IMG/VR virus record: IMGVR_UViG_3300027819_000008
Coordinates: 27,405-91,404 of that record
Direction: 5' to 3' (one strand)
Source: a virus
Taxonomy: Duplodnaviria > Heunggongvirae > Uroviricota > Caudoviricetes
DNA length: 64,000 bases
Under the pieces are notes generated by a model. The model was given only the letters and a program-made list of their open reading frames with translations. It was not told the DNA's origin and did not search any database. Positions 1-64,000 of the stretch are shown here, in pieces. The position numbers and the translations under genes are program-made. Within the stretch, counting starts at the first letter, position 1, and each line of letters opens with the position of its first letter.

Positions 1-76
1 GGCGCACGGCGTCGGAGGCCTTGCTGATCAGGGCCTCCACGCCGGCACGGGACGCTGCGGACTTCTTCGCCACGGC

Positions 77-1138
77 CTACCGCTTCCGCGTGCGCGCAGG
101 GGGTGCGGCCGGCTGGCGCTGGGCCGGTGCCGGTTGGCGTGCCGCCGGAGGTCGCGCGGCCGGTGCGGACGGCTCCGTCGGGAAGTCGTCGGCCCCGTCG
201 CCCAGGCCGTCCAGCCCGTCGCCACCGCCGCCCATGATCGGGTCCTCCTCCACCGGAGCCGGTGCCGCGGTGCGGGCGGCCGCGGCCGGAGCGGGCTGGC
301 GCGGCGGGGGCTGCTGCGCGGCCGGGGGCGCGGCACCCTCCGGGTCCACCCCGTGGAACTCCTTGTAGAGGACCTCCCACGTCTTCGTCTCCTGCTCCAG
401 CAGCGCGTCCAGGTCGTAGATCAGCGTCCACCACCCGGCGAACTTGTCCTTCTCCGCCGGCAGGAACAGCCGCGTCGGGTCGGGCGCGCAGTTGACGACC
501 CAGCGCTGACCCTGCCCCGCAGGCCGGACGAGCTCCAGGTCGTACCCGACCGCCGGGTCGCTCACGTCCCCGCGCGCGAACGACTCCTGCTCGCCGCCGG
601 TCATGATGTTGGAGATGTACAGGAACACCGTGCCCGGGACGGACATCGGCCGCACGTCGAGCTTGCCGTCGTCCCCGAACTTCCGCTGGCCGGTCGCGCC
701 GACCGCCGCGTTGAACACGGCGACCTCCTTGGCCCCGATGCGCCGGGCCAGGTCGCGGTCCTCGGAGTTCGCCGAGCGCTTCAGCTCCTCGGCGGCCTCG
801 CACACCGGGCACTTGTCGCCGTACATCTGCGGGCACCACTCGCGCGTGGTCTTGCCCTCCGGCGTGTCCCACCAGTGCTCCATGGCCTCCACGTAGATCG
901 GCTTCTCGAGCGCGGCGAGGTCGGGCGTGACCTTGCCCGCGCCGTCCACGACGTAGCGGTCCCAGCGCGGCATGAGGCGGACGACGATGCTGTGGCCCGG
1001 CGCCACGATGGCCTGCTTGCCGCCGAGGTTCCACACGCGCGTGAACTGCGCGCTCTGGGCCTTGGCCTGCTGCTCCTTGATCTTGTTGGCGCGGGCGAGC
1101 ATGGCGTCGCGGACGGACTGCGGAAGCGGTGCACCCAT
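77..1138 (-). CDS. T4 gp32-like ssDNA-binding protein
   Basis: N-terminal region resembles gp32 (GGKQAIVAPGHSIVVRLMP versus GNGQAVIRFLP). His then Cys-x7-Cys-x2-Cys zinc-site spacing like gp32. Acidic DGLDGLGDGADDF segment near the C-terminus, followed by a Pro/Ala-rich tail. Confidence 0.55.
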   Translation of the reverse strand: MGAPLPQSVRDAMLARANKIKEQQAKAQSAQFTRVWNLGGKQAIVAPGHSIVVRLMPRWDRYVVDGAGKVTPDLAALEKPIYVEAMEHWWDTPEGKTTREWCPQMYGDKCPVCEAAEELKRSANSEDRDLARRIGAKEVAVFNAAVGATGQRKFGDDGKLDVRPMSVPGTVFLYISNIMTGGEQESFARGDVSDPAVGYDLELVRPAGQGQRWVVNCAPDPTRLFLPAEKDKFAGWWTLIYDLDALLEQETKTWEVLYKEFHGVDPEGAAPPAAQQPPPRQPAPAAAARTAAPAPVEEDPIMGGGGDGLDGLGDGADDFPTEPSAPAARPPAARQPAPAQRQPAAPPARTRKR

Positions 1139-1157
1139 GGCGTGTGTTCTGCTTTCT

Positions 1158-1724
1158 CTACTTCTTGGTGGTGGAACGCGGCAGCGCGCCCGGGGCGCGC
1201 GAGCCGGCGGGGTATCCCGTGTTGCCGTGGTCGCGGATCTGGAACATCCGGGCCTCCATCTCCGCGCGCATGTTGGACCCGATGGCGAGCAGTGAATCGC
1301 GGCGCTGGAGCATGGTCTGGCGCCCGACGGTGACCTGGTCCAGGTCGAGCTTGGCCTTGGCGACCTTGGCCTCGAGCGCGTGGCGCCGCGCGTCCAGCGT
1401 CACCGCCGACTTGATGGCGTCCACCGTCGGCGCCTTGCCGATCTTCTGCGCGAGCGCGGAGGTCGGGGAGCCGTGCTCGTTGTACAGCTCCGCGTCCAGG
1501 CGCTTGAGCTGGGTCTCCAGCTCCTCGTACTGCGCACGGGCGAGCGCCTCCAGCATGGCCCACCAGGCGAACTTGCCCGGGTGCTCGGAGAGCGCGTTGT
1601 TGAGCCCCTGCAGGTCGATCGGCGCCTGCGCGTCGTGGTTGAGGTCCTGCTCGTAGTCGCGCCCCCCGAGCTTGACGCGGAACTGAAGGAGCGGTTCGTT
1701 GGACGATGCGGGCTTACTGCTCAT
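1158..1724 (-). CDS. hypothetical protein with predicted coiled coil
   Basis: 188-aa ORF with non-junk amino-acid composition, directly downstream of the polymerase gene. Weak AGGGG Shine-Dalgarno site. No recognisable motifs. Confidence 0.35.
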   Translation of the reverse strand: MSSKPASSNEPLLQFRVKLGGRDYEQDLNHDAQAPIDLQGLNNALSEHPGKFAWWAMLEALARAQYEELETQLKRLDAELYNEHGSPTSALAQKIGKAPTVDAIKSAVTLDARRHALEAKVAKAKLDLDQVTVGRQTMLQRRDSLLAIGSNMRAEMEARMFQIRDHGNTGYPAGSRAPGALPRSTTKK

Positions 1725-1747
1725 ACTGATTACAACCCCTACGTTCC

Positions 1748-3397
1748 CTATATCTTAGGCAACTCAGTCAGGCCAAACTTCCGGGCCACGTCGTTATATG
1801 AAAACAGGAGTCCCATGTGGGGACCAACCGAGAAGTCCACGCGGTAGGGCACGTCCGCCTCCAGGCGCCAGTCGAACGGCAGCGCCGTGCAGCGGCGGTA
1901 CACGAGCATGGCCGTCGGCTCCAGGTACCCAGGCGCACAGTCACCCCAGCCGGAGTCGTGCACGGTGTTGCTGTGCCAGGAGCGGAACGGCTTACCGCCG
2001 GGGCCGGAGCCCCCGTGCAGCCGCCAGCCCGCGGCCTCCGGAAACAGCAGCCCGCGCGCCTCCCACATCGGCGGCACCGCGAGCTGGACGTACTCCCCGT
2101 GGTGCAGCAGCGCGATCATCCACAGGCAGTCCGTGGCGTTCATGGACTGCGTCGGCGTGTTGGCCGCCTTGTGAAAGTTGTGGGACAGCGGTCCCCAGAG
2201 GCGCTTGTCACCGACCTGGAACTTGGGCTTCCCGTCCACGCGGCCCAGGTACCGCACGCCCTCCGGCAGGCCGACCCACCGGCGGCGGCCGTACCCGTCC
2301 TGGCAGTACCCGAGGCGCCCGAGGTGGTCCTGGTCCCACTCGTAGAGCTCCGCCAGCCCCGTGTAGCCGGCGTCGAACGCGGCGGCGAGGCGCTTGGCCT
2401 CGTCGTCCGGCAGCAGCATCCGCGCCTCGTTCCACAGCGTCCCCTGCAGCGCGCGCCACGAGCCCCCGAAGATCTTAAGGAAGAACGTCTGCTTGCCGAC
2501 GGTGTCGCGCTCGTGCGTCCCCTTCTTGTACGTCCCCTCCGGCACGCCGTAGAGGAGCGAGGCCGTCTTGCTGTGGATGTCCTTCCCCTCGCGCAGGTAC
2601 TCGTACGCGATCGGGTCCGGCCGGGCGCAGTACTTCCACGTCAGCATGGCCGCGCGGATGCACGCCTCGGCGCCGGAGATGTCCCAGCGCCACACGCTGC
2701 CGTGCTTCCGCGGGTCCCACACGGCGGCCAGCACGTCCAGCTGCTCCGCGCCCGTCTTCTTGGCCGCGACCGCGGCCTCCACGTCCGGCGTGAGGTGCAC
2801 GGCCCCCTCCCGGGGCACGATGCAGGACTTGATGCCCTGGGCGACCACCTTGTCCGCGCGCTCCGGGATGTTCTGCACCTGGGGGTCCTCGCACGACAGC
2901 CGGGAGGTGCGGAGCGCCCAGTTGTACTTCGTGTGGATCGCGCCGTCGGGGCGCAGTCGGTCGCGCCACGCGCGCAGCCACTTCGCGCGCCCACCCTGCA
3001 GCGACCGGATCTTCATGACGGCGTACACCACCGGGTGGTCGCCCGCGCGGGGGACCTTGATGGACGCGTAGTGCTGCAGGAACTCATCGGCGGTGGACGG
3101 CGTCTCCCCCGCGGCCAGCCGCTGCCCCGTGGGCTCCAGTCCCAGCCCCTGCGCGGAGTACAGGAACTTGGCCAGCGTGGCGGGGTGAATGGAGTCGGCC
3201 TCGGAGTACTTGAGGGTCATGCCGCGCTTCGCGGCCTCGCCCTCCACCAGGGCCTTGTGCGCGGCGAGCTCGGCCCCCCACGCGCGGTCCACCTCGGCCA
3301 GGCGCCGCTGGTCCAGGAACAGACCGGCCCGGCGCAGCTGGGACACCGCCGCATTCGCGGGCACCAGCACGTTGGCGTAATAGCTCCAGAGCTCCAT
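1748..3397 (-). CDS. polA: DNA polymerase I (family A) polymerase domain; C-terminal piece of a split polA
   Basis: Contains motif A region (RTSRLSCEDPQVQNIPER), motif B (RDTVGKQTFFLKIFGGS) and an AANTPTQSMNATD block like Pol I AINAPMQGTAAD. Start is ATG (MELWSYY) at 3397, one nt after the upstream stop (TAGCATG); the track ORF is over-extended to 3496. The N-terminus aligns with the Pol I segment that immediately follows Exo III. Confidence 0.85.
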   Translation of the reverse strand: MELWSYYANVLVPANAAVSQLRRAGLFLDQRRLAEVDRAWGAELAAHKALVEGEAAKRGMTLKYSEADSIHPATLAKFLYSAQGLGLEPTGQRLAAGETPSTADEFLQHYASIKVPRAGDHPVVYAVMKIRSLQGGRAKWLRAWRDRLRPDGAIHTKYNWALRTSRLSCEDPQVQNIPERADKVVAQGIKSCIVPREGAVHLTPDVEAAVAAKKTGAEQLDVLAAVWDPRKHGSVWRWDISGAEACIRAAMLTWKYCARPDPIAYEYLREGKDIHSKTASLLYGVPEGTYKKGTHERDTVGKQTFFLKIFGGSWRALQGTLWNEARMLLPDDEAKRLAAAFDAGYTGLAELYEWDQDHLGRLGYCQDGYGRRRWVGLPEGVRYLGRVDGKPKFQVGDKRLWGPLSHNFHKAANTPTQSMNATDCLWMIALLHHGEYVQLAVPPMWEARGLLFPEAAGWRLHGGSGPGGKPFRSWHSNTVHDSGWGDCAPGYLEPTAMLVYRRCTALPFDWRLEADVPYRVDFSVGPHMGLLFSYNDVARKFGLTELPKI

Positions 3398-3398
3398 G

Positions 3399-3653
3399 CT
3401 AGAAGAACGCCTGCTGCGCCGCGGCGGGCCGGTAGGTCGCGCCCGCCTCGGTGATCTGTCGCTCCAGCGCGGTGAAGTATTGCACGTTGACCTCATGGCA
3501 CTTGAGCGTGTCGGCCGCCACCTCGTTCAGCGTGTACCCCATCTTCTCCACGTACCGGTGAACAGCCGTCCGCTCCGCGGGCATGTGATCCCGCGCGTAC
3601 AGGTACGAGTAGAGCCGGCGCTTCAGGCCAAGCTCCCACCACCGGGACTCCAC
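3399..3653 (-). CDS. small helix-turn-helix-like protein encoded inside the polA-splitting insert
   Basis: C-terminal 60-80 aa look protein-like (YVEKMGYTLNEVAADTLKCHEVNVQYFTALERQI, HTH-like). Candidate GTG start at 3653 follows GGGGA; an alternative ATG lies at 3584. The upstream part of the track ORF 3399..4013 is W/R-rich frame junk. Confidence 0.3.
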   Translation of the reverse strand: MESRWWELGLKRRLYSYLYARDHMPAERTAVHRYVEKMGYTLNEVAADTLKCHEVNVQYFTALERQITEAGATYRPAAAQQAFF

Positions 3654-3852
3654 TCCCCGAGGCAGGGACCCACACGCGAAGTAGAACCTCACCGGCACCC
3701 CCGGAGAGTCTTGGCCAACCCCAAAACGGGGTGTACAACCCCCAAAACGGGCCCGTACGGGGCGATTGGGGGCTTCCCGGTGTGGTTGCACGGGAACCCC
3801 CCTCCCGACCCGCCCAGGGGGAGCCACGGCCGGGCGTGTCGAAATGGCACGA

Positions 3853-5103
3853 TCACAGGTACTCCGCCCGCCGCAGCCGGGCGTCCAGGGCCACCTCCAG
3901 CTCCAGCGTGGCGCAGGCGTCGTGCACCGCCCCACTAGCCACCTGCTCCAGGGGAAGGTCGCGCATCCGTCCCTTGTCCACCTCGGCCCAATACTGGCGC
4001 TTGCCCAGGACATCCACCACGGCCTTCTCCAGGCGCAGGCTCTCGTGCGTCCCGTCGCTGAGGGAGACGAGCGCGAGCATGGCGTCGCGCGTGCGGCGGA
4101 CGCGGTGTGCCCACCCGGGGACGACCAGCCCCTCCTCGTCGAAGTGCCCGTTGAACGCCGTCCGGTCGGCCGCAGAGGTGAAGGCCGGGGTCAGCAGCTC
4201 GCACACCCGCGCGCGGTGCGCGAGCAGCGGCGCGAGCTCCAGCCACGCCCCCTGCGTGAACGACCACGCGACCGCGACGCCGCGCAGGCGGAAGTCCGGG
4301 TGGCACGGGTCGGTGGAGACCTCCTTGCGGCTCGGGAACGCACCCCCGTCAAAGGACTCTATGTCGAAGGCCCACATCGCGCGGTGGCGAGTCAGGCGCT
4401 CGGCGAGCGCGCCCAGCTGGTCCAGCGTGGTGACCACCGTGACGCGCACCGCGGACTGGGGCTCCTGCCCGTGCAGGCGCTCGGCCATCCGCCGCATGTC
4501 GTCGGTGAACTGCGCCGTGAGTTCCGCGCGCCGCGCGGGGTCCGGCACCTGCTGGAGCGACCCGGGGTGTCGGTCCACGAACGCGTCCCGCCCGTCCGGC
4601 GTCCTGATCCACAGCCCGCGCACGCCGCCGAGTCGCTGCCGGGTGTTCCCTGTGACGTGGTGGAGCGGCGCGAGGCCGAGCACGAGCAGCGGGACCCCCG
4701 GGTCGTAGCGCGCGAGGTCGCGGGCCAGGTGGGCCGCGCAGCGCCGAGCCGACTCCTTCCACGCCTTACCCTCGAAGTCGTCCCCGGCCGGCCGGCACCG
4801 CGCGAGGTGCAGGTACGCGACGCGGTCCGGGTCCACGTTCGCGGCCTGGAGCGCCGGGCGCAGCACCCACTGGTCACCCTGCCCGCCCGGTGCGGTGGTC
4901 AGCACGATCAGCTGCGGGTCCTCACAGTGCACCGGGGGGACCTTGCGGTCCGGGGCGTCACTCGGGCACCCACTGCACGGGTTGCCGAGGTCCGCGGGTG
5001 TACGGGGAGTTTGTGGTGCTCCGGCAGTCCGCTGCCGCCGCTTTGGTGCGCGGGCGAAGGCCGGCCGGTCGAACTGAGAGAAGAAAGACGGCTGCTCCGT
5101 CAA
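3853..5103 (-). CDS. UDG-like domain fused to 3'-5' proofreading exonuclease (N-terminal piece of split PolA)
   Basis: Exo I (AFDIESFDGG), Exo II (FNGHFDEE) and Exo III (HDACATLE) motifs are present. The N-terminal half is Cys-rich and resembles family-4 UDG (as in SPO1 polymerase-associated UDG). TTG start at 5103. Ends with a TGA immediately followed by a hairpin-rich insert. Confidence 0.75.
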   Translation of the reverse strand: MTEQPSFFSQFDRPAFARAPKRRQRTAGAPQTPRTPADLGNPCSGCPSDAPDRKVPPVHCEDPQLIVLTTAPGGQGDQWVLRPALQAANVDPDRVAYLHLARCRPAGDDFEGKAWKESARRCAAHLARDLARYDPGVPLLVLGLAPLHHVTGNTRQRLGGVRGLWIRTPDGRDAFVDRHPGSLQQVPDPARRAELTAQFTDDMRRMAERLHGQEPQSAVRVTVVTTLDQLGALAERLTRHRAMWAFDIESFDGGAFPSRKEVSTDPCHPDFRLRGVAVAWSFTQGAWLELAPLLAHRARVCELLTPAFTSAADRTAFNGHFDEEGLVVPGWAHRVRRTRDAMLALVSLSDGTHESLRLEKAVVDVLGKRQYWAEVDKGRMRDLPLEQVASGAVHDACATLELEVALDARLRRAEYL

Positions 5104-5166
5104 GACTTCTTGGGTACCGGCTTGACCCCGACCATCTGCATATCCTGCCGAGACGAGTGCCCGAAG

Positions 5167-5245
5167 CTAATGAGCACCCGAGCCCCCCCCGTTGACTGCG
5201 GACTTGCTGTGCGCACCCCCGAGCCCGAGGTAAATCTTCACCGCG
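5167..5245 (-). repeat. Q-repeat copy A (24-aa micro-ORF VKIYLGLGGAHSKSAVNGGGSGAH)
   Basis: GTG AAG ATT TAC CTC GGG start motif shared with the other Q copies. Nucleotide similarity to copy E over about 70 nt, including a G8 run and GGGTGCTC. Lies between the clamp and exonuclease genes. Confidence 0.5.
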
Positions 5246-5286
5246 GTTTGATACCGACGGCCTGACATACGGCTCGCGTAGTGGCC

Positions 5287-5375
5287 TTATATGACACAAG
5301 GACCCTCGCCTGCAGCTTCACTGCAGTGTGTGTGTGCGTTGTCGTTACCGGCCCCGAGATAAATCTTCACGCCAG
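5287..5375 (-). repeat. Q-repeat copy B (27-aa micro-ORF VKIYLGAGNDNAHTHCSEAAGEGPCVI)
   Basis: Its GTG start overlaps the clamp TGA stop (GTGA), the same coupling geometry as real genes in this genome. Paralogous to copies A, D and E and to the dpdA start. Confidence 0.5.
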
Positions 5376-6590
5376 CAGCATCACGATGTGCTCGAACCGC
5401 TTGTCCGCAGACACGAAGTACGCCGTGGTCCCGGCCCCCGCGGCCGGGAGCCAGAACCGACGGCCGACGACCTCGAGCGCCTCCTTGAGGTACTTGCCAT
5501 TGACCGAGAACGTCGTCGGCTCGCCCTGCACCGCGGCCGGGATCTCCTCCTCGGCGCGCGCGTCGGCCTCGGCCACCGTCAGCTTCAGCGAGTCCCGGCC
5601 GACCTCCCCCTGCACCCGGAACGTCGGGGCGGTGGCGAAGTGCAGCAGCCGCTCGAACGCGGCGGCCAGGTCCCCGGTGACGTCCACCCAGGTTCCCCCG
5701 CCGCGGGCGTCCTCCCGGACCTTCTTGAGGGCGCCGGCGAACCCGGCCGTCGGGAACCCCGCGGCCAGGAGCGACCCGTACACCGCCGCGCGCTCCCCGA
5801 GGAAGAACCACACGGTGGCGTCGCCCTCCAGGCACACGGAGGTCGCGTCGCGGCGGCGCGACCCGAGGCGCTCCAGCAGGTGGTCCGGCAGCAGCAGCCC
5901 ACCCTTCGGCGCGGGTGTGCGGTACTCCTTCGGGGGATTCAGCACCGAGATGCGGAACGTGTCGGTGGACAGCAACAGCCCACCCTCCGACCAGTACACG
6001 CCGCGGAGCGGGGGCTTCGTCTCGTCCCGGCACACCGTGAACATCACACGCTCGAGCTCGCCCCACCACCGCGGGTCCAGCGCCGTGCGTGGGGTCTTCG
6101 GCGCCTCCCGCTGCACGTACAGGGACACGTCCTCGGTGCCCGCGGGCCTGTAGCACCCCAGCTGCGCGCGGAACCTCCCGCCCCGGAGACGAATCGTCCC
6201 CTCGTGGGACTCCAGCACCAGCTCCTCCACGGACGAGTCGTTCAGCGACGTCACGATGCGGCGCAGGTGCGCGGCCGAGAGGGCGAACTCCCCGGGGAAG
6301 GTCCACGGCGTGGTGTGCACCGCGCCGGCGGACCCGGAGTTGGACCGGACCGACGTCCCCTGGAACCAGACCTGCTTGAGCCCGGGCACGAGGTCGCGGT
6401 CGGAGGCGAAGTCGCTCGTCAGCGTGATCGCCGGCAGCAGCTCCTCCACCGGGAGCGTGACCCCGGACCCCGGCTTCTTCTTGGCAGCCTTCGGGGCCTC
6501 CGGCCTGTCATCGTCCAGGAAGGACTGGGTGATCTCGGTCACCCCGGTCTCGCTGGTTACCCGCATCTCCGGCGCCCGCTTCTTGGCCAT
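5367..6590 (-). CDS. dnaN: DNA polymerase III beta sliding clamp
   Basis: Aligns with E. coli DnaN: IRLRGGRFRAQL versus RSGRSRFSLSTL, the YWSEGGLLLSTDTFRISV block, and the C-terminus TTAYFVSADKRFEHIVMLLA versus AAYVVMPMRL. ATG at 6590 overlaps the HNH stop (TAATG); the track ORF is over-extended to 6716. Confidence 0.8.
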   Translation of the reverse strand: MAKKRAPEMRVTSETGVTEITQSFLDDDRPEAPKAAKKKPGSGVTLPVEELLPAITLTSDFASDRDLVPGLKQVWFQGTSVRSNSGSAGAVHTTPWTFPGEFALSAAHLRRIVTSLNDSSVEELVLESHEGTIRLRGGRFRAQLGCYRPAGTEDVSLYVQREAPKTPRTALDPRWWGELERVMFTVCRDETKPPLRGVYWSEGGLLLSTDTFRISVLNPPKEYRTPAPKGGLLLPDHLLERLGSRRRDATSVCLEGDATVWFFLGERAAVYGSLLAAGFPTAGFAGALKKVREDARGGGTWVDVTGDLAAAFERLLHFATAPTFRVQGEVGRDSLKLTVAEADARAEEEIPAAVQGEPTTFSVNGKYLKEALEVVGRRFWLPAAGAGTTAYFVSADKRFEHIVMLLA

Positions 6591-7057
6591 TAAACGTGAC
6601 TCCAGGTTTGTCGTCGGCATATGTAAGAAATCATGACTTGAGAAACCCCATACCGTTTCGCAGCGACGCGCTGGCTGATCAGCCCACGCTTTCCTTTGCC
6701 AAGCCCCGGCCCACACACCCGGCGGATCTCTTTCACAACCGCGGCAGTTAGCTTTTTGGCAGCGCGCCCCTTATAAGTCTTGTCCGCCATGTTGGCGGCT
6801 TGAGTACCAAGGAACAGATGCGTCGGCTCGCCGCATGTTCCGGTATCACAGGTGTGGCAGACTTCCAAACCAACGGGGATAACCCCACGCACCAGAGTCC
6901 AGGCTAGCCTATGAACGAGCCAGCAAGTTCTCTGAAAAGTGACCGTGCCGTAAGCACCCCTCTCGTCATTGCACGCACCTTGCCAGAGCAGGCAGCCATT
7001 TGCAGAACGCTTGAACTTAAGCCAGAAGTCTGCCGGCATACTCGCTCGCTGAGGCAT
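6590..7057 (-). CDS. HNH homing endonuclease (free-standing)
   Basis: HNH core: CLLWQG...GYG...LVHRLAW...HTCDTGTCGEPTHLFLGT. The C-terminal tail is HTH-like. Sits between dpdA and dnaN. Confidence 0.8.
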   Translation of the reverse strand: MPQRASMPADFWLKFKRSANGCLLWQGACNDERGAYGTVTFQRTCWLVHRLAWTLVRGVIPVGLEVCHTCDTGTCGEPTHLFLGTQAANMADKTYKGRAAKKLTAAVVKEIRRVCGPGLGKGKRGLISQRVAAKRYGVSQVMISYICRRQTWSHV

Positions 7058-8011
7058 TTAAAAAAAGGACTTCTGCGTTGCCCGGCGCGACCAAGGACGA
7101 TCCACCCAGCTCTTTTCCAGATCGAGAAAAAATAGAACATTAAGCTCGTCGCGCTTCACGTAGTCCGTGGCCAGCTGCTCCGGCGCGTACCCCTTCCCCT
7201 CCACGTACGCAAGGATCGCGGCCTGCTCGGCCGGGGCGTACGTCTTGAAGTGGGCCCCGTCCTCGCTCAGCTTCGGCGAACGGTCGGAGAAGGACACGTT
7301 GTGCACCTTCCCGCCGAGCGGCACGTAGCAGCCGCCGAAGTTGCCGACCTTGACCCACGACGTGCTATCGACCGAGAACCAGGGATACATCTGCATGAGC
7401 GCGATGCTCGTCAGCCCGAACCCGTGGAAGCGGCGGAGGGGCCGGCCCTCATCGTCGGTCAGCAGCTCCATGGAGCGGTCCAGGGACTTGATGCGGTCCG
7501 CGGACGTCAGCCCCGGAGCGGCCAGCCCGCCGAGCGCGAAGTACTCGGCGTGGTCCATGAGCTTCCGGAGCCACTTGAGGTCCTCGCCCCGGTGGTACGT
7601 GTGGATGAGCTGGACGCCGGACCCCCGCAGCTTCTTCTGGAGGTACGCGTAGTTCTCCCACCCGCGCTCCGCGGCGCGCTCCACCTCGGCCGCGGACGCC
7701 GGCTGCCCCGGCTTCCCCGGGATCACGTCCAGGTTGGCGACGACGGTGAACGCGTCCCGGTTCGCGAGGACGAAGTCCGCGTAGTCGTCCAGGTTGATCT
7801 CCGACCCCTTGGCCCAGGCCGTGAACGCCCCGGAGTCCAGGAACAGGTCCACTGCCGGCTTGCCCCCACCGCTCATGAACACCTCCGCCCACGGCAGCCG
7901 CGCCGGGGTCTCGCGCACGATCGCGTACGAGTGCAGGCGGCGCCGCGCCCCGACGCGGGCCACGTTGGCCTCGCGCGTGCGCTCCAGGCTCCCGGCCAGG
8001 TACACCCTCAT
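7058..8011 (-). CDS. dpdA: DpdA-like DNA 7-deazaguanine transglycosylase (TGT superfamily)
   Basis: LFLDSGAFTAW matches the TGT catalytic TDSGGFQ motif. No zinc-site cysteines, which is typical of DpdA. Co-located with the preQ0 biosynthesis genes. The start MRVYLAGS is duplicated in the Q repeats. Confidence 0.6.
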   Translation of the reverse strand: MRVYLAGSLERTREANVARVGARRRLHSYAIVRETPARLPWAEVFMSGGGKPAVDLFLDSGAFTAWAKGSEINLDDYADFVLANRDAFTVVANLDVIPGKPGQPASAAEVERAAERGWENYAYLQKKLRGSGVQLIHTYHRGEDLKWLRKLMDHAEYFALGGLAAPGLTSADRIKSLDRSMELLTDDEGRPLRRFHGFGLTSIALMQMYPWFSVDSTSWVKVGNFGGCYVPLGGKVHNVSFSDRSPKLSEDGAHFKTYAPAEQAAILAYVEGKGYAPEQLATDYVKRDELNVLFFLDLEKSWVDRPWSRRATQKSFF

Positions 8012-8078
8012 CGCTTCAGCGCCGCCTTCATTACGCTGCTGTTTCTGTCCGCATAGGTAACGAGCAGGCGCACGCCGC

Positions 8079-8145
8079 TCACGCGAAGGACCATCTTCGC
8101 CACCGCTGTACTGTTAGGTGCCCGGCCAGGTACACCCTCACCGCT
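8079..8145 (-). repeat. Q-repeat copy D (20-aa micro-ORF VRVYLAGHLTVQRWRRWSFA; duplicate of the dpdA 5' end)
   Basis: A 24-nt near-identical copy of the dpdA start region (GTGAGGGTGTACCTGGCCGGG), 129 bp upstream of the genuine dpdA ATG. Confidence 0.45.
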
Positions 8146-8192
8146 GTGGCCTGAATCCTAGGAGCCTGCCGAGGGGAACGGACCGGCGATTG

Positions 8193-8295
8193 TCACCGTT
8201 CCCGTACGAAAAGAGCACCCGCCCCCCCCTTGGCGACCACGGACTTCGTGTGGGCCACGTCGTTCTTGCCGGCGCCGAGATACACCTTCACCGGC
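8193..8295 (-). repeat. Q-repeat copy E (32-aa micro-ORF VKVYLGAGKNDVAHTKSVVAKGGAGALFVRER)
   Basis: Its GTG overlaps the folE TGA stop (GTGA). Protein-level and nucleotide-level similarity to copies A and B. Confidence 0.5.
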
Positions 8296-9193
8296 GGATC
8301 AGCGCGAGGAACTCCGCGCGGGTCTCCGGGTGATCGCGGAAGACGCCGCGCATGGCCGACGTGACCATGGTGCTCTCCGGCTGCCGCACCCCGCGCATGA
8401 CCATGCAAAAGTGCGTGGCCTCCACCACGACGGCCACCCCGCGCGGCTCCAGGGCCTGCTCGAGCTCCAGGGCCACCTGCTGCGTCAGGCGCTCCTGCAC
8501 CTGCAGCCGGCGCGCGTACTTTTCCACCACGCGGGACAGCTTGGACACCCCGATGATCTTGGTGGACGGCAGGTACCCCACGTGGGCGCGCCCGAAGAAC
8601 GGCAGCATGTGGTGCTCGCAGTGGCTGACGAACTGGATGTCCCGCGAGATCACGACCTCGTCGGTCAGCCCGTCCTCGAACGTAGTGAGCGCCGGGGTCA
8701 TCGCGTACCCCCCGAACAGCTCCTTCCACGCCCGGGCCACGCGGGCCGGCGTCTCGCGCAGGCCCTCGCGCTTCGGGTCCTCCCCGAGGAACTCGAGCAT
8801 GCGCGTGATGATCTCGCTGCCGGGTTCCTCCTGCTTCTCGTAGGGGTACACGACCCAGTCGCCGGTCTCCTCCACCAGGTAGGTCGGCACCGACCGCGAG
8901 GCCGGGCGGACGTGGAGCACCGCCGTCAGGTGGTCGGGGTAGCGCGCGAGCGTCTCCCCGCTGTCGCAGATGTCGTCCACCACCAGGCACCCGGGCTCCG
9001 GGGTCTCCAGCAGGACCGGCTCGCGACCGCACTGCTGGGCCAGGGCCCGCGCGAGCAGCATGGCGACCGGGACCCCGCCGCTCGGGACCGGGTAGAGCGC
9101 GTCGAAGCGCGCCCCACGCGCGCAGATTGCGCTGGCCAGCTCCTGGGCCAGCAGGTCCAGCTCCGTCCAGGTGACCCGCCGCTGCACCCGCAT
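8288..9193 (-). CDS. folE: phosphoribosyltransferase-like domain fused to GTP cyclohydrolase I (FolE)
   Basis: The C-terminal ~185 aa carry the FolE signature (FVSHCEHHMLPFFGRAHVGYLPSTKIIGVSKLSRVVE...ATHFCMVMRG). The N-terminal ~116 aa look like a type I PRTase (VPSGGVPVAMLLARAL...LVVDDICDSGETL...WVVYPYE). ATG at 9193 overlaps the queE stop (ATGA); the track N-terminus is out-of-frame overlap. Confidence 0.75.
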   Translation of the reverse strand: MRVQRRVTWTELDLLAQELASAICARGARFDALYPVPSGGVPVAMLLARALAQQCGREPVLLETPEPGCLVVDDICDSGETLARYPDHLTAVLHVRPASRSVPTYLVEETGDWVVYPYEKQEEPGSEIITRMLEFLGEDPKREGLRETPARVARAWKELFGGYAMTPALTTFEDGLTDEVVISRDIQFVSHCEHHMLPFFGRAHVGYLPSTKIIGVSKLSRVVEKYARRLQVQERLTQQVALELEQALEPRGVAVVVEATHFCMVMRGVRQPESTMVTSAMRGVFRDHPETRAEFLALIRR

Positions 9194-9969
9194 CAGGCCA
9201 CGCCCAGCATCTTGTGCGTCTGCAGCGACAGCCGCCACTCCGGGTGATCCATCAGGGCCCGGAGGCAGAGCTCGGTGGCGCGCCGGGAGCAGGACATGGG
9301 CTGGACCGTCAGGGAGATCGGCCGGCGCGCGTCGCGCGGGCGCAGGTCCTGGGTCAGGCGCAGGTGCTCGGCGTGCCGGGACAGGAACACCTCGTAGGCC
9401 ACCACGTCGCGCTCGCTGCCGACGATCCACTTGACCTCGTTGGCCTCCGCGAGCACGTGCGGGTGGATCTGCAGGCGCCCGGCCGGCTTCGGCGAGACGC
9501 ACACCCAGTCCCACACGCCGGAGATGGGGTACACCCCGGAGGTCTCCAGCGCGGTCTTGATCCCGTGCCGGTGCAGCGCCGAGGTCAGCGCCCCGCAGTC
9601 GTGCCACAGGGGCTCGCCGCCGGTGACCAGCGCCCAGCGCGGCGGGTGGCCGTTGACGACGTCCCCCACCTGAGACGCGCTGAGGTCGGGCGCCGGAATC
9701 GGCCTACCCTCGTCCCCACCCGACAGCGAGGAGAAATTCTGGTCCCAGCTCTCCGGCGTGTCGCAGAAGATGCACCCGACCGGGCAGCCCTGGAGGCGCA
9801 CGATGGTCATCGGTGTGCCGCAGAGCGAGCCTTCCCCCTGCACGGTGGGGTAAATGCGATTGATCCTGTACCGCGTATAGTCGCGGCGGTTGAGCGGCCA
9901 GTCCGCACCGGAGGGGGCGACCGCGCCGTACTGTGCGGGTGTGAGGACCCGGTCCGCCGCGGGGATCAC
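9193..9969 (-). CDS. queE: 7-carboxy-7-deazaguanine synthase QueE (radical SAM)
   Basis: CPVGCIFC matches the Cys-x3-Cys-x2-Cys radical-SAM motif. LVTGGEPL and LSLQTHKMLG blocks are typical of QueE. Confidence 0.85.
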   Translation of the reverse strand: MIPAADRVLTPAQYGAVAPSGADWPLNRRDYTRYRINRIYPTVQGEGSLCGTPMTIVRLQGCPVGCIFCDTPESWDQNFSSLSGGDEGRPIPAPDLSASQVGDVVNGHPPRWALVTGGEPLWHDCGALTSALHRHGIKTALETSGVYPISGVWDWVCVSPKPAGRLQIHPHVLAEANEVKWIVGSERDVVAYEVFLSRHAEHLRLTQDLRPRDARRPISLTVQPMSCSRRATELCLRALMDHPEWRLSLQTHKMLGVA

Positions 9970-10346
9970 TCACCGTACTCCGCGCGCGACGTGCACGTCT
10001 CGTCGATCACCACCGCCCGAAGCCGGACCCCGGGCAGGTCCACCAGGTGGGCGCGCACGCGCTCGAACAACCACCGCGCGATGTTTTCCGACGTCGGGTG
10101 TCGCATGTTGAGCGTCTCGTTCAGGTAGTGGTGATCCAGGTACTGCTCCACGAGCGGCTGCACCGCGGCCTTGAGGTCCCCGTAGTCCGCCAGCATGCCG
10201 GCCTTGGCCCCGTCCTGCTGCAGGTACGGCCCGACGACGCGGACGCGCCCCCGCCAGGAGTGGCCGTGGAGCCTCTGGCAGCGACCATCGTGGTCCGGCA
10301 GCTTGTGGGCCGCCTCGAACGTGAATTCTTTCTCCAGCACGTACAT
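9966..10346 (-). CDS. queD: 6-carboxytetrahydropterin synthase QueD
   Basis: FEAAHKLP...CQRLHGHSW motif characteristic of PTPS/QueD. 126 aa. Confidence 0.85.
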   Translation of the reverse strand: MYVLEKEFTFEAAHKLPDHDGRCQRLHGHSWRGRVRVVGPYLQQDGAKAGMLADYGDLKAAVQPLVEQYLDHHYLNETLNMRHPTSENIARWLFERVRAHLVDLPGVRLRAVVIDETCTSRAEYGE

Positions 10347-10934
10347 TCACGCACCTCCGTCATGCATGCAGCGCTTCTCGGCCGCGCACCCGCCGTCCGG
10401 CGTCGTCAGGCAGTCCGCGTCCGGTGGGCGGCGCAACCGGCGCCACACCCACAGCGCGAACACGGCCACCGCCGTCACCCACGCCTTGCCGACAACCTGC
10501 CCGGGGAGGTACTGCAGGGACCCGAACGCGAGCGCGAGGAAGAGCGCGCTGTCCACCACGAGGCCGACCGCGTTGGACGCGGCCACCGCGAGCAGCCACC
10601 GGCGGCGCCGCAGCGGGGCGTACACCGCGAGGTCCGCGAGCTCGGACAGCAGGAACGCCGCCCCGCTCGCCAGCGCGAACGCCGGGGACACCACCGCAGA
10701 GCAGAGCGCCCCGAGAACCACAGCGGCCAGGACCCCGCGAAGCCCGACCGCGTCGTGCAGCAGGTCGCGCAGGGTGAACGTCAGGCCGGCGAAGTACACC
10801 CCCGCGGGGGCCAGCAGGCCGAAGCCGACGGGGACCGGGCCGAGGTGCACGATCGCGAGGTTGGCCGCGAAGATGGTCCCGATGAACGCGGCCATCAGGC
10901 CGCTGACCCGACCCGACACCGGCCCGATCCGCAT
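10347..10934 (-). CDS. putative YhhQ/Vut-family queuosine-precursor transporter (membrane)
   Basis: Multi-pass membrane protein containing an ...TFTLRDLLHD... block, positioned between queC and queD. ATG at 10934 lies 11 nt after the queC stop. The upstream part of the track ORF is junk. Confidence 0.45.
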   Translation of the reverse strand: MRIGPVSGRVSGLMAAFIGTIFAANLAIVHLGPVPVGFGLLAPAGVYFAGLTFTLRDLLHDAVGLRGVLAAVVLGALCSAVVSPAFALASGAAFLLSELADLAVYAPLRRRRWLLAVAASNAVGLVVDSALFLALAFGSLQYLPGQVVGKAWVTAVAVFALWVWRRLRRPPDADCLTTPDGGCAAEKRCMHDGGA

Positions 10935-10945
10935 GCCCGGGCCGC

Positions 10946-11623
10946 TCACGCCGCGTACTCCGTCGGGTCCGCGACGCCGGCGAGGTCGAAGGCCTCGCGC
11001 CTCTCGGTACACGTCCCACAGCGCCCGCAGTGGACCGGCCCTCCCTCGTAGCACGACCACGTGGCTGCGAACGGAACCCCGTGGTCCGCACCGACGGCCA
11101 CGACGGCCGCCTTGGTGACGTTGAGGAACGGGGCGTTCAGCCGAATGCCCGGCGCGTAGTGGCACTCGCGCGCGGCACCCTGCATGGCGCGCACGAAGTC
11201 CCCGCGGCAGTCCGGATAGATCGCGTGGTCCCCGGCGTGGGCCGCGTACGCGACCTCCTCCGCGCCCGAGGAGATGGCCCAGCCGATGGCCACGGCCAGC
11301 ATGATCATGTTGCGGTTCGGGACCACCGTCAGCTTCATGGTCTCGTCCGCATAGTGTCCGTGTGGAACCGCGACGTCGTCGCTGGTCTGGGAGGACCCGG
11401 CCAGAAACGGGCGCAGCGCGGTGAGATCGGCCACGCGGTAGGGAACCCCGAGCACGCTGCAGATGGCGCGCGCGGCCTCCAGCTCCTTCCGGTGACGCTG
11501 CCCGTAGTCGATCCCGAGCGGCAGCACCTCGTGTCCGGCACCGCGCAGCATGTAGAGGAGCGTCGTGCTGTCCAACCCGCCGGAATAGATGACCACGGTC
11601 TTCATCGCGCGCTGATCCCCCAT
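10946..11623 (-). CDS. queC: 7-cyano-7-deazaguanine synthase QueC
   Basis: SGGLDS PP-loop motif and a CGRCGTC zinc site near the C-terminus. Confidence 0.9.
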
Positions 11624-11625
11624 TG

Positions 11626-12096
11626 TCAGGAAAAGAACCCCCGCTGCGAGTCCTGCTGCGACACCACCAGGGCCCGCGTGAGCCAGCCGAGCTGCCGGCC
11701 GATCCCCAGGCCCTGCATGGGCCGGAGAAACTTTACCCGGTCACCCATGACCTGAATCAGCGGCACGGCGTACAGGGACCCGGCCAGCAGCGTGACGGTT
11801 GCGCCGGTGGCGACTAGACGCGGAAGGAGCTGCCCGGCTACACCGCTAGCCCAGCGCAGTCGGCCGGCCTTGTCGTACTCCGACAGGACCCGCTCGTACG
11901 GCGCCGTGACCTGCTCCGGGGCCAGCAGCCCGTGGAGCGCCGACACGATGAACCACGGGTGACCACTGCGCTCGGCCCACGCCCGGGCCTTGCGAAACCA
12001 CGGGGACACGTACAGGTCCCGGGCCGGGGCCGGCGAGGAGCGCTTCTGCTTTGCGCACGCGACCAGCACCACGTCCCTCAGCGCGCCACTACCCAT
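11626..12096 (-). CDS. hypothetical protein (first gene of the preQ0 operon)
   Basis: 156 aa, conserved-looking ([16 protein letters not shown]...[11 protein letters not shown]). Follows the terminator that ends the sigma gene. ATG at 12096. Confidence 0.35.
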
Positions 12097-12142
12097 CAAA
12101 CCTACATAACCACCCCGCGGGTATCCCGGCTAGAAATCTAGT

Positions 12143-12192
12143 CAAAAAAAATGCGGGGGAGCCAAAGGGTAAGGACCCCGTGACTCCCCCGC
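12143..12192 (-). terminator. rho-independent terminator after the sigma-like gene (T-run on both strands)
   Basis: On the minus strand: GCGGGGGAG...CUCCCCCGC stem followed by AUUUUUUUU. A T-run is also present on the plus strand. Located directly 3' of the stop at 12216. Confidence 0.6.
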
Positions 12193-12215
12193 GGTGGGAG
12201 GCCGAACCTTTTTTT

Positions 12216-13499
12216 TCAGGCCGGCTTGACGTACTTGCTGGCGATCATCGTGTTGCGACCCTTGAACCGGCAGCCGTAGCGCACGCCGGGCCCGACGTTG
12301 CCGTAGTACCGGAACACCTTGCCCTTGTCCCCCTTGCGCAGCCACTCCGCGCGGCTGCCACCCAGGTACACGACCTCGGTCCCCTTCGGGATGAGCTTCT
12401 CGCCGGCGCGCGGGACGTACTTCCCGCTGTCGATGCGCTCGAACGCCGTCTTGGCCGCCCACTCCTTGCTGCCGCTGCGCTCGGCGGCCGGCTTCTTGGT
12501 GACCTTCGCCGTCTTGGCCGCGTCGGCCTTGGCCTTCTTCGCGGCCTTAGCGGCCTGCTTCTCCGCCTTGGCCTTCTTGTCGGCGTCCGCCTTGGCCTTC
12601 TTATCGGCCTTCACCTTCTCCGCCTTCGCGGCCTTGTCGGCCTTCACCTTCTCCGCCTTCGCGGCCTTGTCGGCCTTGGCCTTGGCCTCGTCGGTCTTGA
12701 CCTTCGTGCTGTCCGCGCCGTTCGCGTCGGCCGCTTCCGCCGCCATGCCCGGCTCCATCGGGAACATCTGGTCCACCGCTCCCATTCGCTCCATCGTCGT
12801 CTCTCCTTTGTTCGGGGTCAACTGCCTCTTATCCACTATATCGAGCGGAGCACCATGAGGGTCGTCACGGTCGAGCGCGGCGCGCACCTGCCCCTCCACG
12901 CGCGACCACGCCAGCCGCAGCCGGGAAATGGGGACCTCGAGCACCTGTGCGAGCACGTGCTCACGCACCGACGCGAACGTTTGCTTGCCGCGCCCGCGAT
13001 GGGTCCACTGCCGGCGGAGCTCCGCGAGGGTTCCCGCCGCGGGTTCCAGGAGCTCGTGCAGCAGCCGGCGCTCCACCTCGGGGAGCAGGCGCTCGGCCTC
13101 CTGCAGTGCGAACTGGACCATCATGGTCCGCAGGCCGTCCTCCCCCACGGTCTCAGCCATGGCCCGGGCGCCGTCACCCAGGGGTTCGTCCAGGCTGAGC
13201 ACGCGCACGCCCCCACCCCCGAACGCGCGGCTGCGCGTGTAGGCCGTGATGCACGCGCGCGAGACCGTGGCCGTCCCCATCCGGCCCAGGTCCTCCGCCG
13301 GCACGCGGTGCCGGTGGCGCCGCCAGTTGCGCCAGAGGTTAAGCAGGCCGTCCTGGATCAGGTCCTCCTGGGACAGGTACGGGTGGTGCGACCCCCGCGC
13401 GCTGGACCCCGTGACGCGCTTGACCCACGGCTTCATCTTGACCAGGTACTGCTCGAACGCGACCTCCTCGTCCCGCGTCGGTGCGAGCTGCGCGCTCAA
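12216..13499 (-). CDS. sigma-70-family-like protein with C-terminal Lys/Ala-rich histone-H1-like repeats and a small C-terminal domain
   Basis: Region-2-like segment (YLSQEDLIQDGLLNLWRNW). Followed by KAKADKAAKAEKVKADKAAKAEK... repeats, then about 85 aa with a globular-looking composition. TTG start at 13499 overlaps the upstream TGA (TTGA). Confidence 0.45.
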   Translation of the reverse strand: MSAQLAPTRDEEVAFEQYLVKMKPWVKRVTGSSARGSHHPYLSQEDLIQDGLLNLWRNWRRHRHRVPAEDLGRMGTATVSRACITAYTRSRAFGGGGVRVLSLDEPLGDGARAMAETVGEDGLRTMMVQFALQEAERLLPEVERRLLHELLEPAAGTLAELRRQWTHRGRGKQTFASVREHVLAQVLEVPISRLRLAWSRVEGQVRAALDRDDPHGAPLDIVDKRQLTPNKGETTMERMGAVDQMFPMEPGMAAEAADANGADSTKVKTDEAKAKADKAAKAEKVKADKAAKAEKVKADKKAKADADKKAKAEKQAAKAAKKAKADAAKTAKVTKKPAAERSGSKEWAAKTAFERIDSGKYVPRAGEKLIPKGTEVVYLGGSRAEWLRKGDKGKVFRYYGNVGPGVRYGCRFKGRNTMIASKYVKPA

Positions 13500-14248
13500 A
13501 GCTGGGCTCCCCCCTTGCCGGTGGCCAGCCCGCGCTTGGTCTTCTTGTCCTCGCTGGGCTTCTGGCTCCCGGCCGTTCGGCACTTCCCGCATCGCCACGC
13601 CTTGGACTTGGTGGGCACGGACGCCTCGTGCCCGCACTCCAGCTCACACCACTTGGATTTACCGCGATCCGTGATGACGCGCTTAACGCTTCGCAGCGGA
13701 CCGTACTTCTTGACCAGCGCGTCGTTGCGATCAGCCAGAGCCTTGGAATCTTTTGGTACCGGCGCGCGCGTGCGCTTGGGAACCGGGACTGAATCCGGCT
13801 CCGGGGCCTGCGGCTTGCTGACGGCCACGCGCCCCGACCCGAGGCACGCCGGACACTTCTCGCCGGGCGACTGCTCGCCGAGCCCGGCGCACTTGGTGCA
13901 CTCCGCGTCCACCGGCACCTGCACCGGCCTGTTCAGCCCAAGCATCTTGTCGATCATGGACTGGGGGCGCCACCCCTCGCGCTGTCCCAGCGCCAGGGCC
14001 GCGCACTCGGGGGAGCAGTAGTTCTGCGTCGTCCGGCCGGACAGGACGAGCTCGGGCACGAACGTGCGCGTGCACGCCGGGACCCCGAAGACCTCGCGCG
14101 CCCGCAGGCAGGACCGGCGCCGCAGCTGGTCCAGCGCGGCCTTCGCCTTGGCCACCCCCTTCTCGTCGCCCACCTTCGTGGACTCCTTCAGCTGTGTCTT
14201 GGCCTGCTTGACGACTTCGCGCTTCACCCGCGCCGCAATCTTGGCCAC
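13496..14248 (-). CDS. zinc-ribbon / DnaJ-type CxxCxGxG zinc-finger protein
   Basis: CTKCAGLGEQSPGEKCPACLGSG and CELECGH...CGKC motifs. Lys-rich N-terminus. Translationally coupled to the sigma-like gene. Confidence 0.4.
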   Translation of the reverse strand: MAKIAARVKREVVKQAKTQLKESTKVGDEKGVAKAKAALDQLRRRSCLRAREVFGVPACTRTFVPELVLSGRTTQNYCSPECAALALGQREGWRPQSMIDKMLGLNRPVQVPVDAECTKCAGLGEQSPGEKCPACLGSGRVAVSKPQAPEPDSVPVPKRTRAPVPKDSKALADRNDALVKKYGPLRSVKRVITDRGKSKWCELECGHEASVPTKSKAWRCGKCRTAGSQKPSEDKKTKRGLATGKGGAQL

Positions 14249-14293
14249 CGATGCACCCTCCTTGTTTTTGGAATCGTGGGAAATCCTACAACA

Positions 14294-14650
14294 CTAGGCC
14301 GGTGAGTGTAAACCTGAATCCTTGACCCGGGGCCACCGCGCGCGGGTGGCCGTGCGCAGCGCGCGCAGGGTCTTCGGGCGCCGGCCGGCGCGCTCGCAGC
14401 ACACCCGGCAGACGCCCTCGAGTGGACCCCACCGGCGCTGCTTCATGCGACGCTCGAACGTCCGGTCGCGCCCGCGGAGCACGCGCCCGACCAGCACCTC
14501 GGAGCCGGCCTCCACCGCGACCTGCACCACCCGCGCCCCGCGCCCGGTCCGGTGGTGCGCGATGCGCCGCTTCACGTGGACGGCCCACCCGACGTAGTGC
14601 CGGACGTGCCGGTACGGCGGGTCCAGGTGCAGGACGTAGACGCTGCTCAC
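14294..14650 (-). CDS. GIY-YIG family endonuclease (putative homing endonuclease)
   Basis: VYVL...YVGW with about 10-aa spacing, followed by KRRIAHHRTG (the R...H motif). GTG start overlaps the upstream TGA. Confidence 0.55.
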   Translation of the reverse strand: MSSVYVLHLDPPYRHVRHYVGWAVHVKRRIAHHRTGRGARVVQVAVEAGSEVLVGRVLRGRDRTFERRMKQRRWGPLEGVCRVCCERAGRRPKTLRALRTATRARWPRVKDSGLHSPA

Positions 14651-14940
14651 CGCCAAGCCTCCACGAGCCGACGGTCGTCGCGCCACGGCTCGAGATGCTT
14701 CTGGCACCGCATGAGCACGCCCTTGCGCTCGAGCGCCCGTACGGTGGCGAAGGACGTGGACCACCACGGGACGTCGTAGTTCCCGGAGTGGCGCCCCTGC
14801 ATCATCCGCATGGAGACGACCTCGGTGTCGGGTGTCGTCCAGAACCCCCCGCGCAGGCGCACGAGCACCCCGGTGTGCTCGCGCACGTAGTCCAGGACGC
14901 GCTGCTGCTCGGGACTCAGCTTCACCACGTTGTTGCCCAC
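14647..14940 (-). CDS. hypothetical protein
   Basis: GTG start with an AGGAGG Shine-Dalgarno site 6 nt upstream, immediately 3' of R-element 1. The MREPGPNP residues at the track N-terminus are an artefact of the conserved repeat. Confidence 0.35.
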   Translation of the reverse strand: MGNNVVKLSPEQQRVLDYVREHTGVLVRLRGGFWTTPDTEVVSMRMMQGRHSGNYDVPWWSTSFATVRALERKGVLMRCQKHLEPWRDDRRLVEAWR

Positions 14941-14955
14941 CGCCGTCCTCCTCTG

Positions 14956-15014
14956 CCGGGGGTTGGGACCCGGCTCCCGCATTACACGGGGGGCGAACCC
15001 CCGTGCCCTCTGCG
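14956..15014 (-). promoter_or_regulatory. R-element copy 1 (two-hairpin conserved 5' leader)
   Basis: On the minus strand: GCAGAGGGCAC, hairpin CACGGGGG-UUCG-CCCCCGUG, GUGUAAUGCGGGAGC, then hairpin 2 CCGGG-UCCCAAC-CCCGG, then a Shine-Dalgarno site. Confidence 0.55.
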
Positions 15015-15018
15015 CTCT

Positions 15019-15174
15019 CTACTTCACCGTGACCGGCACCCCGTTGACCGCGTGCACGTCCACCACCATGTCGCGGTGCGCGCCGGTCAGCCGAAACCTG
15101 ATGACGTCCGCCACCTTGGCCGGGTGGACGTCCGTCCGCACGGTCAGCACCACCCGGTACTCCCGCGCGCTCAT
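15019..15174 (-). CDS. hypothetical small protein (51 aa)
   Basis: ATG overlaps the upstream TGA (ATGA). Sequence MSAREYRVVLTVRTD... Confidence 0.3.
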   Translation of the reverse strand: MSAREYRVVLTVRTDVHPAKVADVIRFRLTGAHRDMVVDVHAVNGVPVTVK

Positions 15175-15377
15175 GCCCAGCTCCAGCCCACGACCAGCGG
15201 CGCGAAGCCCAGCCCCCACTCCGCCCGCCCGAGGGCCTGATCCAGGTCCTCCGCCTCCAGCGTCACGTGCACGTGCTCGGTCCCGCGCTCCGTGACCGTG
15301 AACCCGGCCCCCTCCAGGCGGTCGGCGTACTCGTTCACCTGCGTGGGTCCCGTGTAAATGCGCAGCTTGTAGGTCAC
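15171..15377 (-). CDS. hypothetical small protein (68 aa)
   Basis: GTG overlaps the upstream TGA. Protein-like C-terminus (VTYKLRIYTGPTQVNEYADRLEGAGF). Confidence 0.3.
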   Translation of the reverse strand: MTYKLRIYTGPTQVNEYADRLEGAGFTVTERGTEHVHVTLEAEDLDQALGRAEWGLGFAPLVVGWSWA

Positions 15378-15718
15378 GCCTTGGTCCCCTTCCGCAGCCG
15401 GGCCACGCGGGCCAGCCGCTCCACGATCACCACGTCCCACCGGTCGGTGGGCTCGGTCTCGTTCAGCACGCGCTCGGCGTAGGGCTCCCCCAGCTCCCGC
15501 TCCACCACCGCCTTCCACGCCACGTTCCGGCGCGGGTGGTTCTCCGCCGACACGAGCAGCCGCCCGCGCTCCACCGGCTCCATGGTCTCGCGCAGGCGCC
15601 CCAGCATCACGGCCTCCGCCACGTCGGCCTTTTCCTTGAGGTCCTTGGCCGCGTCCCGCGCACGCTTGAGCCGGCGCTGAAGGAGCAGCAGCTCCCGGAG
15701 CTCCGCCTGCGTGATCAT
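15374..15718 (-). CDS. hypothetical protein (114 aa)
   Basis: ATGA overlap with the upstream gene. Sequence MITQAELRELLLLQRRLKRARD... Confidence 0.35.
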   Translation of the reverse strand: MITQAELRELLLLQRRLKRARDAAKDLKEKADVAEAVMLGRLRETMEPVERGRLLVSAENHPRRNVAWKAVVERELGEPYAERVLNETEPTDRWDVVIVERLARVARLRKGTKA

Positions 15719-15978
15719 CGACCGTCCACCGGCGGGTGCTTCTTCTCCCGCCACAGGTCCCCGGGCCCGTCCGCCCACAGAAGGTGCGCAATGTCCCCCG
15801 CCGCGTCGCAGTGGTAGACGTGCACCTCCGCCCCAGCGTCCCGCATCCCGCGCACGTAGAGCTCGCAGGACCGGTAGTCGGCCTGCATCACCCGCTGCTC
15901 CCGGCCACCACCCCCGACCGCCAGCTGAAAGACGTTCGCAAGCCCCACCTGGTAGACCAGCGCCACTCTCTTGATCAT
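15715..15978 (-). CDS. hypothetical protein (87 aa)
   Basis: TAATG overlap with the upstream lipoprotein gene. Sequence MIKRVALVYQVGLANVF... Confidence 0.35.
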   Translation of the reverse strand: MIKRVALVYQVGLANVFQLAVGGGGREQRVMQADYRSCELYVRGMRDAGAEVHVYHCDAAGDIAHLLWADGPGDLWREKKHPPVDGR

Positions 15979-16514
15979 TACCGTCCCCCCTTCACGGGTT
16001 CCCCACCGATTGGCTTCCACACCTCGTCATCATCCTCACCGCGCCGGCGGCGGCGCGTGCGGCGCGCCAGCAGGGCCACCGCGAGGTCGTGCTCCCCGTA
16101 CTTGTGACACGGCGCCGTCTTGTGCCCGAGAAGCGACTCCAGCACGTGGCAGTACTCGTGCGCCTCGAACATCAGGTCCCTCTCGCTCGGCAGGGCCTCG
16201 ACCGTGCGGACGACCTTGAAGATGCGCCAGCCGTCGGGCGCGACCCGCTCCTGCTTGCAGCCCGCCATGTTGTCGGCCCCGCGCGGGCCACCGAACAGCC
16301 CCCCGACCGCGACGGCCTCGTAGCAGTGCCGGCGCGCCTCCGCGCGGTTCACCGTCACCACCACCGTCAGCAGCGGGTAGTTCCCGGTGGTCCACCCCGC
16401 GGAGGTCACCCGCGTGGTCGCGCAGCCCGAGAGGAGCAGCAGCGCGACACCCGCCGCCAGAACGACCTTTACCAGAAACCCAAACAGCTTGGCCGCGACC
16501 TCACGGTCCGTCAT
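15978..16514 (-). CDS. lipoprotein with HExxH zinc-metallopeptidase-like motif
   Basis: Signal peptide plus lipobox (LLLLSGC). HEYCH motif. GGAGG Shine-Dalgarno site 7 nt before the ATG. Preceded by R-element 2. Confidence 0.45.
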   Translation of the reverse strand: MTDREVAAKLFGFLVKVVLAAGVALLLLSGCATTRVTSAGWTTGNYPLLTVVVTVNRAEARRHCYEAVAVGGLFGGPRGADNMAGCKQERVAPDGWRIFKVVRTVEALPSERDLMFEAHEYCHVLESLLGHKTAPCHKYGEHDLAVALLARRTRRRRRGEDDDEVWKPIGGEPVKGGR

Positions 16515-16532
16515 CACCTACCTCCCTCCCTG

Positions 16533-16596
16533 CCCGGGGTTGGGACCGGGCTCCCGCATTGCGCCCGGGGTGCCGTCCACCCCGGGCCCCTCTGCG
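16533..16596 (-). promoter_or_regulatory. R-element copy 2
   Basis: Same flanking motifs as copy 1. Hairpin 1 is CCCGGGGUG-GACGG-CACCCCGGG, a different sequence with the structure kept. Hairpin 2 is CCCGG/CCGGG, with compensatory changes. Confidence 0.55.
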
Positions 16597-16601
16597 CTAT
16601 T

Positions 16602-17243
16602 TCACGTCCCCTCCTTCTGGCAGGCGGGGTCGTCGCACACGACGTAGCACCACGCTGGACCGTGCTCGTCCTCTTCACGGTGGACATGCGCGCTTTGGTT
16701 CCGCGCGCTCGCGATTGCTACGCGCTTGGCCTCCTCCGCGTCGTGGTGCTGCGCGGGGTCGCCGGGCCGCACGGCGTGGCGCTCGATCAGTCCGCTCGGG
16801 GTCGCGGTCGTGTCGTAGATCGTCGTCATCATCCTGTCCTCCGTTCGCCCGCCGCTCGTGCTCGATCGATGCCGCCTCGGCGTCGCTCCCATGGTCCGCG
16901 AGCCCACTCGGTGGAGCAGGGCGCGGGCGCGGCACGACCAGCACGGCAGCGGCTTAAGTTCTCCGGCGATGATGAGCCCACCGAGATTGCATGTGCAGGC
17001 CGTGCGACACCACTCGAGCGGCTGCACCTTGTCGATCGCGTCCTTCAGGGCGAACAGCCGACCGGCCGCCCCCTCCGGCAACGCGTGCCGCGTCTTCTCG
17101 TCCATCTCCGCCTCCCCCGCCGCGCGGCGATCGTCCTGCCGGCGGCGCTTCTTGGACCCGGTTTTGGCCTCGGCGCGGCGGCCCCAGTGGCCCCCGCCGT
17201 TCTTCGCCCCCGCGTGCTCGGTCCTGCGGACCCGGTTCGCCAT
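16602..17243 (-). CDS. hypothetical protein
   Basis: 213 aa. ATG overlaps the helicase TGA (TGATG). Contains a Cys-cluster (CRTACTC...CWSC). Confidence 0.35.
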   Translation of the reverse strand: MANRVRRTEHAGAKNGGGHWGRRAEAKTGSKKRRRQDDRRAAGEAEMDEKTRHALPEGAAGRLFALKDAIDKVQPLEWCRTACTCNLGGLIIAGELKPLPCWSCRARALLHRVGSRTMGATPRRHRSSTSGGRTEDRMMTTIYDTTATPSGLIERHAVRPGDPAQHHDAEEAKRVAIASARNQSAHVHREEDEHGPAWCYVVCDDPACQKEGT

Positions 17244-18826
17244 CACGCCTCCTTCTTAGCGCGGCGCCGGCCACCGCACTTCGCGGGCTTCGCCTCGGAA
17301 GCCGCCGGCCCGTCCGGCGGAACCTGCAAGGCCGCCAGCGCCTGGACCGGCGGCACCTCGCTCTGTGGGTCGCGCACCATGACCAGCGTCTCCTTCGCGC
17401 GGGTCACCGCGACGTAGTGGATATTTTTTTCCTCCTGGTCCACGCGCTTGCCGCGGCAGTAGAGCGTGTCCGCGAGCACGAAGACCCGCGGGGCCTCCAG
17501 CCCCTTGGCGCGGTGGACCGTGCTCAGGACCACGCACGGTCCGCGCTGCTCCCCGAACATCTCGTCGATCCGCGCGAGGAGCTCCGGCACGCCGGCCAGC
17601 CCCTCGCTCAGCGCCTCCAGCGTCTCGTACTGGTCGTACAGCACGTCGATGCGGGCCTGCGCTGACTGCCGCTTGGTCGCGCGCAGCTTGTCGGCCTCAC
17701 GCTCCAGCCACACGTTGAGCCGGGCCAGGAGCTCGGGTACCGCGTCGGTCTTCTGGCGCCGGATCAGCGCGACCAGCGCCTTCGTCATGTCGCGCCCCTC
17801 TATGCGGGCGCGCTTGTTCATCCGGTACAGCGCGAGGCAGTGCTTGGCCAGCGGCGCGTTGAGGCGCGAGAGGATGAAGTCGCTGGGCTCGGCGTCCCGG
17901 AGCATCTGCTGGGTCGTCGCCCGGAGGACCTGGCCCTCGGGCGCCGTCGGGGCCGCGATGAAGTCGGGGCACAGGGGCAGGGCCTCGGCCACGACCGCCT
18001 TCGGGCACCGGTACGTCACGGTCAGGGGCAGCTCCAGGGCGTCCAGCACGCCGCGCAGCCGATCGATGGCGTTGCTGTCCGCGCCGCGGAACCCGTAGAT
18101 CGCCTGCTTGTCGTCGCCGACCACGGCCATGCGCCCGCGGCACAGGCCCATCGCGAGGGCCAGCTGCACCGCGTTCATGTCCTGGGCCTCGTCCACGACC
18201 ACGAGGTCGTACGTCGGGTGGAGCCAGCGGTTGGCCACCGGCAGCCACACCATGTCGTCAAAGTCGATGGTCCCGTCCCGGTCCGTGGCCGAGGCGCAGG
18301 CGTCCAGCGCCATGACCGCGAGGTCCTGCACGGTGATCTTGTCCTCCCACCCGTTCTCCGGCACCACGCCGAACGCGTAGGCCATGTCCACCACGTCCTC
18401 CACCCCGGGGGTGGTCGGGCTGGTGTTCTTGATGACGGCAGCCAGGCGCTTGATCAGGCTGGCCGGGTAGTCCGGGGCGTTGTCCGGGCTGCCCCCGCGG
18501 GCCGCGGCCCAGGCGCGCTTGGCCAACCGAAACCCGCGCTCGTCGTCCACGCGCACGCCCGACCACTGCCGCCGGATGAGGCCGAACCCCAGCCCGTGCA
18601 GGGTCTTGGCCTGCGCGCGGGGGTTCCGCAGCCGCGCCGTCAGCTCGTCCGCGATGCGCTTGTTGAAGGCGCACAGCATGATGCTCGTTTCCGGCGCGAA
18701 GTTGATGGCCTCGAGGATGGTCGTGGTCTTGCCCGTCCCGGCGCGGGCCCGCACCACGAGGTGCCCGGCCCCGACCCTGAACCACTGGAAGATCGCCCGC
18801 TGCTGGTCGCTCCACTCGCGCCCCAT
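17243..18826 (-). CDS. UvrD/PcrA-family SF1 DNA helicase
   Basis: Walker A ARAGTGKT, VVDEAQD, GDDKQAIYGFRGAD, STVHRAKGLE and YVAVTRAK motifs. ATG at 18826 with an AAGGAGG Shine-Dalgarno site; the track N-terminus is encoded by R-element 3. Confidence 0.85.
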   Translation of the reverse strand: MGREWSDQQRAIFQWFRVGAGHLVVRARAGTGKTTTILEAINFAPETSIMLCAFNKRIADELTARLRNPRAQAKTLHGLGFGLIRRQWSGVRVDDERGFRLAKRAWAAARGGSPDNAPDYPASLIKRLAAVIKNTSPTTPGVEDVVDMAYAFGVVPENGWEDKITVQDLAVMALDACASATDRDGTIDFDDMVWLPVANRWLHPTYDLVVVDEAQDMNAVQLALAMGLCRGRMAVVGDDKQAIYGFRGADSNAIDRLRGVLDALELPLTVTYRCPKAVVAEALPLCPDFIAAPTAPEGQVLRATTQQMLRDAEPSDFILSRLNAPLAKHCLALYRMNKRARIEGRDMTKALVALIRRQKTDAVPELLARLNVWLEREADKLRATKRQSAQARIDVLYDQYETLEALSEGLAGVPELLARIDEMFGEQRGPCVVLSTVHRAKGLEAPRVFVLADTLYCRGKRVDQEEKNIHYVAVTRAKETLVMVRDPQSEVPPVQALAALQVPPDGPAASEAKPAKCGGRRRAKKEA

Positions 18827-18843
18827 GGGGGCCTCCTTTTCGT

Positions 18844-18902
18844 CCCGGGCTTGGGACCGGGACTGCACATTACACCGGGAGCCGGCTCCCGGTGCCCTCT
18901 GC
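18844..18902 (-). promoter_or_regulatory. R-element copy 3
   Basis: Hairpin 1 is CACCGGGAGCC-GG-CUCCCGGUG. Hairpin 2 is CCCGG-UCCCAAG-CCGGG. Lies immediately 5' of the helicase Shine-Dalgarno site. Confidence 0.55.
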
Positions 18903-19455
18903 TAGAACAGCGCCTCGCGCAGCTTGACCTCCGCGAGCCACTGGCTGAGCGTCCGGCGCTCCAGCCGGTAGCTCGGGGTGGCGTGCACGTACGTGATCCA
19001 CTGCTCGGGCTCCCGGAGCACCCCGTCCAGGGTCAGGCCGCTCCGCGCGGCGTCCGGCACGTCGGGGGTCTCCAGCCGCCGCACCGGCTCGATCCCGACG
19101 CTGAACGAGTGCCACCGCGCAACCGTCACGTTGCCGCGGTGCGTCCCGTGCTTCGTCTTGTACGTGAGAGTCACCACGAGGTCCGGCCAGCGCGCGTCGT
19201 GGAACGCCACGTCGTACCGCAGCATGTCCGCGATGGCCTCCACCTGCCCGTCCCCGGCCCCGAACGGCAGGCCCCTCCCGGTCAGGCCCCGACGCTGGAT
19301 GCGCCACACGTGCACCTGCTTGATCGTGCGCTTCGGGTCCACCTCGGCGTCCACCCGCAGCTTGCCGGTGGTGTCGTCGTACGCGAGCTTGCCGCGCAGC
19401 GCCCTGGCGGCGCGGTCGGCCTCCCACTTGTCCTCGCACTGCACGCTCACCTTCA
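18902..19455 (-). CDS. hypothetical protein (184 aa)
   Basis: ATG (MKVSVQCEDKW) with an AGGAG Shine-Dalgarno site. Preceded by the degenerate R-element 4. Confidence 0.4.
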
Positions 19456-19471
19456 TGGGTAACTGCTCCTT

Positions 19472-19520
19472 TCCGGCCGGACTTGGGACCGGCCTGCGCA
19501 TTACCGCCACTGCCCGTCCC
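19472..19520 (-). promoter_or_regulatory. R-element copy 4 (degenerate; hairpin 1 absent)
   Basis: GGUAAUGCGCAGGCCGG-UCCCAAGU-CCGGCC then Shine-Dalgarno site. Keeps hairpin 2 with the conserved UCCCAA loop. Confidence 0.45.
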
Positions 19521-19671
19521 CAAACGTGTCCCTGATCCACCGCTTGGGCTTGAGCGTGAGCACCACGAACTCCGGCATCGTGGTCACCGCGTCCAGCTCC
19601 GCCACGTCCCGGACCGGCACGAACTGCGGGTGCCGGCACGTCCCGCACGACACGCTGAGCATCCTGGGCAT
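19501..19671 (-). CDS. hypothetical small protein (56 aa)
   Basis: ATGA overlap with the upstream gene. Cys-x2-Cys motif (SCGTCRH). Confidence 0.3.
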   Translation of the reverse strand: MPRMLSVSCGTCRHPQFVPVRDVAELDAVTTMPEFVVLTLKPKRWIRDTFGDGQWR

Positions 19672-19934
19672 CACCGCCCGCCTTTCTTGACCGGGCACAC
19701 CCACACCGCGGTCTCGTCGTGCTCCTCGTTGTGGTAGAGGTGCACCGTCCCCCGCAGCTTGCCGCCGAGGTTCCGGGCCAGCGCGTCCATCGGGTCGGTG
19801 CGCTCGCCGAGGTACACCGGGAAGGCCCCGGCCTTCCGCAGCTCGTCCTGCAGCACCTCGGCCTGCGCGTCGTCCTCGCGCATGGCGGCCAGGAACTGCG
19901 CGTCCACCTTCCGCTTCAGCTGGGCGTACGTCAT
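19671..19934 (-). CDS. hypothetical protein (87 aa)
   Basis: TGATG overlap with the upstream gene. Confidence 0.35.
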   Translation of the reverse strand: MTYAQLKRKVDAQFLAAMREDDAQAEVLQDELRKAGAFPVYLGERTDPMDALARNLGGKLRGTVHLYHNEEHDETAVWVCPVKKGGR

Positions 19935-20116
19935 CACTTGGCCTCCTCAGCCCGCGGGAACGCGTACCGCTCCACGCGCATGAAATTGGACTTCTGCTCC
20001 AGCTTAGTGATGAACTGCTGCATGCCGCGCTCGCTGCGGAACGACTTTTCCTTGGTGGTGAACTCGCCGCGCCGGTTGGTCTCGGTCCACTGGATCGTCC
20101 ACGTACCCATTACCAT
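19934..20116 (-). CDS. hypothetical small protein (60 aa)
   Basis: TAATG overlap with the upstream gene. Lys/Glu/Thr-rich, non-junk composition. Confidence 0.35.
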   Translation of the reverse strand: MVMGTWTIQWTETNRRGEFTTKEKSFRSERGMQQFITKLEQKSNFMRVERYAFPRAEEAK

Positions 20117-20364
20117 TAATGGTTCTCCCTTTTCACCAGCGTGGCGTACGTCTTGTCCATCTCGTACTCCTGTACCCGGAGGATGGCCCCGCGCGCAATG
20201 ACCCGGAGCCGGCGCTCAAACCCGGCCGGCGCGAGTTCATCACCCTGCTCGTCCACCTCGTACCCGCTCAGCGCGACCGGCGTGTCCCTGACGACCCGGA
20301 GGTAGCGTCCGCACCGCTCGCTCAGCACCGAGCCCCTGAACCACACCTTTACGTACCGGACCAT
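20116..20364 (-). CDS. hypothetical protein (82 aa)
   Basis: ATG with an AAGGGAGG Shine-Dalgarno site. The track N-terminus MREPGPNP comes from R-element 5. Confidence 0.35.
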   Translation of the reverse strand: MVRYVKVWFRGSVLSERCGRYLRVVRDTPVALSGYEVDEQGDELAPAGFERRLRVIARGAILRVQEYEMDKTYATLVKRENH

Positions 20365-20379
20365 GTGGCCTCCCTTGCG

Positions 20380-20440
20380 CCGGGGGTTGGGACCCGGCTC
20401 CCGCATTACACGGTGGGGCGGGCCCACCGTGCCCTCTGCG
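20380..20440 (-). promoter_or_regulatory. R-element copy 5
   Basis: Hairpin 1 is CACGGUGGG-CCCG-CCCACCGUG. Hairpin 2 is identical to copy 1. Confidence 0.55.
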
Positions 20441-20977
20441 TTACGACTTGGAGTGCACCTCGCACCGCCCCGCGATGATCGGGCACGTGGCCGCGGTAAA
20501 CGCTGCCGCATGATCCGCGCGCCAGCGCCGCTGCCATTCCGCGTTGCGAGCGTCCTGAAGCCGACCGGCTTCGACCCCCACCGCAGCGTTGTCCGTGGCC
20601 GCGTGATCCGCGCACCGATCACCCCGCGTCGCGTCCTTTGTGCACTGCACCGCGCGCACCAGCGGCAGAATGCCGTTAGAGTACTCCGGCCCGGTCACCA
20701 GCTTGAGGCCGGCGCAGCGGACCCGGTCGCGGCTCTCGACCGGCACGTTCACCACCGGGGCCGTGAACACCCGCGCGTACTGCGCCTGGGCCCACGCCTT
20801 GGCCCAGAGGGTACCGACCCGCTTCAGGGCCAGCGCCTGCGAGCCGTGGAAGGAGTACGCGATCAGCTTGCCGTCGTCCTTGCGCTCCACCACGACCGCC
20901 GCCACGTACTCGTGCTCCGTTTTGCGTTCCGCGATCAGCTGCCCGTCCACGATCACCTGCGCCTTGAACTTGGCCAT
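20441..20977 (-). CDS. hypothetical protein (178 aa)
   Basis: ATG (MAKFKAQVIVDG). First gene downstream of the 450-bp control region. Confidence 0.4.
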   Translation of the reverse strand: MAKFKAQVIVDGQLIAERKTEHEYVAAVVVERKDDGKLIAYSFHGSQALALKRVGTLWAKAWAQAQYARVFTAPVVNVPVESRDRVRCAGLKLVTGPEYSNGILPLVRAVQCTKDATRGDRCADHAATDNAAVGVEAGRLQDARNAEWQRRWRADHAAAFTAATCPIIAGRCEVHSKS

Positions 20978-21004
20978 GGTAGTCGTCTCCTTTGGGGGTG
21001 CACT

Positions 21005-21070
21005 GCGTCCTCTGCCTTTGGGTCCCGACTTGGAACGGGCCGCGCGGTGCGCGCGGGTGGCATTACGCTC
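21005..21070 (-). promoter_or_regulatory. R-element copy 6 (rearranged variant)
   Basis: GUAAUGCCAC, hairpin CCGCGCGCACCGCGCGG, then GGGACCCAAAGGCAGAGGA, then AAAGGAG Shine-Dalgarno site and ATG. Confidence 0.4.
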
Positions 21071-21289
21071 GTGGCGTACCCGGGGACGTGCGGCCGGCGG
21101 CGGTCATGTGATGACCCGCCATGTGGTGGCCCTGGTCCCCGTTCAGCTGGCGACCCGTCCGGCGCCTCCATCGTGCGCCTTGGGGTGGGGGTCTGGCCCT
21201 GCGTCCGCCGTGGTCCCCCTTACCGCCCCGCCGGGTTTTGCTGGTCCCGGCTACCCACCGCGTTCACTGCAACTCCCTACCTGACACCA

Positions 21290-21375
21290 CCATTAAACCA
21301 CCCCCGGGGGTGTTGATCAAGCGAAAAAATCAGGGGGTTTTATTGGGGTTTTCGCGTGTTTTGGCCCCCGCGCAA
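21290..21375. promoter_or_regulatory. AT-richer repeat tract (GGGGTTTT x3, CCCCCGGGGG, TTGATCAA) in a large intergenic region
   Basis: Local GC is far below the genome average. Lies between the primase stop and the early small-gene cluster. A nearby inverted repeat GGTCAT-GTG-ATGACC is at 21102-21116. Confidence 0.3.
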
Positions 21376-21426
21376 CGGTGGGTCAAGCACAGATCCCGGC
21401 GCGCACCGGAGGAACATTAAGGCGCC

Positions 21427-22443
21427 CTAATACCCGCGCAGGATGTCCGAGACCAGCGAGGCGGGGCCCGCGCCCGCGCTCCGGCGCTCCAGATCCGCCC
21501 CGGAGCCGGAATCCTTGCCGCCGACCCACGCGCCGACCTGCACCGGGAACCCCCACGCGCGCAGGTCCTCGGCGTACAGCCGGCCCCGGGCCTGTGCCGC
21601 GGGCTCGTTGTCCAGCGCGGGGATGACGCGCGACGGCTCCAGCGCCGCGATCAGCGCCAGCTTCTCCGGCGTCAGCGCGACGCCGAGGAGCGCGAGCGCG
21701 TGCGGGCGGCGGTCACGGTCGTCGCGGTGCCAGCGCATGGCGTCCCCCGGACCCTCCACCAGCAGCAGCTCCGCGCCGCGCAGCTCCGGCCGGTAGTTGA
21801 AGAGCATGGCGGAGGCCGGACGCCCGCACTCCTTCATGTAGGCCGACGTGCGGTACTTCGGCTCCTGCCCCGGCAGCAGCGCGCGGGCCTGGAACGCGAC
21901 CGGCCCCGGCATGCAGATCGGGATGACGATGCGGCGCGCGTAGGGCCCTGACCAGCACGAGCCGAGGCCCCACACCGCGGCCTGCGACCAGCCGAGCCCC
22001 CACTGGCGCTGTAGGAACCCGGCCGCGCCCCGCGTGAGCGGGGAGGTGGGACTGAGGTCGCGCAGCCAGCGGACCTCCTTCGGGAAGGTGACCCAGTCGT
22101 CCCCGCGCTCCGGGACGGGCGCGCGCGCGGTGGGGGCGCCACGGAACTCCCGGAGCAGGAACTGCCAGGCCTCGGGCCGGGTGATGCGTTCCACGCGAGC
22201 GACCCACTCCGCGGCCCCGCCGTCCAGGCGCTCATTTGCCGCGCACCCGAGGTTGAAGCACCCGGCCGTCCACCCGGTGACGGAGAGCCACCCACGACCC
22301 TTGCGCTCGCCGCAGAGCGGGCAGTCGAAGGTGCGGACGCCCTGATCGTAGCCGCGCCCGCCGGCCGTGTTGCGGATCGTGACGCGCCGAGTGAGGTAGC
22401 GCTCCAGGTCCACGGTGAGCCGCGCGGTGGCCCAGCCGGTCAC
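21427..22443 (-). CDS. DNA primase (zinc finger + TOPRIM, DnaG/T7-gp4-like)
   Basis: CPLCGERKGRGW...GCFNLGC zinc finger. TOPRIM motifs LLLVEGPGDAMR (EGxxD) and ALDNE (DxD). Confidence 0.8.
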   Translation of the reverse strand: MTGWATARLTVDLERYLTRRVTIRNTAGGRGYDQGVRTFDCPLCGERKGRGWLSVTGWTAGCFNLGCAANERLDGGAAEWVARVERITRPEAWQFLLREFRGAPTARAPVPERGDDWVTFPKEVRWLRDLSPTSPLTRGAAGFLQRQWGLGWSQAAVWGLGSCWSGPYARRIVIPICMPGPVAFQARALLPGQEPKYRTSAYMKECGRPASAMLFNYRPELRGAELLLVEGPGDAMRWHRDDRDRRPHALALLGVALTPEKLALIAALEPSRVIPALDNEPAAQARGRLYAEDLRAWGFPVQVGAWVGGKDSGSGADLERRSAGAGPASLVSDILRGY

Positions 22444-22452
22444 AACAGTAGA

Positions 22453-22520
22453 GGAGGGAACGCCGGGAGTTGAACCCGGTCACCCGGCTTGTGGCCAGAG
22501 CTCACGTGGCTTACGTTCCC
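22453..22520 (-). ncRNA. tRNA-like minihelix (perfect 7-bp acceptor stem + canonical T-arm, no D/anticodon arms)
   Basis: On the minus strand: GGGAACG, UA, a 32-nt spacer, T-stem CCGGG, T-loop UUCAACU, T-stem CCCGG, CGUUCCC, then U and CC. Too short (66 nt) for a canonical tRNA. Confidence 0.35.
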
Positions 22521-22530
22521 CGTGGCGAAC

Positions 22531-22797
22531 CTACCGCGTCCAGCCCTGCTGCTTTGGCACCGGAGGCGGTGTGCGTGGATCCGGCGCGCGCAGGCGCTCG
22601 GCCATCGCCGCGTCGCCGATCTTGGTCAGCTCGGCTAGGGCCTCCCGCTCCATCAGCGCCGCGTTCTCGCCGACCTGGGCCGCCGTCATCTTGGCCTCCC
22701 CCGGCAGGGCGGCGTCCCACCCCAGCTCCAGCGTGACCTCCTCGGCCTCGTACTGCTTCGGCTGCCACTGCCGGCGCCAGCGGATGAGCAGCCTCAC
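22531..22797 (-). CDS. hypothetical protein (88 aa)
   Basis: GTGA overlap start. Confidence 0.3.
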   Translation of the reverse strand: MRLLIRWRRQWQPKQYEAEEVTLELGWDAALPGEAKMTAAQVGENAALMEREALAELTKIGDAAMAERLRAPDPRTPPPVPKQQGWTR

Positions 22798-22991
22798 GCG
22801 CTGAGCTCCTCCTCGATGGCCACGTGGTCGTAGGCCCCGAGGAGGAGCGTGACCTTGTGGTCCGGGGTCTCGGTGCTGTAGTGGGCCCCCACGAACGCCA
22901 GCGACTGGTCCCCGACGATCGGGTTGGAGGAACTGCGCCACACGGTCGCCTTGCCCGACGCCGCGGTCACCACGGTGATCTTGTACTTCAC
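22794..22991 (-). CDS. hypothetical protein (65 aa)
   Basis: Lower-GC codon usage (MKYKITVVTAASGKATVW...). Confidence 0.35.
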   Translation of the reverse strand: MKYKITVVTAASGKATVWRSSSNPIVGDQSLAFVGAHYSTETPDHKVTLLLGAYDHVAIEEELSA

Positions 22992-23215
22992 GTCTCACTC
23001 CTTTTGCGCCCATCCACGTAGCCGAGGAACGCGTCGCGTGGCAGCGCTCGGGCTACCGGCCAGCCGTACATGATGTGGCCGACCTGGACGTTGAGGGCCG
23101 CGCGCTCCTGGGCCTGCTCCGGCGTCGTCCCGTCATTGCACAGGACGATCAGCCGCGACACGATGCGCTGGTCCCAGGTGAGCGGCCGCGGGTTGTGCTC
23201 GAAGGCGCTGTGCAT
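22988..23215 (-). CDS. hypothetical protein (~75 aa)
   Basis: ATG at 23215 (MHSAFEHNPRPLTWDQRIVSRLIVL...). The track N-terminus is junk. Confidence 0.3.
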   Translation of the reverse strand: MHSAFEHNPRPLTWDQRIVSRLIVLCNDGTTPEQAQERAALNVQVGHIMYGWPVARALPRDAFLGYVDGRKRSET

Positions 23216-23220
23216 GTTCG

Positions 23221-24504
23221 CTATCCCTTCACGCAGAGGACACCCTTGAGCACGTGCACCACGTCCACCAGGTCGGCCTGCGCGGCCATGACCGCGTCTA
23301 TGTCCTTGTAAGCTGCCGGCGTCTCGTCCAGCACCCCGGCATCCTTGCGGCACTCCACGCCGGCCGTCGCGGCCTCGTGGTCGGCCACCGTGAACTCCCG
23401 CTTGGCCCGGCCACGCGACATGCGGCGCCCGGCCCCGTGGCTGCACGACTGGAACGACTCGGGGTTCCCCCTGCCGCGCACGATGTACGACCGCGCGCCC
23501 ATGCTGCCGGGGATGATGCCGAGGTCGCCGAGGCCGGCGCGGACCGCGCCCTTGCGGGTCACCAGCACCCGCTCGCCGAAGTGGACCTCCTCGGCGACGT
23601 AATTGTGATGGCAGTTAACGACGACCTCGCACGCCCCGAGCCCCGACGCCCAGTAGGGCGCGCTGCCGCTGGGCGCGAAGGCGAACGTGTGCTTCTGGAC
23701 CGCGGCGAGGACGGCGCGCAGCATGACCTCCCGGTTGGTCGCGGCGTATCGCTGTGCCCACCCCACCGCCTCGACGTAGTCGTCGTACAGCGGCGTGCCC
23801 CGCGACAGCCACGACAGGTTCGGGTCGTGGCCCTGCGGGAGGCCGGCCGCGGCCTGTGGGAGCGTGGCGAACGCCATCTCCAGCGGGTGCGTCGCGACGT
23901 ACTCCTTGGCCTTGTCGATGAAGTACTGCCCGATGCCGTTGCCGACCCCGCGGCTGCCGCTGTGGAGCATGACCCACACGCGCTGCTCCTCGTCCAGGCA
24001 CACCTCGACGAAGTGGTTGCCCCCGCCGAGCGTCCCGAGCTGACAGAGTGGCGTCTGGCGCCGGCTCCTGACCGCCAGCGGGTGCTTCTGGTGAATCGCC
24101 GCGTAGCCGGCGGCTAGCGGATTCACACCGCCCGCCCACTCCCCGAACGGCGCGCGATCCTCCCGGTGGGCGCCGAACCCGACCGGCACGCCCCACTCTA
24201 TGTCCGCGCGCATGGTCTTCAGGCTCTCCGGCAGGTCGGACGCGGTCAGCGGCGTGCGCGCGGCAACCATGCCGCACCCGATGTCCACCCCGACCGCGGC
24301 CGGCACGATTGCCCCCACGGTCGCGACCACCGACCCGATCGTTGCGCCCATGCCCCAGTGCACGTCCGGCATCACCGCGAGGTGGCGAAAGATGAACGGC
24401 AGGGCCGCCGTGTTCCGCAACTGGTTCAGCGCCTCGTGCTCGACCTCGACGCCGTCGGTCCACATCTTGATCGGCGCGCGCCCCTTTTCCACGATCTCCC
24501 TCAT
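23221..24504 (-). CDS. rtcB: RtcB RNA 3'-phosphate/2',3'-cyclic phosphate-5'-OH ligase
   Basis: MPDVHWGMGATIGSV, GCGM, GGGNHFVEV, HSGSRGVG, NCHHNY, GSMG and SCSHGAGR motifs. ATG at 24504 overlaps the upstream TGA. Confidence 0.9.
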   Translation of the reverse strand: MREIVEKGRAPIKMWTDGVEVEHEALNQLRNTAALPFIFRHLAVMPDVHWGMGATIGSVVATVGAIVPAAVGVDIGCGMVAARTPLTASDLPESLKTMRADIEWGVPVGFGAHREDRAPFGEWAGGVNPLAAGYAAIHQKHPLAVRSRRQTPLCQLGTLGGGNHFVEVCLDEEQRVWVMLHSGSRGVGNGIGQYFIDKAKEYVATHPLEMAFATLPQAAAGLPQGHDPNLSWLSRGTPLYDDYVEAVGWAQRYAATNREVMLRAVLAAVQKHTFAFAPSGSAPYWASGLGACEVVVNCHHNYVAEEVHFGERVLVTRKGAVRAGLGDLGIIPGSMGARSYIVRGRGNPESFQSCSHGAGRRMSRGRAKREFTVADHEAATAGVECRKDAGVLDETPAAYKDIDAVMAAQADLVDVVHVLKGVLCVKG

Positions 24505-24932
24505 TCCGGGACTCCGCGTAGCATCCGCTCCACGAGCGAGCGCGCCCTGAGGATGTTGGCCGAGTCGTTCCACAGGCGGCTGCGGCCGGACGGGTGCGGC
24601 AGCATCACCGCCTGAAAGTCCGGGTCCACGCTCACGACCGCGAACGGTTGAAACGACTTGGGTAAGAATGCGTCGGCCACCTTGGCCCCGAGGAGGATCA
24701 GCGGCCGCGGGGTCCGGCGCAGGATCTTGGACGCAGCCTCACGCGCCTGGCGCGTCGACCACGCGCCGAGGCAGAGGTTCACCCGGTCGAACGCGCGCAG
24801 GTACTCGCGCTGCCCCATGTCGAGGATCAGGTGGCAGAGCCGGTGGCCGGCGCAGCCGGGCGGGTCGGGCCACAGCGCGTACTGTGGGTCCGGCCCATAG
24901 GGATTGACCTCGCCGACGAGGAGCGGCCTCAC
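24501..24932 (-). CDS. UDG-superfamily-like protein
   Basis: VGEVNPYG (GExPG-like motif A) and LPHPSGRSRLWN (HPS-like motif B). GTG start overlaps the stop of the 56-aa gene. Confidence 0.4.
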   Translation of the reverse strand: MRPLLVGEVNPYGPDPQYALWPDPPGCAGHRLCHLILDMGQREYLRAFDRVNLCLGAWSTRQAREAASKILRRTPRPLILLGAKVADAFLPKSFQPFAVVSVDPDFQAVMLPHPSGRSRLWNDSANILRARSLVERMLRGVPE

Positions 24933-25099
24933 TTCTTACCTCGCAGCTGGTCGTGCTTGTCCAGCATGGCCTGCAGCTCGTGCGGCGTCTGCGCCGCGTA
25001 GGTGATGCCGTCGCGGGCAGCCACCTTCGTCGGGGGCCCGAGGTACTCGTCAGGCTGCGCCCACCAGGCCGGAGTGTTCGTGTGCTTGCGTCGGCTCAT
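24929..25099 (-). CDS. hypothetical small protein (56 aa; below the ORF-track length cut-off)
   Basis: ATG with an AAGGGAG Shine-Dalgarno site 7 nt upstream, 2 nt after the dnaB TAG. Its TGA overlaps the next GTG. Open frame verified codon by codon (MSRRKHTNTPAWWAQPDEYLGPPTK...). Confidence 0.45.
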   Translation of the reverse strand: MSRRKHTNTPAWWAQPDEYLGPPTKVAARDGITYAAQTPHELQAMLDKHDQLRGKK

Positions 25100-25101
25100 C
25101 G

Positions 25102-26460
25102 CTACTCCCTTGTATCCGCGCCGTCCCCCTCCGCCTGCGGAAGGTCAGCCACGGGGGTGATGGTCATGCGACCGAGATCCACCGCGTACATCCCGCACGA
25201 GCGCTCGTCCTCCTCCTCGCGGAGCGCGGCCGCGTAGAGCCGCCGCATGCGGGCCGCACGGAGCTCCGCGTCCGCGCAGATGGCGATGGCGCCGTCCAGC
25301 ACCGCGATGACCTCGAAGGCCTCCGCGATGTCGGTCTTCCGGATGAACTTCTTGTCCACCGACGCGCGGTTGACGAGCGCGGCCGACCACACGACCACGC
25401 CCTCATTCTTGGCCAGCGCGCTGATCTCCCGCGAGGTGCGCGCGAGCTCGTGCCGCTTTTCCCGCTCGTTGCGGGAGGACCCCATGATGTTGAGGTAGTC
25501 CAGCACGGCCACGTCCACGCGCCCCCCGCGCTTGCGAATCTTCTCTATCCACCGGGCGGCCTCCGCGCACGCGTTGCTCTGCTGCGGGGTGGACTCCCAC
25601 ACGTAGAGCTCCCCACCACCCGCGGCCCGCAGCCCGCGGATCGCGCGGTCCAGGAGCATCGGGTTGTCCTGCAGCTCCTGCTTCGTGGCCTTGGCGAGCG
25701 AGCGGTCCGCGCGGTACAGCACGCGCTTCGCGCGCATCTCGTAGGAGACCATAAAGGCCCCGAAGCGGCGGCGCACGGCCCCGAGCGCGGTGGTCAGCTC
25801 GAACGTGGTCTTCGCACCCTTTGGTGGGGCCAGGAAGTAGTACGACTCCCCAATGCGTGGGCCCCCGGACAGGGCCTCGTCCAGTCCCAGGAGGCCGGTC
25901 GGAATCCGCTGGCCCCCCTGGTCGTCCGACCCCCACTCCCGGATGCGGTCGGCGGACCCCCCGACGAGCTGCTCCACCTCCGCGGCCGTGCCGGGCTCGT
26001 GCGACGCGAGCTCCTCCTCCACGTACTTCCGGACCACCCCGTAGTCGCGGTCCGGGTGCTCCAGCATCTGCGCGGCCTGCACGAGCGCGCGCGAGTACCG
26101 CTGATACATGGCCCAGTCCCGAATCTGCTGCTCCGCGAACCCGTGATCCTCAGGCAGGGGGACGGCCGACACGGCCTCCCACTCGGCCAGCAGCAGCGTC
26201 CGCTCCTGCGCAGTGACGCGCGCGGCGTCGCGCCGCACGAGCTCGTCGATCGCCGCGGTCCCGGGCGGGGTCCGGTGGGCCTCCCAGTACTTGACGACCT
26301 GCTCCGCGATGCGCTGGCGCGGCGGGCGCAGCTGGGCGGACCCGAGCCCCCCGAACATCTCCGCGCTCAGCGCCCCGGGGATGCGCGCCGGCCAGTCGCG
26401 TTGGACCGCCAGCGCGAGCACGAGCTGCTGGAAGCGCTCGCTCCAGGTCGGGGCGGCCAC
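25102..26460 (-). CDS. DnaB-family replicative helicase
   Basis: Walker A APPKGAKT, VDVAVLDYLNIMG (like DnaB LIVIDYLQLM) and ISALAKNEGVVVWSAALVNRA. GTG at 26460 with a GGAGG Shine-Dalgarno site 9 nt upstream; the track N-terminus is junk. Confidence 0.8.
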   Translation of the reverse strand: MAAPTWSERFQQLVLALAVQRDWPARIPGALSAEMFGGLGSAQLRPPRQRIAEQVVKYWEAHRTPPGTAAIDELVRRDAARVTAQERTLLLAEWEAVSAVPLPEDHGFAEQQIRDWAMYQRYSRALVQAAQMLEHPDRDYGVVRKYVEEELASHEPGTAAEVEQLVGGSADRIREWGSDDQGGQRIPTGLLGLDEALSGGPRIGESYYFLAPPKGAKTTFELTTALGAVRRRFGAFMVSYEMRAKRVLYRADRSLAKATKQELQDNPMLLDRAIRGLRAAGGGELYVWESTPQQSNACAEAARWIEKIRKRGGRVDVAVLDYLNIMGSSRNEREKRHELARTSREISALAKNEGVVVWSAALVNRASVDKKFIRKTDIAEAFEVIAVLDGAIAICADAELRAARMRRLYAAALREEEDERSCGMYAVDLGRMTITPVADLPQAEGDGADTRE

Positions 26461-26461
26461 C

Positions 26462-26791
26462 CTACGAAACCTCCACGCCATGCGCGGCGCAGTAAGGATC
26501 GTACGCGCCAGCGCAGGCGCACCGGGACCGCTTCGGCGACCGCCGACGCGCGTAGTAGAGCATCTGCCCGGCCCACACGGTGTTCGCCAGCGTGATGGAG
26601 ATCCCACCGAGGAAGCTGAGCCACTGACCGAGGTGGGGGTAGTACGCGAGGTGCCAGAAACCCCACGCCATGAAGAACGCGGTCGGCCCGACCCGAACGC
26701 CGCGCACCTGCTTGTCCCGGTACAGCGCGACGACGTTGGTCCAGATCATGACCGACCCGACGAATTCAAACAGGCTGTTGATCAGGTCCAC
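26462..26791 (-). CDS. small membrane protein
   Basis: Hydrophobic helices; aromatic-rich, non-junk composition. Confidence 0.4.
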   Translation of the reverse strand: MDLINSLFEFVGSVMIWTNVVALYRDKQVRGVRVGPTAFFMAWGFWHLAYYPHLGQWLSFLGGISITLANTVWAGQMLYYARRRSPKRSRCACAGAYDPYCAAHGVEVS

Positions 26792-26795
26792 GTGT

Positions 26796-27512
26796 TTACA
26801 GTCGCCTCCTCAGCGACGGGCCGCTCACCTGCACCAGGCGGAAGTGCGCGGGGTCCAGCAGCCGGTCCGCGCAGCGCTCCCCGAACCGCTGGGGAAACGC
26901 GCTCACCGGTGCGTTCACGGTCACGATCAGGTGGCGGCCGAGCTCCGGCCACCGCAGCAGCCTCAGCACGACGGCCTCCTTCCAGTCCCCGGCCGCGTCC
27001 ACGTCCAGGTCATCCACGGCCAGGGCTACCACGCGCTCGCGCAGCTCGTTGAGCAGCTCGACCTCCACGTCAGCCTCCCCGCCGCGGACCCTCCACGCCG
27101 TGCGCAGCCGGTCGCGCAGGTCGGCCCACGTCTCGAACCACACGGGGGCCGGCCGGCGGCGGAGGCGCCCGGAGGTCACCTCGGCCTCATACCCCGGCGA
27201 GGTGACGACGTTCCACAGCCCGCGGTCCCCGTGACCCCGGCAGGCCATGACGCGCACGGCGCACGCCGCGAGCCCACTCTTGCCGAGGCCGGTCGATCCC
27301 TGCAGCACCAGACCCCGGGGACCGGAGCTCAGCGGACTCCTCACCGCATCAGCCCACTCCTGTACGGCGTCCCGCACTCTGGCCGCGCCGGGGAACCCGT
27401 CGAACCGGTACGCGCGCATGGCCTCCGGCAGGTTGGTCGCGGCCACCCGCGCCTGCCGCGTGTTGTGCGCGAGGGTCAGGGACTCGAGGTCATCCAGCTG
27501 GTGGTCCGTCAT
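26796..27512 (-). CDS. DnaC/IstB-like AAA+ helicase loader
   Basis: Walker A LQGSTGLGKSGLA and Walker B LAVDDLDVD. ATGA overlap with the initiator gene. Confidence 0.65.
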   Translation of the reverse strand: MTDHQLDDLESLTLAHNTRQARVAATNLPEAMRAYRFDGFPGAARVRDAVQEWADAVRSPLSSGPRGLVLQGSTGLGKSGLAACAVRVMACRGHGDRGLWNVVTSPGYEAEVTSGRLRRRPAPVWFETWADLRDRLRTAWRVRGGEADVEVELLNELRERVVALAVDDLDVDAAGDWKEAVVLRLLRWPELGRHLIVTVNAPVSAFPQRFGERCADRLLDPAHFRLVQVSGPSLRRRL

Positions 27513-28354
27513 TCGGCCTCCTGGCGCCGCAGCATCTCGTCCACGCCCTCCTGCCAGTCCACCATGTCCTTGCCCGTGCGGTAAACGAGGTGGTTCGGCG
27601 CATCACCCGCGGACCGCGCAGCGGCTAGGTGGGCCGGAAACTTCAGGCCCCACATCCACAGCAGGTCCTTGAGTCCAGAGAAGCGCTGACCGGCGTCCCA
27701 CTGACTTCTCGCGTAGTCGGCCACGGCCAGGAGGTCATCGGGCGTGTACCCCTCCGCCAGGCGCTTGCGCATGAGGCCGAGAACCTTTGGTCCGTACGGC
27801 TCCGCAGTGGAGTTCGTGACTGAGAAGTTGATCCCCATCCGGCGCCGGGCTCGTTCCATCAGCGACACCTCCTCGTGGCGCTGCAAACTTCCGCGGGCCG
27901 TAGTCCCCGAAGGGGACTTACCATTTTCAGTAGACCCAACTATATATTTACTATATGCACTTGGAGAAACACGCCGCCCTCGTGGCGCGGGAATTAAGTC
28001 TTCATGGTTTTCCCAGCCGGTACCTGAAGACTTAGTTCCACCGTCCCCTCGTAGGCCGGGAACTAAGTCGTCGGACGTAGAAACACCCCCACGAGGGGAA
28101 CCGGGAACTAAGTCTTCTCGTGGAATTAAGTCTTCATGCCGGCCCGGACCCAGCCACGACTGCACCGGCAGGAGGGCCCACAGGCCGCGTAGCCTTGGCG
28201 CGATCAGCTTCAGGTCGGTCAATTCCCGACGGGCCGCGGTCACGTAGCGCGAGCCGAGTCCAGTGGCCTCCACCAGCTGCCCCAGCGTGCAGGGAAACGA
28301 GCCGTCTGGTTCCACGGTGACCCGACCGCGCAGCAGCCGCATGGCCCAGTACAC
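27509..28354 (-). CDS. replication initiator / replisome organizer (lambda O-like architecture; origin inside the gene)
   Basis: N-terminal winged HTH (FPCTLGQLVEATGLGSRYVTAARRELTDL). Internal peptide repeats (EDLIP/EDLVPG) are encoded by the iterons. C-terminal domain YTPDDLLAVADYARSQW. Confidence 0.55.
   Translation of the reverse strand: MYWAMRLLRGRVTVEPDGSFPCTLGQLVEATGLGSRYVTAARRELTDLKLIAPRLRGLWALLPVQSWLGPGRHEDLIPREDLVPGSPRGGVSTSDDLVPGLRGDGGTKSSGTGWENHEDLIPAPRGRRVSPSAYSKYIVGSTENGKSPSGTTARGSLQRHEEVSLMERARRRMGINFSVTNSTAEPYGPKVLGLMRKRLAEGYTPDDLLAVADYARSQWDAGQRFSGLKDLLWMWGLKFPAHLAAARSAGDAPNHLVYRTGKDMVDWQEGVDEMLRRQEAE
27921..28135. promoter_or_regulatory. putative origin of replication: palindrome + AT-rich unwinding element + 4 direct and 1 inverted 14-bp iterons (GGAAYTAAGTCKTC)
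   Basis: Palindrome GTCCCCGAAGGGGAC at 27903-27917, outside this interval. AT-rich tract ccattttcagtagacccaactatatatttactatatgcac. Direct iterons at 27989, 28058, 28103 and 28122; inverted copy at 28027. Confidence 0.55.
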
Positions 28355-28391
28355 CCGCAGCCCGCGGTCGCTGATGGTCTGCAGGAGGGAC

Positions 28392-31103
28392 CTACTGCGG
28401 GCCAGGGACGGCTCCGACCAGGGCGTGACCCTGCTCGCGGTACAGGCGCACGCGCTCCAGGGTGTGGAGCGCGAGGTGGTCCTTGTCCGGTCGGTCGGTC
28501 GGGGCGCCCCCGTCGGCGAAGTCGTACACGTCCACGGTGGTCTTGTCCGCGCGCGGGCGCAGCGCCCGGCCCAGGGCCTGCAGCGTGTCCACCTCGGACT
28601 TCCCCCCGGCCGCGTTCACGAACGCATCTATCTCCGGCAGGTCCACCCCCTCGCGGAAGAACGGGGTCGCGATGAGGAGCGCCCCGGTCGTAGCAGCCCG
28701 GAACGCCCCGAGCACGGCCTCGGCCCGCCCGGTCCCGACGTCGTCCCGGTCCAGCTGCCAGCACGGGTACTGCCGGGACACCGCGGACCACCAGTCGTGC
28801 AGGGCGCGGGCGTGCTCCACGATGCGGCACAGGACGAGGACCCGGTGGCCCTGCTTGGCGTGGTGCATCGCGATGCGCAGCACCCGCGCGTTCCGCTCCC
28901 GGTTGGTGGTGATCCCCCGCTCGTAGAAGGTGCCGTACAGCTGACTCCCCATCGTCTGCAGCCGGCGCGGGTCCCTCTTCCAGTCCGGGAGCACGATCTC
29001 GCGGACGTCCTCGTAGGACGGGTAACTCGAGGCCGGCGGACGCACGAAGCGGATGGTCGCGCGCGCCAGGTAGCCCTGCTGCGTCAGCGCGGTCGTGTCC
29101 GTCAGCACCACGATCGGGCCAAGCGCCCCCTCCATGTGCAGAGCGCGGACGGGGTCCTTGATGTTGACCGCGGTGCCCGACAGCCCGAGGCGGGTGCGCG
29201 CGCCGACGCACGCCTTGGCCACCGCGAGCCACGTCGCCGCGCTCGCGTGGTGGCAGTTATGTACTATGAGTCCCAAGCCTACGATGTAGGTGTGGGCGCG
29301 CTCGACTTCAAGGTTGTAGACGTAACCGTCTGGACACACGCCTCCAAATGTTCCATCACGTCCCGGTTCGAGAACCTCAACACTGTCCACCCGGCGCCTT
29401 TCAGGAAGTCTTCTTTCCGCTTGTCCCGGGCCCGTACCATCCGCGATCCGTGGCTCCCGCCGTCCACTTCTATCGCGATCTTCTCGGCTTTGTTCGCCAC
29501 ATCCACCTTGTAATGACTGGGGAGCCCCCTGAAAGCCGGACGCCGCCCCGTAGACACGACGACTTCCACTGGCCAACCTAATGCGTTGGCAAGTGCTTGC
29601 TGGGCAGCGGGGATCGGTTTCCCGTTGCCCCCTTGCGTCCGCGGCTTGTGGCCCATTGCTCGCAAGGTGGAGGAAACTTTCGCCCGCGACGTTGGGGACC
29701 TCATTGGGTTGTGCACCCGCATTCGTTGGGAGGCGCAACGTCGGTTCGTCGCGGCCATCGTTCTTGACGAGAGCTGTGCACACCACAGGCGCCGACACCG
29801 CTCGCTGCAATAGGCGCGTCTCACTGAGCGCCAAAGGTGCCGGGTTCCCTTGGTTGTGACTTTGGTCAACTCGCCACACCACGTGCACGTTACTTGAATC
29901 TCCGTCGGCCCCCACAGGCGGCGAGCCAGAGCCTTGAATTTCGCTGAAGCTTCCAGCTTGGCCTGCGTTGTTCGACACGTCGCGGAGCAGTATGCACGGG
30001 CCGATCTTCTGTAAAGCTTTCTCGCTACAGGTGTTTCCACCCGCGTTGCTTTCTGACATGTCGTGCACGGAACTTCTAATGGTACTGTCATGGTGCGTCC
30101 AGCATAACACAACGGACCCGGCGCAAAGTTTACCCGCAGCTACCCAGCCAGTTTCCGTCAAGATTGGGTGGTTCGGAGTGCAGACTATCTTTTCCCCGGA
30201 GACTGTGAGTCGTACCAAGCTTAAAGCGCGACTCCGCATGGTGTGAGTAACTTTGGCCATGACGTAACTGTCCTGGTACCACGCGGGGACAACGTCCCCC
30301 ACCTGAATAGATGAGATGGGTACATTGCCAACCATGGTGGACCCTGGAAAGCACTCGTCCTCTATCAGCATGTCGAAGTCCCGGAAGTACGGCGCGGTCA
30401 CCGAGTTCTTCAGCGAGGCCGTGAGCCCGACGGTGACCTCCCCCAGCTGGAACTCCCCGTCCCCGACCACGCCGAGGGTGACGGTCGGGAGGGACTCGCG
30501 CAGCTGGTCCAGCGTCTGCCGGAGCAGCGCCTGCGTCGGGACCACCCACAGCACGCACCCGCCGTGCTGGCGGGCCATCTCCACCCCGATCTTGGTCTTG
30601 CCGCCGCCGGTCGGGCACTGCAGGATCAGGCGGGGGACCGGCAGCGTCCGGAAGAGCTGGAAGGCCTGCAGCTGGTACGGGCGCCACTCTATGGTGGTGG
30701 GTGGTGCGAGTGGGAGTCGCTGCTGCGCGGTCTCCCGGGGCTCCACGAGGGCCACCCGGTACTTGTGCTCCTGCAGCACGCGCTGGACGCGCGCGAGGAG
30801 GCCGGTCTCAAACGAGTTGCCGGGTCGGCGCAGGAACTTGGTGCTGCCGTCCCAGCCAAACTTGGAGGCCCGGCTGTACTTGGCCTTCGGGTTCTTGACG
30901 GACAGTGCGGTGCTGACGAGCTCCACGGCCTCGTCGGGCCCGGTCAGGACCGAGCGCACGACGCCGACCCGGATCGTGCAGTCCGCGGTGTCCACGTCCC
31001 CTATATCCTGCGAGGTGGGTTGTATGGCGCGCACCGAACGCGCTACCATAGGGACCTCACCGTGCCTCTGGGTTAGCTGCAGCGCCCCGGGTCCGGCGGC
31101 CAC
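28392..31103 (-). CDS. SF2 DECH-box DNA helicase (ResIII/XPB-like) interrupted by an intein
   Basis: Walker A ILQCPTGGGKT. Motif II DE|CH is split by the intein (LIEDE + intein + CHHAS). Motif VI is QALGRALRP. GTG at 31103; an alternative ATG lies at 31049. Confidence 0.8.
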   Translation of the reverse strand: MAAGPGALQLTQRHGEVPMVARSVRAIQPTSQDIGDVDTADCTIRVGVVRSVLTGPDEAVELVSTALSVKNPKAKYSRASKFGWDGSTKFLRRPGNSFETGLLARVQRVLQEHKYRVALVEPRETAQQRLPLAPPTTIEWRPYQLQAFQLFRTLPVPRLILQCPTGGGKTKIGVEMARQHGGCVLWVVPTQALLRQTLDQLRESLPTVTLGVVGDGEFQLGEVTVGLTASLKNSVTAPYFRDFDMLIEDECFPGSTMVGNVPISSIQVGDVVPAWYQDSYVMAKVTHTMRSRALSLVRLTVSGEKIVCTPNHPILTETGWVAAGKLCAGSVVLCWTHHDSTIRSSVHDMSESNAGGNTCSEKALQKIGPCILLRDVSNNAGQAGSFSEIQGSGSPPVGADGDSSNVHVVWRVDQSHNQGNPAPLALSETRLLQRAVSAPVVCTALVKNDGRDEPTLRLPTNAGAQPNEVPNVAGESFLHLASNGPQAADARGQRETDPRCPASTCQRIRLASGSRRVYGAASGFQGAPQSLQGGCGEQSREDRDRSGRREPRIADGTGPGQAERRLPERRRVDSVEVLEPGRDGTFGGVCPDGYVYNLEVERAHTYIVGLGLIVHNCHHASAATWLAVAKACVGARTRLGLSGTAVNIKDPVRALHMEGALGPIVVLTDTTALTQQGYLARATIRFVRPPASSYPSYEDVREIVLPDWKRDPRRLQTMGSQLYGTFYERGITTNRERNARVLRIAMHHAKQGHRVLVLCRIVEHARALHDWWSAVSRQYPCWQLDRDDVGTGRAEAVLGAFRAATTGALLIATPFFREGVDLPEIDAFVNAAGGKSEVDTLQALGRALRPRADKTTVDVYDFADGGAPTDRPDKDHLALHTLERVRLYREQGHALVGAVPGPQ
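29256..30353 (-). mobile_element. intein (366 aa) in helicase motif II
   Basis: Block A CFPGSTMV, block B GEKIVCTPNHPILT, block F VYNLEVERAHTY, block G IVGLGLIVHN followed by extein Cys. The central ~250 in-frame aa are low-complexity. The surrounding region has lower GC. Confidence 0.75.
29279..30112 (-). CDS. DUF559/Vsr-like (PD-(D/E)xK) endonuclease with two zinc ribbons, nested in the +1 frame inside the intein
   Basis: Two CxxC...YCSxxC repeats. C-terminal region HYKVDVANKAEKIAIEVDGGSHGSRMVRARDKRKEDFLKGAGWTVLRFSNRDV matches the DUF559 core. The frame differs from the intein frame. Confidence 0.65.
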   Translation of the reverse strand: MCYAGRTMTVPLEVPCTTCQKATRVETPVARKLYRRSARAYCSATCRTTQAKLEASAKFKALARRLWGPTEIQVTCTWCGELTKVTTKGTRHLWRSVRRAYCSERCRRLWCAQLSSRTMAATNRRCASQRMRVHNPMRSPTSRAKVSSTLRAMGHKPRTQGGNGKPIPAAQQALANALGWPVEVVVSTGRRPAFRGLPSHYKVDVANKAEKIAIEVDGGSHGSRMVRARDKRKEDFLKGAGWTVLRFSNRDVMEHLEACVQTVTSTTLKSSAPTPTS

Positions 31104-31134
31104 ACACCGCCGGACCCATTCCCCTCACCGGCCG

Positions 31135-31524
31135 TCACAGGCAGGTCGCCGTGTGGCCCTCGACGCGAACCCCTCTGGGGCAGCGAAGCTCGGAGCCGCC
31201 TGCGCTACTCGGCACCTCCGCGAGAGTTCCCCGCTTTTCATTCATGCAGCGCTCGAAGTCTGGACCCTTGGCTGCACCAGTCTCCCTTGCGCAAACCGCT
31301 CGCTGCTGTACGTTGTGGTAGAACGGAATCGCGATCGCGGCCAGGATGCCGATGATCGCGGCGACGATCAGCAGCTCCACTAGCGTGAAGTCCTTCGGCC
31401 GCCACTTATCGTCGCGGAAGGCCCACCGCAGGTAGCTCGCGATGGCCCGCCCCGCCGCCCGGAACAGCGGCGCGGCGAGCACGAGAACGACCGCGAGGAT
31501 TACGACGATGGCCACAGCGCGCAC
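31135..31524 (-). CDS. prepilin-type N-terminal cleavage/methylation-domain (type IV pilin-like) protein
   Basis: KDFTLVELLIVAAIIGILAAIAIPFY matches the type IV pilin N-terminal helix. GTG start with an AAGGAG Shine-Dalgarno site 5 nt after the SPFH stop. Unusually long hydrophobic leader. Confidence 0.4.
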   Translation of the reverse strand: MRAVAIVVILAVVLVLAAPLFRAAGRAIASYLRWAFRDDKWRPKDFTLVELLIVAAIIGILAAIAIPFYHNVQQRAVCARETGAAKGPDFERCMNEKRGTLAEVPSSAGGSELRCPRGVRVEGHTATCL

Positions 31525-31529
31525 CCGGT

Positions 31530-32402
31530 CTACTCCTTCTTCGCGGGCGTCGGCATCGGGACCTGGAGCAGGACGCCGGCGGTGCCGCTGACGTGTGGAA
31601 CCTGCGAGCCCCCGGCCTTCCACGCCTCCACCGCCTGCTGCTGGACGAGGATCGGGGTCAGAGACGCGGAGACCTTGGCGTTGTACTCGGCCTGGGCCGT
31701 CCCCTTGGTCCGCAGCGCGTCGGCCTCGCCCTGGGCCTCGGCCCGGACGGCGTCGGCCTCGCCCTTGGCCTTGGCCGCTCGGGCGTCGGCCTGCTGGCGC
31801 ACCTGCTCCACCTTGTGGCGCTCCTGAAGGGCCTTCTGCTGCTCGATCTGCTTGTCCTCGACCGACTTCATGTAGGCGCCCGACGGGGCGAAGTTCACCA
31901 GCTTCACGCCGTTGTCCGCCACGATGATGTGGTATGGGAACACGCGCTCCTTCAGCGACTTGGTCACCTCGACCCGCAGCTTCTCGCGGTTCTGGATGAT
32001 CTCGTCCAGCGCGAAGTGCGCGGTCCCGGCCTTCAGCGAGTCGTCCAGCGCCGGCCCCAGGATGCGCTCCTTGTAGGCGTGACCGGCCTGGCCCTGCCCG
32101 AACATCTTGTGGCAGTTGGCCCCGTCCAGCGAGTAGTTGACCACGACGTCCGCGTGGACCTCCTGGATGTCGCGGGTCGCCGCCGCCATCTTCAGCTTCT
32201 GGAACGCCTGCTCCTGGACGCTGATGATGTCCATGTTTGTGCCGAACGGCTCGTACCAGTAGAGGCCCGGGCCGTAGCACTTGGCGTCCATCTCGCCCCA
32301 GCGGGAGAACACGGCGCTCTCCCCCTGGTCCACCTGCCCGCACGCGGCGCCGAGCACCAGCACCACGGCCAACATCATGAGCGTGAACAATCGCCTCACC
32401 AT
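31530..32402 (-). CDS. SPFH/band-7 (prohibitin/stomatin-like) membrane protein
   Basis: N-terminal TM segment plus SPFH domain plus a Gln/Ala/Glu-rich coiled coil. ATG at 32402 with an AAGGAG Shine-Dalgarno site. Confidence 0.75.
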   Translation of the reverse strand: MVRRLFTLMMLAVVLVLGAACGQVDQGESAVFSRWGEMDAKCYGPGLYWYEPFGTNMDIISVQEQAFQKLKMAAATRDIQEVHADVVVNYSLDGANCHKMFGQGQAGHAYKERILGPALDDSLKAGTAHFALDEIIQNREKLRVEVTKSLKERVFPYHIIVADNGVKLVNFAPSGAYMKSVEDKQIEQQKALQERHKVEQVRQQADARAAKAKGEADAVRAEAQGEADALRTKGTAQAEYNAKVSASLTPILVQQQAVEAWKAGGSQVPHVSGTAGVLLQVPMPTPAKKE

Positions 32403-32468
32403 CGCGCTCTCCTTTGAATGGGGGTTGTGAGAGGGGAAACACACACTAAGGGATATCCGTTCGGTTCC

Positions 32469-34091
32469 CTATGACCCGAGGTGCCACTTGCCGTCTATGA
32501 TGTTGATCAGCGCTCGCTTACCATTCGGGTAAATGACGCAGTGGGTGTGGAGCCAGCCGCTCGGGTACCCGGCGCCGTAGGTCAGGTTCAGGAGGCTGCT
32601 GGTGCCGACCTGGTAGGCGCCGTCCATGATCCCGGGCGAGTGAGCGTGACCGATGACCGACCGGACGCCCAGCTTGCGGAACCCCTCGCGCGAGCCCCGC
32701 GTTCCACCCGGGCCGCGGTCCCCGTGGTAGCTGACCTCTATGCCCTTGATTTGGTACGCGTGGTCCCGGCGGAGGAACACCGTCTGCTTGGCGGTCTTGA
32801 GCTTCTTCATGCCCCAGTAGGCGAAGGGGTCCCGGACCGAGACGCCCGCGGGGGTCCACCGCGTCTCCGTGGAGCGCAGCACCGCGAGGTACGTCTCCGC
32901 CCAGAACATGCAGTTCTCGGGGTCGCGCCGTGGGTCGGTGTTCTCGACCCACTCGCGCAGGAAGTCGTGGTGGTTGGAGGCGACCAGGACGTTGCGCGCG
33001 TCGGCGGGCGTGACCCGGTCGATGAACTCGAAGGTCCGGTTGATCTCCGCCTCGACGTTCCGGCGCCCCGAGTGGTGCTTCACGTACTCGTGGAAGGCTC
33101 GGCCGCGCTCGTGGTGGTTGTTGGACTGGCCGTCGAAGACGTCGTGCCAGACCAGCTGCTCGGGCCGCAGCGACTTTACGATGGAGTCGGGAGCCGTGAA
33201 GGTTGCGGCGACGACCGCCGGGTCTATTACCTCCACGTGGGTGTCTCCCATGACGAGAGCCGGCACTCGCTCGTAGCGCCGTATCTCGTCCCCGTCGTAC
33301 TCCGCGAGCAGGTCGCAGAAAGAACCGTCCTTGGTCATGTTGAGCTGGCGCAGGTGAAACGCGTCGCCCTCGAGCTCGACCACAATCGCACCGAAGGTAT
33401 GGTGGAACTCGCCCTTCTTGCCGGCCTTTGACGGGATGTAGTTCTTTTTGGTGACCGAGCCCGTCGTGGACAAAACCTTGGGAAGCTTCTGCTGCGGCGT
33501 TGGGATCGTCAAGAGCTCCAGCTTCGGGTGGCCGACGATTCCGGACCGGGGTCCGGTGATCGTCTCCAGGCCGTCCAGGGGACGGGTCGCGGTCGGCTGC
33601 ATCGCGATGTCTCCGAGCAGGACCAGGTGGCGGTTCAGGTCAACCCTCCGGTTGATCAGGTAAGGCAGGACCTCAGCCGTCCACCAATCGTCGTGCTGGG
33701 CCTTCGCGGACCACATGCTCGTTGGGTTCTTGTAGCGGTACGGGATTACCAGGAGCTGGGCCCCGCGGTCCCGACAGTAGGTAATCAGGGACTTCATGGC
33801 GTTGGCGTGAACCGGAGTTGCGTTCTGCGCCGCGGTGACCACGTAGATGGCCGGGCCCTTTCGGCTGCCGAGGATCGCCTTGCGCAGCGACTCGGCGGTT
33901 TCCTTTGGGACGCCGCTCATGGCCTCCAGCTCGGACCCGACTGCGTCCGTTCCGTGCCACGTGCACTTCAGGCGCTGCGCGACGCGGTGGGTGTAGCGCA
34001 GCCTGCCTCCTCGTGAGGAAGCCCGGCGAAATACGGGTTCGTGGCACTCCGGGCAGAACGTGGTGTGACTCGGCGTGCGCGCTGCTGCCAA
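32469..34091 (-). CDS. calcineurin-like metallophosphoesterase with N-terminal zinc ribbon
   Basis: LVMGDTHVE (GDxH), LVASNHHDFL (GNHD/E) and SVIGHAHSPGI (GHxH) motifs. N-terminal CPECH. Confidence 0.6.
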   Translation of the reverse strand: MAAARTPSHTTFCPECHEPVFRRASSRGGRLRYTHRVAQRLKCTWHGTDAVGSELEAMSGVPKETAESLRKAILGSRKGPAIYVVTAAQNATPVHANAMKSLITYCRDRGAQLLVIPYRYKNPTSMWSAKAQHDDWWTAEVLPYLINRRVDLNRHLVLLGDIAMQPTATRPLDGLETITGPRSGIVGHPKLELLTIPTPQQKLPKVLSTTGSVTKKNYIPSKAGKKGEFHHTFGAIVVELEGDAFHLRQLNMTKDGSFCDLLAEYDGDEIRRYERVPALVMGDTHVEVIDPAVVAATFTAPDSIVKSLRPEQLVWHDVFDGQSNNHHERGRAFHEYVKHHSGRRNVEAEINRTFEFIDRVTPADARNVLVASNHHDFLREWVENTDPRRDPENCMFWAETYLAVLRSTETRWTPAGVSVRDPFAYWGMKKLKTAKQTVFLRRDHAYQIKGIEVSYHGDRGPGGTRGSREGFRKLGVRSVIGHAHSPGIMDGAYQVGTSSLLNLTYGAGYPSGWLHTHCVIYPNGKRALINIIDGKWHLGS

Positions 34092-34135
34092 TACTTACCT
34101 CTTCAAAAGATATATCCGAAGGTTGACGGTGTGTT

Positions 34136-34762
34136 CTATGGCAGCAGGAACCCGGCCGCGCACCCGATCCCCGCGCCGACGAGCGTCCCGATGCCGGGGA
34201 ACACGGCGCTGCCTCCGAGGGCTCCAGACGCGCAGCCCGCGATGGTGCGCGCCTTGCGCGTCTCCCGGGCGGCCTCCGCGCGCACATCATCCACGCGGGC
34301 CTTCCAATGGTCGGCGCGCTCCTCGTCGATGCGCGCGAGGTCGCGCAGCTTGTCGGACTTCTGGCGCTCCAGGTCCAGGAGCTCGCGCAGGGCCGCGCTC
34401 TTGGCCTGCTCCAGCTCCAGGCGCTCCTGCAGCAGGGCGTTCGTCCGGCCGAACTCGCGCCCAGCCGCGGCCTCCCCAAGCAGGCGCACGTAGTCCGCGC
34501 GCGGGGACCAGAACCCCTCGTCGGACTCCTGGGCTCCAGCGCCGGACGGGAAGACGGTGAGCGAGATCAGGATCAGCAGGAGCGCCCAGGCGAGCACCCA
34601 CCAGTTGCGCTCAGCCGCCGTGAGGAACGCCCCGAACGCACTGCTGCACTCGTACTTGGTCAGTGGCCGCCCGTTCCACGGCCGCCACCGCTCCACGTCG
34701 CCGTCGAACACGGGGGGCAGGGAGGCGGACCAGACCTTGGCGAGCTGGATGGTGTCAGTCAC
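34136..34762 (-). CDS. membrane protein with coiled coil and C-terminal glycine-zipper helix (spanin-like)
   Basis: GTG overlaps the upstream TGA. TM segment WWVLAWALLLILISL, coiled coil, then GALGGSAVFPGIGTLVGAGIGCAAGF. Confidence 0.35.
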   Translation of the reverse strand: MTDTIQLAKVWSASLPPVFDGDVERWRPWNGRPLTKYECSSAFGAFLTAAERNWWVLAWALLLILISLTVFPSGAGAQESDEGFWSPRADYVRLLGEAAAGREFGRTNALLQERLELEQAKSAALRELLDLERQKSDKLRDLARIDEERADHWKARVDDVRAEAARETRKARTIAGCASGALGGSAVFPGIGTLVGAGIGCAAGFLLP

Positions 34763-35151
34763 CGCGGGCGCCGCGCCGGGACGGCCTCGTAGCCGAGCGC
34801 CCGCGCCTGCTCCACCACCTCGGGCGCGGTGCCGGTCGCGGCGAGCACCTCGAAGGTCCGGCGCGTCTGGGCCAGCTGGGCGCCGGCCTGGCGCAGCTTC
34901 TCGTCGGTCGCGCGCGCCTGCACCTCGATGCGCCCGATGTTGGCCTCCAGGCGCGCGGCGCGCCGGTCGAGGTCCGCGATCCCCGCCTGGGCCGCGGCCT
35001 TCGCCGCCTTGCTCGCCACCTCCACCTGCTGGTCCTGCTGGGCGCGCAGCGCGTCCAGCTGGGACGTCAGGGACCAGCGGTCGAGCACGATGGCGGCGAC
35101 CAGCGCGAGGATCACCCAAAACCAGACCGGCACGTGGCGAAGCAGGCTCAC
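34759..35151 (-). CDS. i-spanin (Rz)-like: N-terminal TM segment + periplasmic coiled coil
   Basis: GTG overlaps the holin-like TGA. TM segment VPVWFWVILALVAAIVL followed by a coiled coil. Confidence 0.4.
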   Translation of the reverse strand: MSLLRHVPVWFWVILALVAAIVLDRWSLTSQLDALRAQQDQQVEVASKAAKAAAQAGIADLDRRAARLEANIGRIEVQARATDEKLRQAGAQLAQTRRTFEVLAATGTAPEVVEQARALGYEAVPARRPR

Positions 35152-35447
35152 GGTGTCCCCGTGCTGGGCCCACCGCCGTTGGTGTGGCCGTTCCCGTTGC
35201 CGTTGGCCTTGCCGTTGCCGTTGCTCCACTTGAGCCGGATCCACTCCTTCAGCAATTCGGGGACGACCAGGATGCCCCCGACGACGCCGAATAGCCACGC
35301 CAGGGCCTCGGTCGGCGGGGCGACCCAGACGACCTTGAGGAATCCGGCAATGAGGGCGCCGGCCCCGCCGAGGCGGATGAGCTTGGTCGTGGAGCGGCGC
35401 CCGGTGGCCTCGTCGTCCAGGAACTCATCCAGCCGCAGGCGCGTCAC
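35148..35447 (-). CDS. holin-like two-TM small protein
   Basis: Two hydrophobic helices and an Asn/Gly-rich polar C-terminus. GTG overlaps the upstream TGA. Confidence 0.4.
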   Translation of the reverse strand: MTRLRLDEFLDDEATGRRSTTKLIRLGGAGALIAGFLKVVWVAPPTEALAWLFGVVGGILVVPELLKEWIRLKWSNGNGKANGNGNGHTNGGGPSTGTP

Positions 35448-35602
35448 CGCATTTCCTCCCGCCGCGTTAGGTCCTCACGCCGCTGGGCACGCGACACGAA
35501 GCCGATCGCCCGGCTGTTTCCGAGCAGTACCTGGTGGGGGTTGCACATGCAGCGCGCGGAGGCCCGCTGCTTGATCGGTCGGCGCCTCTTGTGGTGAGCC
35601 AT
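35444..35602 (-). CDS. small basic protein (52 aa)
   Basis: ATG overlaps the hydrolase TGA (TGATG). Its TGA overlaps the holin-like GTG. Sequence MAHHKRRRPIKQRASARCMC... Confidence 0.35.
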   Translation of the reverse strand: MAHHKRRRPIKQRASARCMCNPHQVLLGNSRAIGFVSRAQRREDLTRREEMR

Positions 35603-36072
35603 CAGGTCCGCTCGTCCGTCTCCGGACGCTCGCGCACCGTCCACCAGCAGTCCTCGCCGGCGCGGATGCGCGGGATGACCTTGGCCTTCAGCGCCTTGAG
35701 CGCCGCCCCCGACGCCCCGATCCAGTTGTCGGTCTTGGACGCCTGCTCCTGGCCAACCAAGGGGCAGCCCTCAGTGTCGTCGGCCTTGTTACCTGCGTGG
35801 ACGCGGATGTACTTGAAGCCCGGCACGCTGATCAGGGTCAGGGTGTCCGGCCCAAACCGCGCGGAGTGCTCCAGGACCACGCGGTAGCGGCCGGTCGGAA
35901 TGGCCGTCTTGCCCTGAACCTTCACGCGTTCGATCTCGCCGGGCGGCGTCTCGGAGTCGAGGTCCCGCGCCCGGTCCTCCAGCGTCCAGCACTCGCGCGC
36001 CCCGTTCAGGGAGAGCTCGCCCTCTGTCGCGTCGTCGGTGAACCAGCGCCGCGTGGCGACGAGGTCGATCAT
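35602..36072 (-). CDS. putative cell-wall hydrolase with L,D-peptidase (YkuD)-like His...Cys signature
   Basis: FKYIRVHAGNKADDTEGCPLVG gives a His-x10-Cys spacing. Adjacent to the holin and spanin candidates. Confidence 0.3.
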   Translation of the reverse strand: MIDLVATRRWFTDDATEGELSLNGARECWTLEDRARDLDSETPPGEIERVKVQGKTAIPTGRYRVVLEHSARFGPDTLTLISVPGFKYIRVHAGNKADDTEGCPLVGQEQASKTDNWIGASGAALKALKAKVIPRIRAGEDCWWTVRERPETDERT

Positions 36073-36203
36073 CGTCCGCTGCGAAACGCGTCCTTGACAG
36101 CCGCCGCCGAACGCACGACACCCGATCCGAAGCGGTAGTGCAGGTACCCACCCGCGCCGAGCCCGATGACCAGGAACACCAGTGACACGATCACGTAGCC
36201 CAT
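36069..36203 (-). CDS. small single-TM protein (44 aa; below the ORF-track cut-off)
   Basis: ATG with a GGAAGGGA Shine-Dalgarno site. Its TGA overlaps the hydrolase ATG (ATGA). TM segment VIVSLVFLVIGLGAGGYL. Confidence 0.4.
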   Translation of the reverse strand: MGYVIVSLVFLVIGLGAGGYLHYRFGSGVVRSAAAVKDAFRSGR

Positions 36204-36207
36204 CGGC

Positions 36208-36495
36208 CTATCCCTTCCAGAACGCGAGCGCCTTGGCGGCGGCCAGCAGTGAGGTGACGCCGGCGGCGACCCCGACGCACCAGGTGCGGAAGCGCTCCAG
36301 CCCGCGCACGCGCTTCTCGAGCGCGGCCCGCGCCTTGGCCTCTCCCTCGGTGTGGCGGTCGAACGCGGCGGCGATGTCCCGAAAGCCCTTGTTCATGTCC
36401 TCGCGCAGGCGCGAGTGCCCGCGGTCGAGCTCCGTGACGATGGCGCGGAGTCCCCCGAGCTGCGTGGCGACCTGGATGTCCCGGTCCTCAGCCAT
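36208..36495 (-). CDS. hypothetical protein (95 aa; C-terminal TM helix)
   Basis: ATG at 36495 (MAEDRDIQVATQLGGLRAIVTEL...). The track N-terminus is junk. Confidence 0.35.
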   Translation of the reverse strand: MAEDRDIQVATQLGGLRAIVTELDRGHSRLREDMNKGFRDIAAAFDRHTEGEAKARAALEKRVRGLERFRTWCVGVAAGVTSLLAAAKALAFWKG

Positions 36496-36509
36496 CGCCG
36501 TTACTCCCC

Positions 36510-36887
36510 CTACGCGCGGACCTTGAAGGCGTGGCCCACGAGGCCGATGTCCATGCAGGCAGTGGCCCACGCGGTTATCTTCAGGCTGTTGTTGATGTTG
36601 ATGCCGGGCAGCACGAGCGTCGGCCCCGGGAGCGCCTGGTCGCGGACGACCAGCGCGTGAACCATGTCGGCGGTGGAGTCCGTGCCAATCTGGAGAAACA
36701 GCTGGCGCGAGCACGCCGTTGCGGTCGCGTAGGGGAACGCCCAGAGCCAGACCTCGTCCACGTTGTCGGCGCCGGTGACGGCGGCGTCCACGGTGTGCAC
36801 AACCATGTTGCAGGAGGCCGCGAGCGCGGCGACCGTGATCGGCCGCCCGCTCGTCGACCCCGAGAGGACCACGCGCTGAATTGCCAT
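36510..36887 (-). CDS. tail-associated hypothetical protein
   Basis: Lies directly downstream of the large tail protein. Sequence MAIQRVVLSGSTSGRPITVAAL... Confidence 0.35.
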   Translation of the reverse strand: MAIQRVVLSGSTSGRPITVAALAASCNMVVHTVDAAVTGADNVDEVWLWAFPYATATACSRQLFLQIGTDSTADMVHALVVRDQALPGPTLVLPGININNSLKITAWATACMDIGLVGHAFKVRA

Positions 36888-36895
36888 TGTGAGCG

Positions 36896-39325
36896 TCACC
36901 CACCCATCGCGGAGAGCAGCCGGTTGCGCCCCCCATATACGTTATTATTCTCTGCCGGGTTGCGCCGCGCGAGGGTCCGCTGGGAGTTGGCGTACTGGAT
37001 CGGGACCAGCGCGGGCACTGCGCGCGGCTCGTCGGTGAACGCCTGCGCGAAGGACTCCCGGTCCCAGAACAGGTTGCACGCCTCGCGCAGCGTCGCGCTG
37101 AAGGTCCCGCGCGCGGGGTCGACCGACCGGCCCACGGCGAGGAACGACACGCCGGTCCCGCCGTGCTCGGCCAGAATCACGTGCCCGGTGAACTCCACGA
37201 CGTCGGCCACCTGCAGGGCGATCAGGTTGTACGCCGTGCTGAACTCGCTCTCCATCCGCGGCCGCTTCCACTGGTCGCGCCAGAACCGACCGAGGTCGTC
37301 GCGCATGGTCGTGTCGTGGACCCACGGCAGACTCAGCGTCTCCGGCACTGCGTCCTCGAACCCGGGCTGCGTCAGGTCCTCCCACGTCACGGTGTTGTCG
37401 TACTCGCCGTCCGCCGGATCGTACTGGCTCTCCACCGTCAGGCTGTTGCGAAGTCGCGTGCGGTCAACGCGGTCCAGCAGGGCGGGGGATGACTTTTCCG
37501 CGTCGCTCGCGTAGTCCACCGTGTGGTCCACGCTGGGGCCGTCGTCCAGGAACTTCCACTCCACCTTGCCACCCGCCGCGTAGAGCAGCGCGCGCCCCTC
37601 GCGCAGCGCCTCGGTGCGCAGCGCGGAGAACGAGGTGTAGTCCAGCGAGAGGGCCCACTCGTACCCCTTGGTTGCGTGCTTGGTGCGCGACGCGGCCCAC
37701 GTCGTGCCGAGATCTGCTGACAGCACGCCCGGGGTCGTGGCGTAGAGGCCCAGCACGATCGCCTTCCCGATGTCCGTCGGGTTCTCCAGCAGCAGGTCAG
37801 GCGTGCCGCTGATCGTCCCGCTGCCGTCGTCCTTGATGCCCTGGACCAGCGCCGTGACCTCCCCGATCGTGGCGTCCGCGGACGACTGCGCGCCGGACTG
37901 CCCCACGTCAGGCCAGGTGTAGTAGGCCTCCAGCACCTGGCAGTTCATGGCCGCCGCCGTCCCGTCCCAGAGGAAGCGCCACGTGATGGAGGTGTCGTAG
38001 GAGGGGACCGGCACGGTCACCGTGTACTCCTGCCCGTTCACCATCTCGTCCAGGTAGTCTTGCGTCGACCCGAAGTCGTCCAGGCGCAGCCGCGCGTTGC
38101 TGACCACCGGCGCGCCGTCCGTCCACGTCATCTTCACGCGCACGGTGACCGACTCGGGCTGGACGCTGAGCCGGCTCTTGGCCGGGAACGTCGTCCCAAC
38201 CGCGTTGGTGGACGTCGTATCGGTGTCGGACGCCGGCATCGTGGTCGTGGTGGCGACGGTCTTGCCCGAGCCCAGACAGTAGAAGTCGTAATAGTCCGCC
38301 TCGCTCGACCCCGCGTCCACGTCGATCACGGCGAACGAGTAGCCGGTCACGAGGTCCGTGGCGGCCAGTGTTGTCGTGGTCGTGATGGGGGACGCGACCT
38401 GCACCCCCCGCGCGAAGACGGTGGAGACCGCGTTTGTCCCGCCGTAGATGTTCATCCCGACCGCCAGGCGGAAGGCCTGCGAGCCCGTGCGGACTTTCAG
38501 TACCGACGTGCCCGACTCGTGGAGCGTCCCATCCGAGCTGCTGACCCCGCGCGTCAAGCCCGTGAAGGTCGTGGAGGTCACCCCGGTGTACTGGATCAGC
38601 TCACCGTTGATGAGCAGGTAGCCGCTGGACGAGAACCCCGTCGTGGACTCCACCGTCGCGGTGGCCCCCGTGGCCGAGAGCTCTACCGTCAGCGCGGTCT
38701 TCTTGCCGGCGATCACCGGCAGCGCGGTGATCTTGCGCCCGGTTGCGGTCAGGTCACCGAACAGGACGGGGATGTAGCGGTTCAGGATCGCCGCCGGCGC
38801 GGTCGCGAAGTCGTCGGTCGTGACCTTGACCAGCTCCATCTTGTTCTCGAGGGCCAGCGTCACGTCGCTCATGGAAATTTCAAGCTCGGTCCGCCCCACC
38901 GCCCGCGGCTCGTCCACATAGAAGACGCCGAGCGTCACGAGGTCGCCCGCCGCGGCCGTCTCGCTGAGCGCCTGGGATACCGTCACCTTCGCGTTGGACC
39001 ACTCGTACGTGCTGCGCGTGTTCTGAGGCGTCCAGATGTAGTCGCTCAGCCGCGCCTTGCCGTTAATGGCGCGCGAGTTGTCCAGCGTCACGCTGAACGT
39101 CTCCGGGGAGACCGACGCGTCTTGGAGGTCGAACCGGCTGGTCATCCGGCCCCAGCGCACAACGTATGGCAGCCACTCGGCACCACCGCAGCTGGCGAGG
39201 TGCCGGTCGCTGAACCGGAGCGTGCCGGTGATTGGCTTGGTGAACTCGATCTTGAGCAGCGTGCAGACGTCGGCGTGCGTCTTGAGCGCGGCGGCCTCTG
39301 TCGCGGCGGAGAGCGTGACGGCCAC
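36896..39325 (-). CDS. large distal tail / host-specificity (tail fiber-like) protein
   Basis: 809 aa, Thr/Ser/Gly-rich beta-type composition. Located after the tape measure protein and distal tail genes. Confidence 0.55.
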   Translation of the reverse strand: MAVTLSAATEAAALKTHADVCTLLKIEFTKPITGTLRFSDRHLASCGGAEWLPYVVRWGRMTSRFDLQDASVSPETFSVTLDNSRAINGKARLSDYIWTPQNTRSTYEWSNAKVTVSQALSETAAAGDLVTLGVFYVDEPRAVGRTELEISMSDVTLALENKMELVKVTTDDFATAPAAILNRYIPVLFGDLTATGRKITALPVIAGKKTALTVELSATGATATVESTTGFSSSGYLLINGELIQYTGVTSTTFTGLTRGVSSSDGTLHESGTSVLKVRTGSQAFRLAVGMNIYGGTNAVSTVFARGVQVASPITTTTTLAATDLVTGYSFAVIDVDAGSSEADYYDFYCLGSGKTVATTTTMPASDTDTTSTNAVGTTFPAKSRLSVQPESVTVRVKMTWTDGAPVVSNARLRLDDFGSTQDYLDEMVNGQEYTVTVPVPSYDTSITWRFLWDGTAAAMNCQVLEAYYTWPDVGQSGAQSSADATIGEVTALVQGIKDDGSGTISGTPDLLLENPTDIGKAIVLGLYATTPGVLSADLGTTWAASRTKHATKGYEWALSLDYTSFSALRTEALREGRALLYAAGGKVEWKFLDDGPSVDHTVDYASDAEKSSPALLDRVDRTRLRNSLTVESQYDPADGEYDNTVTWEDLTQPGFEDAVPETLSLPWVHDTTMRDDLGRFWRDQWKRPRMESEFSTAYNLIALQVADVVEFTGHVILAEHGGTGVSFLAVGRSVDPARGTFSATLREACNLFWDRESFAQAFTDEPRAVPALVPIQYANSQRTLARRNPAENNNVYGGRNRLLSAMGG

Positions 39326-39326
39326 G

Positions 39327-40085
39327 CTACAGCCCCTCGCGGAAGGTCAGCGCAACGACGCGCAGGAAGGTCCCGTCCGCGAGCTTGTGGACGCGGCGCG
39401 CCTCCAGGCGCGGGGTCACCAGCTCGACCCACCGCGCGGAGCCGTCCACGTCCAGCAGGGGGAACTGCTTGGCCCCCTCCCCGACGTCCTCGAACCACGT
39501 GGTGAGGTTGTCCCAGTCCGCGCCCGGCAGCACGTTCCACGTCCACCCGAAGCCGCGGCGCATCGTCCCCAGCCGCACCTTGCGGACGACGCCGCCGACC
39601 GACTCCACCATCGCGACGTTCCCCTCCCGCACGTCCTGGGGCCCCGGGTCGTACGCCGGCTCCACGGAGATGGAGACCGCAGCTCCGAGGAAGAACTCCC
39701 CGATGGCCGGCGTGCCGGAGAACGACGGGACGCGGAGCATCCAGTAGCGGATCGTCTGCGTGCCGATCGTCCGGAACACGTCCGTGCCGCTGACCCCCGT
39801 GAAGGTGTCGCGCACCGTGTACGTGATGTCGTCCGGGGAGCTCTCCAGCGTGATGCCGACCACGCTGAAGTTGTGGGCGTGGAGCGAGAACTCGGTGAGC
39901 GCCGACGGCGACGCGCTGAGGTCGACCTTGATCTGCCACTCCGCGGCCGACCCACCGGCGGTGCACAGCGGGGACTTCGCGCGGTCGTACAGCCGCGTCG
40001 CGGTCGACCCCGACGCGATCGTGGACGTCGTGACGGAGGTCGCCGTCTCCAGCAGGTTGTCACCGAGCAGCTTGGGCGCGCTCAC
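39327..40085 (-). CDS. distal tail protein (Dit-like)
   Basis: 252 aa. Second gene after the tape measure protein. Confidence 0.45.
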   Translation of the reverse strand: MSAPKLLGDNLLETATSVTTSTIASGSTATRLYDRAKSPLCTAGGSAAEWQIKVDLSASPSALTEFSLHAHNFSVVGITLESSPDDITYTVRDTFTGVSGTDVFRTIGTQTIRYWMLRVPSFSGTPAIGEFFLGAAVSISVEPAYDPGPQDVREGNVAMVESVGGVVRKVRLGTMRRGFGWTWNVLPGADWDNLTTWFEDVGEGAKQFPLLDVDGSARWVELVTPRLEARRVHKLADGTFLRVVALTFREGL

Positions 40086-40483
40086 CGGCTACCCTCCACG
40101 CCACCCCGCCCGGAGCGGATCGGGTTGTTGCTGCCGAACACCGCGCGCTCGAAGGCGGCCAGGAACGGCCCGGCCTGCCGGCGCTCGATCGCGTGCTGGA
40201 GAGTCGCGACCAGGTCGAACTCATCCATGCGCTGCCCCATCTCCCGCGCCAGCCGGTCCAGGAACGTGCGGTCCTGGAAGATGCCCTCCTGTAGCAGCTT
40301 GCTCAGCAGGAGGCCCTGGCGCGTGTTGACCATGCCGACCTCGGCGTCCCCGTTGGCCATTCCGATCGTCATTGCCTGGAGCGTGTTGACGAGCACGTTG
40401 ATGTGGGCGGCTGAAGCGAGGGCCTTGCCGCCGAGCTCCTCGATCTTCGCGCCCGCCCGCTCCGCCGCGTCCTCGATGGCCAT
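40082..40483 (-). CDS. tail protein (first gene after the tape measure protein)
   Basis: 133 aa, overlapping start and stop with both neighbours. Confidence 0.35.
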   Translation of the reverse strand: MAIEDAAERAGAKIEELGGKALASAAHINVLVNTLQAMTIGMANGDAEVGMVNTRQGLLLSKLLQEGIFQDRTFLDRLAREMGQRMDEFDLVATLQHAIERRQAGPFLAAFERAVFGSNNPIRSGRGGVEGSR

Positions 40484-43239
40484 CAGTACGCGTCCCCCTC
40501 ACCGACGGTCGGCTGAGAACCCGCCAGGATGCGCCCGGCGTTCTCCGGGGAGAGGCTGTCGATGACCCGGGAGATCGGCACCTCCGCGGGCGCCGAGGTT
40601 CCGCTCCCGCGCGCCTCGGCCACCGCGGCGCGCACGGCCGGGGAGTTGGAGTAGGCGCGCGCCTTCGCGTCCCCACCGCTCAGCGACATGGCCCCCTCCA
40701 GCCCCCGCAGTGAAGCCGTGAGCACGGCCGCCTGCTCGGCGAGCGTGGCCATCCGCACCCCGAAGGACGCGAGGGCACTGTCCGCCTTCCCGGCCGCGTC
40801 TCCAACGCGCAGAACCTGGTTCCCGGCGCCGCGCAGGCTGTCCAGCTGCGTGCGGAACTCTCCCATCGGGCCGGTGTTGACGATGTTCTCGAATCCACCG
40901 CCCCGCCGCATCTGCGTGACCAGCTCCCGGACCTGGCGCTCCACCACCGACGGCACCCGCGTGAACGCCGGGGTCATGGCCTCCAGGCGCCCGATCAGGT
41001 TCTCCGTGAACTCTCGGCCGGCCTCGTTGACCTCGCGGTACATCAGGCCGCCCGAGTCCGACGCCGCGCGCAGCGCCTGCTGCATGGTCGCGGCCTCCTC
41101 GCGGATGCGGTTGATCTCCGACAGCCCCTTCAGCGCGCCGGGTGCGCCCGACACGCCGGCCCCGGCCGCGACGGCCTGCTTCTGGGCACCATAGAGGCCC
41201 ATCTGCGCACGGACGATCTCGGCGCTGGCCTTGGCCGCCGCATGGACGCGCGCCTGCTCCACGGCCTCCGCGGTGCGCGACCCCTCTCGGAGCATCTTGT
41301 CGAGCTCCTGGGTGCGCTTCGCGTACTCGCTCTGGACCACGCGCGTCTGGGCCGCGGCGGAGGCCCGGGCCGCGTCGTACATCTTGCCCTCGGCCTGGTA
41401 CGTGGCGACCACCGTGTCGTCGATCGCGCGCTGGCGGTCCACGGCCGCGTCGCGGGTCAGCTCCGCGGAGTCCTCCGCCACCTGCTTCCGCTTCGCGCGG
41501 TCCTGCTGCTCGGCCAGGGCGGTCTGCTGCGCGAGCTTCTCGCGGATCTTCACCCGCTGGTCCGCGGCCCACTGCTCCACCTCCACGGTGCGTACCATGC
41601 GGGAGAGCTCCTGGTCCAGCGCCCGGAGCTCGGCCGCTGCTCCGCGCTCCGCGCCGGCGATCTTGGCGGCGGTGGCGGCCCGCTCGGCATCGGTGCCACG
41701 GTTCAGGTTGCGCAGGCGCTGCTCGTGGACCTGCTCCTCGATTCCGCGTACGGCCTCGGCGGCCTGGGTCAGGCGGTCCCCGCGCTCGGTCGCGGCCAGC
41801 TGCTCCTCCCGGAGGGCCTGCAGGCGCTGCGTGCGCGCCGACTCCTCCTGTGCGGTCGTCTGGGCCAGGGCCTGTGCGCGGGCGTTCTGCAGCGTCAGCT
41901 CGGCGTTGATCTCGTAGTCCGACGAGGCGCGCAGGATGCGCAGGCGCTCGTCGAACATCTCCTCCACGGCCGCGCGCTCCCGCGCGATGATCCCGAGGCG
42001 CGCGTCGGCCGCGGCGGCCTCCGTGGTCGTCTGCAGGGACGCCGCGCGCTGGACGAGCTCGGTCTCCCGGGCCAGCTGCTGCCGCTTGGCGTCGAACGCC
42101 CCCGCCGTGCCGAGCTCCAGGCGCTGGACCGAGAGCTTGCCGACCCCGACCGCGTTGCGGGACGCGCCGTTGGCGATGGCGACCTCCGCGCGGGCCAGGT
42201 CCTCCTGCGCGCGCTCCATCGCGGACTCCGGCGACGTGGCCGCCGACCGCATGGTCGCGGCGCCCTCCCGCCGCTGCCGCACCGCGGCGATCTCGGCCTC
42301 GGTGTAGATGCGGCTGCCGGACAGCTCGAAGGCGGCACCCCCGAGGATGTCCCGGCCGCCAGCCGCGCCGGCCAGCAGGGCCTCCAGGGGGTTCCGGCTG
42401 TTCCGCCCGAGCGCCTCCACCTGGGCCGCGATGCTGCCGGCCACGTCCGCGACGTACCGCCCCGCGCTGACCAGCGCCGGGTACGTGGCGCGCGACACGA
42501 CCATGAACAGCCCCTCGGCCGAGAGCTTGAGCTCCTGGACGCGGCGGTTCATCTCCATCGCCGCGTCCTGGTCGGCCTGCGACCACGGCGGCTGCAGCGC
42601 GTTCGCGCGCTCCCCGAGCCGCTCCCACTCCTCGGACGTCGCGCGGAAGGCCGGAGACAGCTCCTTGAACCCGCGGCCGAAGAGCTGCATGCCCGTCGCG
42701 TTCTGTGCGGCCGCGTCGGTCATGGCCGAGATCTTGTCGCGCACCTCGAGCAGGAGAGCCCCCGGCTCCTTCAGCGCCCCGGACGCGCTGCGGATGGAGA
42801 TGCCGAGCTTCTCCAGCTGGGCCCCGCCGTTGTCGATGTCCGCCGACAGGCGGAGCAGGGCCACGTCCAGCGTGCCGACGTTCAGGCCGAGGAGGGTGAA
42901 CTTGTCCGCGAGGTCGTCCGCGTCGGTGACCGTCAGGCCCGAGACCGCGGACAGGCGCCGCGCCTCGATCCCCATCTGGCGGTACTTCTCCAGCGACAGG
43001 CCGACACCCGCGGCCAGCGCGGCGAACGAGGCCCCCGCGAGCGCGGTCGGGGAGTTGAGCGAGGTGAGGATGCGGCCGAGGGACACGCCCTGGACCCCGA
43101 CCCGCGCGAGCGCGCTGTCGAGCGCGCCGCCGGCCTTGGCCAGGCCCGCCTGTGCGGCCTCCGCGGCCTTGAAGCCGGAAACGAAGTTCCCGACGTCGGC
43201 CCGGAGGGTCGCGACCAGGTCCGCTACGTTGACTGCCAC
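40483..43239 (-). CDS. tail tape measure protein
   Basis: 918 aa. Ala/Glu/Arg/Gln-rich coiled coil throughout. Directly follows the G/GT chaperone pair. Confidence 0.85.
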   Translation of the reverse strand: MAVNVADLVATLRADVGNFVSGFKAAEAAQAGLAKAGGALDSALARVGVQGVSLGRILTSLNSPTALAGASFAALAAGVGLSLEKYRQMGIEARRLSAVSGLTVTDADDLADKFTLLGLNVGTLDVALLRLSADIDNGGAQLEKLGISIRSASGALKEPGALLLEVRDKISAMTDAAAQNATGMQLFGRGFKELSPAFRATSEEWERLGERANALQPPWSQADQDAAMEMNRRVQELKLSAEGLFMVVSRATYPALVSAGRYVADVAGSIAAQVEALGRNSRNPLEALLAGAAGGRDILGGAAFELSGSRIYTEAEIAAVRQRREGAATMRSAATSPESAMERAQEDLARAEVAIANGASRNAVGVGKLSVQRLELGTAGAFDAKRQQLARETELVQRAASLQTTTEAAAADARLGIIARERAAVEEMFDERLRILRASSDYEINAELTLQNARAQALAQTTAQEESARTQRLQALREEQLAATERGDRLTQAAEAVRGIEEQVHEQRLRNLNRGTDAERAATAAKIAGAERGAAAELRALDQELSRMVRTVEVEQWAADQRVKIREKLAQQTALAEQQDRAKRKQVAEDSAELTRDAAVDRQRAIDDTVVATYQAEGKMYDAARASAAAQTRVVQSEYAKRTQELDKMLREGSRTAEAVEQARVHAAAKASAEIVRAQMGLYGAQKQAVAAGAGVSGAPGALKGLSEINRIREEAATMQQALRAASDSGGLMYREVNEAGREFTENLIGRLEAMTPAFTRVPSVVERQVRELVTQMRRGGGFENIVNTGPMGEFRTQLDSLRGAGNQVLRVGDAAGKADSALASFGVRMATLAEQAAVLTASLRGLEGAMSLSGGDAKARAYSNSPAVRAAVAEARGSGTSAPAEVPISRVIDSLSPENAGRILAGSQPTVGEGDAY

Positions 43240-43480
43240 TACTTCGGCTCCTTGCCCGCGAGCTCCTCGACCGTCACGCTCTTACCCAGCGCGCTGAGGA
43301 CGTGCATCCACGGCAGCGCGGCCCACGCGCGCTCGTTGTACTTCAGCCGGGCGTAGGCCCGGTGGGCGCAGCGGAGCTCGGCCGGCGTCGCGGCTGCGAA
43401 CTCCGCGGGCTTCCACCCGAGCGAGTACGCGACCTCCTCCGCCGCGGCGAGCCACCCCGCTAGGGAGCGGTCGCCGCCTC
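43239..43480 (-). CDS. T-extension of the G/GT chaperone (probable programmed -1 frameshift product)
   Basis: The overlapping alternative frame is protein-like (LAGWLAAAEEVAYSLGWKPAEFAAATPAELRCAHRAYARLKYNERAW...) and ends exactly at the tape measure start. Confidence 0.4.
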
Positions 43481-43852
43481 GGCGTTTCCCGCGGGGTCCT
43501 CCGCGACGACGGCATCCGGGGACTGCACGACACCACCCCGGATCAGCGCGTCGCTGACGGCCTCGTAGAGCCGGGCGTACAGCTTCCGGTGCCCGTCCGC
43601 GACGTGCTTGGCGGCCTCGAGCTCCGCGTTGACCAGGACGCCGACCTCGCTGAGGGAGGGCGCCTTCGGGTCGTGGAGTGCGCCGGCCCAGAGCAGGGCG
43701 CGCAGGTCCCGCCAGCGCATGTCCCCCATCTCCGCGATGACGCGGAGGGCCGGCCGGCCGGCACCGAGCGCGGCCTCCATCTCGCACAGGGCGTTGAACG
43801 AGTACCGCAGCGGGAGCTCGCGGCCTCCGATCGTGACCTTGATGTCGTTCAC
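43460..43852 (-). CDS. tail assembly chaperone G
   Basis: GTG with an AAGGAG Shine-Dalgarno site (VNDIKVTIGGRELPLRYSFNALCEMEAALG). Lies between the tail-tube genes and the tape measure protein. Confidence 0.5.
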   Translation of the reverse strand: MNDIKVTIGGRELPLRYSFNALCEMEAALGAGRPALRVIAEMGDMRWRDLRALLWAGALHDPKAPSLSEVGVLVNAELEAAKHVADGHRKLYARLYEAVSDALIRGGVVQSPDAVVAEDPAGNAEAATAP

Positions 43853-43991
43853 AGCACTTCTCCTTTCGCGCGTTGAGGAAGCCGCCCAGCCGCGGGGGTG
43901 TCCCTGCCGGTGAGAAAAGGAGGAAACCCACCGGGCGGGGCCAGCGCGGCCACTGGACACCCGCCACCCCATCGGGGCGGCCGTTGGGTCT

Positions 43992-44399
43992 CTACGTTGC
44001 AGCCACCGTGCGGCTCAGGTCACCGGCCGGCATGAACTTCACGACCGCCGTCAGCAGGTCGCCGACCGCGCCGCCCATCGGCGGGTAGCTCTGGAGGAGC
44101 CACGTGGACTGGTACCGCGGGTTGGAGTCCGTGCTGCACGCGTTGCAGGCCCGGACCTCGATGCACGTCTGGCAGCCGACCATGCCGAACAGGTTGGCGT
44201 CCACGCACGTGTACTTCTGGAAGAACGTGACGTCCAGCGCCTGGCTCTTCAGGCCGCCGCGCTGCTTGCGCGTGCTGTCGCCCATCGCGGTCTCGTCGAG
44301 GCTGGCGGCCTCGTACGACAGCGCGAGCGACTGGACGGAGCCGGAGTAGTCCACCCCGTTGACGAGCAGCATCGCGTTCTTGAAGACGATCGTGGGCAT
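43992..44399 (-). CDS. tail tube / major tail protein paralog 1
   Basis: MPTIVFKNAMLLVNGVDYSG...ASLDETAMGDSTRKQRGGLKS, paralogous to 44799..45203. Confidence 0.45.
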   Translation of the reverse strand: MPTIVFKNAMLLVNGVDYSGSVQSLALSYEAASLDETAMGDSTRKQRGGLKSQALDVTFFQKYTCVDANLFGMVGCQTCIEVRACNACSTDSNPRYQSTWLLQSYPPMGGAVGDLLTAVVKFMPAGDLSRTVAAT

Positions 44400-44415
44400 G
44401 GTGTGTTCCCTCTTC

Positions 44416-44802
44416 CTACGGCTCGACCGCCAGCGACAGCAGCCACTTGTTTTCCTGGTTGCACGTCTGCGTCCACGCCGCCCGGTAGTACCGCCGCTGC
44501 GTGGACGTGGCGGACGCGCAGTTCCACGGGATGTACGACCACTGGGAGTCCCGGCACGTCTGCGACGTGTACGCGATGATGTCGGTGCCGGTGTTCAGCG
44601 CCGTGTACCCCGACGAGCTGTTCGCCTGCAGGAAGGCCTTGATGCCCCCCGCGGTGGAGCTCAGGATCTGCAGCCCCGCGAAGACGTTCACGTCGCAGGC
44701 GCGCCCCCCGAGGTCCATGACCGTGCCGGCGCCGGCTCCCGTGCACGCGCACGAGGTCCCGGTGACGGTGGCATTCTTGGCGGCGACCGCCCGCGTGATC
44801 AC
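44416..44802 (-). CDS. structural protein between the tail-tube paralogs
   Basis: 128 aa, Thr/Ser/Ala-rich. Confidence 0.3.
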   Translation of the reverse strand: MITRAVAAKNATVTGTSCACTGAGAGTVMDLGGRACDVNVFAGLQILSSTAGGIKAFLQANSSSGYTALNTGTDIIAYTSQTCRDSQWSYIPWNCASATSTQRRYYRAAWTQTCNQENKWLLSLAVEP

Positions 44803-45203
44803 AGGCCGATCCCCCGCCCGACCGCCTCGATGGAGAACGCCCGCAGGCTACCGACCTGCCCGCCGTCGATCGGGACCCACTTCAGCAGCTCCGCCTTGAA
44901 CTGGTAGCCGGAGCCCGTGGAGGTCGCGCCCTCCCCGATGGCCTCGGGGAACAGCGTCACAACAACGTCCTGCAGCGCGACCGAGTCGTGGAACACGGGG
45001 TCGACGTTGCCGGTGCACGCCTGGTAGAAGCCCCCGCCCGTCAGGCGCACGGTCTTCAGCCCCCCGCGCATCTTGCGCGTGGAGGCCCCGAAGGTCGTCT
45101 CGTCCAGCGGCTCCGCGGCGTAGTCCAGCGCGACCTTGTTGAACTGGCTCTCCAGCTGGTACCCCCCGAAGAAAATCTTGGCGTCGGTCAGCACGATGGC
45201 CAT
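44799..45203 (-). CDS. tail tube / major tail protein paralog 2
   Basis: MAIVLTDAKIFFGGYQLES...EPLDETTFGASTRKMRGGLKT. Confidence 0.45.
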   Translation of the reverse strand: MAIVLTDAKIFFGGYQLESQFNKVALDYAAEPLDETTFGASTRKMRGGLKTVRLTGGGFYQACTGNVDPVFHDSVALQDVVVTLFPEAIGEGATSTGSGYQFKAELLKWVPIDGGQVGSLRAFSIEAVGRGIGL

Positions 45204-45512
45204 CTACTCGTCCCCCTGCTCCCCGCACGCGCACACCCACGCCCCCGGCGCGCCCATGCGCGGGACCTCAGTGCGCCGCCCCGGTGGGTGCGCGCACGGT
45301 CCCTCCACCGGCGACGAGGTCTGGGCCTCCAGCGCCGCGTCGCACTGGGCGACGATCGCGGCGGCGGAGGCACGGACGGCGAGGAGCTGCACCCTGGTCA
45401 TGCTTCTATTTTGCTACGGCGCATGCGCGCACTTCCGGTCCCCCATGAAGTTCACTCACGAGGACGTCGCGAGGTCCCGCAGGACGGTGCTCTGGAGTAA
45501 GCGGAACATCTT

Positions 45513-45917
45513 TCATGAAGAAGTCGCAAGCTCTCGAAGAATTTCAAAATTGACCACGTACAGGTGGCGCCCGGCGTTGTCCTCCTCCAGGAAGAACGGG
45601 GCCTGGAGGGCCTCGATCCAGTGGTACAGGACGCCGTTGATCGCCACCGGCCCCAGGTGGTCCAGCGCGTGGTACGCGTCCTGGGCCCGCTTGTGGGCGG
45701 TGTCCGGGCGCGCCGCGCGGGCGCGCAGCTGGACGTGCGGGCGCTCGATCAGGGCCGTGCCGGCCGACGCGCTCATGGCGCGCTCGAGCGGCCCGCCCGC
45801 CGTCTGCAGCAGGACGAGGAGCTCGTCGGGTGTGGACGGCATGCTGGTCTTGAAGATCTCCGCCGCCGTGCCCACCCCCTGCGAGGTCAGCTTGTCCGCG
45901 AGGTCGTCCAGCAGCAC
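45513..45917 (-). CDS. tail terminator-like protein
   Basis: GTG overlaps the upstream TAG (TAGTG). 134 aa. Upstream there is a lower-GC 110-bp intergenic region. Confidence 0.3.
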   Translation of the reverse strand: MLLDDLADKLTSQGVGTAAEIFKTSMPSTPDELLVLLQTAGGPLERAMSASAGTALIERPHVQLRARAARPDTAHKRAQDAYHALDHLGPVAINGVLYHWIEALQAPFFLEEDNAGRHLYVVNFEILRELATSS

Positions 45918-46414
45918 TACTTCTTCCCCCTCACGTCGCGGGCGATCTGCACGGCTACGTCCTGGGCCAGGCGCTTGTCCATCCCGCGTCGCGCGTTGTT
46001 GGCCGGCGTCTCCAGGTACTTGAGCGGCCGCTGCCCGCGCTGCCCGATGGCGCGCGCGATGGCGAAGGCCGCCTCCTCGGGGATGCCCTTGCGCTTGGCC
46101 CACTTCCGGATGGCGTCCACCGGGGGCATGAACGGCGGCCGGCCGACGACCGGCCCCGTCCCCTCGTGGAGGTAGACCGCGTACCCGGAGGCGGCCCCGC
46201 CGTACCCCATCGTCACCACGACGCGGGTGCCCGAGACCACGGGGAGTTGGACGTGCCCGCTGCCCTTCAGCGTGCCCAGGTCCACCGGCACGTGGTGCTG
46301 CTTGGAGTCCGCCATGATCCGCTCGGCCTCGCGGTAGAGCGCGCGCCCGAGCATGAGGATCGGGCTGACCCGCAGGTTGGCCGGCGCCCCCGACATGACC
46401 CGGCTCAGCTTCAC
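45917..46414 (-). CDS. HK97 gp10-family head-tail joining protein
   Basis: VDLGTLKGSGHVQLPVVSGTRVVVTMGYGGAASGYAVYLHEGTG pattern. GTGA overlap start. Confidence 0.5.
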   Translation of the reverse strand: MKLSRVMSGAPANLRVSPILMLGRALYREAERIMADSKQHHVPVDLGTLKGSGHVQLPVVSGTRVVVTMGYGGAASGYAVYLHEGTGPVVGRPPFMPPVDAIRKWAKRKGIPEEAAFAIARAIGQRGQRPLKYLETPANNARRGMDKRLAQDVAVQIARDVRGKK

Positions 46415-46752
46415 GCGAGGAACACCGTGAGGTGGGTCCGGCCGACGTCGTCCGGGTACTTCCCGACCGCCAGGATCTTCGGCTGCCGCGCCCCCGCCTC
46501 CGTGGAGTTCACGTCCCCGGTGGAGAGGGTGATGCGGTCGTGCGCCCCGATCGCCGGCGACAGGTAGAAGTAGACCTGGTGCGTGGAGATGACCTCGTCG
46601 CCGGCGTCGTTGCGCACGAGGCGCCGCTTGCCGCTGACGCGCACCCGGTGGCTGACCGCCGCACCGTAGGAGGCTACGTTGTAGCTGTCCACCGAGGAGT
46701 ACGGCTCCACGGTCACGCTCTGCCGGTACAGGTCCGAGAGCTCGGGCATCAT
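46411..46752 (-). CDS. head-tail adaptor protein
   Basis: 113 aa. Position between the connector and the gp10-like gene. Confidence 0.35.
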   Translation of the reverse strand: MMPELSDLYRQSVTVEPYSSVDSYNVASYGAAVSHRVRVSGKRRLVRNDAGDEVISTHQVYFYLSPAIGAHDRITLSTGDVNSTEAGARQPKILAVGKYPDDVGRTHLTVFLA

Positions 46753-46755
46753 GGC

Positions 46756-47490
46756 TCAGGCGCTCCGCAGCATGTAGGAGTCCAGGGCTCCATTGAACGG
46801 GTCGGACCCCCCGCCGTCCCGGCGCGCCCCGTAGGAGACGCTGAGGTCCCCGACGCTGCGGCTGGAGACGCCCAGCGGGTTCGTGTACGCCTGCGCAGCG
46901 CGCAGCGCGACGGCCTGCGCGAGGTCGTCCGGCAGCGTTGGGCCGGTCGTCCACGTCGGGTCGTCGGTCGTGCGGCCGGTCGCGGTGCTCGTGGTCCCGG
47001 TCGGGCTGAACCCGGCAATGTACTCCACCAACCACGGGCGCGTGCGCTGCCCCGGGCGCCACGCCGGGGAGAGGCCCATGTTAAAGCACGTCTCCCCGGT
47101 CACGAGGTCGGCCGTCCACCGCCAGCCCGCGTCGCGGCTCAGCAGCCCCGCGTCCCAGCTCTCCACCCGGTAGTCGGTGGAGCAGATCTCCGTCGCGTCG
47201 GCCGTGGACGTGGAGTCGAAGAACCGGAGCACCTTGACCAGGGGGACGACGCCGAGCATGAGCCGGCGCCCGCCCGCGCTGTCCAAGGCCTCCGAGTAGA
47301 CCTGCTGGGCCAGCGTGTACCCGACCACCCGGTCGGCGTCCCGCGACGCGCGCCGGGCCAGGCGCCCGATGTAGTCCATCTCCTGGGTCGTGGCCACCAT
47401 CGCGGTGGAGGTGGACCGAAAGAGGACCATCATGACGTCGCCCGTCGTGGCGTAGTCGGCGTCCGCGGCGGTTGTGCAGACCTGAAACAC
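46756..47490 (-). CDS. head-tail connector protein
   Basis: 244 aa. Positioned after the head genes. Confidence 0.4.
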   Translation of the reverse strand: MFQVCTTAADADYATTGDVMMVLFRSTSTAMVATTQEMDYIGRLARRASRDADRVVGYTLAQQVYSEALDSAGGRRLMLGVVPLVKVLRFFDSTSTADATEICSTDYRVESWDAGLLSRDAGWRWTADLVTGETCFNMGLSPAWRPGQRTRPWLVEYIAGFSPTGTTSTATGRTTDDPTWTTGPTLPDDLAQAVALRAAQAYTNPLGVSSRSVGDLSVSYGARRDGGGSDPFNGALDSYMLRSA

Positions 47491-47736
47491 CTAGCCCTCC
47501 CAGGCGCGGGCGAGTCGGCCTACGCGGATACCGTTGGTCAGGAGCCCGAGCGCGTAGGTGGCGCCCCCGTTGGTGCAGTGGATCTCCAGCTCGTCCCCGC
47601 GCAGGCGCAGGCGCTTGCCGTCCGCCCGGGCCAGGAGGTCCTGGTCGAATGCGACGCTCGGGAACCACGTGGACAGGCGCTCGATGGCCCCGTCCTCGTG
47701 CACCGCGAAGCGCAGCGTCGGGCAGGTGAGGATCAC
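47491..47736 (-). CDS. hypothetical structural protein (81 aa)
   Basis: ORF in the structural module. Confidence 0.3.
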   Translation of the reverse strand: MILTCPTLRFAVHEDGAIERLSTWFPSVAFDQDLLARADGKRLRLRGDELEIHCTNGGATYALGLLTNGIRVGRLARAWEG

Positions 47737-48101
47737 GCCGGGGACCCCGCGGCGTGCGGTGCATCCGCCGAGGCCTCTCGCTGCAGGTCATCCAGGGAGA
47801 TGAGCCGGGCCACGACCGGCGCGTCGGCCTCCACGAGGAGGTGCCCGAGGAGCTCCAGCTTGATTTCCACCAGGTCCCCCACCCGCGCGCCGATGGCCAG
47901 AGCGCGGCAGGCGTGGCTGATATCGTGGCCGTCCACGAGCACCTGCCCCGTATGGGCGGCCGGGCTGGGGAAACGGACTACGAAGCTCGCGAACGGGTCG
48001 GCCGGCTTCCTGGTGGAGCGCGACAGGATCGCCAGCGCCAACGCGCGCAGGAGTTGAATCACGCCCGCTCTCCGCGCCGCGCCTTCAGAACGCTGCACCA
48101 C
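47733..48101 (-). CDS. hypothetical protein (122 aa)
   Basis: ORF in the structural module. Confidence 0.25.
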   Translation of the reverse strand: MVQRSEGAARRAGVIQLLRALALAILSRSTRKPADPFASFVVRFPSPAAHTGQVLVDGHDISHACRALAIGARVGDLVEIKLELLGHLLVEADAPVVARLISLDDLQREASADAPHAAGSPA

Positions 48102-48451
48102 CCGTTACTGAACCGCTCCGCGAAGGCCTCGATCGTGGTGATGGCGGTACGGTCACCGTCGTCATAGTGGACAACCGAGCGCCCCGCGTCGTCCACGAGG
48201 CGGGCGGCGAACGGTGGCTCGAAGGATGGCTGCCCGCCCGGGCCGGCTACGTAGCGACCGTAATAGGCGAACGCGGCCTCGGTCGCGGGGTTGAGATCGT
48301 AGACTTCCTCGTACACCCCCTCCTCCGCTCCGCACTGAGCGACCGGCTGAACCCCGAGGCGCGGCGCGCCCTCCGGGGGCTTCGGCAGGTCGGCCGCGAG
48401 GGCCGAAGAAAACGTTAGCAGGACAAGCACCGCGGCAATCAGGGATCGCAT
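48059..48451 (-). CDS. secreted protein (signal peptide)
   Basis: MRSLIAAVLVLLTFSSALAADLP signal peptide. Confidence 0.4.
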   Translation of the reverse strand: MRSLIAAVLVLLTFSSALAADLPKPPEGAPRLGVQPVAQCGAEEGVYEEVYDLNPATEAAFAYYGRYVAGPGGQPSFEPPFAARLVDDAGRSVVHYDDGDRTAITTIEAFAERFSNGWCSVLKARRGERA

Positions 48452-48464
48452 GGTCGAACTCCTT

Positions 48465-48740
48465 TCACGCCGAGGCCCACGCGCTGACCCCGACGAGGGG
48501 CCGCGACGTGCAGGAGCTCGACGTCGTCAGCAGGCCCAGGCTCCCGGTCGGCGGGATCGGGGACAGCACCGTGGCGCTGCACCCGGCGATGAAGTCACCG
48601 GCCGTCGTCGGGGCGCCCTTGAGGCTGTAGAACACGCGGTCGCCGCACGAGTTGTTGATCCGTAGGCCCACCGCCGCGAAGTCGAAGGTCAGCAGGTCGG
48701 TCGGGAAGAACCCGCCGGTCCAGGAGCTCGACGCGCTCAT
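48465..48740 (-). CDS. small structural protein, paralog group (1 of 3)
   Basis: MSASSSWTGGFFPTDLLTFDFAAVGLRINN... The start is uncertain. Confidence 0.3.
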   Translation of the reverse strand: MSASSSWTGGFFPTDLLTFDFAAVGLRINNSCGDRVFYSLKGAPTTAGDFIAGCSATVLSPIPPTGSLGLLTTSSSCTSRPLVGVSAWASA

Positions 48741-48783
48741 CAGGTGCCCGGTGGTGTGGAACTTCGGGGACTCGCTCACGGGC

Positions 48784-49083
48784 TTACCCTCCCGACGCAG
48801 CCAGCCGGGCCTGGCGGATGTCCGTCCCGTCCGTGGACGTGGACGTGGTGTAGAGGCCGAACACGTGAGAGCGGATGCCGGTCCACTCGTGAACCTGCCC
48901 CGGCGCAACGACCATGTCGGAGCAGGCGGCCTGCGAGGAGGCCACGGTCGCGCGCAGCGGAACGGTCCCGTCGTTGTGGACGCGCACGCGCGTGGCGTCG
49001 AACCCGAAGTCCACGCTGAGCAGCGACCCCGTGGAGGTCGTGCCCGCCGCGAGGTCGCTGGCGTACTGGCTGCCGGTGAGCAT
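48784..49083 (-). CDS. small structural protein, paralog group (2 of 3)
   Basis: MLTGSQYASDLAAGTTSTGSLLSVDFGFDATRVRVHNDG... Confidence 0.35.
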   Translation of the reverse strand: MLTGSQYASDLAAGTTSTGSLLSVDFGFDATRVRVHNDGTVPLRATVASSQAACSDMVVAPGQVHEWTGIRSHVFGLYTTSTSTDGTDIRQARLAASGG

Positions 49084-49097
49084 TTCTGTCTCTCCCC

Positions 49098-49625
49098 CTA
49101 CTCGCTCGTCTTGTAGTCGATCAGGACCGACAGCGCCGGCACGTTGTCGCAGGCGTTGAGGCTGGAGGCCCCGAGCATGATGTCCTGGCACGCGGCCAGG
49201 CAGGTGTAGGTCCCCAGCGTCATGATGATCGGCACCCCGACCGGCCCGATGGCGGTGGAGCAGAACGTGAAGGTCGCGACCTCCCCGTAGCAGCTCCAGA
49301 GCTGGAGGTTGCCGCCGGAGGTCACGGCCGAGAACGCGGTCAGGGGGACCAGCGCGACGCGGACCACCTCGGCCCGGACGCTCAGGCGCTGGACCGTGAA
49401 CGAGGTCGTCCCGAACCCGGTCCCCGCCGCGGGGTCGGGCGTCGCTCCCACGGCGCTGCGCGTGACCAGCGGCGTGGACGCCTTCTCGCTCGTCACCGAC
49501 CCCGCGGCGAGGTCGGCCGTCTCGACGTCGGCCGTGATGGTGCCGGCCTTCTGCTTGAAGATCGGCCGCGTCACGTTCCGGTCGAGGTCGACCACACTGT
49601 GCTGGGAGCCGGTGACGATGGGCAT
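49098..49625 (-). CDS. structural protein, paralog group (3 of 3)
   Basis: ATG with a GAGGAAAAG Shine-Dalgarno site. Sequence MPIVTGSQHSVVDLDRNVTRPIF... Confidence 0.4.
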   Translation of the reverse strand: MPIVTGSQHSVVDLDRNVTRPIFKQKAGTITADVETADLAAGSVTSEKASTPLVTRSAVGATPDPAAGTGFGTTSFTVQRLSVRAEVVRVALVPLTAFSAVTSGGNLQLWSCYGEVATFTFCSTAIGPVGVPIIMTLGTYTCLAACQDIMLGASSLNACDNVPALSVLIDYKTSE

Positions 49626-49636
49626 AGGCTTTTCCT

Positions 49637-50686
49637 CTACGTCGCTTCGTTGGTGACGACTTCCCCGCCCTTGGAGCGGAGGTCGCCGATGTCCTTCCAG
49701 TAGCCGTTCTCCTGCAGCGCCCCATCCACTGTGTGAAGCCGCGCGATGAGCTGGTCCCGCTCCTTTTGAAGCGCCACGTTGCGCCGCTGGACCTCGCCCA
49801 GCTTGATGAGCTGCCCCTCCGGCTCGGTCTGGTACCCGTAGCGCCAGCGCTGCTTGAGCAGCGCGCACGCCTGGGGCAGCCGGACCGTGATCCCGCGCGA
49901 CTGGGCCAAACCCAGGTAGAACTCCACGCAGGCCTTCTGGAAGTCGAACTCGGTGCCGACGATCAGGTCGATCCCGAAGAGGGCGATCTCCCGCTCCGCG
50001 TACCGCTCCACCTGCCACTTGCGCAGGGCGAAGGGATCCAGCAGGAGCTCTCGCGCGGCCTCGCGGTCGGCCAGCCGGCGCTCCACGTCCTCCACGACCA
50101 CGACCCGGCGACCCTTGGCGCGGCTCTTGGCCTCGACCACGGCGACCTCGGGCTCGAACTTGGCCGCGTCCCGCAGCTTGCGGAGCTTGGCCTCCACCTG
50201 CAGGTCCGCCAGGTAGATCGCGTACGCGACCTCGAAGGCGACCGTGGAGGTGAAGTAGTCGATCCCGGAGACCTTCTCGATCACCGCCTGCAGCGGGTAG
50301 TTCACGCAGGTCGGGATGGACGGCTCGTACGTGCTCATGTAGACCGGGATGCCGGACTCGGCCAGCCACCGCGGGTGGTCCGTCCCCTCGACGTTGTCCT
50401 CCCGCCAGTTGGCGTGGATGTCGAAGTGCCGGGTCGCGCGGGGGACGTGGCGGTACAGCTGGTTCAGCGTCCAGATCTCGTAGGTCGGGTCGTCGAACGG
50501 CGCGAGGTTGCGGCTGGACGCCGCGAACCCGACGATCGCGAACTTCTTCCGGGGCTCCCCCTCGGCGACCTCCACGACCCCGTTGGGACCGTCGACCACC
50601 TTCAGGCTGTAGCCCCGGCCGGCCGGGTGGTTGGGCTGGACCCCGGACCCCGGCTTGGCCTCCTTGTACGTCACGTTGCTCGACAT
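49637..50686 (-). CDS. hypothetical head-module protein (349 aa)
   Basis: Well-composed ORF between the capsid-associated genes and the connector genes. Confidence 0.4.
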   Translation of the reverse strand: MSSNVTYKEAKPGSGVQPNHPAGRGYSLKVVDGPNGVVEVAEGEPRKKFAIVGFAASSRNLAPFDDPTYEIWTLNQLYRHVPRATRHFDIHANWREDNVEGTDHPRWLAESGIPVYMSTYEPSIPTCVNYPLQAVIEKVSGIDYFTSTVAFEVAYAIYLADLQVEAKLRKLRDAAKFEPEVAVVEAKSRAKGRRVVVVEDVERRLADREAARELLLDPFALRKWQVERYAEREIALFGIDLIVGTEFDFQKACVEFYLGLAQSRGITVRLPQACALLKQRWRYGYQTEPEGQLIKLGEVQRRNVALQKERDQLIARLHTVDGALQENGYWKDIGDLRSKGGEVVTNEAT

Positions 50687-50744
50687 GGCTGCTCGCTCTC
50701 CTTCTCGGTTCAGGGATTACTGGGAATGGCGCGAGCCGACGGAG

Positions 50745-51017
50745 CTACTTCTTGCGGAGCTGCTCCCGGCTCTTGTTCTGCCCGCCGACCATCTTGTCCG
50801 CCGGCGGGGCGGCGACCGACTTCTTCTCTTCGCTCATGAGATCGTCCTCCTCCAGCGCCGGATAGCAGAGACCCCCGAGCACCGGGCGGGCCAGGCCGCG
50901 CCGCACGAGGTCCAGGGCCACGTCGGCCGCGAAGCCGGCGACCTCCCCCTTGCGGAGGAGACCGCCGCCCCGGTGGCTGACGCGGGCGAGGAGCTCGACG
51001 GCGACGGCCTCACCCAT
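50745..51017 (-). CDS. hypothetical protein (90 aa)
   Basis: Small ORF in the head module. Confidence 0.25.
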   Translation of the reverse strand: MGEAVAVELLARVSHRGGGLLRKGEVAGFAADVALDLVRRGLARPVLGGLCYPALEEDDLMSEEKKSVAAPPADKMVGGQNKSREQLRKK

Positions 51018-51020
51018 GGG

Positions 51021-51728
51021 CTAGGTCGCGCAGCCCGTCGTGACCAGGATGCGCTTGACCGGCTGGTTCGGCGGGGGCGCCTGCCCCGGCGCGCCGAAGA
51101 TGGCCAGGGCCGACAGGTCCATGAACCCGCTGCCGCAGGCCGTGCTGTTGATGACCGGCCGCACGAGCACGCGGAGGTACCGCTTGGCCGCGCTGAGGTC
51201 GAAGATCGCCGGAGGACCCGAGTAGTACGCGTATCCCGTGGACGAGGACCCGGCGATCTGGTTCACGCCGTCCGCCGTGGACGTGGTCGTGGTCAGGTTG
51301 CCGCCGAGCACGTCCGCGACGTCCCGCTGGGCCGCCGTGTACATCGCGCAGGCCGTGGCCGTCGCGGTCGTCTGGCGCCAGAGGCCGCGGTCCACGATCC
51401 ACTCCTGCGTGGAGAGGTCCGCCCACGTGCCTCCCGAGGCCGAGGTGTGCTGGAGGCCCACGCCGACCGCGAAGCTCTGCACCCGCGCGTTCTCGTCCGA
51501 CACCCGGAGGTCGACCCACGCCAGGGGCGCGATGGCCACCGAGTTGAAGAGGTGCGTCAGGCCGAGGCGGTCGATCGTGAATCCCGGCCACCAGGTCGAT
51601 CCCGCGGCCGCGATGCCGCCCGAGCACGTGCACGAGCCGGCCACGACGCCGGTCTCGCAGTTCTGGAACTGCGCGTTGTGCCGGAACGCCGGCACGACCT
51701 GGAGCTCTCCGATGTCTCGCGTGATCAT
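51021..51728 (-). CDS. capsid-associated (decoration-like) protein
   Basis: 235 aa, Thr/Ser/Gly/Ala-rich. Directly downstream of the major capsid protein gene. Confidence 0.35.
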   Translation of the reverse strand: MITRDIGELQVVPAFRHNAQFQNCETGVVAGSCTCSGGIAAAGSTWWPGFTIDRLGLTHLFNSVAIAPLAWVDLRVSDENARVQSFAVGVGLQHTSASGGTWADLSTQEWIVDRGLWRQTTATATACAMYTAAQRDVADVLGGNLTTTTSTADGVNQIAGSSSTGYAYYSGPPAIFDLSAAKRYLRVLVRPVINSTACGSGFMDLSALAIFGAPGQAPPPNQPVKRILVTTGCAT

Positions 51729-51811
51729 CTCTCTCGTCCCTCCTGAGGACCCTGATTCGTTGGTCCCGGCGCCGGGTTAGGGCGCCGGGGTTTCATCCGT
51801 CATGCGGGCGG

Positions 51812-53065
51812 CTAGATGCTGCCCGGCTTCCAGCTCACCTCGGTGAGCACCGCGACCGCCTTGTCGTGCCGCATGCCGAAGTCGTGCTCCGCGATGGCGC
51901 GCACGACCGTCTGGTCCTGCGAGAACGCGGCGACGACGCTGGACCCGTCGTAGTACGCGGCGTCCGCCGACGTGTCCACGAGCAGGTTCATCGACTCGCC
52001 GATGACCGCCTGGGCCATGTCGGCCAGGTACAGCTCGGACTTGTTCGACGCCGCACCGACGTTCACCGGCACGTTCGTCGTCACGCCGTACGGCCAGCCC
52101 CAGAGGGTGCCGCGCGTCGCCATCTCCTCGAGGAAGACCGCGTAGCCGTTGCTGTTGAGGACGGTCTTGAGGAACGTCTCGGTCCGCGGCGCCATGATCC
52201 ACGCCGGGGCCAGCATCGGGATGTTCGCCTCGAGCAGCTTGAGGATCATGTCCCCCAGGTCGTTGAAGACGTTCTGGAGGGTCACCGAGGAGCGGGCCGC
52301 GATGACGTTGTCGGCGTGCGCCCAGTAGCGCAGGCCCTTCGGGCCGGAGCCCGTTCCGTCGTCCCGGATGAACGCCTGGTCCTCCCGCTGCCGCATCGCG
52401 TTCACCGTGTCGTCGCGGACGATCGTGTCCGCGCCCGGCGAGCTGTAGCGCAGGAGGTCGTTGGACATCGGCACCAGCGTGACGAGCTTCTTGAACGTCA
52501 GCGCCAGCTGGCCCGTCGTCTGCTCGCTCTTGGTCGCGTTGGCGTTCTCACCGACGTAGTACGCCGTCGCGCCGCCCGTCAGCTTCGGGATCTTCGTCGT
52601 GCCGGTCGGGACCGGCAGCGTCCGCGCCCGCAGCTTGCGCACGACCGACTGCGCCCGGAGGAACTCGATGACCTCCTGGCTGAACTGGGTCGGCACCAGG
52701 AACCCGCCCGCGGTGGCGTCGCCGGCCGCGAGGGCCTTGGTGCGGGCGTCCTCCCACTTCTCGGCGAGGTCCGGGCTGCCCCACTTCTTCAGGATCTCGA
52801 TGGCCCCGGCCGGGCCCGCCTGCGCGAGCTTGGAGGCCGCCGTCGCGCGCACGCACTTGGCGAACGCGAGGCCCTTCTCGTCCATCGGGACGACGCGCTC
52901 GGCCGCGGCGCCCCCCTTGAACATCTGCGACATCTGCGCGACCCACGCGGGCGCCTGCGCCCCCTGGGCCTCGGCCAGCTGCGACTTGATCTGCTCGCCG
53001 ACCACCTCGGCCACGATCGGGCCGCAGTTCTCGCGGATGAGCGCGACCAGCTCCTGCTTCGTCAT
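51812..53065 (-). CDS. major capsid protein (HK97 fold)
   Basis: 417 aa with typical HK97-family blocks (GGFLVPTQFSQEV..., NNLQPY-like region). Directly follows the prohead protease. Confidence 0.85.
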   Translation of the reverse strand: MTKQELVALIRENCGPIVAEVVGEQIKSQLAEAQGAQAPAWVAQMSQMFKGGAAAERVVPMDEKGLAFAKCVRATAASKLAQAGPAGAIEILKKWGSPDLAEKWEDARTKALAAGDATAGGFLVPTQFSQEVIEFLRAQSVVRKLRARTLPVPTGTTKIPKLTGGATAYYVGENANATKSEQTTGQLALTFKKLVTLVPMSNDLLRYSSPGADTIVRDDTVNAMRQREDQAFIRDDGTGSGPKGLRYWAHADNVIAARSSVTLQNVFNDLGDMILKLLEANIPMLAPAWIMAPRTETFLKTVLNSNGYAVFLEEMATRGTLWGWPYGVTTNVPVNVGAASNKSELYLADMAQAVIGESMNLLVDTSADAAYYDGSSVVAAFSQDQTVVRAIAEHDFGMRHDKAVAVLTEVSWKPGSI

Positions 53066-53097
53066 GACTCTCGTCCTCCGTCCCTTCTGGTTCGAAA

Positions 53098-54576
53098 CTA
53101 GTCCACGCGTCCGCGCGCGATGTTCATGGCGCGGCGGGTTTCCACTGCGATCGCCTCTCGGAGCGTCGCGGCGAACTCCGCCGCGCTGATGTCCTCGAGT
53201 CCGTCCGCGGCCTTGATGTCGTCCAAGTCGATCACGTCGTCCGCGGTGAGCTGGATGATGTGGTCTTCATTGGGCGCCGCCACCACCACGAGGGCCGGAT
53301 CATTGTCCGTACCGCCCCCTGCGGACTGGGCCGGGGGTAGCGGCGCCGCCGCACTGCCTGCGGGCATCAGCGCGTGCCGGTGCCCGTCGCTCTCTTCGGT
53401 CTCGCCGCGCGCCAGGCTCGCCGCCGTGATGCGGTGCGAGTGGTCCGCGACCTGAAACGCCATGCCGCCGTCGAAGACCACCTGGCCCCCGTCGCGGGTG
53501 TAGACGTACAGCGAATAGTCGTGGACGTGGATCGCCGCGCTGGAGCCCTGGGCGGGGGTGGTGTACCCGGCGGTCTCGAACCCGCCGTAGGCCTTCTCCA
53601 CCTTGGGGGGCGCCTTGATCGCCGCTGCGGCGTCCTTGGGCGCGTCCTCCACGACCGGGGCCTGCGCGACCAGGGCGAGTACCTCGCCGATCTTCTCGTG
53701 GGCCTGCCGGAGCTTGCCCTCGTTGGCGCTCGACAGGACCCGGCCGCGCTTGGCGACGGCTTCCGCGAGCTTGAGGACGGCCTCCGCGGCCTTCCCCTCC
53801 TCCATCGGGCACTCCTCGCCCATGCCGCAGGCCCCGTTCTCACCCTCACCGGCCATGCACTCCTCGCCGGCCGGGCATTCGCGCTTGCGCGAGGCCTTGG
53901 CAAACGAGTAGGACCGGTTGACGGAGGCCTCGAGCGCGGTGAAGCGCTCCAGGAAGGCCGGGTCCAGGACGGCGGTCGGCGCGCAGCCGACGGCCTCCAG
54001 GGTCTTGGCCGCCCACTCGCGCAGCGGCTCTACGTCCACCCCGGCCGAGCGGGCCTCCACGAGGGCGCCCGCGTTGGCGGGGACCGGGACGATGCTGACC
54101 TCCAGGAGCGACTGCTTCGCGAAGTTCACGCCCTTGCGCTGCTCGTCGTACGACCAGTCCTCGGGCTTGAACCCGACCGAGGTCGCGTTGAGCCACCCGC
54201 CCTTGACCATCCGGAAGATGGTGTCGGCGAACGGGGAGAGCTCCTTAGGCATGAACTCGATGTCGGACGACATCTTGGAGGCCCCCATCGTCAGCGCGAG
54301 CGAGCGCCCGATCGGCGGCTGGCTGTAGTCGTGGGCCCACTGGATGACGGGGTTGGCGTTGAAGTCCTTGACGTCCCACCCCGCCGAGTCGATGACGTCT
54401 CGGTCGCGGTCGACCTGGTTGGTCGTGACCGTGAAGCGGACCACCCGCGAGTCATCCCCGCCGACCAGCGCCTTGGACGCGATCGTGAACGCCTTGCGGA
54501 TGCCGTACTCCTCGGGGAGCTCGCCGGACTTCTGGAGCCGAACCATCTGGTCGGAGGTCAGCCAAGAGCGCTTCAT
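53098..54576 (-). CDS. prohead protease (HK97 family) with C-terminal scaffold-like region
   Basis: FTVTTNQVDRDRDVI...NPVIQWAHD...PIG block typical of HK97 proheads. Cys/Glu-rich linker and Ala-rich helical C-terminus. Confidence 0.75.
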   Translation of the reverse strand: MKRSWLTSDQMVRLQKSGELPEEYGIRKAFTIASKALVGGDDSRVVRFTVTTNQVDRDRDVIDSAGWDVKDFNANPVIQWAHDYSQPPIGRSLALTMGASKMSSDIEFMPKELSPFADTIFRMVKGGWLNATSVGFKPEDWSYDEQRKGVNFAKQSLLEVSIVPVPANAGALVEARSAGVDVEPLREWAAKTLEAVGCAPTAVLDPAFLERFTALEASVNRSYSFAKASRKRECPAGEECMAGEGENGACGMGEECPMEEGKAAEAVLKLAEAVAKRGRVLSSANEGKLRQAHEKIGEVLALVAQAPVVEDAPKDAAAAIKAPPKVEKAYGGFETAGYTTPAQGSSAAIHVHDYSLYVYTRDGGQVVFDGGMAFQVADHSHRITAASLARGETEESDGHRHALMPAGSAAAPLPPAQSAGGGTDNDPALVVVAAPNEDHIIQLTADDVIDLDDIKAADGLEDISAAEFAATLREAIAVETRRAMNIARGRVD

Positions 54577-54722
54577 GCACGAACCCCCGGAGTCGAAGTC
54601 TTCTGTACGCGCATTACACGACTATCGTATTTCGACGTCGGGTGAAGAATGAAACGCCGGGGAAAGTTAAACCGCCCGGGAGGCCGGGCGGTCTGGGGGG
54701 AAGCGCTGCGGAGGGGCGGGGA

Positions 54723-55445
54723 CTAGTTGGGCGGCTGGGGCGGCCGACCCTGGTTCCGGTCCACGGCGAACCACTCGCGGCCGCGCTTGGTCAGCTCCTC
54801 GTGATGGATCGCGCGGCGCGCGTCGCTGACGACGTCGTTGCCGTACTCCAGCTCCTTGTCGTAGTGGTAGCCGTACAGGTACGGCGAGGACGTCAGCAGC
54901 GAGGCGTCGGTCACCTTGATCCCGCGGCCCTCGGCCACGCCTATCCAGTACGTGACGCATGGCAGCTCCAGCAGCCGCTCGCGCGGCGAGCCCCGCCACA
55001 GCTGGAGGCCGTACAGCCCGATCTCCGTGAACCCGTCCACGATGGCCAGCGCGATCTGGTACGCGAACGTGCAGGTGAAGTAGTCGTCGCGCAGCCCGGC
55101 CGCGTGCAGGCGCTCCATCGGGTACACCACGCCCTGCGGGACCAGCGGCGTCGCCTCTAGGACGTAGCACGGGGTCCGGCACGCCGCGAGGAACGCCATC
55201 TCCCGCGCATCCTGCGGCGGTACGGTGACTGGGTGGAGCTCGAAGTGCCGGTCGTAGTGCGGCTGCCAGATCTCGTTGATGGCCCACACGCACCACTCGC
55301 GGTCCCCACGGTCGTAGCCCGGGGCCTGCCCGCGCCCGGCAGCAGCGCCGACGATGGCGACCCTGGTGTGGTGGCAGCGGACCTCGCCGCGCTCGCGCGA
55401 GGTGATGAACTCGTGGGGGGCCTCCAGGAGGGGCGGTGACTGGCT
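54723..55445 (-). CDS. hypothetical protein (240 aa)
   Basis: ATG (MSQSPPLLEAPHEF) overlaps the upstream stop. The track N-terminus is junk. Confidence 0.35.
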   Translation of the reverse strand, partial: SQSPPLLEAPHEFITSRERGEVRCHHTRVAIVGAAAGRGQAPGYDRGDREWCVWAINEIWQPHYDRHFELHPVTVPPQDAREMAFLAACRTPCYVLEATPLVPQGVVYPMERLHAAGLRDDYFTCTFAYQIALAIVDGFTEIGLYGLQLWRGSPRERLLELPCVTYWIGVAEGRGIKVTDASLLTSSPYLYGYHYDKELEYGNDVVSDARRAIHHEELTKRGREWFAVDRNQGRPPQPPN

Positions 55446-55930
55446 CATCGGTCGGCCAGCTCGACGGCGAGGAGCGCCGGCCAGTGCTCGCTGCTGCCCC
55501 GCTTCATTTCCGCGCCCCGCGCGTCGCTGACGCGGTGTTCCCGAAACGGGAGTGCCGCGCAGCGAAACCACACGGCGCAGACCTTCCCGTCGGGGCCGAC
55601 CTCGACGTCCAGCCAGGTCGAGCGGTGGAGCGTCCGGTCGTGACCGTAGACCTTGCCATGGAGGAGTTCGTTGACAGGAGGGGCCTGCCCCATGCGCGGC
55701 GGAGCGCCGTGCTGCTCCAGGCACGCCACCCCGAGCGCGGTGACCTTGCGGAGCTCGTGCAGGGCGAGCTTCGTACCCTCGTTCTCGGTCAGCGCGCGCC
55801 GGGCCTTCGCGAGGTACTCCTCCATGTAGACCAGGAAGGCGCCGACGCCCTCGCGGTCCGCCCCCCACTTCTTGACCTGAAACGCGCGCTCGCCGTCCAG
55901 CGCCTCGTAGACTTCCGCCCTCGTGGCCAT
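55445..55930 (-). CDS. hypothetical protein (possible MazG-like NTP pyrophosphohydrolase)
   Basis: MATRAEVYEALDGERAF...FLVYMEEYLAKARRAL. Weak call. Confidence 0.25.
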   Translation of the reverse strand: MATRAEVYEALDGERAFQVKKWGADREGVGAFLVYMEEYLAKARRALTENEGTKLALHELRKVTALGVACLEQHGAPPRMGQAPPVNELLHGKVYGHDRTLHRSTWLDVEVGPDGKVCAVWFRCAALPFREHRVSDARGAEMKRGSSEHWPALLAVELADR

Positions 55931-56081
55931 CAGGACTTCTCCTTCTTTCGGTTCCCGCTGAGCTTCGCGGGCAAAATGTTGGCGGCCTGGGAACACGCGC
56001 CGCAGCGCGTCAGGCCGCGCGCGTCGGGGCGGCAGCGGTGGCACCGCATGCGGGCATCGCACCTGCAAATCGTGCAGACAC

Positions 56082-56558
56082 TTACGCGCTGACTAGCGGG
56101 CCGGTCCACTGATTGCGACAGCGTCCCCGCTCCATCCTGTCGCGCATGTTTTGCTTGTGCGTTCCTGGGTAAAGGTGCTCCGGACGAACGCAGCGACGAT
56201 TGTCGCAAGTGTGAAGCGTGTTCATCCCGTTCGCGATTGCTCCACGAATTAGCGCAAATGACACCTGGTGCGCTAGATAGGTTTGATTGAGGAAGGAAAA
56301 CGACCCGTAACCATTGCAACCATCGTTCGGCCATTCCCAGCATCCCGCCTCCGTAACGCAGACGCGGCTATAGAACTTTGTCGCATCAATCAATTGCGCG
56401 AGATTGACGAGGTCAAGTCGCTCCGATGCTCGCCGACGAGCGCGTTTTACCTTGGCGTGGTTCACACAAAGGGAGCGATTCGCCTCGGCAGGCTCGGAGC
56501 AGAAAAGGCAGAGGCCAAGCACACGATGGCGTTCTCGATACGCCGCTTGCGGCGTCAC
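56082..56558 (-). CDS. HNH homing endonuclease (free-standing, low-GC island)
   Basis: CWEW...GYGSFSF...AHQVSFALIRG...HTCDNRRCVRPEHLYPGT. Local GC about 52%. Confidence 0.8.
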   Translation of the reverse strand: MTPQAAYRERHRVLGLCLFCSEPAEANRSLCVNHAKVKRARRRASERLDLVNLAQLIDATKFYSRVCVTEAGCWEWPNDGCNGYGSFSFLNQTYLAHQVSFALIRGAIANGMNTLHTCDNRRCVRPEHLYPGTHKQNMRDRMERGRCRNQWTGPLVSA

Positions 56559-56715
56559 CGGCGCGGGCTCCGCCCGAGCTGCACCTGGACTTGGACTTGC
56601 CGAAGGGACTCCCGCTTCGGCGGCGCGGCCTGGTCGAGGAGCCTGGTGTAGGCGAAGTACTTCATGATCTGCTCGTAGGGGACTCCGACCCGCAGCAGGG
56701 ACTCCACCGTCGAGT

Positions 56716-57753
56716 TCACTCGGCGGCTGCCTCGGTCAGCTCGGTCAGGCTTGACGCGGAGAGGTCATCCTCGCGCTCCGCCTGCGGCGGGCGCGGCGGG
56801 ACCTTCCCCCGGTGAAAGAAGTCGCAATTGTGGGTTATGATAGTTCCCGCCACCAGTAGTCCGGATCTGCTGTAGAAGGAGTACACATGTTCCGCAAGCA
56901 ACACCTGCCGAACGAGGACGACCTCATCCACCGTTACCAAACCGGAGAGTCGCTGCTGAAGCTGAGCCGCGACTGCGGTCGCTCCGTCACCATGCTCCAG
57001 CGCCACTTCAGGAAGCGCGGTGTGTCGCTGCGCGGGTGGTCCGCCGCGCAGCGGATCGTTTGGCAAGATCGCGACCGCGCAGCTACCGTCGCCCAGTGCT
57101 CGGCCGCGTGGCGGGCGAGCCGAGGCGCCCCGGTCCCGGAGGAGCGGCTGAGAAAGATAGCCCGGGCGCGAGGACGAAGGGTTGGCAGGTACGAGCAGCG
57201 CGTCGCCCGGCTGCTGCGCGAGGCGGGCTTTCAGGTCCAAACCCAACTGCCGGTGAACCGCTACAACCTCGACGTCGCCATTTTCGCCTCGCGCGTCGCC
57301 GTGGAAATCGAGGGCCGTCCGCTGTACTCGCCCCGTGAAAGACGCCGTTTGCTGGAGCGCACGAAACACCTCACCAGCGCGGGGTGGCGCGTGCTGTACG
57401 TATACCTGCGATCCCGCTATCCCTGTCCTGTGATCCGGCCCACCAGTGCGGTGGTGGAACACGTAGTCGCCCTCACGCAGGGCCGAGGCCTCCACCCAGC
57501 CGCGGGCGGTGGCTACCGGGTGATTCGGAGTGACGGCCAGCCGTTGTCCCGATCGTGTTTCCACCTGGACGGCGTTCCCCAGGTATAGGTACCGCGCGGC
57601 GCCCAGCCACGCGTCGCTACTTACTGGGATGGAAGCGGGTACGCACATGATTCTGTTCGCCACCGCCCAGTCGTCGCCGTAGACGCAGTGGTGGTGGGGA
57701 CAGAGCGCGATGCTGCTCGCGAGCTGAAGACCACAGATCGCACAGATACTCAC
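56716..57753 (-). CDS. Hint/intein-like domain ORF with very short flanking sequences
   Basis: CVYGDDWAV (block-A-like), VTPNHPV (block B) and a C-terminal GTIITHN followed by Cys. The central part is low-complexity, being antisense to the DUF559 gene. GTG start. Confidence 0.4.
   Translation of the reverse strand: MSICAICGLQLASSIALCPHHHCVYGDDWAVANRIMCVPASIPVSSDAWLGAARYLYLGNAVQVETRSGQRLAVTPNHPVATARGWVEASALREGDYVFHHRTGGPDHRTGIAGSQVYVQHAPPRAGEVFRALQQTASFTGRVQRTALDFHGDARGENGDVEVVAVHRQLGLDLKARLAQQPGDALLVPANPSSSRPGYLSQPLLRDRGASARPPRGRALGDGSCAVAILPNDPLRGGPPAQRHTALPEVALEHGDGATAVAAQLQQRLSGLVTVDEVVLVRQVLLAEHVYSFYSRSGLLVAGTIITHNCDFFHRGKVPPRPPQAEREDDLSASSLTELTEAAAE
56887..57588 (+). CDS. DUF559/Vsr-like endonuclease with N-terminal HTH (the only clear plus-strand gene)
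   Basis: NRYNLDVAIFASRVAVEIEGRPLYSPRERRRLLERTKHLTSAGWRVLYVY matches the DUF559 core. HTH TGESLLKLSRDCGRSVTMLQRHF. Lower-GC region. Confidence 0.65.
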   Translation: MFRKQHLPNEDDLIHRYQTGESLLKLSRDCGRSVTMLQRHFRKRGVSLRGWSAAQRIVWQDRDRAATVAQCSAAWRASRGAPVPEERLRKIARARGRRVGRYEQRVARLLREAGFQVQTQLPVNRYNLDVAIFASRVAVEIEGRPLYSPRERRRLLERTKHLTSAGWRVLYVYLRSRYPCPVIRPTSAVVEHVVALTQGRGLHPAAGGGYRVIRSDGQPLSRSCFHLDGVPQV

Positions 57754-57757
57754 GGGC

Positions 57758-57988
57758 TCACCCGCGCACCAGGTAGAACCCGCTGCTGGTCCGCCCCGTC
57801 TCGCCCTTGCGGTAGTCGGCGAACGCCGCGAGCACGACGGCCTCGGCCCGGTCCAGCTCGGCCGGAGTCAGCCCCGGCTGCAGGCGCAGGAACCCAAACA
57901 CGCGCGTCTCGGCCAGGACCTCCTCTATGCGGGCGCGGAGCGCGGCCATCCGGGCCTCCGCCTCGCCGGGGGTCGCGGGCGCACTCAT
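57758..57988 (-). CDS. hypothetical small protein (76 aa)
   Basis: ATGA overlap start (MSAPATPGEAEARMAALRARIEEVL...). Confidence 0.3.
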   Translation of the reverse strand: MSAPATPGEAEARMAALRARIEEVLAETRVFGFLRLQPGLTPAELDRAEAVVLAAFADYRKGETGRTSSGFYLVRG

Positions 57989-58335
57989 AGTCCCCACGAC
58001 CGGTCCCACTGCAGCACCGGCGCCCCACCCGGTACGGTTCCGTCCCACGGTCCCTCCCTCCCAGGGAACGCGCGGGTGCGGACGACCTCGTGGGTCGTCG
58101 GGTCCCGGTCATACCCCAGCACCAGGTGGTGCGTGATCCGGCCAGCCAGGTCCATGTACGTCACCACGGTCGGCTCGCCCCACGCGTCGAACCACGGCTG
58201 CCCCGAGTCCCGCAAGAGGCTGCTCCCGACTCCGTACACCACACCCGAGGGCGCGGGGCTGCGCTCAGCCGCGAGTCGGTACTGGGTATCCGCGGCATGC
58301 TGGACGATCTCGGCGAGGATTTTCGGTGCGCTCAC
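57985..58335 (-). CDS. hypothetical protein (116 aa)
   Basis: Well-composed ORF. Confidence 0.35.
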   Translation of the reverse strand: MSAPKILAEIVQHAADTQYRLAAERSPAPSGVVYGVGSSLLRDSGQPWFDAWGEPTVVTYMDLAGRITHHLVLGYDRDPTTHEVVRTRAFPGREGPWDGTVPGGAPVLQWDRSWGL

Positions 58336-58342
58336 GCCGGGG

Positions 58343-58567
58343 TCACGGCCGGGCCACGCGCAGCTGGCGGACGATCGGGAGGTCGAGGTCCTCCTCAGAT
58401 TTCGCGTAGTACAGGTCCACGACGATCACGCGCTCGGCGTTGACCTCGAGCTCCAGGAGCTGGGCCTCCGCGGCGCGGCGGACCCGACCCGGCAAGTGCA
58501 CGCGGCCGAGCTCGGCCAGCGCGTTGGCGACGCTGGTCGCGACGAAGGAGCAGTCATTCTTTGGCAC
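58343..58567 (-). CDS. hypothetical small protein (74 aa)
   Basis: ORF. Confidence 0.3.
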   Translation of the reverse strand: MPKNDCSFVATSVANALAELGRVHLPGRVRRAAEAQLLELEVNAERVIVVDLYYAKSEEDLDLPIVRQLRVARP

Positions 58568-58587
58568 GCCGCTACCTCCCTACTCCC

Positions 58588-59277
58588 CTATATCCGCGCC
58601 GGGCGATTGCGCAGCCAGTCTGTGTTCTCTTCTCCCTCAAGCTGCACGGCCTCATCGTCCCCCTCGGCTTTCCCAATGACGCTGTTGACCCGAGCTTTCG
58701 GGAGCTTGACGCCCAGGACTATGTGCTCGAACTCGGTCGCCATCTTGTTCTTGGGCGCGAGCGCGGTCAGGACCTCGTGGGTTGCAAAGACCTGGGAGAC
58801 TGGGACGCGAATCTTGAGCACCGCGCCGCGCTTCCCTCGCTCCTCCGACTGGTACTCGGCGAACCCGTCCGCAACCTCCATCTCGGTCGTCCATGAGGAA
58901 AGGGGATTCTGCTTCGGGTCAACCTTGGCCCCGCGCCGGAGCTTCTGGTCCGTCCCGATCCCCCGGTACAGGGTGACCTGAGTGACGCCGGCCTGCCGAA
59001 ATGCCTCCTGCGTCAGGGCGTAGATGGTCCGGGCGGCCTCGCGGTCGACGTCGTTGGCCGCGGGCGGCTTCTTGCCTCCAGTGAACTGAAACTGCCCGCC
59101 CGCCTCCTCCATGACCGCCGCCTGGAGGTGGAGCGCGTCGACTCCAACCGCGCTGATGTTGGTCCACCGCTGCGCCGCGTCTTGCATGCGCTTGGCGATT
59201 TTCGGCGGGACGTTCTCGGGATCTCGGACCCAGGCCCCGAGTCGAGCGACCCGCTGATCCCACGACCCCTCGCCCAT
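58588..59277 (-). CDS. putative ADP-ribosyltransferase (Arg / Ser-Thr-Ser / Glu-x-Glu type)
   Basis: LYRGIG (Arg), SSWTT (Ser-Thr-Ser-like) and ATEFEHIV (Glu-x-Glu), with the spacing expected of a cholera-toxin-like ADP-ribosyltransferase. Directly downstream of the MuF gene. Confidence 0.4.
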   Translation of the reverse strand: MGEGSWDQRVARLGAWVRDPENVPPKIAKRMQDAAQRWTNISAVGVDALHLQAAVMEEAGGQFQFTGGKKPPAANDVDREAARTIYALTQEAFRQAGVTQVTLYRGIGTDQKLRRGAKVDPKQNPLSSWTTEMEVADGFAEYQSEERGKRGAVLKIRVPVSQVFATHEVLTALAPKNKMATEFEHIVLGVKLPKARVNSVIGKAEGDDEAVQLEGEENTDWLRNRPARI

Positions 59278-59312
59278 GTCGAAGGTCCTCTCCCCCAGCG
59301 CCGCCGGGGCCC

Positions 59313-61256
59313 TCAGCTCTCCGTCGTGGGTCCACGCCCCACCCCCAGCGTGCGGCGCGCCGCCTCCCTCGACCGCCTCGTCACCGCCTTGCTAAACCGC
59401 CCGGCGTCGTCGCGCGGGTGCTCCGACTCGTCAAACTCCTTGGCCTCCGCCACCAGCCGAATGACCACCGGGATGCTGCCGTCGGCCGGCATGAAGAGGA
59501 CCTCGCCCACCTGGGCCTCGGCGTCGAAGAACGCCAGGTCCCCGTCCAGCTCGGGGCAGCAGCCCGGCCGCACGTACGCGAGCGTCAGGTGGGGGACGTA
59601 CGCGGGCTGGGTGTCCTCGTGGGGCAGCGCGCCGAGCGCGTCGTGCAGGGCCACCAGGTCGTCGGACTGCACGCTGGCGTAGAGCACGTCCGCGTCGGGC
59701 TGCCGGAAGCGCCGGACGTCCCCGAGCTTGAGGTGGACCGGCCCGCGGCCGCGCAGCAGCGGGGCGACCCGCTCCGCGGTGACCCCCGGGTCCAGGCCGT
59801 AGCGCACGGTCACGTGCGGGTGCAGCTCCCGGCCGCCCTCGGCCAGGTCCCCGTCGGCCACGCGGTCCCGGGCCCACGCGAGCGCGGCCTCGGCGAGGTG
59901 CTCCGGCAGCTCGACCTGGGTGCTCGCGTACTCGTGCGGTGCGCCCTTGATCAGGCTCTCGGCGCGGGTCCAGTCGGCCTCACTCTGCTCCAAATGCTTT
60001 CTGGGCTTGGCCCCCACCGACTCGCGATAGTCCAGGACCCACGCCGGCGCAAACTTGAAGCCCGCCCGCTTCCAGAAGCGCACCCGGTGATTGCCGTCCA
60101 GCACGGTCAGCCGCGACTTGCCGTCGCGCCCCTGGGAAACTACCCGGGGCGACCGGTCCTCGGCGTCCGGGCGCCCCCAGTCAGTCTTGGGCGCCTCTCC
60201 GGGCTCCATCGGGCGCCACGTCCCGACACGATCCTCCGGGCCTTCCCCACCGCCACCGGACTCATCACCACCTCCGCCCCCGCCCGAACCGAAGCGCCCG
60301 TCCTCGTCTCTCGGGGGGTCCTCCTCGTTCCACTCGCCCTTAGTCCAGCCCGGCACGACCGCCCGGCGCTCCACCTTCTGGAAGCGCAGGACGACCGCAC
60401 ATCTGCAGCCGGGATGCGCCGGTGGGCGGAAGTAGGCCTCGCCATTCGGGTGCTCAAACGGTGCGTCCAGGGAGGTCTCAGCTTCGTCCAAACTTTCACA
60501 AATCTTTATGTCCACGCGATCGTCCTGCGCGGTACTCCAGACGCGCGTGGTCTCTTCGCGGTCCAGCAGGCCCTCGTTCGCGGCGGCCTGCCACAGGGCC
60601 TCCTGCCCCGCGGAGCTTGCATTTATAGTCTCGGTTCTCGCGATGTTCATGGCGCGGTAGTCCAGCAGTGCGTCGGCGTACTTCGCGACGCGGCGCTCGA
60701 CCCTGGCCGCGGACTCCCCACCCTCGACCAGCCGCGCGCGGAACTTGGCGACGGCCTCGATCTGCCGGGAGTGCAGGCCGACCACCCGCCGGATCTCCTC
60801 GGCCAGGTCGGTCGGCGCGATCCCCTGCTCCTGCGAGCGCAGGACCAAGGCGCGCACGCCGGCGCGGGTGGAGTCGGTCAGCTCTGTCACGAGCTCCGCC
60901 CCGTGCTCGCGCACCCACGCGATGCTCAGCGGGTTCTTGAGGTCGAAGCCGAGCGGTCCCTCCTCCACCCCGATGAGCTCCGCCCCGAGCGACACACCCA
61001 GCGCGAAAGTCCGGCCGAGCAGGGGGTCCAGCAGGCGCTTGACGGTGTCCGGCAGTACGCGGTCCAGCAGCGCGGCCACCTCCACCTGGGACAGGGAGCC
61101 CGAGCGCAGGGCCTCGGCCAGCGCCCCGACGTCCACCTGTGAGGCCGTGGAGCGCGCGGCGCGCCGAAAGGCGCGGGCGACGTGGGGCTCCATGCGCGCG
61201 GCAAGCCGTGTCATCAGCGGGTCGCGGTCCGAGGGCGCCTTGTACCGGGACCCCAT
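59313..61256 (-). CDS. MuF/SPP1-gp7-like minor head protein fused to a ParB/Srx-like domain and a 2H (LigT-like) phosphoesterase domain
   Basis: MuF block NIARTETINASSAGQE...PPAHPGCRCAV. Then LTVLDGNHRVRFWKRAG (the ParB/sulfiredoxin DGxHR motif). The C-terminus has two His-x-Thr-x motifs (HPHVTV and PHLTLAY). The start is uncertain: track 61463, likely ATG near 61256. Confidence 0.65.
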   Translation of the reverse strand: MGSRYKAPSDRDPLMTRLAARMEPHVARAFRRAARSTASQVDVGALAEALRSGSLSQVEVAALLDRVLPDTVKRLLDPLLGRTFALGVSLGAELIGVEEGPLGFDLKNPLSIAWVREHGAELVTELTDSTRAGVRALVLRSQEQGIAPTDLAEEIRRVVGLHSRQIEAVAKFRARLVEGGESAARVERRVAKYADALLDYRAMNIARTETINASSAGQEALWQAAANEGLLDREETTRVWSTAQDDRVDIKICESLDEAETSLDAPFEHPNGEAYFRPPAHPGCRCAVVLRFQKVERRAVVPGWTKGEWNEEDPPRDEDGRFGSGGGGGGDESGGGGEGPEDRVGTWRPMEPGEAPKTDWGRPDAEDRSPRVVSQGRDGKSRLTVLDGNHRVRFWKRAGFKFAPAWVLDYRESVGAKPRKHLEQSEADWTRAESLIKGAPHEYASTQVELPEHLAEAALAWARDRVADGDLAEGGRELHPHVTVRYGLDPGVTAERVAPLLRGRGPVHLKLGDVRRFRQPDADVLYASVQSDDLVALHDALGALPHEDTQPAYVPHLTLAYVRPGCCPELDGDLAFFDAEAQVGEVLFMPADGSIPVVIRLVAEAKEFDESEHPRDDAGRFSKAVTRRSREAARRTLGVGRGPTTES

Positions 61257-61592
61257 CACGACACCACCCGGCGCGCGTGGGGGGCCGGTGGCGGCAGGAG
61301 GCGACGCTCGCGCTCCACCTTCTCCGCGTAGCTGTCGGCGGCCGGGCGCTTGACCAGCTTCCCGGTGCGCTCGTCCACCTTCCAGGACCCCCGGTGGGCC
61401 TGCGGGTGCACGTCCATCAGCTACACAGCAGGTCGCGCCACTCGGCGCGGGTCTGCCCCTCATAGCGCTGGCGGGAGAAGAACTCCACGCACTGATCGAG
61501 GTTTTCCTGGGAGTACTCGTGATCGCACATTAGCCGCGGCTCCGCCGGCAGCGCGGGGTCTATGACCAGGTAGAAGAACAAGCAGAACAGGC

Positions 61593-62189
61593 TCACCGCG
61601 CGCCCTCCACCGGCCAGTCGTCGTCGGTCCGCAGCGTCCCCGCGTCCTCGCGATGGCAGAGGTAGGCGACCGGGCCAAGCGCCCCGTCCTCCAGCCGGAG
61701 TCTGAGCACCGCGACGGCGGGGTGGTCGGGCGCGAGCGGCTCGAGGTCCTGCACCAGCGCGAGCGCGTGGCAGTCCTCGTGGGCCGCGCCCAGGTACGAG
61801 GATGCCGGGCGGTTCGGCGACAAGGCCGCGACCCAGGTGGCGGTGCGCACTGCGCGACCGAAGAAGTCTACCCGCGGCCCGCGCTCCACGCATCGGGCGG
61901 CGCCGTCCTTGCGGCACAGGGTGGAGACGTTCTCGGCCGGCACGTACACCGCGGTCACGAGGCAGTGGCGACCGTCATCCCAGCACCCCCGCTTGACGAT
62001 CAGCGGCCGGTCCTGCCGGACCCCGTCACCCAGCGTCGTCGCGCAGCTCTGGAGGAGCGCGACCGCGGCAAGCGCCAGGAGGGTCAGTCGCAGCATCACA
62101 GCGGCCTCAGCAGCTTGGCCGCGCAGTTGGGGCGCCGGCACCACGCGATCCGCCGCGAGCCGGCGAAGTCGTGCCGACCGAACATGCAC
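61593..62189 (-). CDS. lipoprotein
   Basis: Lipobox LLQSC after a signal peptide. Several Cys residues. Confidence 0.45.
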   Translation of the reverse strand: MHVRSARLRRLAADRVVPAPQLRGQAAEAAVMLRLTLLALAAVALLQSCATTLGDGVRQDRPLIVKRGCWDDGRHCLVTAVYVPAENVSTLCRKDGAARCVERGPRVDFFGRAVRTATWVAALSPNRPASSYLGAAHEDCHALALVQDLEPLAPDHPAVAVLRLRLEDGALGPVAYLCHREDAGTLRTDDDWPVEGAR

Positions 62190-62247
62190 TTCAGCATCCC
62201 GAGCGCGATCTTGAGGGTCCCCATACCCACCTTATATCCCTTCCGGC

Positions 62248-62745
62248 CTAGAGGAGAAGGTCGCGGATCATGCCGAGGACTGCGGCGTCGTCGGCGCGGA
62301 CCCGGGCCGCGTCCACGCGGTCCACCCGCGCGGCGCCCCCGTAGGTCAGGCTCAGCCGGGTCACCGGGTGCCGGCGCTCCGCAGAGGTGGCGGCCGCCCC
62401 GCCCACGCGCACCGACAGGCGCGCCGCCGCGCGGTGCATCTTGCCGACCCGCAGGCCGCGGCCGCGGAACGTGAAGGACCCGCGGCTCTCGAACAGCAGC
62501 TCGCGGACCGACCACTCGAACACCGCCTCGCCGCCGTAGGCGAGGCCCCCGCCCGCGCTGCGAAAGTCGAGCTCGGCCGGAGTGGGCTTCTCGAAGACGT
62601 GGCTGTAGACCGGCGCGCGGAAGGCCGTCGTCTGGACGGGCCGCACGCTGTCGACCGGCAGCGGGTCGATCTGGAACAGCTTGGGCGCGGCGGAGTCCTC
62701 GGTCGCCCGGTGCTGGAACAGGTTCCGCTGGAAGACGGACGCCAT
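62248..62745 (-). CDS. hypothetical protein (165 aa)
   Basis: ORF adjacent to the tail-collar gene. Confidence 0.3.
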   Translation of the reverse strand: MASVFQRNLFQHRATEDSAAPKLFQIDPLPVDSVRPVQTTAFRAPVYSHVFEKPTPAELDFRSAGGGLAYGGEAVFEWSVRELLFESRGSFTFRGRGLRVGKMHRAAARLSVRVGGAAATSAERRHPVTRLSLTYGGAARVDRVDAARVRADDAAVLGMIRDLLL

Positions 62746-62746
62746 G

Positions 62747-63394
62747 TCAGGCCACCCGCTTCCAGAACCGCACGACCACGTACGGCTGGAGGTTGTTGTG
62801 GGCCTGCCCGCCGCCCGCGGCCTGGTTGACCGCCGTCGCGTCCGCCGTGATGTAGCCAGCGTTCACCGGGGTGGCGGTGCTGGTGTCCACCCCGTACCCG
62901 CGCAGGGCGCCCGTGGAAGCGCTGTTGACGCGCTGCGCGTGGCTGTGGGGGTTCTGCACGTGGGTGTGTGCGGGCATCTCCGCGGCCGTCAGCGCGTGGG
63001 CCTTCTCCCCACCGACCTGCTCCAGCGCCGCGAACTCAAGCTGCTCGGCGTCGAGCCCGACCAGGGCCCGGCCGGGGCCGAGCGCCTGCCACGACCCGTA
63101 GCCCAGGAGCTGCGCGGGGTCGGCGCCCACCACCGCGATGAAGACGGCCCCGACTGGGAACGCCTCGCTCCCGCCCCCACCGCCCACACCGGGCCACGTG
63201 CACTGCCGCCACGACGCCGCGGACCCCGCCTCCCACCACGTGTCGGTGTCGGCCGTATACGCGAGGTCCCCCATCCGGAGGCCGGACGCCGAAAGCTCGG
63301 ACTGAAGGTCGCACGCGTAGGCGACCGCCCCGCGGACGAGCGCGCCGGAGGCCATGAACAGCGCGGGCCGCAGAAGCTGGACCGCGACGGCCAC
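62747..63394 (-). CDS. phage tail collar domain protein (T4 gp12-like / MdpB-like)
   Basis: LTAAEMPAHTHVQNPHSHAQ...AGGGQAHNNLQPYVVVRFWKRV is the hallmark C-terminal block of tail-collar domain proteins. Confidence 0.65.
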   Translation of the reverse strand: MAVAVQLLRPALFMASGALVRGAVAYACDLQSELSASGLRMGDLAYTADTDTWWEAGSAASWRQCTWPGVGGGGGSEAFPVGAVFIAVVGADPAQLLGYGSWQALGPGRALVGLDAEQLEFAALEQVGGEKAHALTAAEMPAHTHVQNPHSHAQRVNSASTGALRGYGVDTSTATPVNAGYITADATAVNQAAGGGQAHNNLQPYVVVRFWKRVA

Positions 63395-63398
63395 TGGC

Positions 63399-63815
63399 TT
63401 AGACGTCCAGCGCGCCGGCGAACTCCGGGCGCTCGGCCTTCAGAAACCGGTAGACCTGGGTCCGGCTGGCGCTGAGCAGGCCCTTCCCGTCATCACCTGG
63501 CAGTCCCAGGTACATGGTGAAGTGCCGGCGCTCGGGGATCGCGGGGACGACCTCCACCACGTTGAACCGGCCGGGGCTGCCCTCCACGGGCTCCTCGCGC
63601 GTGACCCCGGGGACCGCCGGGTGGTCGGCGATCGCGTAGTCGCCCGCCGAGACCGGCGACTTCCCGGCCGCGCGCGAGGCGGCGTCGGCGTAGACCGACA
63701 CGCGCACCTGGGCGACGCCGTGCAGCGTGTCCACCTCCAGGCAGTCGACGCGGTGGTAGGCGCTCGGGAACGACGCGCCTGTATCGGGGTCCGTGAAGCT
63801 CTTCTGCAGGGCCAT
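63399..63815 (-). CDS. hypothetical protein (138 aa)
   Basis: ORF upstream of the tail-collar gene. Confidence 0.3.
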   Translation of the reverse strand: MALQKSFTDPDTGASFPSAYHRVDCLEVDTLHGVAQVRVSVYADAASRAAGKSPVSAGDYAIADHPAVPGVTREEPVEGSPGRFNVVEVVPAIPERRHFTMYLGLPGDDGKGLLSASRTQVYRFLKAERPEFAGALDV

Positions 63816-64000
63816 GGTGTGTTTTTTCCTTTCTATGCGATGTCGAACGCCGTCACGTTGACGCCGGTGATGGTGGCCGTCCCACCAGTGATTGCCGCCA
63901 GGCTCACGTCCAGCCAGTAGGCCGTCCCACCGGTCAGACCGGTCACGACCGCGCTCACGCTGAACGGAACCTCCTCGTTCGTCACGCCGGCGTCCACGTG

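Follow-up and report, generated by a model that had tools for sequence, protein, structure and literature searches.

A phage gene cluster for 7-deazaguanine DNA modification with a phosphoribosyltransferase-FolE fusion and putative clamp-binding motifs

The locus described here occupies positions 7058-12096, minus strand, of the window, the 64,000-nucleotide stretch that was analysed, from an uncultivated tailed phage of a groundwater metagenome (genome GC 70%). It encodes a DUF6884 protein, QueC, a VUT/YhhQ-like membrane protein, QueD, QueE, a fusion of a phosphoribosyltransferase (PRTase) domain with FolE, and a zinc-less DpdA; an earlier note on this DNA had described a contiguous minus-strand operon of seven ORFs, all of which we find on that strand and at the same coordinates. 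Phage structural genes are present elsewhere in the window, and at the nucleotide level the window matched none of the phages in our collection, protein identities being 28-47%. The features are:

5367-6590, minus strand: phage sliding clamp, a DnaN-like processivity factor (phrog_947 'DNA polymerase processivity factor', 9.5e-25, full length)
6590-7057, minus strand: HNH homing-type endonuclease (Pfam HNH_3, 1.6e-8)
7058-8011, minus strand: DpdA, DNA guanine/7-deazaguanine transglycosylase, 317 aa (phrog_887, 1.3e-47; C-terminus QKSFF)
8012-8291, minus strand: a tandem pair of degenerate dpdA 5' ends (starts 8291 and 8141), filling the gap between folE and dpdA
8288-8815, minus strand: FolE type 1, GTP cyclohydrolase I, C-terminal domain of the fusion (invariant CEHH...HxC zinc/catalytic residues)
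8816-9193, minus strand: PRTase domain, N-terminal in the fusion, about 120 aa, a trimmed Gpt-type 6-oxopurine phosphoribosyltransferase (PRPP motif VVDDICDSGET; base-stacking motif WVVYPYE)
9193-9969, minus strand: QueE-like radical-SAM 7-carboxy-7-deazaguanine synthase (cluster motif CPVGCIFC; phrog_2076, 3.5e-29)
9966-10346, minus strand: QueD, 6-carboxytetrahydropterin synthase (Pfam PTPS, 2.8e-34; TIGR03367, 100.8 against 89.25)
10347-10934 or 10949, minus strand: VUT/DUF165 (YhhQ-family) polytopic membrane protein, short form of 195-200 aa (Pfam Vut_1, 44.7 bits against 27.2)
10946-11623, minus strand: QueC, 7-cyano-7-deazaguanine (preQ0) synthase (Pfam QueC, 3.6e-59; TIGR00364, 184.3 bits against a cutoff of 150.3)
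11626-12096, minus strand: DUF6884 protein, 156 aa, YaaA/DpdC-superfamily fold (Pfam, 2e-41; CxxxK as CAKQK, LSAxxG-like VSALHG, tail QRGFFS)
12144-12192, minus strand: intrinsic terminator of the upstream gene (40-nt GC-rich hairpin, then AUUUUUUUU)

Matches to curated models lie above cutoff for FolE (residues 126-300 of the fusion; TIGR00063, 236 against 181.6), QueC, QueD and Vut_1, and PHROG families are matched by DpdA and by the QueE-like protein, for which all NCBIfam QueE models stay under cutoff (TIGR04322, 2.6e-39, 135 bits against 200). In public gene calls QueC starts at an internal ATG, giving 219 aa. Together with alignment, these matches bear out the previously claimed full GTP-to-preQ0 route with a zinc-less DpdA in a tailed phage. 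By homology, FolE, QueD, QueE and QueC would lead from GTP to the free base preQ0, and DpdA, a TGT fold lacking the zinc site, as its single Cys implies, would swap guanine in the phage DNA for a 7-deazaguanine base; its catalytic residues, Asp59 (FLDSGAF) and Asp215 (SVDS), are invariant in the alignment. The protein is 32% identical to the DpdA of phage Iggy, which carries dPreQ0 (PMC10484667). The window holds a real phage gene cluster for the replacement of guanine in the phage's own DNA by a 7-deazaguanine base; the pathway and DpdA assignments rest on homology, beyond which functions are proposed from sequence features. The membrane protein, further matched by phrog_4899 (8.8e-37) and, under its cutoff of 50.95, by TIGR00697 (34.7 bits), has five or six hydrophobic segments and phage homologues annotated VUT/DUF165, and is a putative importer of preQ0 or a precursor. 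The earlier note had singled it out, but phage preQ0 clusters with YhhQ have been published before (Hutinet 2019, PMC6884629; CAjan, PMC10484667).

As had been noted, the operon follows a strong terminator, a 40-nt hairpin with U8 that a simple terminator scan did not pick up; the 126-nt stretch around it (12100-12225, minus strand) folds at -62.1 kcal/mol (z = -4.12), and none of 200 shuffles was equally stable. The proposed coupling of genes by ATGA/GTGA overlaps holds in part: GTGA joins queD to queE and possibly queC to yhhQ, but folE and dpdA are uncoupled, with a 276-nt gap (8012-8287), and further junctions read TGATG (queE/folE), TGAATG (yhhQ/queD) and TAAATG (dpdA/HNH). The dpdA 5' copies in this gap were recognised by a pattern search (5 matches against 0.3 expected) and by alignment; their GC3 is 0.71-0.79 against 0.93 for genes. 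In a relative folE and dpdA are adjacent, and the first copy and the folE stop share a GTGA, resembling an ancestral coupled dpdA start. The copies are probably rearrangement relics rather than functional parts. Directly downstream of dpdA, where the operon had been said to end, lies the HNH gene, with a GC of 56% and a GC3 of 0.59 against about 0.93 in its neighbours; dpdA adjoins the clamp gene directly in two genomes of our comparison (L001 and L002), and the HNH gene is a recent insertion between the two, outside the pathway.

[quoted passage not shown] NP1-like, VpKK5-like and Stenotrophomonas phages carry the same PRTase-FolE fusion, and CAjan has yhhQ in its cluster (PMC10484667). The window differs in gene order (queC-yhhQ-queD-queE-folE), in the extra DUF6884 gene heading the operon, in the dpdA relics between folE and dpdA, in the HNH insertion and in its GC of 70%. 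Fusion and transporter are common or already known; several other features of the cluster are without any description in the searchable literature.

The fusion gene (8288-9193, minus strand) does carry the PRTase-like domain that had been claimed: the peptides VVDDICDSGETL and VVYPYE are present, and the domain matches Pribosyltran above cutoff (27.0 against 26.3) and PRK09177 (4e-8, residues 5-123). It had been called unusual, but 39 phage records span at least 80% of the fusion in tblastn (Nipunavirus NP1/PaMx25/Quinobequin-P09, Vibrio VpKK5, and Stenotrophomonas, Xanthomonas and Sphingomonas phages), and about 115 of the best 120 database homologues share its architecture of about 300 aa. 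We find this architecture in more than 100 metagenomic proteins and, annotated as plain FolE, in about 30 isolated phages. All 34 matches of the domain in isolated phages occur with FolE, 30 of them fused and 4 adjacent, and a stand-alone copy is located after queD-queE. With E. coli Gpt (xanthine-guanine PRTase) and archaeal GpT/HGXPRT the domain shares the fold and the full-length motif order (PPi loop, DDxxD(S/T)GxT, Lys/Arg before the hood, W-x-x-x-P-W/Y-D/E), conserving DDxxDSGxT, W113/P117/E119 and D77, the equivalent of Gpt Asp92; it is about 25 residues shorter, without the beta-hairpin and the flexible catalytic loop, and in the window lineage Ser or Thr replaces the PPi-loop Arg that the family consensus has (VPRGG). 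Its activity and substrate are predicted.

The first gene, previously listed as hypothetical, belongs to DUF6884 in the DpdC/YaaA superfamily. Pfam DUF6884 has been reported to match DpdC (10.1101/2025.02.24.639861), which converts dPreQ0 in DNA to dADG (PMC10164549). PADLOC DpdC matches are consistent (1e-4 to 7e-9), the best PADLOC match being an uncharacterised candidate family; the protein is about half as long as DpdC, and the match covers the DpdC core only (positions 47-103 of 312). DUF6884 genes are embedded in the 7-deazaguanine clusters of at least four phage lineages (that of the window, a gut-virus lineage, Fusobacterium phage phiFN37 and L082). The bacterial Dpd system of Salmonella Montevideo (DpdA/DpdB/DpdC) has a DpdA-type transglycosylase with the same catalytic Asp pair, and in such systems preQ0 genes and YhhQ are often nearby (PMC10164549; 10.1101/2025.02.24.639861). 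The window, in which the DUF6884 protein could fill the DpdC role, lacks the DpdB ATPase, the restriction genes dpdD-K and the structural zinc site in DpdA; its system is offensive, serving phage self-protection, whereas Dpd is a restriction-modification system.

The clamp gene, which matches Pfam DNA_pol3_beta_3 under cutoff (2.7e-4), is syntenic with annotated clamps in L001 and Iggy. Clamp-binding-like motifs end both DpdA (QKSFF) and the DUF6884 protein (QRGFFS), the only two such C-termini among about 99 composition-supported ORFs of the window, and the window polymerase carries a matching motif at its N-terminus (MTEQPSFF). The flavour of the motif co-varies by lineage with the polymerase N-terminus, as KQNRLF, QQRRLF and MTQKGLF in the gut lineage and QELF and GLFW in Iggy. 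Among distinct DpdA C-termini, Qxx[LF]F occurs in 16 of the 18 that have a clamp gene nearby and in 1 of the 16 that have none (Fisher 2e-6, a test that ignores kinship, the 'no clamp nearby' class depending on flank length and tblastn sensitivity). As in the QL[SD]LF-class beta-clamp motifs of bacterial polymerases and repair proteins, these are short terminal peptides, with Gln and then a hydrophobic/aromatic pair, on the polymerase and DNA-acting accessory enzymes of genomes encoding their own clamp; the variants, whose binding is putative, are QxSFF in the window lineage, QxRLF or QELF elsewhere and G[LM]FW on polymerases.

What can the cluster be expected to do? The preQ0 biosynthetic genes are all common to the queuosine pathway, which would allow a role in tRNA, as queuosine or preQ supply to the host; we consider this highly improbable, since the transglycosylase is of DpdA type, with no Pfam TGT match, zinc site or PUA domain, the characterised enzymes most closely related to it act on DNA, and its gene sits between replication genes. 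For the PRTase domain we tentatively prefer, at somewhat below even chance, a recycling of DpdA-released guanine toward GTP. DpdA would release one guanine per base inserted, and the domain would turn it, with PRPP, into GMP. This would clear away guanine, which the behaviour of TGT enzymes leads one to expect as a competitor of preQ0 at DpdA, and return purine to the GTP pool on which FolE draws. Gpt Asp92 and HGPRT Asp137 act on the purine N7 by an established mechanism, and 7-deazaguanines have no N7; the equivalent aspartate is more than 90% conserved here, which makes guanine the likelier substrate than preQ0. The earlier note had the idea that a purine or preQ0 base could be channelled into the nucleotide pool; in the form that preQ0 (or CDG) and PRPP yield a 7-deazaguanine nucleotide for the (d)NTP pool and polymerase incorporation, or for another purpose, this seems unlikely, and DpdA, which uses the free base, would compete with such an enzyme. 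It has a precedent in tubercidin and toyocamycin biosynthesis, where, compared by description, a purine-type PRTase is likewise encoded with FolE/QueD/QueE(/QueC): TubE has demonstrated activity on CDG and PRPP, and ToyH is proposed for preQ0 (PMC6112128). TubE (194 aa), however, stands alone at full size, and its antibiotic cluster also encodes GMP-reductase-like tailoring enzymes, of which the window cluster has none; nor does the latter come with any such partner, as no kinase, reductase or other nucleotide-processing gene accompanies the window cluster. The restriction of the domain to FolE/que neighbourhoods in isolated phages also favours this idea, as does a stand-alone version adjoining FolE in Flavobacterium immuto phages, where guanine is fully replaced (345,000 fdPreQ1 per 10^6 nt); these phages have a DpdA3 enzyme, which Cui 2023 ties to complete replacement, yet the same study placed insertion after replication in every phage known to be modified (PMC10516641). 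The missing flexible loop and the substituted PPi-loop Arg suggest that the domain may be a weak catalyst or a mere ligand binder. We give little credence, however, to a role other than transferase, in which the domain would bind PRPP, GMP, guanine or (p)ppGpp as a sensor or scaffold and so regulate or assemble the FolE decamer. Across 50 diverged fusions there is little or no variation in the acidic pair that binds PRPP, in the 5'-phosphate loop or in the base-stacking Trp/Pro/Glu motif, and the domain of about 120 aa is abundant on its own (1139 stand-alone representatives), as would be expected of an enzyme more than of a regulatory module specific to FolE.

For the DUF6884 protein, membership in the Pfam family of DpdC and occurrence within 7-deazaguanine clusters point to dADG, in place of dPreQ0, as a possible final base. 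It may act on preQ0 already in DNA, most simply by nitrile hydration to dADG, a proposal we hold with reserve. A somewhat weaker case can be made for a YaaA/YfjM-like DNA-lesion-binding or base-flipping factor, which might, for example, deal with abasic or covalent intermediates that DpdA leaves behind; dPreQ0 would then remain the final modification. Among solved structures YaaA, an oxidative-stress protein that binds DNA, has the nearest fold; YfjM, itself of DUF6884, was recovered with abasic and RNA-base lesions (PMC11701544); and cluster relatives without DUF6884, such as Iggy and CAjan, carry dPreQ0 (PMC10484667, PMC6884629). Moreover, most phage DUF6884 genes (Mycobacterium, Microbacterium, Caulobacter phages) lie outside the phage groups giving FolE/DpdA matches; the one such neighbourhood read, in Caulobacter W2, holds annotated hypothetical proteins only. 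Besides the shared Pfam family, the invariant Cys-x3-Lys, a plausible nucleophile for nitrile chemistry, and the repeated insertion between queC, queD and dpdA in unrelated phages argue against this role. As to the terminal motifs, they may reflect shared DpdA ancestry or another partner, with modification uncoupled from the clamp, which we regard as rather unlikely. Many motif-bearing DpdAs are related, so that the two-by-two test overcounts, QKSFF departs from the bacterial QL[SD]LF consensus, and in the searchable literature we found no paper that links DpdA to a clamp, nor any that describes this kind of motif on a DNA base-modifying transglycosylase. However, the unrelated DUF6884 protein has the lineage-specific flavour of DpdA in two lineages, the polymerase, a canonical clamp client, has it at its N-terminus, and DpdAs with no clamp gene nearby are without the motif.

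Overall, we consider it probable that the region is the DNA-modification module of the phage, built on the preQ0 pathway and DpdA, to which guanine recycling, a DpdC-like action of DUF6884 and clamp docking are proposed additions. The motifs of DpdA and DUF6884, the matching polymerase motif and the proximity of dpdA to the clamp gene suggest that modification is coupled to replication: with roughly even odds, DpdA and DUF6884 would dock on the phage's own clamp through their C-terminal QxxFF and the polymerase through its N-terminal one. With the clamp as their common platform, modification would proceed along with replication, and a DpdB-like ATPase would not be needed.

Which modified base does this operon specify, and by what route? 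The seven ORFs listed in the earlier note between 12096 and 7058 are indeed all encoded on the minus strand, show a coding-type composition (GC3 0.87-0.97) and could be assigned to families by curated models. In their order from 12096 to 7058, and followed by the HNH gene that had been placed at the operon's end, they are:

First gene, minus: DUF6884 protein (Pfam 2e-41, full-length match)
Second gene, minus: QueC (TIGR00364, 184 bits against a cutoff of 150)
Third gene, minus: VUT/YhhQ-family membrane protein (Pfam Vut_1, 44.7 against 27.2 bits)
Fourth gene, minus: QueD (TIGR03367, 100.8 against 89.25)
Fifth gene, minus: QueE-like radical-SAM enzyme (PHROG 3.5e-29; below the cutoff of the NCBIfam QueE models)
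8288-9193, minus: 301-aa fusion, with a PRTase part at residues 5-123 (xanthine PRTase PRK09177, 4e-8; Pfam Pribosyltran, 27.0 against 26.3) and a FolE part at residues 126-300 (TIGR00063, 236 against 181.6)
Seventh gene, minus: DpdA (phrog_887, 1.3e-47; no Pfam match)
6590-7057, minus: HNH gene downstream of dpdA

The strong terminator said to precede the operon was recovered by RNA folding as a 40-nt hairpin followed by U8 (z = -4.1); a simple terminator scan missed this long hairpin and flagged two weak sites only. Most of the junctions described as coupled are tight, with the exception of folE and dpdA, which lie 276 nt apart. Neither sigma-70 promoters in 6400-12600 (promoter scan) nor a preQ1 or other riboswitch or RNA family in 5000-13000 (Rfam, E <= 1) were detected. 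Upstream of the operon, the gene at 12216-13637 (minus) has a product of 473 aa that combines a long Lys/Ala-rich repeat, KAEKVKADKAAKAEKVKADKKAKADADKKAKAEK..., with a weak match to sigma-70 region 2 (7e-4, below cutoff) and may bind DNA as a phage sigma-like or histone-like protein. The source is a tailed phage known from metagenome contigs only, with a GC content of about 70% throughout the window, in which head, tail and replication proteins are encoded. Its exact DUF6884 protein is also present on a 70-kb contig of the groundwater metagenome assembly GCA_900218215.1. The phage has no close cultured relative: the whole operon, run by megablast against 50,697 phage records, matched none of them.

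Family matches, the presence of structural and replication genes, and synteny with known clusters place the region in group 2 of Hutinet 2019, the phage preQ0 and DpdA modification clusters, of which it is a new divergent member. The reading of a GTP-to-preQ0 pathway was correct, with matches to FolE, QueD, a QueE-like protein and QueC; the GTP cyclohydrolase I (FolE type 1) passes the curated equivalog cutoff and carries the Cys/His/Cys zinc ligands. QueC is of the plain form (219-225 aa) without a Gat domain, the QueF-type matches in the cluster are only weak overlaps of the FolE T-fold, and no Gat-QueC, ArcS, QueF or QueF-L, the enzymes of the dG+ or dPreQ1 route, nor any further candidate ORF was found in 6500-12100. 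The cluster thus has no enzyme for dG+ or dPreQ1, and the modified base is predicted to be dPreQ0, or dADG if DUF6884 acts like DpdC.

The membrane protein, of the VUT/DUF165 family, is short (195-200 aa) and polytopic by its hydrophobic segments, but does not reach the equivalog cutoffs for preQ0/preQ1 transporters (TIGR00697, 34.7 against 50.95; PRK11212, 27.9 against 252), so that a queuosine precursor as its substrate is putative and suggested by gene context only. It had been singled out as unusual, yet YhhQ homologs in phage clusters were reported in 2019 (PMC6884629) and the yhhQ of phage CAjan adjoins queC (PMC10484667), making this an already known feature.

The fusion of a PRTase-like domain to FolE is genuine yet common. 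A profile built from 27 N-terminal domains of such fusions spans XGPRT (Gpt) of E. coli and of Yersinia from end to end (E 1e-11 to 1e-13) and matches the Pyrococcus purine PRTase at 3e-14, bearing out the proposed PRTase fold. The PRPP-binding motif is present as LVVDDICDSGET, with D73 and D74 invariant and D77, G79 and T81 at least 90% conserved; the base-stacking motif WVVYPYE aligns to WIEQPWD of Gpt, with W113 and P117 invariant and E119 at least 90% conserved. In a set of 50 diverged fusions, little or no variation is seen in the PPi-loop glycines, the DD pair, the D-S-G-x-T loop and W-x3-P-(W/Y)-E. At about 120 aa, compared with 152 aa in Gpt, the domain lacks in the profile alignment the flexible catalytic loop (loop II), carried in Gpt by a segment of about 25 residues that follows the second helix and precedes the PRPP strand. 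The PPi loop, SRGG in Gpt and VPRGG in the family consensus, reads PSGG or PTGG in the window and its closest relatives, where the Arg is replaced by Ser or Thr.

The fusion is not the rarity it had been taken for: it is matched over at least 80% of its length in 39 phage records, among them Nipunavirus NP1, PaMx25, Quinobequin-P09, Vibrio VpKK5 and Stenotrophomonas, Xanthomonas, Sphingomonas and Variovorax phages, all with the protein annotated merely as GTP cyclohydrolase. Among the best 120 database homologs, about 115 measure 290-330 aa, with a query coverage of 88-100%. The PRTase domain alone retrieves 1139 cluster representatives, most of which are proteins of 115-150 aa that stand alone, and one such metagenomic mini-PRTase lies directly 3' of queD-queE; four contigs were looked up for stand-alone or 561-aa matches, three of them (L088, L089 and L090) short and of partial context. 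As the domain is fused to FolE in 30 of the 34 matches from isolated phages and adjoins it in the other four (Flavobacterium immuto phages), we regard the mini-PRTase as a dedicated accessory of phage 7-deazaguanine clusters. We found no published description of it, the term "phosphoribosyl" being absent from the key papers on these clusters. On a 58-kb metagenomic contig (L091, 5001-6686), a 561-aa PRTase-FolE fusion has its FolE split by an intein with an HNH domain, as judged from Pfam Intein_splicing and HNH_3 matches between the two FolE halves.

What could a PRTase contribute to a GTP cyclohydrolase? DpdA frees one guanine per base inserted (PMC10164549), and a Gpt-type domain would convert this guanine, with PRPP, to GMP. 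The analogy with TGT enzymes predicts that free guanine rivals preQ0 at DpdA, so the PRTase would both remove a competitor and, through GMP, restock the GTP pool on which FolE draws, which would provide a rationale for fusing the two. The main rival reading is that the domain couples a 7-deazaguanine base to PRPP, in the manner of TubE, which joins CDG to PRPP, or of ToyH, proposed to use preQ0 (PMC6112128); TubE gives this reading a biochemical precedent. The aspartate equivalent to Gpt Asp92 and HGPRT Asp137, however, is more than 90% conserved in the fusion domains. In the established mechanism this aspartate acts on purine N7, so its conservation speaks for a true purine as substrate rather than a 7-deaza base. 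With its flexible loop missing, the domain may also be purely regulatory. Guanine recycling is the reading we tentatively favor for the fusion PRTase domain, though at less than even odds.

The first gene, entered as hypothetical in the earlier note, encodes a full-length member of DUF6884, a family described by Pfam as YaaA-like with CxxxK and LSAxxG motifs (PMC11701544); the window protein carries CAKQK and VSALHG and keeps the invariant family residues. DpdC, which makes dADG from dPreQ0 in DNA without needing DpdA or DpdB (PMC10164549), was assigned to Pfam DUF6884 in a genome-mining study (10.1101/2025.02.24.639861) and elsewhere to the related DUF328/YaaA family (PMC12839542). With 156 aa the window protein is about half the size of DpdC (about 310 aa), and the PADLOC DpdC model matches it partially, residues 18-74 to positions 47-103 of 312 (E 2.6e-4). 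DUF6884 is co-encoded with dpdA and preQ0 genes: it heads the window operon, adjoins queC, dpdA or yhhQ elsewhere, and lies inside 7-deazaguanine clusters of at least four unrelated lineages:

Lineage 1: the window and its relative L002
Lineage 2: a large family of gut viral contigs of about 55 kb (L034-type), polA-DUF6884-queC-queD-queE-folE-yhhQ-dpdA-clamp
Lineage 3: Fusobacterium phage phiFN37, dpdA-DUF6884-yhhQ
Lineage 4: viral contig L082, queC-DUF6884-queD

The matches in isolated phages, however, fall mostly in Mycobacterium, Microbacterium and Caulobacter phages, mostly outside the groups that gave FolE and DpdA matches, and the single neighborhood read among these, that of Caulobacter W2, is annotated with hypothetical proteins only. 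Since most isolated-phage DUF6884 genes lie outside FolE- and DpdA-yielding groups, we put forward a DpdC-like, dADG-forming role tentatively, as possible but somewhat short of probable; the main alternative is a YaaA/YfjM-like lesion handler. The second-best fold match of DUF6884 is AF0587 (PDB 2q07), which may be an ArcS-core-like protein; a literature search on AF0587 found nothing relevant.

The cultured phage phiFN37 (L084, OR492271.1) carries at 5706-8015 a minimal, salvage-type module including dpdA, DUF6884 and yhhQ, with no preQ0 synthesis genes within 7 kb on either side; its first gene, ahead of dpdA, is annotated as ParB-like and matches the PADLOC type II methyltransferase model. 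Contig L082 (88 kb) has at 3767-6912 two tandem DpdA-like paralogs followed by queC, a divergent DUF6884-like ORF with the motif CSSRK, queD, queE and folE, and this cluster adjoins a portal-like gene.

Phage DpdAs can be aligned to the window DpdA beginning at its first residue, and its general acid/base D59 (FLDSGAF), nucleophile D215 (SVDS) and G161-G162 of the Gly-Gly loop are invariant in the alignment; in the bacterial enzyme (bDpdA), the acid/base and nucleophile aspartates are D95 and D256, accompanied by a Gly-Gly substrate loop (PMC10164549). Unlike bacterial DpdA and TGTs, which have a structural zinc site, the window protein has a single Cys in 317 aa and thus lacks such a site, as do the aligned phage relatives, which argues against membership in the bacterial bDpdA subfamily. 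A phmmer search against PDB sequences gave no match even at E <= 1. A start at Met46, preceded by GGAGG, with MRVYLAG as a mere repeat copy, was rejected, as homologs align from residue 1 and LYxA is conserved.

The dpdA gene lies just upstream of those for a family A polymerase and a DnaN-like sliding clamp (5367-6590; phrog_947, 9.5e-25), an arrangement shared with a Stenotrophomonas phage and with Iggy, a cultured phage with dPreQ0. The polymerase is apparently split in two genes within 1748-5103 (minus), with a mini-DpdA ORF between:

3853-5103, minus: UDG-like and 3'-5' exonuclease gene
1748-3496, minus: polymerase-domain gene

In L002, DUF6884 follows the exonuclease gene, unlike in the window. 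DpdA ends in QKSFF* and DUF6884 in QRGFFS*; of the roughly 99 window ORFs supported by composition, no others have a Qxx[LF]F-like ending. The product of the polymerase exonuclease gene starts with MTEQPSFF. From lineage to lineage these motifs vary together: the gut-virus family has a flavor of its own (DpdA KQNRLF, DUF6884 QQRRLF, polymerase MTQKGLF), as have the Stenotrophomonas- and Iggy-like phages (DpdA QELF or QMELF, polymerase MRxDAxG(L/M)FW). Among distinct DpdA C-termini from the fetched loci, a Qxx[LF]F ending occurs in 16 of 18 with a clamp gene detected nearby but in 1 of 16 without (Fisher 2e-6, with related DpdAs counted as independent). This pattern is that expected of clamp-binding peptides of the QL[SD]LF class, and it points to possible work at the replication fork by DpdA and, in phages that carry it, DUF6884. 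Bacterial DpdA requires the DpdB ATPase; a phage DpdA held at the clamp would need no such partner. No link between DpdA and a sliding clamp was found in the searchable literature.

The region also bears scars of rearrangement. Between folE and dpdA, the dpdA 5' end is found twice more in degenerate, tandem form (8012-8291, minus; GGTGA[A/G]GGTGTA[T/C]CT..., peptides VKVYLGAGKND... and VRVYLAGHL...), the first overlapping the folE stop as GTGA; their GC3 of 0.71-0.79 suggests decaying relics. Two more dpdA-like 5' fragments (VKIYLGAG... and VKIYLGLG...) occupy the gap between clamp and exonuclease genes (5104-5371, minus), the first again overlapping a stop codon, that of the clamp, as GTGA. 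For the repeats at 8291, 8141, 5371 and 5242, decay of dpdA-like 5' ends is a better explanation than a DNA motif with a regulatory or start-associated function. Inside the first relic, downstream of folE, a weak terminator-like hairpin with a T-rich tail (8219-8236, minus) may partly insulate dpdA transcriptionally from the biosynthetic genes. In the mini-DpdA ORF (3399-3698, minus; 99 aa), which lacks the catalytic barrel, the first 35 or so residues of a DpdA-like protein are joined to the last 62 or so (BLASTP 2e-10 to DpdA). The ORF ends in QQAFF, which resembles the clamp motif, and its GC3 of 0.90 is gene-like; instead of a dead relic, it may be a regulator or clamp-binding peptide that is expressed. 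L002, the closest relative (79% identity in FolE, from the same groundwater study), carries a 71-aa analog at 3686-3901, between clamp and polymerase genes. The HNH gene, with 56% GC in a 70% GC genome and a GC3 of 0.59 against about 0.93 in its neighbors, separates the dpdA-clamp pair that adjoins in relatives; it looks like a recent homing-endonuclease insertion outside the pathway, and its acquisition may be linked to the nearby duplications.

Taken together, these features allow a scenario in which modification is coupled to replication, tethered to the clamp and served by a closed loop of purine use. Their C-terminal Qxx[LF]F peptides would let DpdA and a small DUF6884 enzyme of DpdC-like function ride the phage's own clamp, a tethering that would replace the DpdB ATPase required by bacterial DpdA; loop-less mini-Gpt PRTases, fused to or adjoining FolE, would return the displaced guanine to GTP for preQ0 synthesis, and the end product in the window phage would be dADG. 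As a whole we consider this conjunction unlikely.

While the cluster itself is one more example of a known anti-restriction strategy, the dedicated loop-less Gpt domain, the DpdC-family DUF6884 gene and the clamp-binding-like tails are undescribed in the searchable literature, and they extend to many other phages. An extension of about 120 aa in the FolE of roughly 30 sequenced phages and many metagenomic ones has been hidden under the annotation "GTP cyclohydrolase"; if it is a guanine-recycling PRTase, it would link base excision to precursor supply. For phages that make dADG without a recognized enzyme, the small DpdC-like protein recurring in phage clusters is a candidate source. Finally, the clamp-binding-like tail, present also on the studied DpdA of Iggy, offers a testable answer to how phage DpdA may reach guanines in duplex DNA without a DpdB-like partner.

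Follow-up and report, generated by a model that had tools for sequence, protein, structure and literature searches.

In a 64,000-nucleotide stretch of viral DNA taken from a metagenome contig (hereafter the window), a two-hairpin element repeated on the minus strand is, judged by its sequence and covariation, a twister self-cleaving ribozyme, a known class of catalytic RNA introduced in Nat Chem Biol in 2014 (ref 23 of PMC6765202). The six elements are further members of this family, and the kind of element itself is not new. Self-cleavage of these ribozymes probably processes one long polycistronic minus-strand phage mRNA into pieces. The features concerned are, from 5´ to 3´ on the coding strand:

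21070-21426, minus strand: gene-free leader stretch of 357 nt between the primase stop and copy F, with no called gene
21004-21069, minus strand: copy F, a type-P1 twister with a P3 stem, in the 5´ leader of the array's first gene
14647-20977, minus strand: punctuated operon of 14 genes, mostly small ORFans, together with a UvrD-type helicase gene (17243-18826)
20381-20440, minus strand: copy E, a type-P5 twister, 54.7 bits with RF02684
19477-19514, minus strand: copy D, a truncated twister (3´ half), 25.5 bits with RF02684, E 0.07
18845-18903, minus strand: copy C, a type-P5 twister, 54.0 bits with RF02684
16534-16596, minus strand: copy B, a type-P5 twister, 42.1 bits with RF02684
14957-15014, minus strand: copy A, a type-P5 twister, 57.6 bits with RF02684

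Membership was judged against Rfam clan CL00120 by gathering score, stems, the pseudoknots T1 and T2, and conserved nucleotides. The four full copies A, B, C and E have the type P5 permutation and exceed the Twister-P5 (RF02684) gathering score of 37.6 bits, with Rfam E-values between 2e-9 and 2e-5 for the full 64 kb; of the other two elements, one (F) is of type P1 and one (D) is a half. The repeat is far above chance expectation: GGTCCCAA occurs 6 times where 1.4 occurrences are expected, and 5 of the 6 are within the array region on a single strand. An earlier note had described the elements as two hairpins in front of genes. Its six minus-strand locations, each shortly preceding a Shine-Dalgarno (SD) sequence and a start codon, are correct on checking the sequence, as are its stem sequences for hairpin 1 (given for four copies) and hairpin 2, which correspond to stems P1 and P4. 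Minimum free energy folding with RNAfold, which the note had proposed, independently recovers the stems with z-scores of -2.2 to -3.5. The same layout had been claimed for every copy, which is true of A, B, C and E; D is truncated and F is circularly permuted. The spurious MREPGPNP start noted among the ORFs is a real artefact, encoded inside the element as ATG CGG GAG CCG GGT CCC AAC CCC. An outer helix, P2, and the two pseudoknots, which also covary, were absent from that description.

In copy A, P2 is formed by 15014-15011 with 14981-14978, P1 by 15005-14998 with 14992-14985, and P4 by 14972-14970 with 14959-14957, while T1 joins G15008-15006 to C14967-14965 and T2 joins G14977-14976 to C14962-14961. 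Cleavage is predicted between U14984 and A14983, followed by the SD GAGGAGG and the start codon GTG 14940. Copy E begins immediately 3´ of a TAA stop (20443-20441), with predicted cleavage between U20408 and A20407, the SD GGGAGG and the start codon ATG 20364; its 3´ half is identical to that of copy A over 33 nt. The first bases of copy C are overlapped by the upstream stop TAG (18904-18902), its predicted cleavage site is between U18872 and A18871, and the SD AAGGAGG and start codon ATG 18826 downstream belong to the UvrD-type helicase. T2 is GC:GC in copy C and GG:CC in A, B and E. Copy B has a P1 of 10 bp and a predicted cleavage site between C16561 and A16560, with C replacing U. The sequence of P1 is different in every copy.

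The two remaining elements depart from this plan. Copy F matches the Rfam family twister-P1 (RF03160) at 43.1 bits, short of the gathering score of 67.2, with an E-value of 3.7e-6 over the window. It has a circularly permuted order of parts, an additional stem and the loop UUCCAAG, and its minimum free energy fold gives P1, P2, P3 and P4. Read from the alignment, T1 is GGA:UCC rather than GGG:CCC and T2 is AC:GU rather than GC:GC, both compensatory; cleavage is predicted between U21065 and A21064. Copy D retains UAAUGC, the T2 partner, and P4 with its loop, and is without GCAGAGGG, the GAGGG strand and hairpin 1 (P1). It falls below the RF02684 gathering score (25.5 against 37.6 bits) and scores 21.1 bits with the model built from the window. 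The UAA serves as the stop codon (19503-19501) of the ORF upstream. Among 225 twister 3´ halves in all twister-bearing loci that were fetched, copy D alone has no recognisable 5´ half, and it is probably a decayed, inactive remnant.

The model made from the window copies was used to search stretches of viral contigs and of bacterial and archaeal genomes, chosen by a scan for the conserved core of the element. This search, of a kind also proposed by the earlier note, returned 188 further twister copies from 86 stretches of viral contigs and 50 from 38 stretches of bacterial or archaeal genomes, often arrayed with up to 15 per 8 kb. Under such a core-fixed collection pattern, which inflates the apparent conservation of the core and leaves stem and pseudoknot covariation unaffected, GUCCCAA is near-invariant among 150 homologues and the AA 3´ of the cleavage site is invariant (150/150). 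The nucleotide 5´ of the site is U in 135 of the 150 aligned homologues and C, as in copy B, in 15, in line with its being the less conserved one at the scissile bond in the twister family (PMC5408937).

Covariation was assessed on 142 distinct homologues. The 20 proposed pairs are standard pairs in 97.4% of cells (shuffles, 69.1%; slid partners, 45% or less), and 19 of the 20 have double changes. By stem, pairing amounts to 100% of cells in P2, 96.9% in P1 and 99.5% in P4, with double changes in all P1 and P4 pairs and in 2 of 3 P2 pairs; 0 of 500 shuffles reached the observed values. T1, which joins GAGGG in L1 to CCC in the P4 loop, is paired in 99.8% of cells, and the changes compensate each other in 10 of 11 variant rows (GAG:CUC, GUG:CAC, AGG:CCU, GGA:UCC, GCG:CGC and UGG:CCA). 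T2 is complementary in all 142 distinct rows, using one of two registers, and appears as AC:GU, GC:GC, GG:CC, AG:CU or CG:CG among the homologues and as GG:CC, GC:GC, GC:GU or AC:GU within the window. Selection on RNA structure, as earlier suspected from the six copies, is thus borne out by covariation far above that of shuffles.

The placement of the ribozymes is strict. Gene content was taken from the contig gene calls, reading of the sequence, and Pfam and PHROGs scans. From the primase gene (21427-22443) to position 14647, every intergenic gap of more than 40 nt holds a twister or its remnant, and at the remaining junctions in the operon genes overlap or abut. All copies are on the coding (minus) strand. 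The stop codon of the preceding gene is in most cases in contact with the 5´ end of the ribozyme, and an SD and start codon follow 11-35 nt downstream. A long same-strand ORF that stops close to the start of the ribozyme (mostly at -2 to +8 nt) is present in 127 of the 150 homologues, and in 119 an SD with a start codon follows at a distance of 11-35 nt. Both are found in 104 of 150 homologues compared with 11 of 150 random positions (opposite strand, 50 and 10). The gene-free stretch at the head of the array is presumably promoter and leader, removed if F cleaves. Its equivalent in two relatives is conserved between them and has no plus-strand ORF of more than 41 aa, and the stretch has no credible match to an Rfam family.

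From family identity, covariation and this strict order of stop, ribozyme and SD, we infer cleavage in vivo and an effect on stability and translation. Processing is also favoured by arrays located after the primase gene in two relatives (primase identity 49%), and by the absence of other ribozyme classes and RNA families from the arrays scanned. An intact copy would fold into P1, P2 and P4 with the pseudoknots T1 and T2, and its backbone would, as expected from family membership, cut itself between the nucleotide 3´ of P1 and the conserved A of AAUGC. At a type-P5 copy, cleavage would leave the upstream message with its stop codon intact and with the G+C-rich P1 hairpin and a 2´,3´-cyclic phosphate at its 3´ end, and the downstream message would start with a 5´-hydroxyl, about 11 free nt and the P4 hairpin, followed by its own SD and start codon. 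The leading type-P1 copy F would trim a long 5´ leader. The operon would in this way yield six units, each with between one and five genes: one gene between F and E, four between E and D, one between D and C, two between C and B, five between B and A, and a sixth unit beyond A. These units would gain defined, structured ends and a ribosome binding site freed of upstream context, such that stability and translation could vary among them. Bacterial twister and hammerhead ribozymes have earlier been proposed to process polycistronic mRNA (PMC6765202). Since P2 often includes the stop codon, folding of the ribozyme would have to compete with ribosomes terminating there, which makes the efficiency of cleavage in vivo uncertain. 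Expression could go up or down, since the host determines how a 5´-OH end affects stability; the product of the glmS ribozyme, for example, is degraded by cellular RNases after cleavage (PMC6765202).

It is also conceivable, if unlikely, that the ribozymes persist mainly as markers of exchangeable gene cassettes with which they spread, mRNA processing being secondary; in variants of this explanation, the conserved cores provide short homology for recombination between phages, or the element is a selfish passenger. Two distant relatives (primase identity 49%) carry twister arrays after the primase gene, at the same genomic position, and the three phages have the helicase loader, DnaB, primase and downstream genes in common, yet the genes between their ribozymes are without homology to one another (tblastn E<0.01). 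Likewise, relatives of the window's UvrD-type helicase, with up to 55% identity, are found in 89 other loci, all without a twister, copies A and E are identical over the 33 nt of the 3´ half, and hammerhead ribozymes too are reported to flank small non-conserved ORFs (PMC6155905). However, DNA homology requires neither compensatory changes in P1, P4 and the two pseudoknots nor a fixed coding-strand orientation with tight stop-ribozyme-SD spacing, and the variable P1 keeps continuous homology between copies short. Marking of cassettes and processing of mRNA are in any case compatible with each other.

The ends left by self-cleavage raise the question of RNA ligation. An intact RtcB gene (23221-24504, minus strand; Pfam E 2e-117, PHROG E 1.8e-134) lies about 2 kb upstream of the array on the same strand, RtcB joins exactly 2´,3´-cyclic-phosphate and 5´-OH ends (PMC8782182), and the two ends of an excised unit would bear complementary twister halves (P2 and T1). 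That the phage ligase seals the ribozyme-made ends, circularising or re-ligating the excised mRNA units, nevertheless seems very improbable to us. RtcB is found in 0 of 86 twister-bearing viral stretches (which cover parts of most contigs), a twister is found near 0 of 80 phage RtcB genes (1.35 Mb), and the RtcB block is missing from both array-bearing relatives. Moreover, P2 and T1 variants covary inside one ribozyme while their array neighbours stay canonical, which suggests that it is the cis fold that is selected, rather than a hybrid between adjacent halves; such halves are compatible by default where the cores are canonical, e.g. between the P5 copies of the window. In these comparisons, a link of the ribozymes to the nearby RtcB is not supported.

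Of the functions listed in the earlier note, RNA processing agrees with the match to a ribozyme covariance model, conserved nucleotides of the catalytic core included, and a site acted on by protein or polymerase (terminator-promoter cassette, translational operator, or target of a sigma-like protein) does not and is hardly credible, despite the position of the G+C-rich hairpins before genes and a weak match to sigma-70 region 2 (E 6.5e-4, below the cut-off) in the ORF at 12216-13499. As a terminator, hairpin 1 is followed by GUAAUGC, the hairpins are without a U-tract, and no copy has a minus-strand terminator-like site; as a promoter, no copy has a sigma-70-like site in a scan limited to sigma-70-type consensus; and an operator or sigma-factor site leaves the compensatory changes in two long-range pseudoknots unexplained.

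Returning to self-processing of the mRNA, one speculative extension, to which we give little weight, is that twister arrays are a general phage device, a "self-processing operon" that frees accessory genes, whatever their origin, as autonomous mRNAs when they lie between ribozymes. If so, the unusual ends (5´-OH, and 2´,3´-cyclic phosphate behind a hairpin) may evade end-dependent RNA decay of the host or RNA-targeting defences, and the RtcB of the window phage might seal them into circular or re-joined messages. The slot after the primase gene, with its unrelated cassettes, would then resemble an integron-like expression platform at the level of RNA.

Several known systems share parts of this organization. 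In the early genes of T7, intercistronic hairpins are RNase III sites at which the polycistronic mRNA is cut, so that a hairpin closes the upstream product at its 3´ end; the cut is made by the host enzyme and leaves 5´-phosphate and 3´-OH ends. The arrangement in the window is similar in that intercistronic hairpins would split a phage mRNA with the upstream product ending in a hairpin, but here the RNA would cut itself, giving 5´-OH and 2´,3´-cyclic-phosphate ends. RiboJ is an engineered, hammerhead-based insulator, used singly, in which a ribozyme and a hairpin before the ribosome binding site strip off the upstream context. The same succession of ribozyme and hairpin just 5´ of the ribosome binding site may decouple translation from upstream RNA in the window, where the arrangement is natural, built from twisters, repeated along an operon, and would shape the 3´ end of the upstream message as well. 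As in Tornado, an engineered system for circular RNA, twisters flank an RNA on both sides and would leave RtcB-joinable ends in a genome that has an RtcB gene; in contrast, RtcB and twister arrays co-occur in this one genome only among the loci compared, and selection for compatibility of neighbouring ribozyme halves is not seen.

The closest match is the type-P5 twister itself (RF02684; PMC5408937), with the helices P1, P2 and P4, the pseudoknots T1 and T2, the loop nucleotides, the N-A dinucleotide at the cleavage site, and the permutation in which P1 is closed and the ends are at the position of P5. Copies A, B, C and E are structurally no different. In the window they share an operon with a type-P1 copy and a truncated half, and their flanks form no P5 stem, with a stop codon and an SD there instead. 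Prokaryotic and phage hammerheads similarly form clusters of self-cleaving motifs that flank small ORFs and are linked to phages or prophages, and their biological role is still open (PMC6155905). They are ribozymes of another class, and an all-Rfam scan of 18 arrays finds Twister-P5 alone, with no hammerhead, other ribozyme class or other RNA family. Finally, the glmS ribozyme (PMC6765202) likewise cleaves itself within the leader of a bacterial mRNA and so alters the fate of the message downstream, but it depends on a metabolite, serves one gene and triggers decay, whereas the twisters of the window, without a ligand domain, accompany many unrelated genes.

Six related elements occupy the minus strand of the window between 21070 and 14955, and the four full copies among them are type-P5 twister ribozymes.

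Twister-like elements of the window (coordinates, strand, description)
14957-15014, minus, copy A, full layout
16534-16596, minus, copy B, full layout
18845-18903, minus, copy C, full layout
19477-19514, minus, copy D, second half alone
20381-20440, minus, copy E, full layout
21004-21069, minus, copy F, similar motifs in changed order

In copies A, B, C, and E, a G+C-rich hairpin lies between CGCAGAGGG and (G)UAAUGCG, after which a short linker leads to a second hairpin; a Shine-Dalgarno site and a start codon come next. The first hairpin is unlike in sequence from copy to copy, and the loop of the second is GUCCCAA(C/G)CC. A direct-repeat search groups these four copies into one family, and GGTCCCAA occurs six times in the 64 kb against 1.4 expected, five of the occurrences being in the element region on one strand. 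The earlier note had ascribed this layout to all six copies; it is confirmed for these four but not for D, which is reduced to its second half, or for F, in which the order is permuted. A scan of the whole window at the curated Rfam thresholds returned exactly four matches, all to the type-P5 twister (RF02684) and identical with A, E, C, and B (57.6, 54.7, 54.0, and 42.1 bits, respectively; gathering score 37.6). No family besides twister reached E 0.1 or better anywhere in the window, and Rfam scans detected no further ribozyme class in the window or in 18 arrays. In the Rfam alignments, the two hairpins described from the sequence alone are stems P1 and P4; the original structural observation was sound. 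Stem P2 is formed by CGCA and UGCG, pseudoknot T1 by GAGGG and the loop CCC, and pseudoknot T2 by the dinucleotide 3´ of P2 with two P4-loop nucleotides. Cleavage is predicted 5´ to the A of AAUGC, at its bond with the nucleotide that follows P1, which puts the expected cuts at 14984|14983 (A), 16561|16560 (B), 18872|18871 (C), 20408|20407 (E), and probably 21065|21064 (F). P1, P2, P4, T1, T2, and the cleavage site as mapped here are defining features of the twister family (PMC5408937). RNAfold, which is blind to the family, recovered P1 and P4 in each full copy together with P2, which the first description had missed (z -2.2 to -3.5). The element is a member of the known twister family and no new kind, since the family was described in 2014 and is found in Rfam, and earlier publications already link twister and other small ribozymes to phage genes and to one another.

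Copy F matches the type-P1 twister model in a relaxed scan (43.1 bits, E 3.7e-6 for the window; the model's gathering score is higher, 67.2). It is a circular permutation with an open P1 and an additional 7-bp stem, P3. Its loop reads UUCCAAGU in place of UCCCAAGC and its strand of the internal loop L1 reads GAGGA in place of GAGGG, so that T1 becomes GGA:UCC, and in T2 AC is paired with GU. Both pseudoknots are thus kept through double changes, and copy F is read from its sequence as a predicted functional copy. Copy D, which lacks both P1 and GAGGG in the Rfam alignment, reaches 25.5 bits, and its UAA doubles as the stop codon of the upstream ORF. Among 225 twister 3´ halves surveyed by pattern in all the twister-bearing DNA collected, it is the sole one without a recognisable 5´ half. 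Inspection by eye for another permutation, with P2´/GAGGG/P1´ downstream (type P1) or GAGGG/P1 upstream, gave no arrangement that fits, and we regard copy D as a decayed remnant, expected to be inactive in cis.

The compensatory changes claimed in the earlier note held when homologues were added. A pattern for the conserved core collected 86 stretches from a viral contig collection and 38 from a collection of species-representative genomes, and a covariance model built on copies A, C, and E added 188 copies (E<0.001) from the viral stretches and 50 from the genome stretches, the latter with hosts from many phyla. For the 150 top-scoring matches, among which 142 sequences are distinct, pairs in P2, P1, P4, T1, and T2 were counted. 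Standard pairs fill 97.4% of cells, compared with 69.1% in shuffled alignments and at most 44.6% after an offset of 1-3 columns between the partners; changes on both sides occur in 19 of the 20 pairs, and none of the shuffles reached any observed pairing measure. For T1, 99.8% of cells hold a pair, and of 11 rows in which T1 deviates, 10 do so with exact compensation. The T2 strands complement each other throughout the 142 rows, using either of two registers according to whether P2 is three or four pairs long. Because the loci were gathered with a pattern fixed on the core, that part looks more conserved than it is; the pattern placed no constraint on stems or pseudoknot variants. Arrays are common in the stretches collected, with 97 matches at Rfam threshold, all Twister-P5, in 145 kb from 18 loci and a density of up to 13 copies in 12 kb in that scan. 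The densest array found lies on a Vicinamibacterales MAG chromosome (OY762226.1, locus L217, 1133-7798), where one strand carries 15 type-P5 twisters in 8 kb; the region is presumably a prophage.

The window is part of metagenome contig ORJL010303855.1 (70,150 bp; assembly GCA_900218215.1), has approximately 70% G+C, holds nearly all genes on the minus strand, and has the gene content of a tailed phage (capsid, tape measure, DnaB, primase, DNA polymerase, and others). No close relative was found in a phage isolate collection. By the gene calls of the contig, each intergenic gap of more than 40 nt from the primase to 14647 contains a twister or the remnant, copy D, and the remaining junctions overlap or abut. 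The units so delimited hold one gene (F to E), four genes (E to D), one gene (D to C), two genes (C to B, a UvrD-type helicase and one more), and five genes (B to A), with one further unit beyond copy A; among ten array proteins scanned, the helicase alone gave a significant family match. A long same-strand ORF lies upstream of 127 of the 150 homologues, its stop codon mostly -2 to +8 nt from the first paired base of the ribozyme and, in 39 cases, contributing its UAG to P2. A Shine-Dalgarno site and start codon follow 11-35 nt past P4 in 119. The two features coincide in 104 of 150, against 11 of 150 at random same-strand positions, and on the opposite strand the counts are 50 for the ORF stop and 10 for the Shine-Dalgarno site and start. 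The ribozymes number close to one for each gene or small group of genes and lie on the coding strand, each placed precisely in the gap that separates a stop codon from a ribosome binding site. The twisters are also relevant to annotation, as they generate false N-terminal extensions in ORF calls. As already noted, the MREPGPNP frame is an artefact, opened by the AUG in UAAUGCGGGAGCC (14982, 16559, 20406, and similar, minus strand), where ORF finders extend or invent N-termini; the gene called as ORF 14647-14982, e.g., has its true start at GTG 14940, past the Shine-Dalgarno site.

By family membership, each intact copy is predicted to cleave itself and leave a 2´,3´-cyclic phosphate and a 5´-hydroxyl (end chemistry, PMC8782182). 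In the type-P5 order, the cut would fall 3´ of P1. The upstream message would retain its stop codon approximately 35 nt from the new 3´ end and terminate in a G+C hairpin of 8-10 bp, and the downstream message would begin with AAUGCG, followed by the P4 hairpin and its own ribosome binding site. The operon would in this way be processed to units with structured, chemically unusual ends and with translation starts insulated from the upstream context, which would permit unit-specific stability and yield. Cleavage at the leading type-P1 copy F would remove a 357-nt leader and leave nearly all of the ribozyme at the 5´ terminus of the first message. At this position there is no upstream message in need of a protective hairpin, an absence that fits the choice of the other permutation, in what is a single case.

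A single-sequence scan with the primase for close relatives gave no match; a primase profile scan returned two related viral contigs, L296 and L297, and one more distant relative (39%) without twister. A helicase loader, DnaB (42-48% identity), and primase (49%) are common to L296, L297, and the window, as are two proteins encoded downstream of the array. Their Twister-P5 arrays of 7 and 6 copies begin 400-500 nt past the primase stop, and no copies lie outside the arrays in the 21 and 13.7 kb examined. No homologous genes are recognisable inside the arrays of the three phages. Relatives of the UvrD-type helicase, up to 55% identical, occur in 89 loci (16 viral, 73 metagenome), none with a twister nearby, and thus the array does not travel with this gene. 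From the shared flanks, the unrelated array genes, and the helicase relatives without twister, it follows that the array is a conserved slot with variable cassettes. The variable content is also consistent with a cassette-boundary or recombination element, a role that may coexist with processing but that leaves the selection on a catalytic fold, the strand, and the spacing unexplained. Between the primase and the first ribozyme lies a stretch of 360-450 nt (window 21070-21426, minus, 357 nt; L296 10970-11377; L297 3673-4173) with no plus-strand ORF longer than 41 aa. Conservation is good between L296 and L297, including a GGCC-GAAA/GAGA-GGCC hairpin, and similarity to the window is weak. A relaxed Rfam scan of a relative's leader gave implausible matches alone. 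The stretch could be a promoter with a structured leader or an uncharacterised ncRNA.

An RNA ligase encoded in the window could in principle give the cleaved ends a different fate, a reading that is improbable.

23221-24504, minus, intact RtcB RNA ligase (Pfam PF01139 E 2e-117; PHROG 1075 E 1.8e-134)

The chemistry of RtcB matches the ribozyme ends, such that the enzyme could rejoin or circularise them. However, a link between RtcB and twister arrays was not supported in three comparisons: tblastn with the window's RtcB as query found the gene in 0 of the 86 twister stretches, a covariance-model scan of the 1.35 Mb that surround 80 phage RtcB genes detected no twister, and by synteny the RtcB block is absent in L296 and L297. 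Moreover, deviant P2 and T1 covary inside one ribozyme, with canonical array neighbours, which argues for selection on the fold in cis. RtcB sits between DnaB and primase, where the other small ORFs are without tblastn match in L296 and L297, and it may serve in tRNA or RNA repair countering host nucleases. The terminator-promoter cassette or regulator-binding site proposed in the earlier note is disfavoured, as the hairpins have no following U-tract, no terminator-like or consensus sigma-70-type promoter sites are found at the elements, and the covariation of the pseudoknots is left without explanation.

Several other features of the window were recorded. Downstream of the array, a 427-aa ORF (12216-13499, minus), probably the "sigma-like protein" of the first description, has a weak sigma-70 region-2 match (E 6.5e-4, under cut-off) and 9-nt-periodic repeats at 12495-12698 (CTTGGCCTT... 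on the plus strand), and is conserved in the relative L009. An SF2 helicase of 885 aa (ResIII/DEAD and Helicase_C; 28392-31049, minus) is interrupted at residues ~238-336 by what may be an intein, with HINT/intein-splicing-like matches under curated cut-offs. Genes for 7-deazaguanine synthesis, known from DNA-modifying phages, occupy ~7058-11600 (minus) and, in locus L183, 17222-20539; the set comprises QueC, PTPS/QueD, a QueE-like radical SAM protein, GTP cyclohydrolase I, a Vut_1 transporter-family protein, and a queuine tRNA-ribosyltransferase-like protein (7058-8113). A family-A DNA polymerase is apparently split into ORFs 1748-3526 and 3853-5166 (minus), which are 326 nt apart. One PHROG polymerase profile aligns with them in succession (positions 628-829 and 836-1240), and the upstream ORF has an additional weak uracil-DNA-glycosylase-like match. 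A T5 A1-like "DNA transfer" protein (32469-34094, minus; PHROG 1745 E 7e-144) has its best matches, at ~45% identity, in jumbo Xanthomonas and Stenotrophomonas phages.

In the literature searched, with the original twister papers outside it, we found no description of the quantified stop-ribozyme-Shine-Dalgarno rule, of pure type-P5 arrays at this density, of a conserved slot after the primase with unrelated cassettes, or of a single operon that combines type P5, type P1, and a decayed half. The biological role of self-cleaving ribozymes in bacteria and phages has been described as open (PMC6765202, PMC5408937, PMC6155905), and the operon and the other arrays are an unusually clean context for this question. 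Processing of polycistronic transcripts has been suggested, but not established, for bacterial twister and hammerhead ribozymes (PMC6765202). The placement of the arrays and the conserved slot with unrelated genes fit this idea of mRNA processing, and the arrays supply concrete constructs with predicted cleavage coordinates for testing it.

Follow-up and report, generated by a model that had tools for sequence, protein, structure and literature searches.

A tRNA-shaped element beside the primase gene of a tailed phage and its possible role as an RNA processing signal

The window, that is the whole 64,000-nucleotide stretch of DNA analysed here, belongs to the genome of a tailed phage recovered from groundwater and soil metagenomes. 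The same genome is found at 99.98% identity in assemblies from NCBI, JGI, ENA and Logan, where its contigs reach 100.8 kb. Nearly all genes in the window lie on the minus strand. Around the element considered here, the order of transcription is DnaB, two small open reading frames (ORFs), RtcB, three small ORFs, the element and the primase; beyond the primase there is a 449-nt gap, followed by many small genes and a UvrD helicase. The features of the locus, together with one more distant gene, are:

21427..22443, minus strand: DnaG-type primase gene, its GTG start at 22443 backed by the N-terminus conserved in the relative L092
22444..22530, minus strand: intergenic spacer of 87 nt, filled by the tRNA-like minihelix
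22531..22797, minus strand: ORF of 88 aa, function not assigned, its stop codon 9-10 nt upstream of the element
23221..24504, minus strand: RtcB RNA ligase, 427 aa, its stop codon 700 nt upstream of the element
59313-61463, minus strand: MuF protein with a C-terminal 2H phosphoesterase domain (Pfam 2_5_RNA_ligase2)

The phage RtcB is approximately 60% identical to bacterial RtcB proteins. A preliminary description of this DNA had placed RtcB about 700 bp from the element and a 2H phosphoesterase domain on the MuF protein, both of which are recovered here; the latter, a cyclic-phosphodiesterase-type domain, may be packaged into the capsid through its fusion to MuF. The element had also been described as abutting the primase start, and 22444-22530 is indeed the exact gap between the stop codon of the 88-aa ORF and the primase GTG. 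The primase gene consequently starts 87 nt from the upstream stop, with no recognisable Shine-Dalgarno sequence in the segment between element and start codon (CCUCUACUGUU). The element itself is divided as follows:

22514..22521, minus strand: 5' strand of the closing ("acceptor") stem, GGGAACG (22520-22514), preceded by G-1 (22521)
22480..22513, minus strand: middle region of 34 nt, with U8 and A9 (22513-22512), an optional hairpin and a 3-nt "variable loop", UGA
22463..22479, minus strand: T-arm look-alike, CCGGG UUCAACU CCCGG (stem 22479-22475, loop 22474-22468, stem 22467-22463)
22455..22462, minus strand: 3' strand of the closing stem, CGUUCCC (22462-22456), and discriminator U22455

Read along the minus strand from 22520 to 22456, the element is thus GGGAACG-UA-(32 nt)-CCGGG UUCAACU CCCGG-CGUUCCC. 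On its 5' side, the UAG stop of the upstream ORF is followed by GUUCGCCAC, then G22521, with CCA-C a short way ahead of the element, as in tRNA arrays; on its 3' side, U22455 is followed by C22454, C22453 and a U, and then by the remainder of the segment leading to the primase GUG at 22443. All 12 stem pairs (seven in the acceptor stem and five in the T stem) are Watson-Crick, and the T hairpin sits flush on the 3' strand of the closing stem with a linker of zero. The T loop matches the tRNA consensus throughout (G53, U54, U55, C56, R57, A58, Y60 and C61), while G22521, at position -1, could pair with U22455 to give an 8-bp stem ending in a G.U pair. This read-out bears out the perfect 7-bp acceptor stem and canonical T arm noticed originally, as well as the U8, the discriminator U and the CC that follows it. 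The interval between the acceptor 5' strand and the T stem, previously counted as 32 nt, is 34 nt when U8 is included. The statement that neither a D nor an anticodon arm can form holds for the former, as no D arm is possible and a D stem would destroy the hairpin of the middle region; it fails for the latter, as a hairpin at the position of the anticodon arm, UCUGG CCACAAG CCGGG (22499-22483), is possible. This hairpin, taken from relaxed ARAGORN output and from the cmscan alignment to tRNA-Sec, is weak (5 bp closing a loop of 7 nt, with two G.U pairs), and the 34-nt middle region is ill-defined in the folding ensemble.

The rarity of this arrangement was assessed with a strict descriptor comprising a 7-bp acceptor stem with at most one G.U pair, a flush 5-bp T stem, a TTCRANY loop and a spacer of 8-130 nt. 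It has a single match in the 64-kb window, turns up in 10 of 300 dinucleotide-shuffled versions (0.033 per window on average), and over 403 kb of fetched related loci otherwise hits solely genuine tRNAs confirmed by ARAGORN. Nested stems without the T-loop sequence are not unusual in DNA of 70% GC (28 observed against 24.7 expected), and neither is the folding energy of the element relative to shuffled sequences (z = -0.39). Hence the signal lies in the T-loop sequence, the flush stacking and the filling of an inserted spacer, rather than in stem pairing or stability as such. When folded in isolation or with 30-nt flanks, the acceptor stem and T arm lead the ensemble, with pair probabilities of 0.65-0.99. 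With at least 60 nt of flanking mRNA the acceptor stem is predicted with a probability of about 5%, and a minihelix enforced in this context still lies only 0.5-2.5 kcal/mol above the minimum free energy. The T-arm hairpin is more robust, most of its stem pairs having probabilities of 0.9-0.99 with flanks of up to 150 nt and of 0.2-0.66 with flanks of 250 nt.

The element is not a decoding tRNA. Although it shares with the canonical tRNA (Rfam RF00005 and the tRNA clan) a 7-bp acceptor stem on a 5-bp T stem with a UUCRANY loop, U8, a discriminator followed by CC and a length of 66-67 nt, it differs in lacking a D arm and G18G19, in its 3-nt variable loop, and in an anticodon-position loop (CCACAAG) that has C33 instead of U33 and ACA in place of the anticodon. 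Running tRNA finders had been suggested as a check, and neither ARAGORN nor Rfam accepts the element as a tRNA. ARAGORN reports no tRNA at its default, 95% or mitochondrial-default settings and no tmRNA with the -m option; at an 80% threshold only implausible folds appear, including a D-arm-poor "Cys(ACA)" in mitochondrial mode. The best Rfam match is to tRNA-Sec, at 19.3 bits (E = 0.63) against a gathering score of 47, followed below threshold by mascRNA at 14.9 bits and the Tymovirus tRNA-like element at 14.3 bits; no ribozyme or Y-RNA family of Rfam matches the element. A tRNA-Sec was rejected as an identity: the 8/5 geometry is common to both, but the element has no UCA anticodon and no long variable arm. 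No tRNA gene was detected in the approximately 79 kb of the phage genome examined.

A relaxed T-loop pattern has 26 genomic matches, of which 12 are tRNAs: ten tRNA-Lys(UUU) from low-GC Gracilibacteria (CPR), one archaeal tRNA-Phe, and one tRNA-His from a Kofleriaceae metagenome-assembled genome (MAG; L058). The T loops of these genomic tRNAs differ from that of the element. The sole match in IMG/VR is also a tRNA-His (L093, UViG_3300038492_000581). Among tRNAs from high-GC genomes or viral contigs, only these two tRNA-His have the same T-stem and acceptor 3' strands. Both share with the element G-1, the GGG..CG/CGUUCCC acceptor strands and the T-stem 3' strand CCCGG, and in L058 the agreement extends to the CCAC 5' flank, to both strands of the T stem (CCGGG/CCCGG) and to C at position 33; unlike them, the element has U rather than C as its discriminator and no GUG anticodon. 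The middle 34 nt show no significant similarity to the tRNA-His and tRNA-Lys genes that share its stems. A weak match to a tRNA-Leu of L058 was also recorded (p = 0.01).

The nearest distinct relative of the phage, L092, comes from the same groundwater project. On L092, the homologue of the 88-aa ORF ends 4 nt before the primase GTG; this is the only diverged homologue found for the 88-aa protein (77% identity). The primase N-terminus, V-G-W-A-x-A-R-L-T-V-D-L-E-R, is kept in L092, whereas RtcB is absent from its DnaB-primase block. The 4-nt junction and the lack of RtcB in this block of L092 imply that the element is a lineage-specific insertion of approximately 83 nt at a stop/start junction. 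RtcB, 0.7 kb upstream, was likewise gained by the lineage of the window relative to L092, and no RtcB was found in the fetched loci of any of the relatives. In more distant primase relatives the primase start is mostly near an in-frame upstream stop, with no comparable spacer, and the stop/start junction in the relatives looks translationally coupled.

Searches for further examples of the element returned nothing. It is invariant in all available copies, which are those of the 99.98% identical genomes and so offer no covariation in the stems, and there is no further copy or partial repeat elsewhere in the genome. Near and protein-level BLAST searches of the locus against 50,697 GenBank phages gave no match, nor did scans of IMG/VR with the primase and the exact element sequences. 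Searches of 50 primase-relative loci with blastn-short, nhmmer and the strict and relaxed descriptors recovered true tRNAs only, and the surroundings of the best-matching RtcB homologues (72% and 68% identity) contain no tRNA-like element. A recent singleton insertion of this kind may be neutral.

Downstream of the primase, on the same strand as the element, successive intergenic gaps contain five or six twister ribozymes identified with Rfam models:

14957-15014, minus strand: Twister-P5, above the gathering score
16534-16596, minus strand: Twister-P5, above the gathering score
18845-18903, minus strand: Twister-P5, above the gathering score
19477-19514, minus strand: weak sixth twister
20381-20440, minus strand: Twister-P5, above the gathering score
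21004-21069, minus strand: type-P1 twister, 43 bits, E about 1e-6

Only the primase gene separates the element from the first of these. Every P5 copy starts at a stop codon or no more than about 10 nt from one, and a strong Shine-Dalgarno sequence, itself ahead of a start codon, lies within approximately 2-12 nt of the end of every twister. Cassettes of stop, twister, Shine-Dalgarno and start also occur in relatives, with up to eight in succession (eight in L007, seven in L010 and one each in L003 and L009). To judge from these genomes, the arrangement looks like a fixed gene-cassette design in this phage clade. Twister cleavage generates 2',3'-cyclic phosphate and 5'-OH ends, which are substrates of RtcB (PMC8782182, PMC4787814). 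The twisters point to self-cleavage of mRNA, not to cleavage of tRNA. A theme of tRNA cleavage and repair had been proposed for this locus: RNA cleavage and repair is supported, in that twisters yield ends that RtcB can join, while tRNA as the target is not.

The element shares with the twister cassettes (RF02684, RF03160) its intergenic position and strand, and the stem CCGGG/CCCGG is also the P4 stem of the twisters at 20440 and 15014. Compared against the twister hallmarks (UAA, GAGGG, P2 and the P4 loop pseudoknots), it lacks the GAGGG/P2 core, and only a P4-like hairpin aligns. It differs further in having no catalytic core, no covariance-model match (twister models applied to 22000-23000 gave none at E <= 10) and no downstream Shine-Dalgarno sequence, and in possessing a closing stem that the twisters lack. 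Without a Shine-Dalgarno sequence, the element does not copy the design of the twister cassettes.

The reading tentatively favoured here, as one possibility among several, is that the element is a putative tRNA-mimic processing signal, which would be cut by host RNase P and by 3'-end enzymes. For bacterial RNase P, and likewise for RNase Z and the CCA-adding enzyme at the 3' end of tRNA, the smallest recognised shape is an acceptor/T-arm stack bearing a T loop and a 3' N-C-C; the presence of this shape is the reason that a processing signal is preferred. The insertion would put a tRNA-shaped RNA into the mRNA of the replication genes, after the RtcB block and ahead of the primase cistron. Host RNase P would be expected to cut just 5' of G22521 or G22520, and the 3' enzyme near U22455; the messages of the RtcB block and of the primase would thereby become separate, and a stable RNA of approximately 67 nt would be set free. 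Such RNase P-type cuts would parallel those made by twisters ahead of the downstream genes, with the differences that they would leave 5'-phosphate and 3'-OH ends rather than the 5'-OH and cyclic phosphate of twister cleavage, and that the insertion would bring no ribosome-binding site.

Several lines of evidence count towards a processing signal. The coaxial acceptor/T-arm minihelix, T loop and 3' NCC of an RNase P substrate are present in the element, the shape being weak with flanks of at least 60 nt. The T-loop consensus, the ensemble with short flanks and the rarity of descriptor matches are accompanied by the observation that the fold fills a spacer missing in L092 and other primase relatives. 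Intercistronic RNA cleavage, by the predicted twisters, is heavy both in this phage and in its relatives, and RtcB and the element are jointly present here and jointly missing from the L092 block. Against it stand the acceptor-stem probability of about 5% with flanks of at least 60 nt, an energy no better than that of shuffled sequences, the invariance of all copies, the failure to find a diverged homologue in IMG/VR, at the 50 loci of primase relatives or in the vicinity of the closest RtcB homologues, and the lack of a Shine-Dalgarno sequence after the element. Other known tRNA-like processing signals include those of the mascRNA type and the RNase P-processed phage RNAs C4 of P1 and CI of P4; the element differs from mascRNA in scoring just 14.9 bits in that model. 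A 7-bp acceptor-like stem is the major determinant for cleavage of the Mycobacterium smegmatis YrlA RNA by M1 RNA (Chen et al., PMC4201824), and in plant mitochondria the ends of mRNAs are set by tRNA-like t-elements (PMC1920247). Like the t-elements, the element is an acceptor/T-arm mimic inside a longer transcript and beside coding regions; it differs from signals of this type in lying in a double-stranded DNA phage of a high-GC host, as a single lineage-specific insertion rather than a conserved family, and its cleavage is putative.

The first main rival, slightly less probable than a processing signal, is that a tRNA gene, possibly tRNA-His-like, was acquired at the gene junction, lost its D arm and anticodon identity, and persists as an inert remnant with no present function. 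The net gain of about 80 nt corresponds to one tRNA gene, and the G at -1, the CCA-C just upstream, the two stem-sharing tRNA-His with G-1 in L058 and L093, the rejection by tRNA finders and the occurrence as a singleton without conservation are all in keeping with such an origin. However, uniform decay would not predict 12 intact stem pairs and an intact T-loop consensus around an unrecognisable middle; this middle is not significantly like that of either tRNA-His gene, and the examined part of the phage genome has no other tRNA gene. The resemblance to the 3' half of a tRNA, a common att site, had also prompted the suggestion that the element is an attP core through which the phage would integrate into a tRNA gene of its host, a reading for which the present results leave almost no room. 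In agreement with the earlier observation that the window has no integrase, no integrase domain was found among 30 window ORFs scanned against Pfam, a subset of those in the window; the proposed check elsewhere also came back empty, no integrase being present among the precomputed Pfam families of the gene calls in 15 kb of additional genome. The window and this extension together account for about 79 kb of a genome of approximately 96 kb. The 22-mer from the T loop to the acceptor end, GGGTTCAACTCCCGGCGTTCCC, has no exact match in one genome from each of 185,579 species (GTDB), nor does a 24-mer of the 3' half of the element in IMG/VR, and the relaxed search led only to the CPR tRNA-Lys, archaeal tRNA-Phe and tRNA-His, which belong to improbable hosts or differ in the T loop. 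Furthermore, the 5' acceptor strand, needless for an attP core, is present and perfect, and the possession by the phage of its own PolA, clamp, helicases and primase, alongside RecA, points to a lytic lifestyle. A function in trans, with the tRNA mimic acting as a decoy for host nucleases that attack tRNA, as a partner or substrate of the phage RtcB or as a Y-RNA-like module, is very unlikely. Such a function would fit the RtcB gene 700 nt upstream, co-acquired relative to L092, and the MuF-2H-phosphoesterase fusion, which adds to the theme of RNA ends; bacterial YrlA RNAs mimic tRNA and are encoded in operons with RtcB and Ro60 (PMC4201824). YrlA resembles the element in having a T arm and an acceptor-like stem near RtcB, and the M. 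smegmatis RNA, with its 7-bp stem, is cut by RNase P, but the element lacks a Ro60 gene, the Ro-binding helix, the D arm that YrlA keeps, and an Rfam match. No Ro60/TROVE protein was found among the ORFs scanned against Pfam and no Y-RNA family matches in Rfam; a Y RNA was rejected on the lack of the Ro60 gene. The closest RtcB homologues have no such element nearby. A decoy for anticodon nucleases, as originally proposed, is improbable in particular, as CCACAAG has C at position 33 and offers such a nuclease no genuine anticodon loop to recognise.

The second main rival, itself unlikely, is that the element is a catalytically dead chimera derived from one of the phage's own twisters, in which the "T arm" would be a mutated P4 hairpin and the likeness to tRNA coincidental. 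The segment CGGGUGACCGGGU-UCAACUCCCGGCG aligns with CGGGAG-CCGGGUCCCAACCCCCGGCG of the twister at 20440, the 3' part of the element being identical at 22 of 27 positions to the P2b-linker-P4 portion of the twisters at 20440 and 15014. Only 0.07-0.2% of genomic 92-101-mers attain its local score of 25. One C deletion and one C-to-U change suffice to turn the twister P4 loop into the T-loop consensus, and the element is intergenic, on the strand of the twisters and one gene from the first of them. Yet genuine tRNAs with the same T stem already obtain 16-20 of the 25 points against that twister, so the likeness is mostly generic: twister P4 hairpins are intrinsically T-arm-like, and the alignment lends a twister origin weak support. 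Global alignments of the whole element to any twister are not significant (p = 0.05-0.5), no twister model matches, and the GAGGG/P2 core is missing. The twisters of the window, and nearly all of those in relatives, have the Shine-Dalgarno sequence that is absent here, and a twister origin leaves the perfect 7-bp closing stem flush with the hairpin unaccounted for. A likeness between the reverse complement of the element and the twister P1 hairpin (p = 0.017) was discarded as a by-product of hairpin palindromy. Distinctly unlikely as well is a purely structural or regulatory spacer, a stable stem-loop that would shield the RtcB-block mRNA at its 3' end, act as a partial terminator, or uncouple and lower translation of the primase. 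In its favour, 87 nt without a Shine-Dalgarno sequence stand in place of the 4-nt junction of L092, which suggests translational coupling there, and the T-arm hairpin is strongly predicted with flanks of up to 150 nt, but neither the exact T-loop consensus nor the flush 7+5 stacking is accounted for. A terminator scan found none at the element, and a terminator was rejected for want of a U tract; a replication origin or primase recognition hairpin was likewise rejected, the spacer having no AT-rich region or iterons. Finally, a pure chance resemblance in GC-rich DNA of unrelated origin is highly improbable. The folding z-score is ordinary, and the expectation of 0.033 descriptor matches applies to each of many windows screened; against this, the fold takes up the whole of an inserted spacer and does so on the coding strand, and in the 403 kb of related DNA the descriptor finds true tRNAs only.

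If the element is a true RNase P/RNase Z signal, as the favoured processing-signal reading has it, a double-stranded DNA phage would be punctuating its polycistronic mRNA with a tRNA mimic. Punctuation of this sort is known from mitochondria, and here it would stand beside punctuation by ribozymes in the same genome. Both tRNA-like processing elements and phage-associated twisters are already known kinds; a minihelix mimic inserted among phage replication genes, with a twister array close by, would be a new form of these, if real, and is a putative singleton. Were the element only a decayed tRNA or a twister fragment, it would be ordinary. The larger value lies in its context, namely the stop-twister-Shine-Dalgarno-start design of the clade, to which one member has added RtcB; this combination offers a testable system for the function of bacterial and phage twister ribozymes.

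A broader proposal treats the tRNA-like insertion, the RtcB gained with it, the 2H phosphoesterase carried on the capsid and the twister cassettes as parts of one programme of RNA-end remodelling. Twisters would cut the mRNAs into single-gene units with 5'-OH and cyclic-phosphate ends, RtcB would reseal or circularise these, and the tRNA mimic would be the one site handed over to host RNase P. As a whole this scheme is very improbable. Within it, given G-1 and the 8-bp stem, the mimic might yield a CCA-tagged or histidine-chargeable minihelix. The engineered twister/RtcB "Tornado" system is an artificial counterpart of the circularisation of RNA proposed here for the phage.

Some further features of these genomes were recorded. 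The 449-nt non-coding gap (20978-21426, minus strand) contains an A/U-rich stretch, AAAACCCCCUGAUUUUUUCGC, especially at approximately 21290-21350. In the same gap, a U-run is followed by the promoter-like sequence TTGATC-17 nt-TTTAAT, which a promoter scan did not flag, and the type-P1 twister sits at the end of the gap, just ahead of the next gene. The promoter-like sequence and the U-run that precedes it raise the possibility that the twister array may be a separate transcription unit, with an operon boundary in the gap. The Kofleriaceae MAG contig that carries one of the two tRNA-His genes (L058, JBDHVH010000033.1) has ten tRNA genes in 2.3 kb (5698-7954); its tRNA-His has two U.U mismatches in the acceptor stem as well as C at position 33, and the array may be phage-type or otherwise unusual. 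The ORF at 28392-31103 on the minus strand, encoding a DEAD/ResIII-type helicase of 903 aa, has matches to Hint and intein-splicing domains at residues ~256-354, which suggests that it carries an intein. A cluster for the synthesis of 7-deazaguanine, the queuosine precursor, lies at ~9193-11623 on the minus strand, and at 120-3437 of L086. It comprises QueC, a radical-SAM protein, a PTPS (QueD-like) protein, GTP cyclohydrolase I, a Vut_1/YhhQ-type transporter and DUF6884, a gene content which suggests that the phage modifies its DNA.
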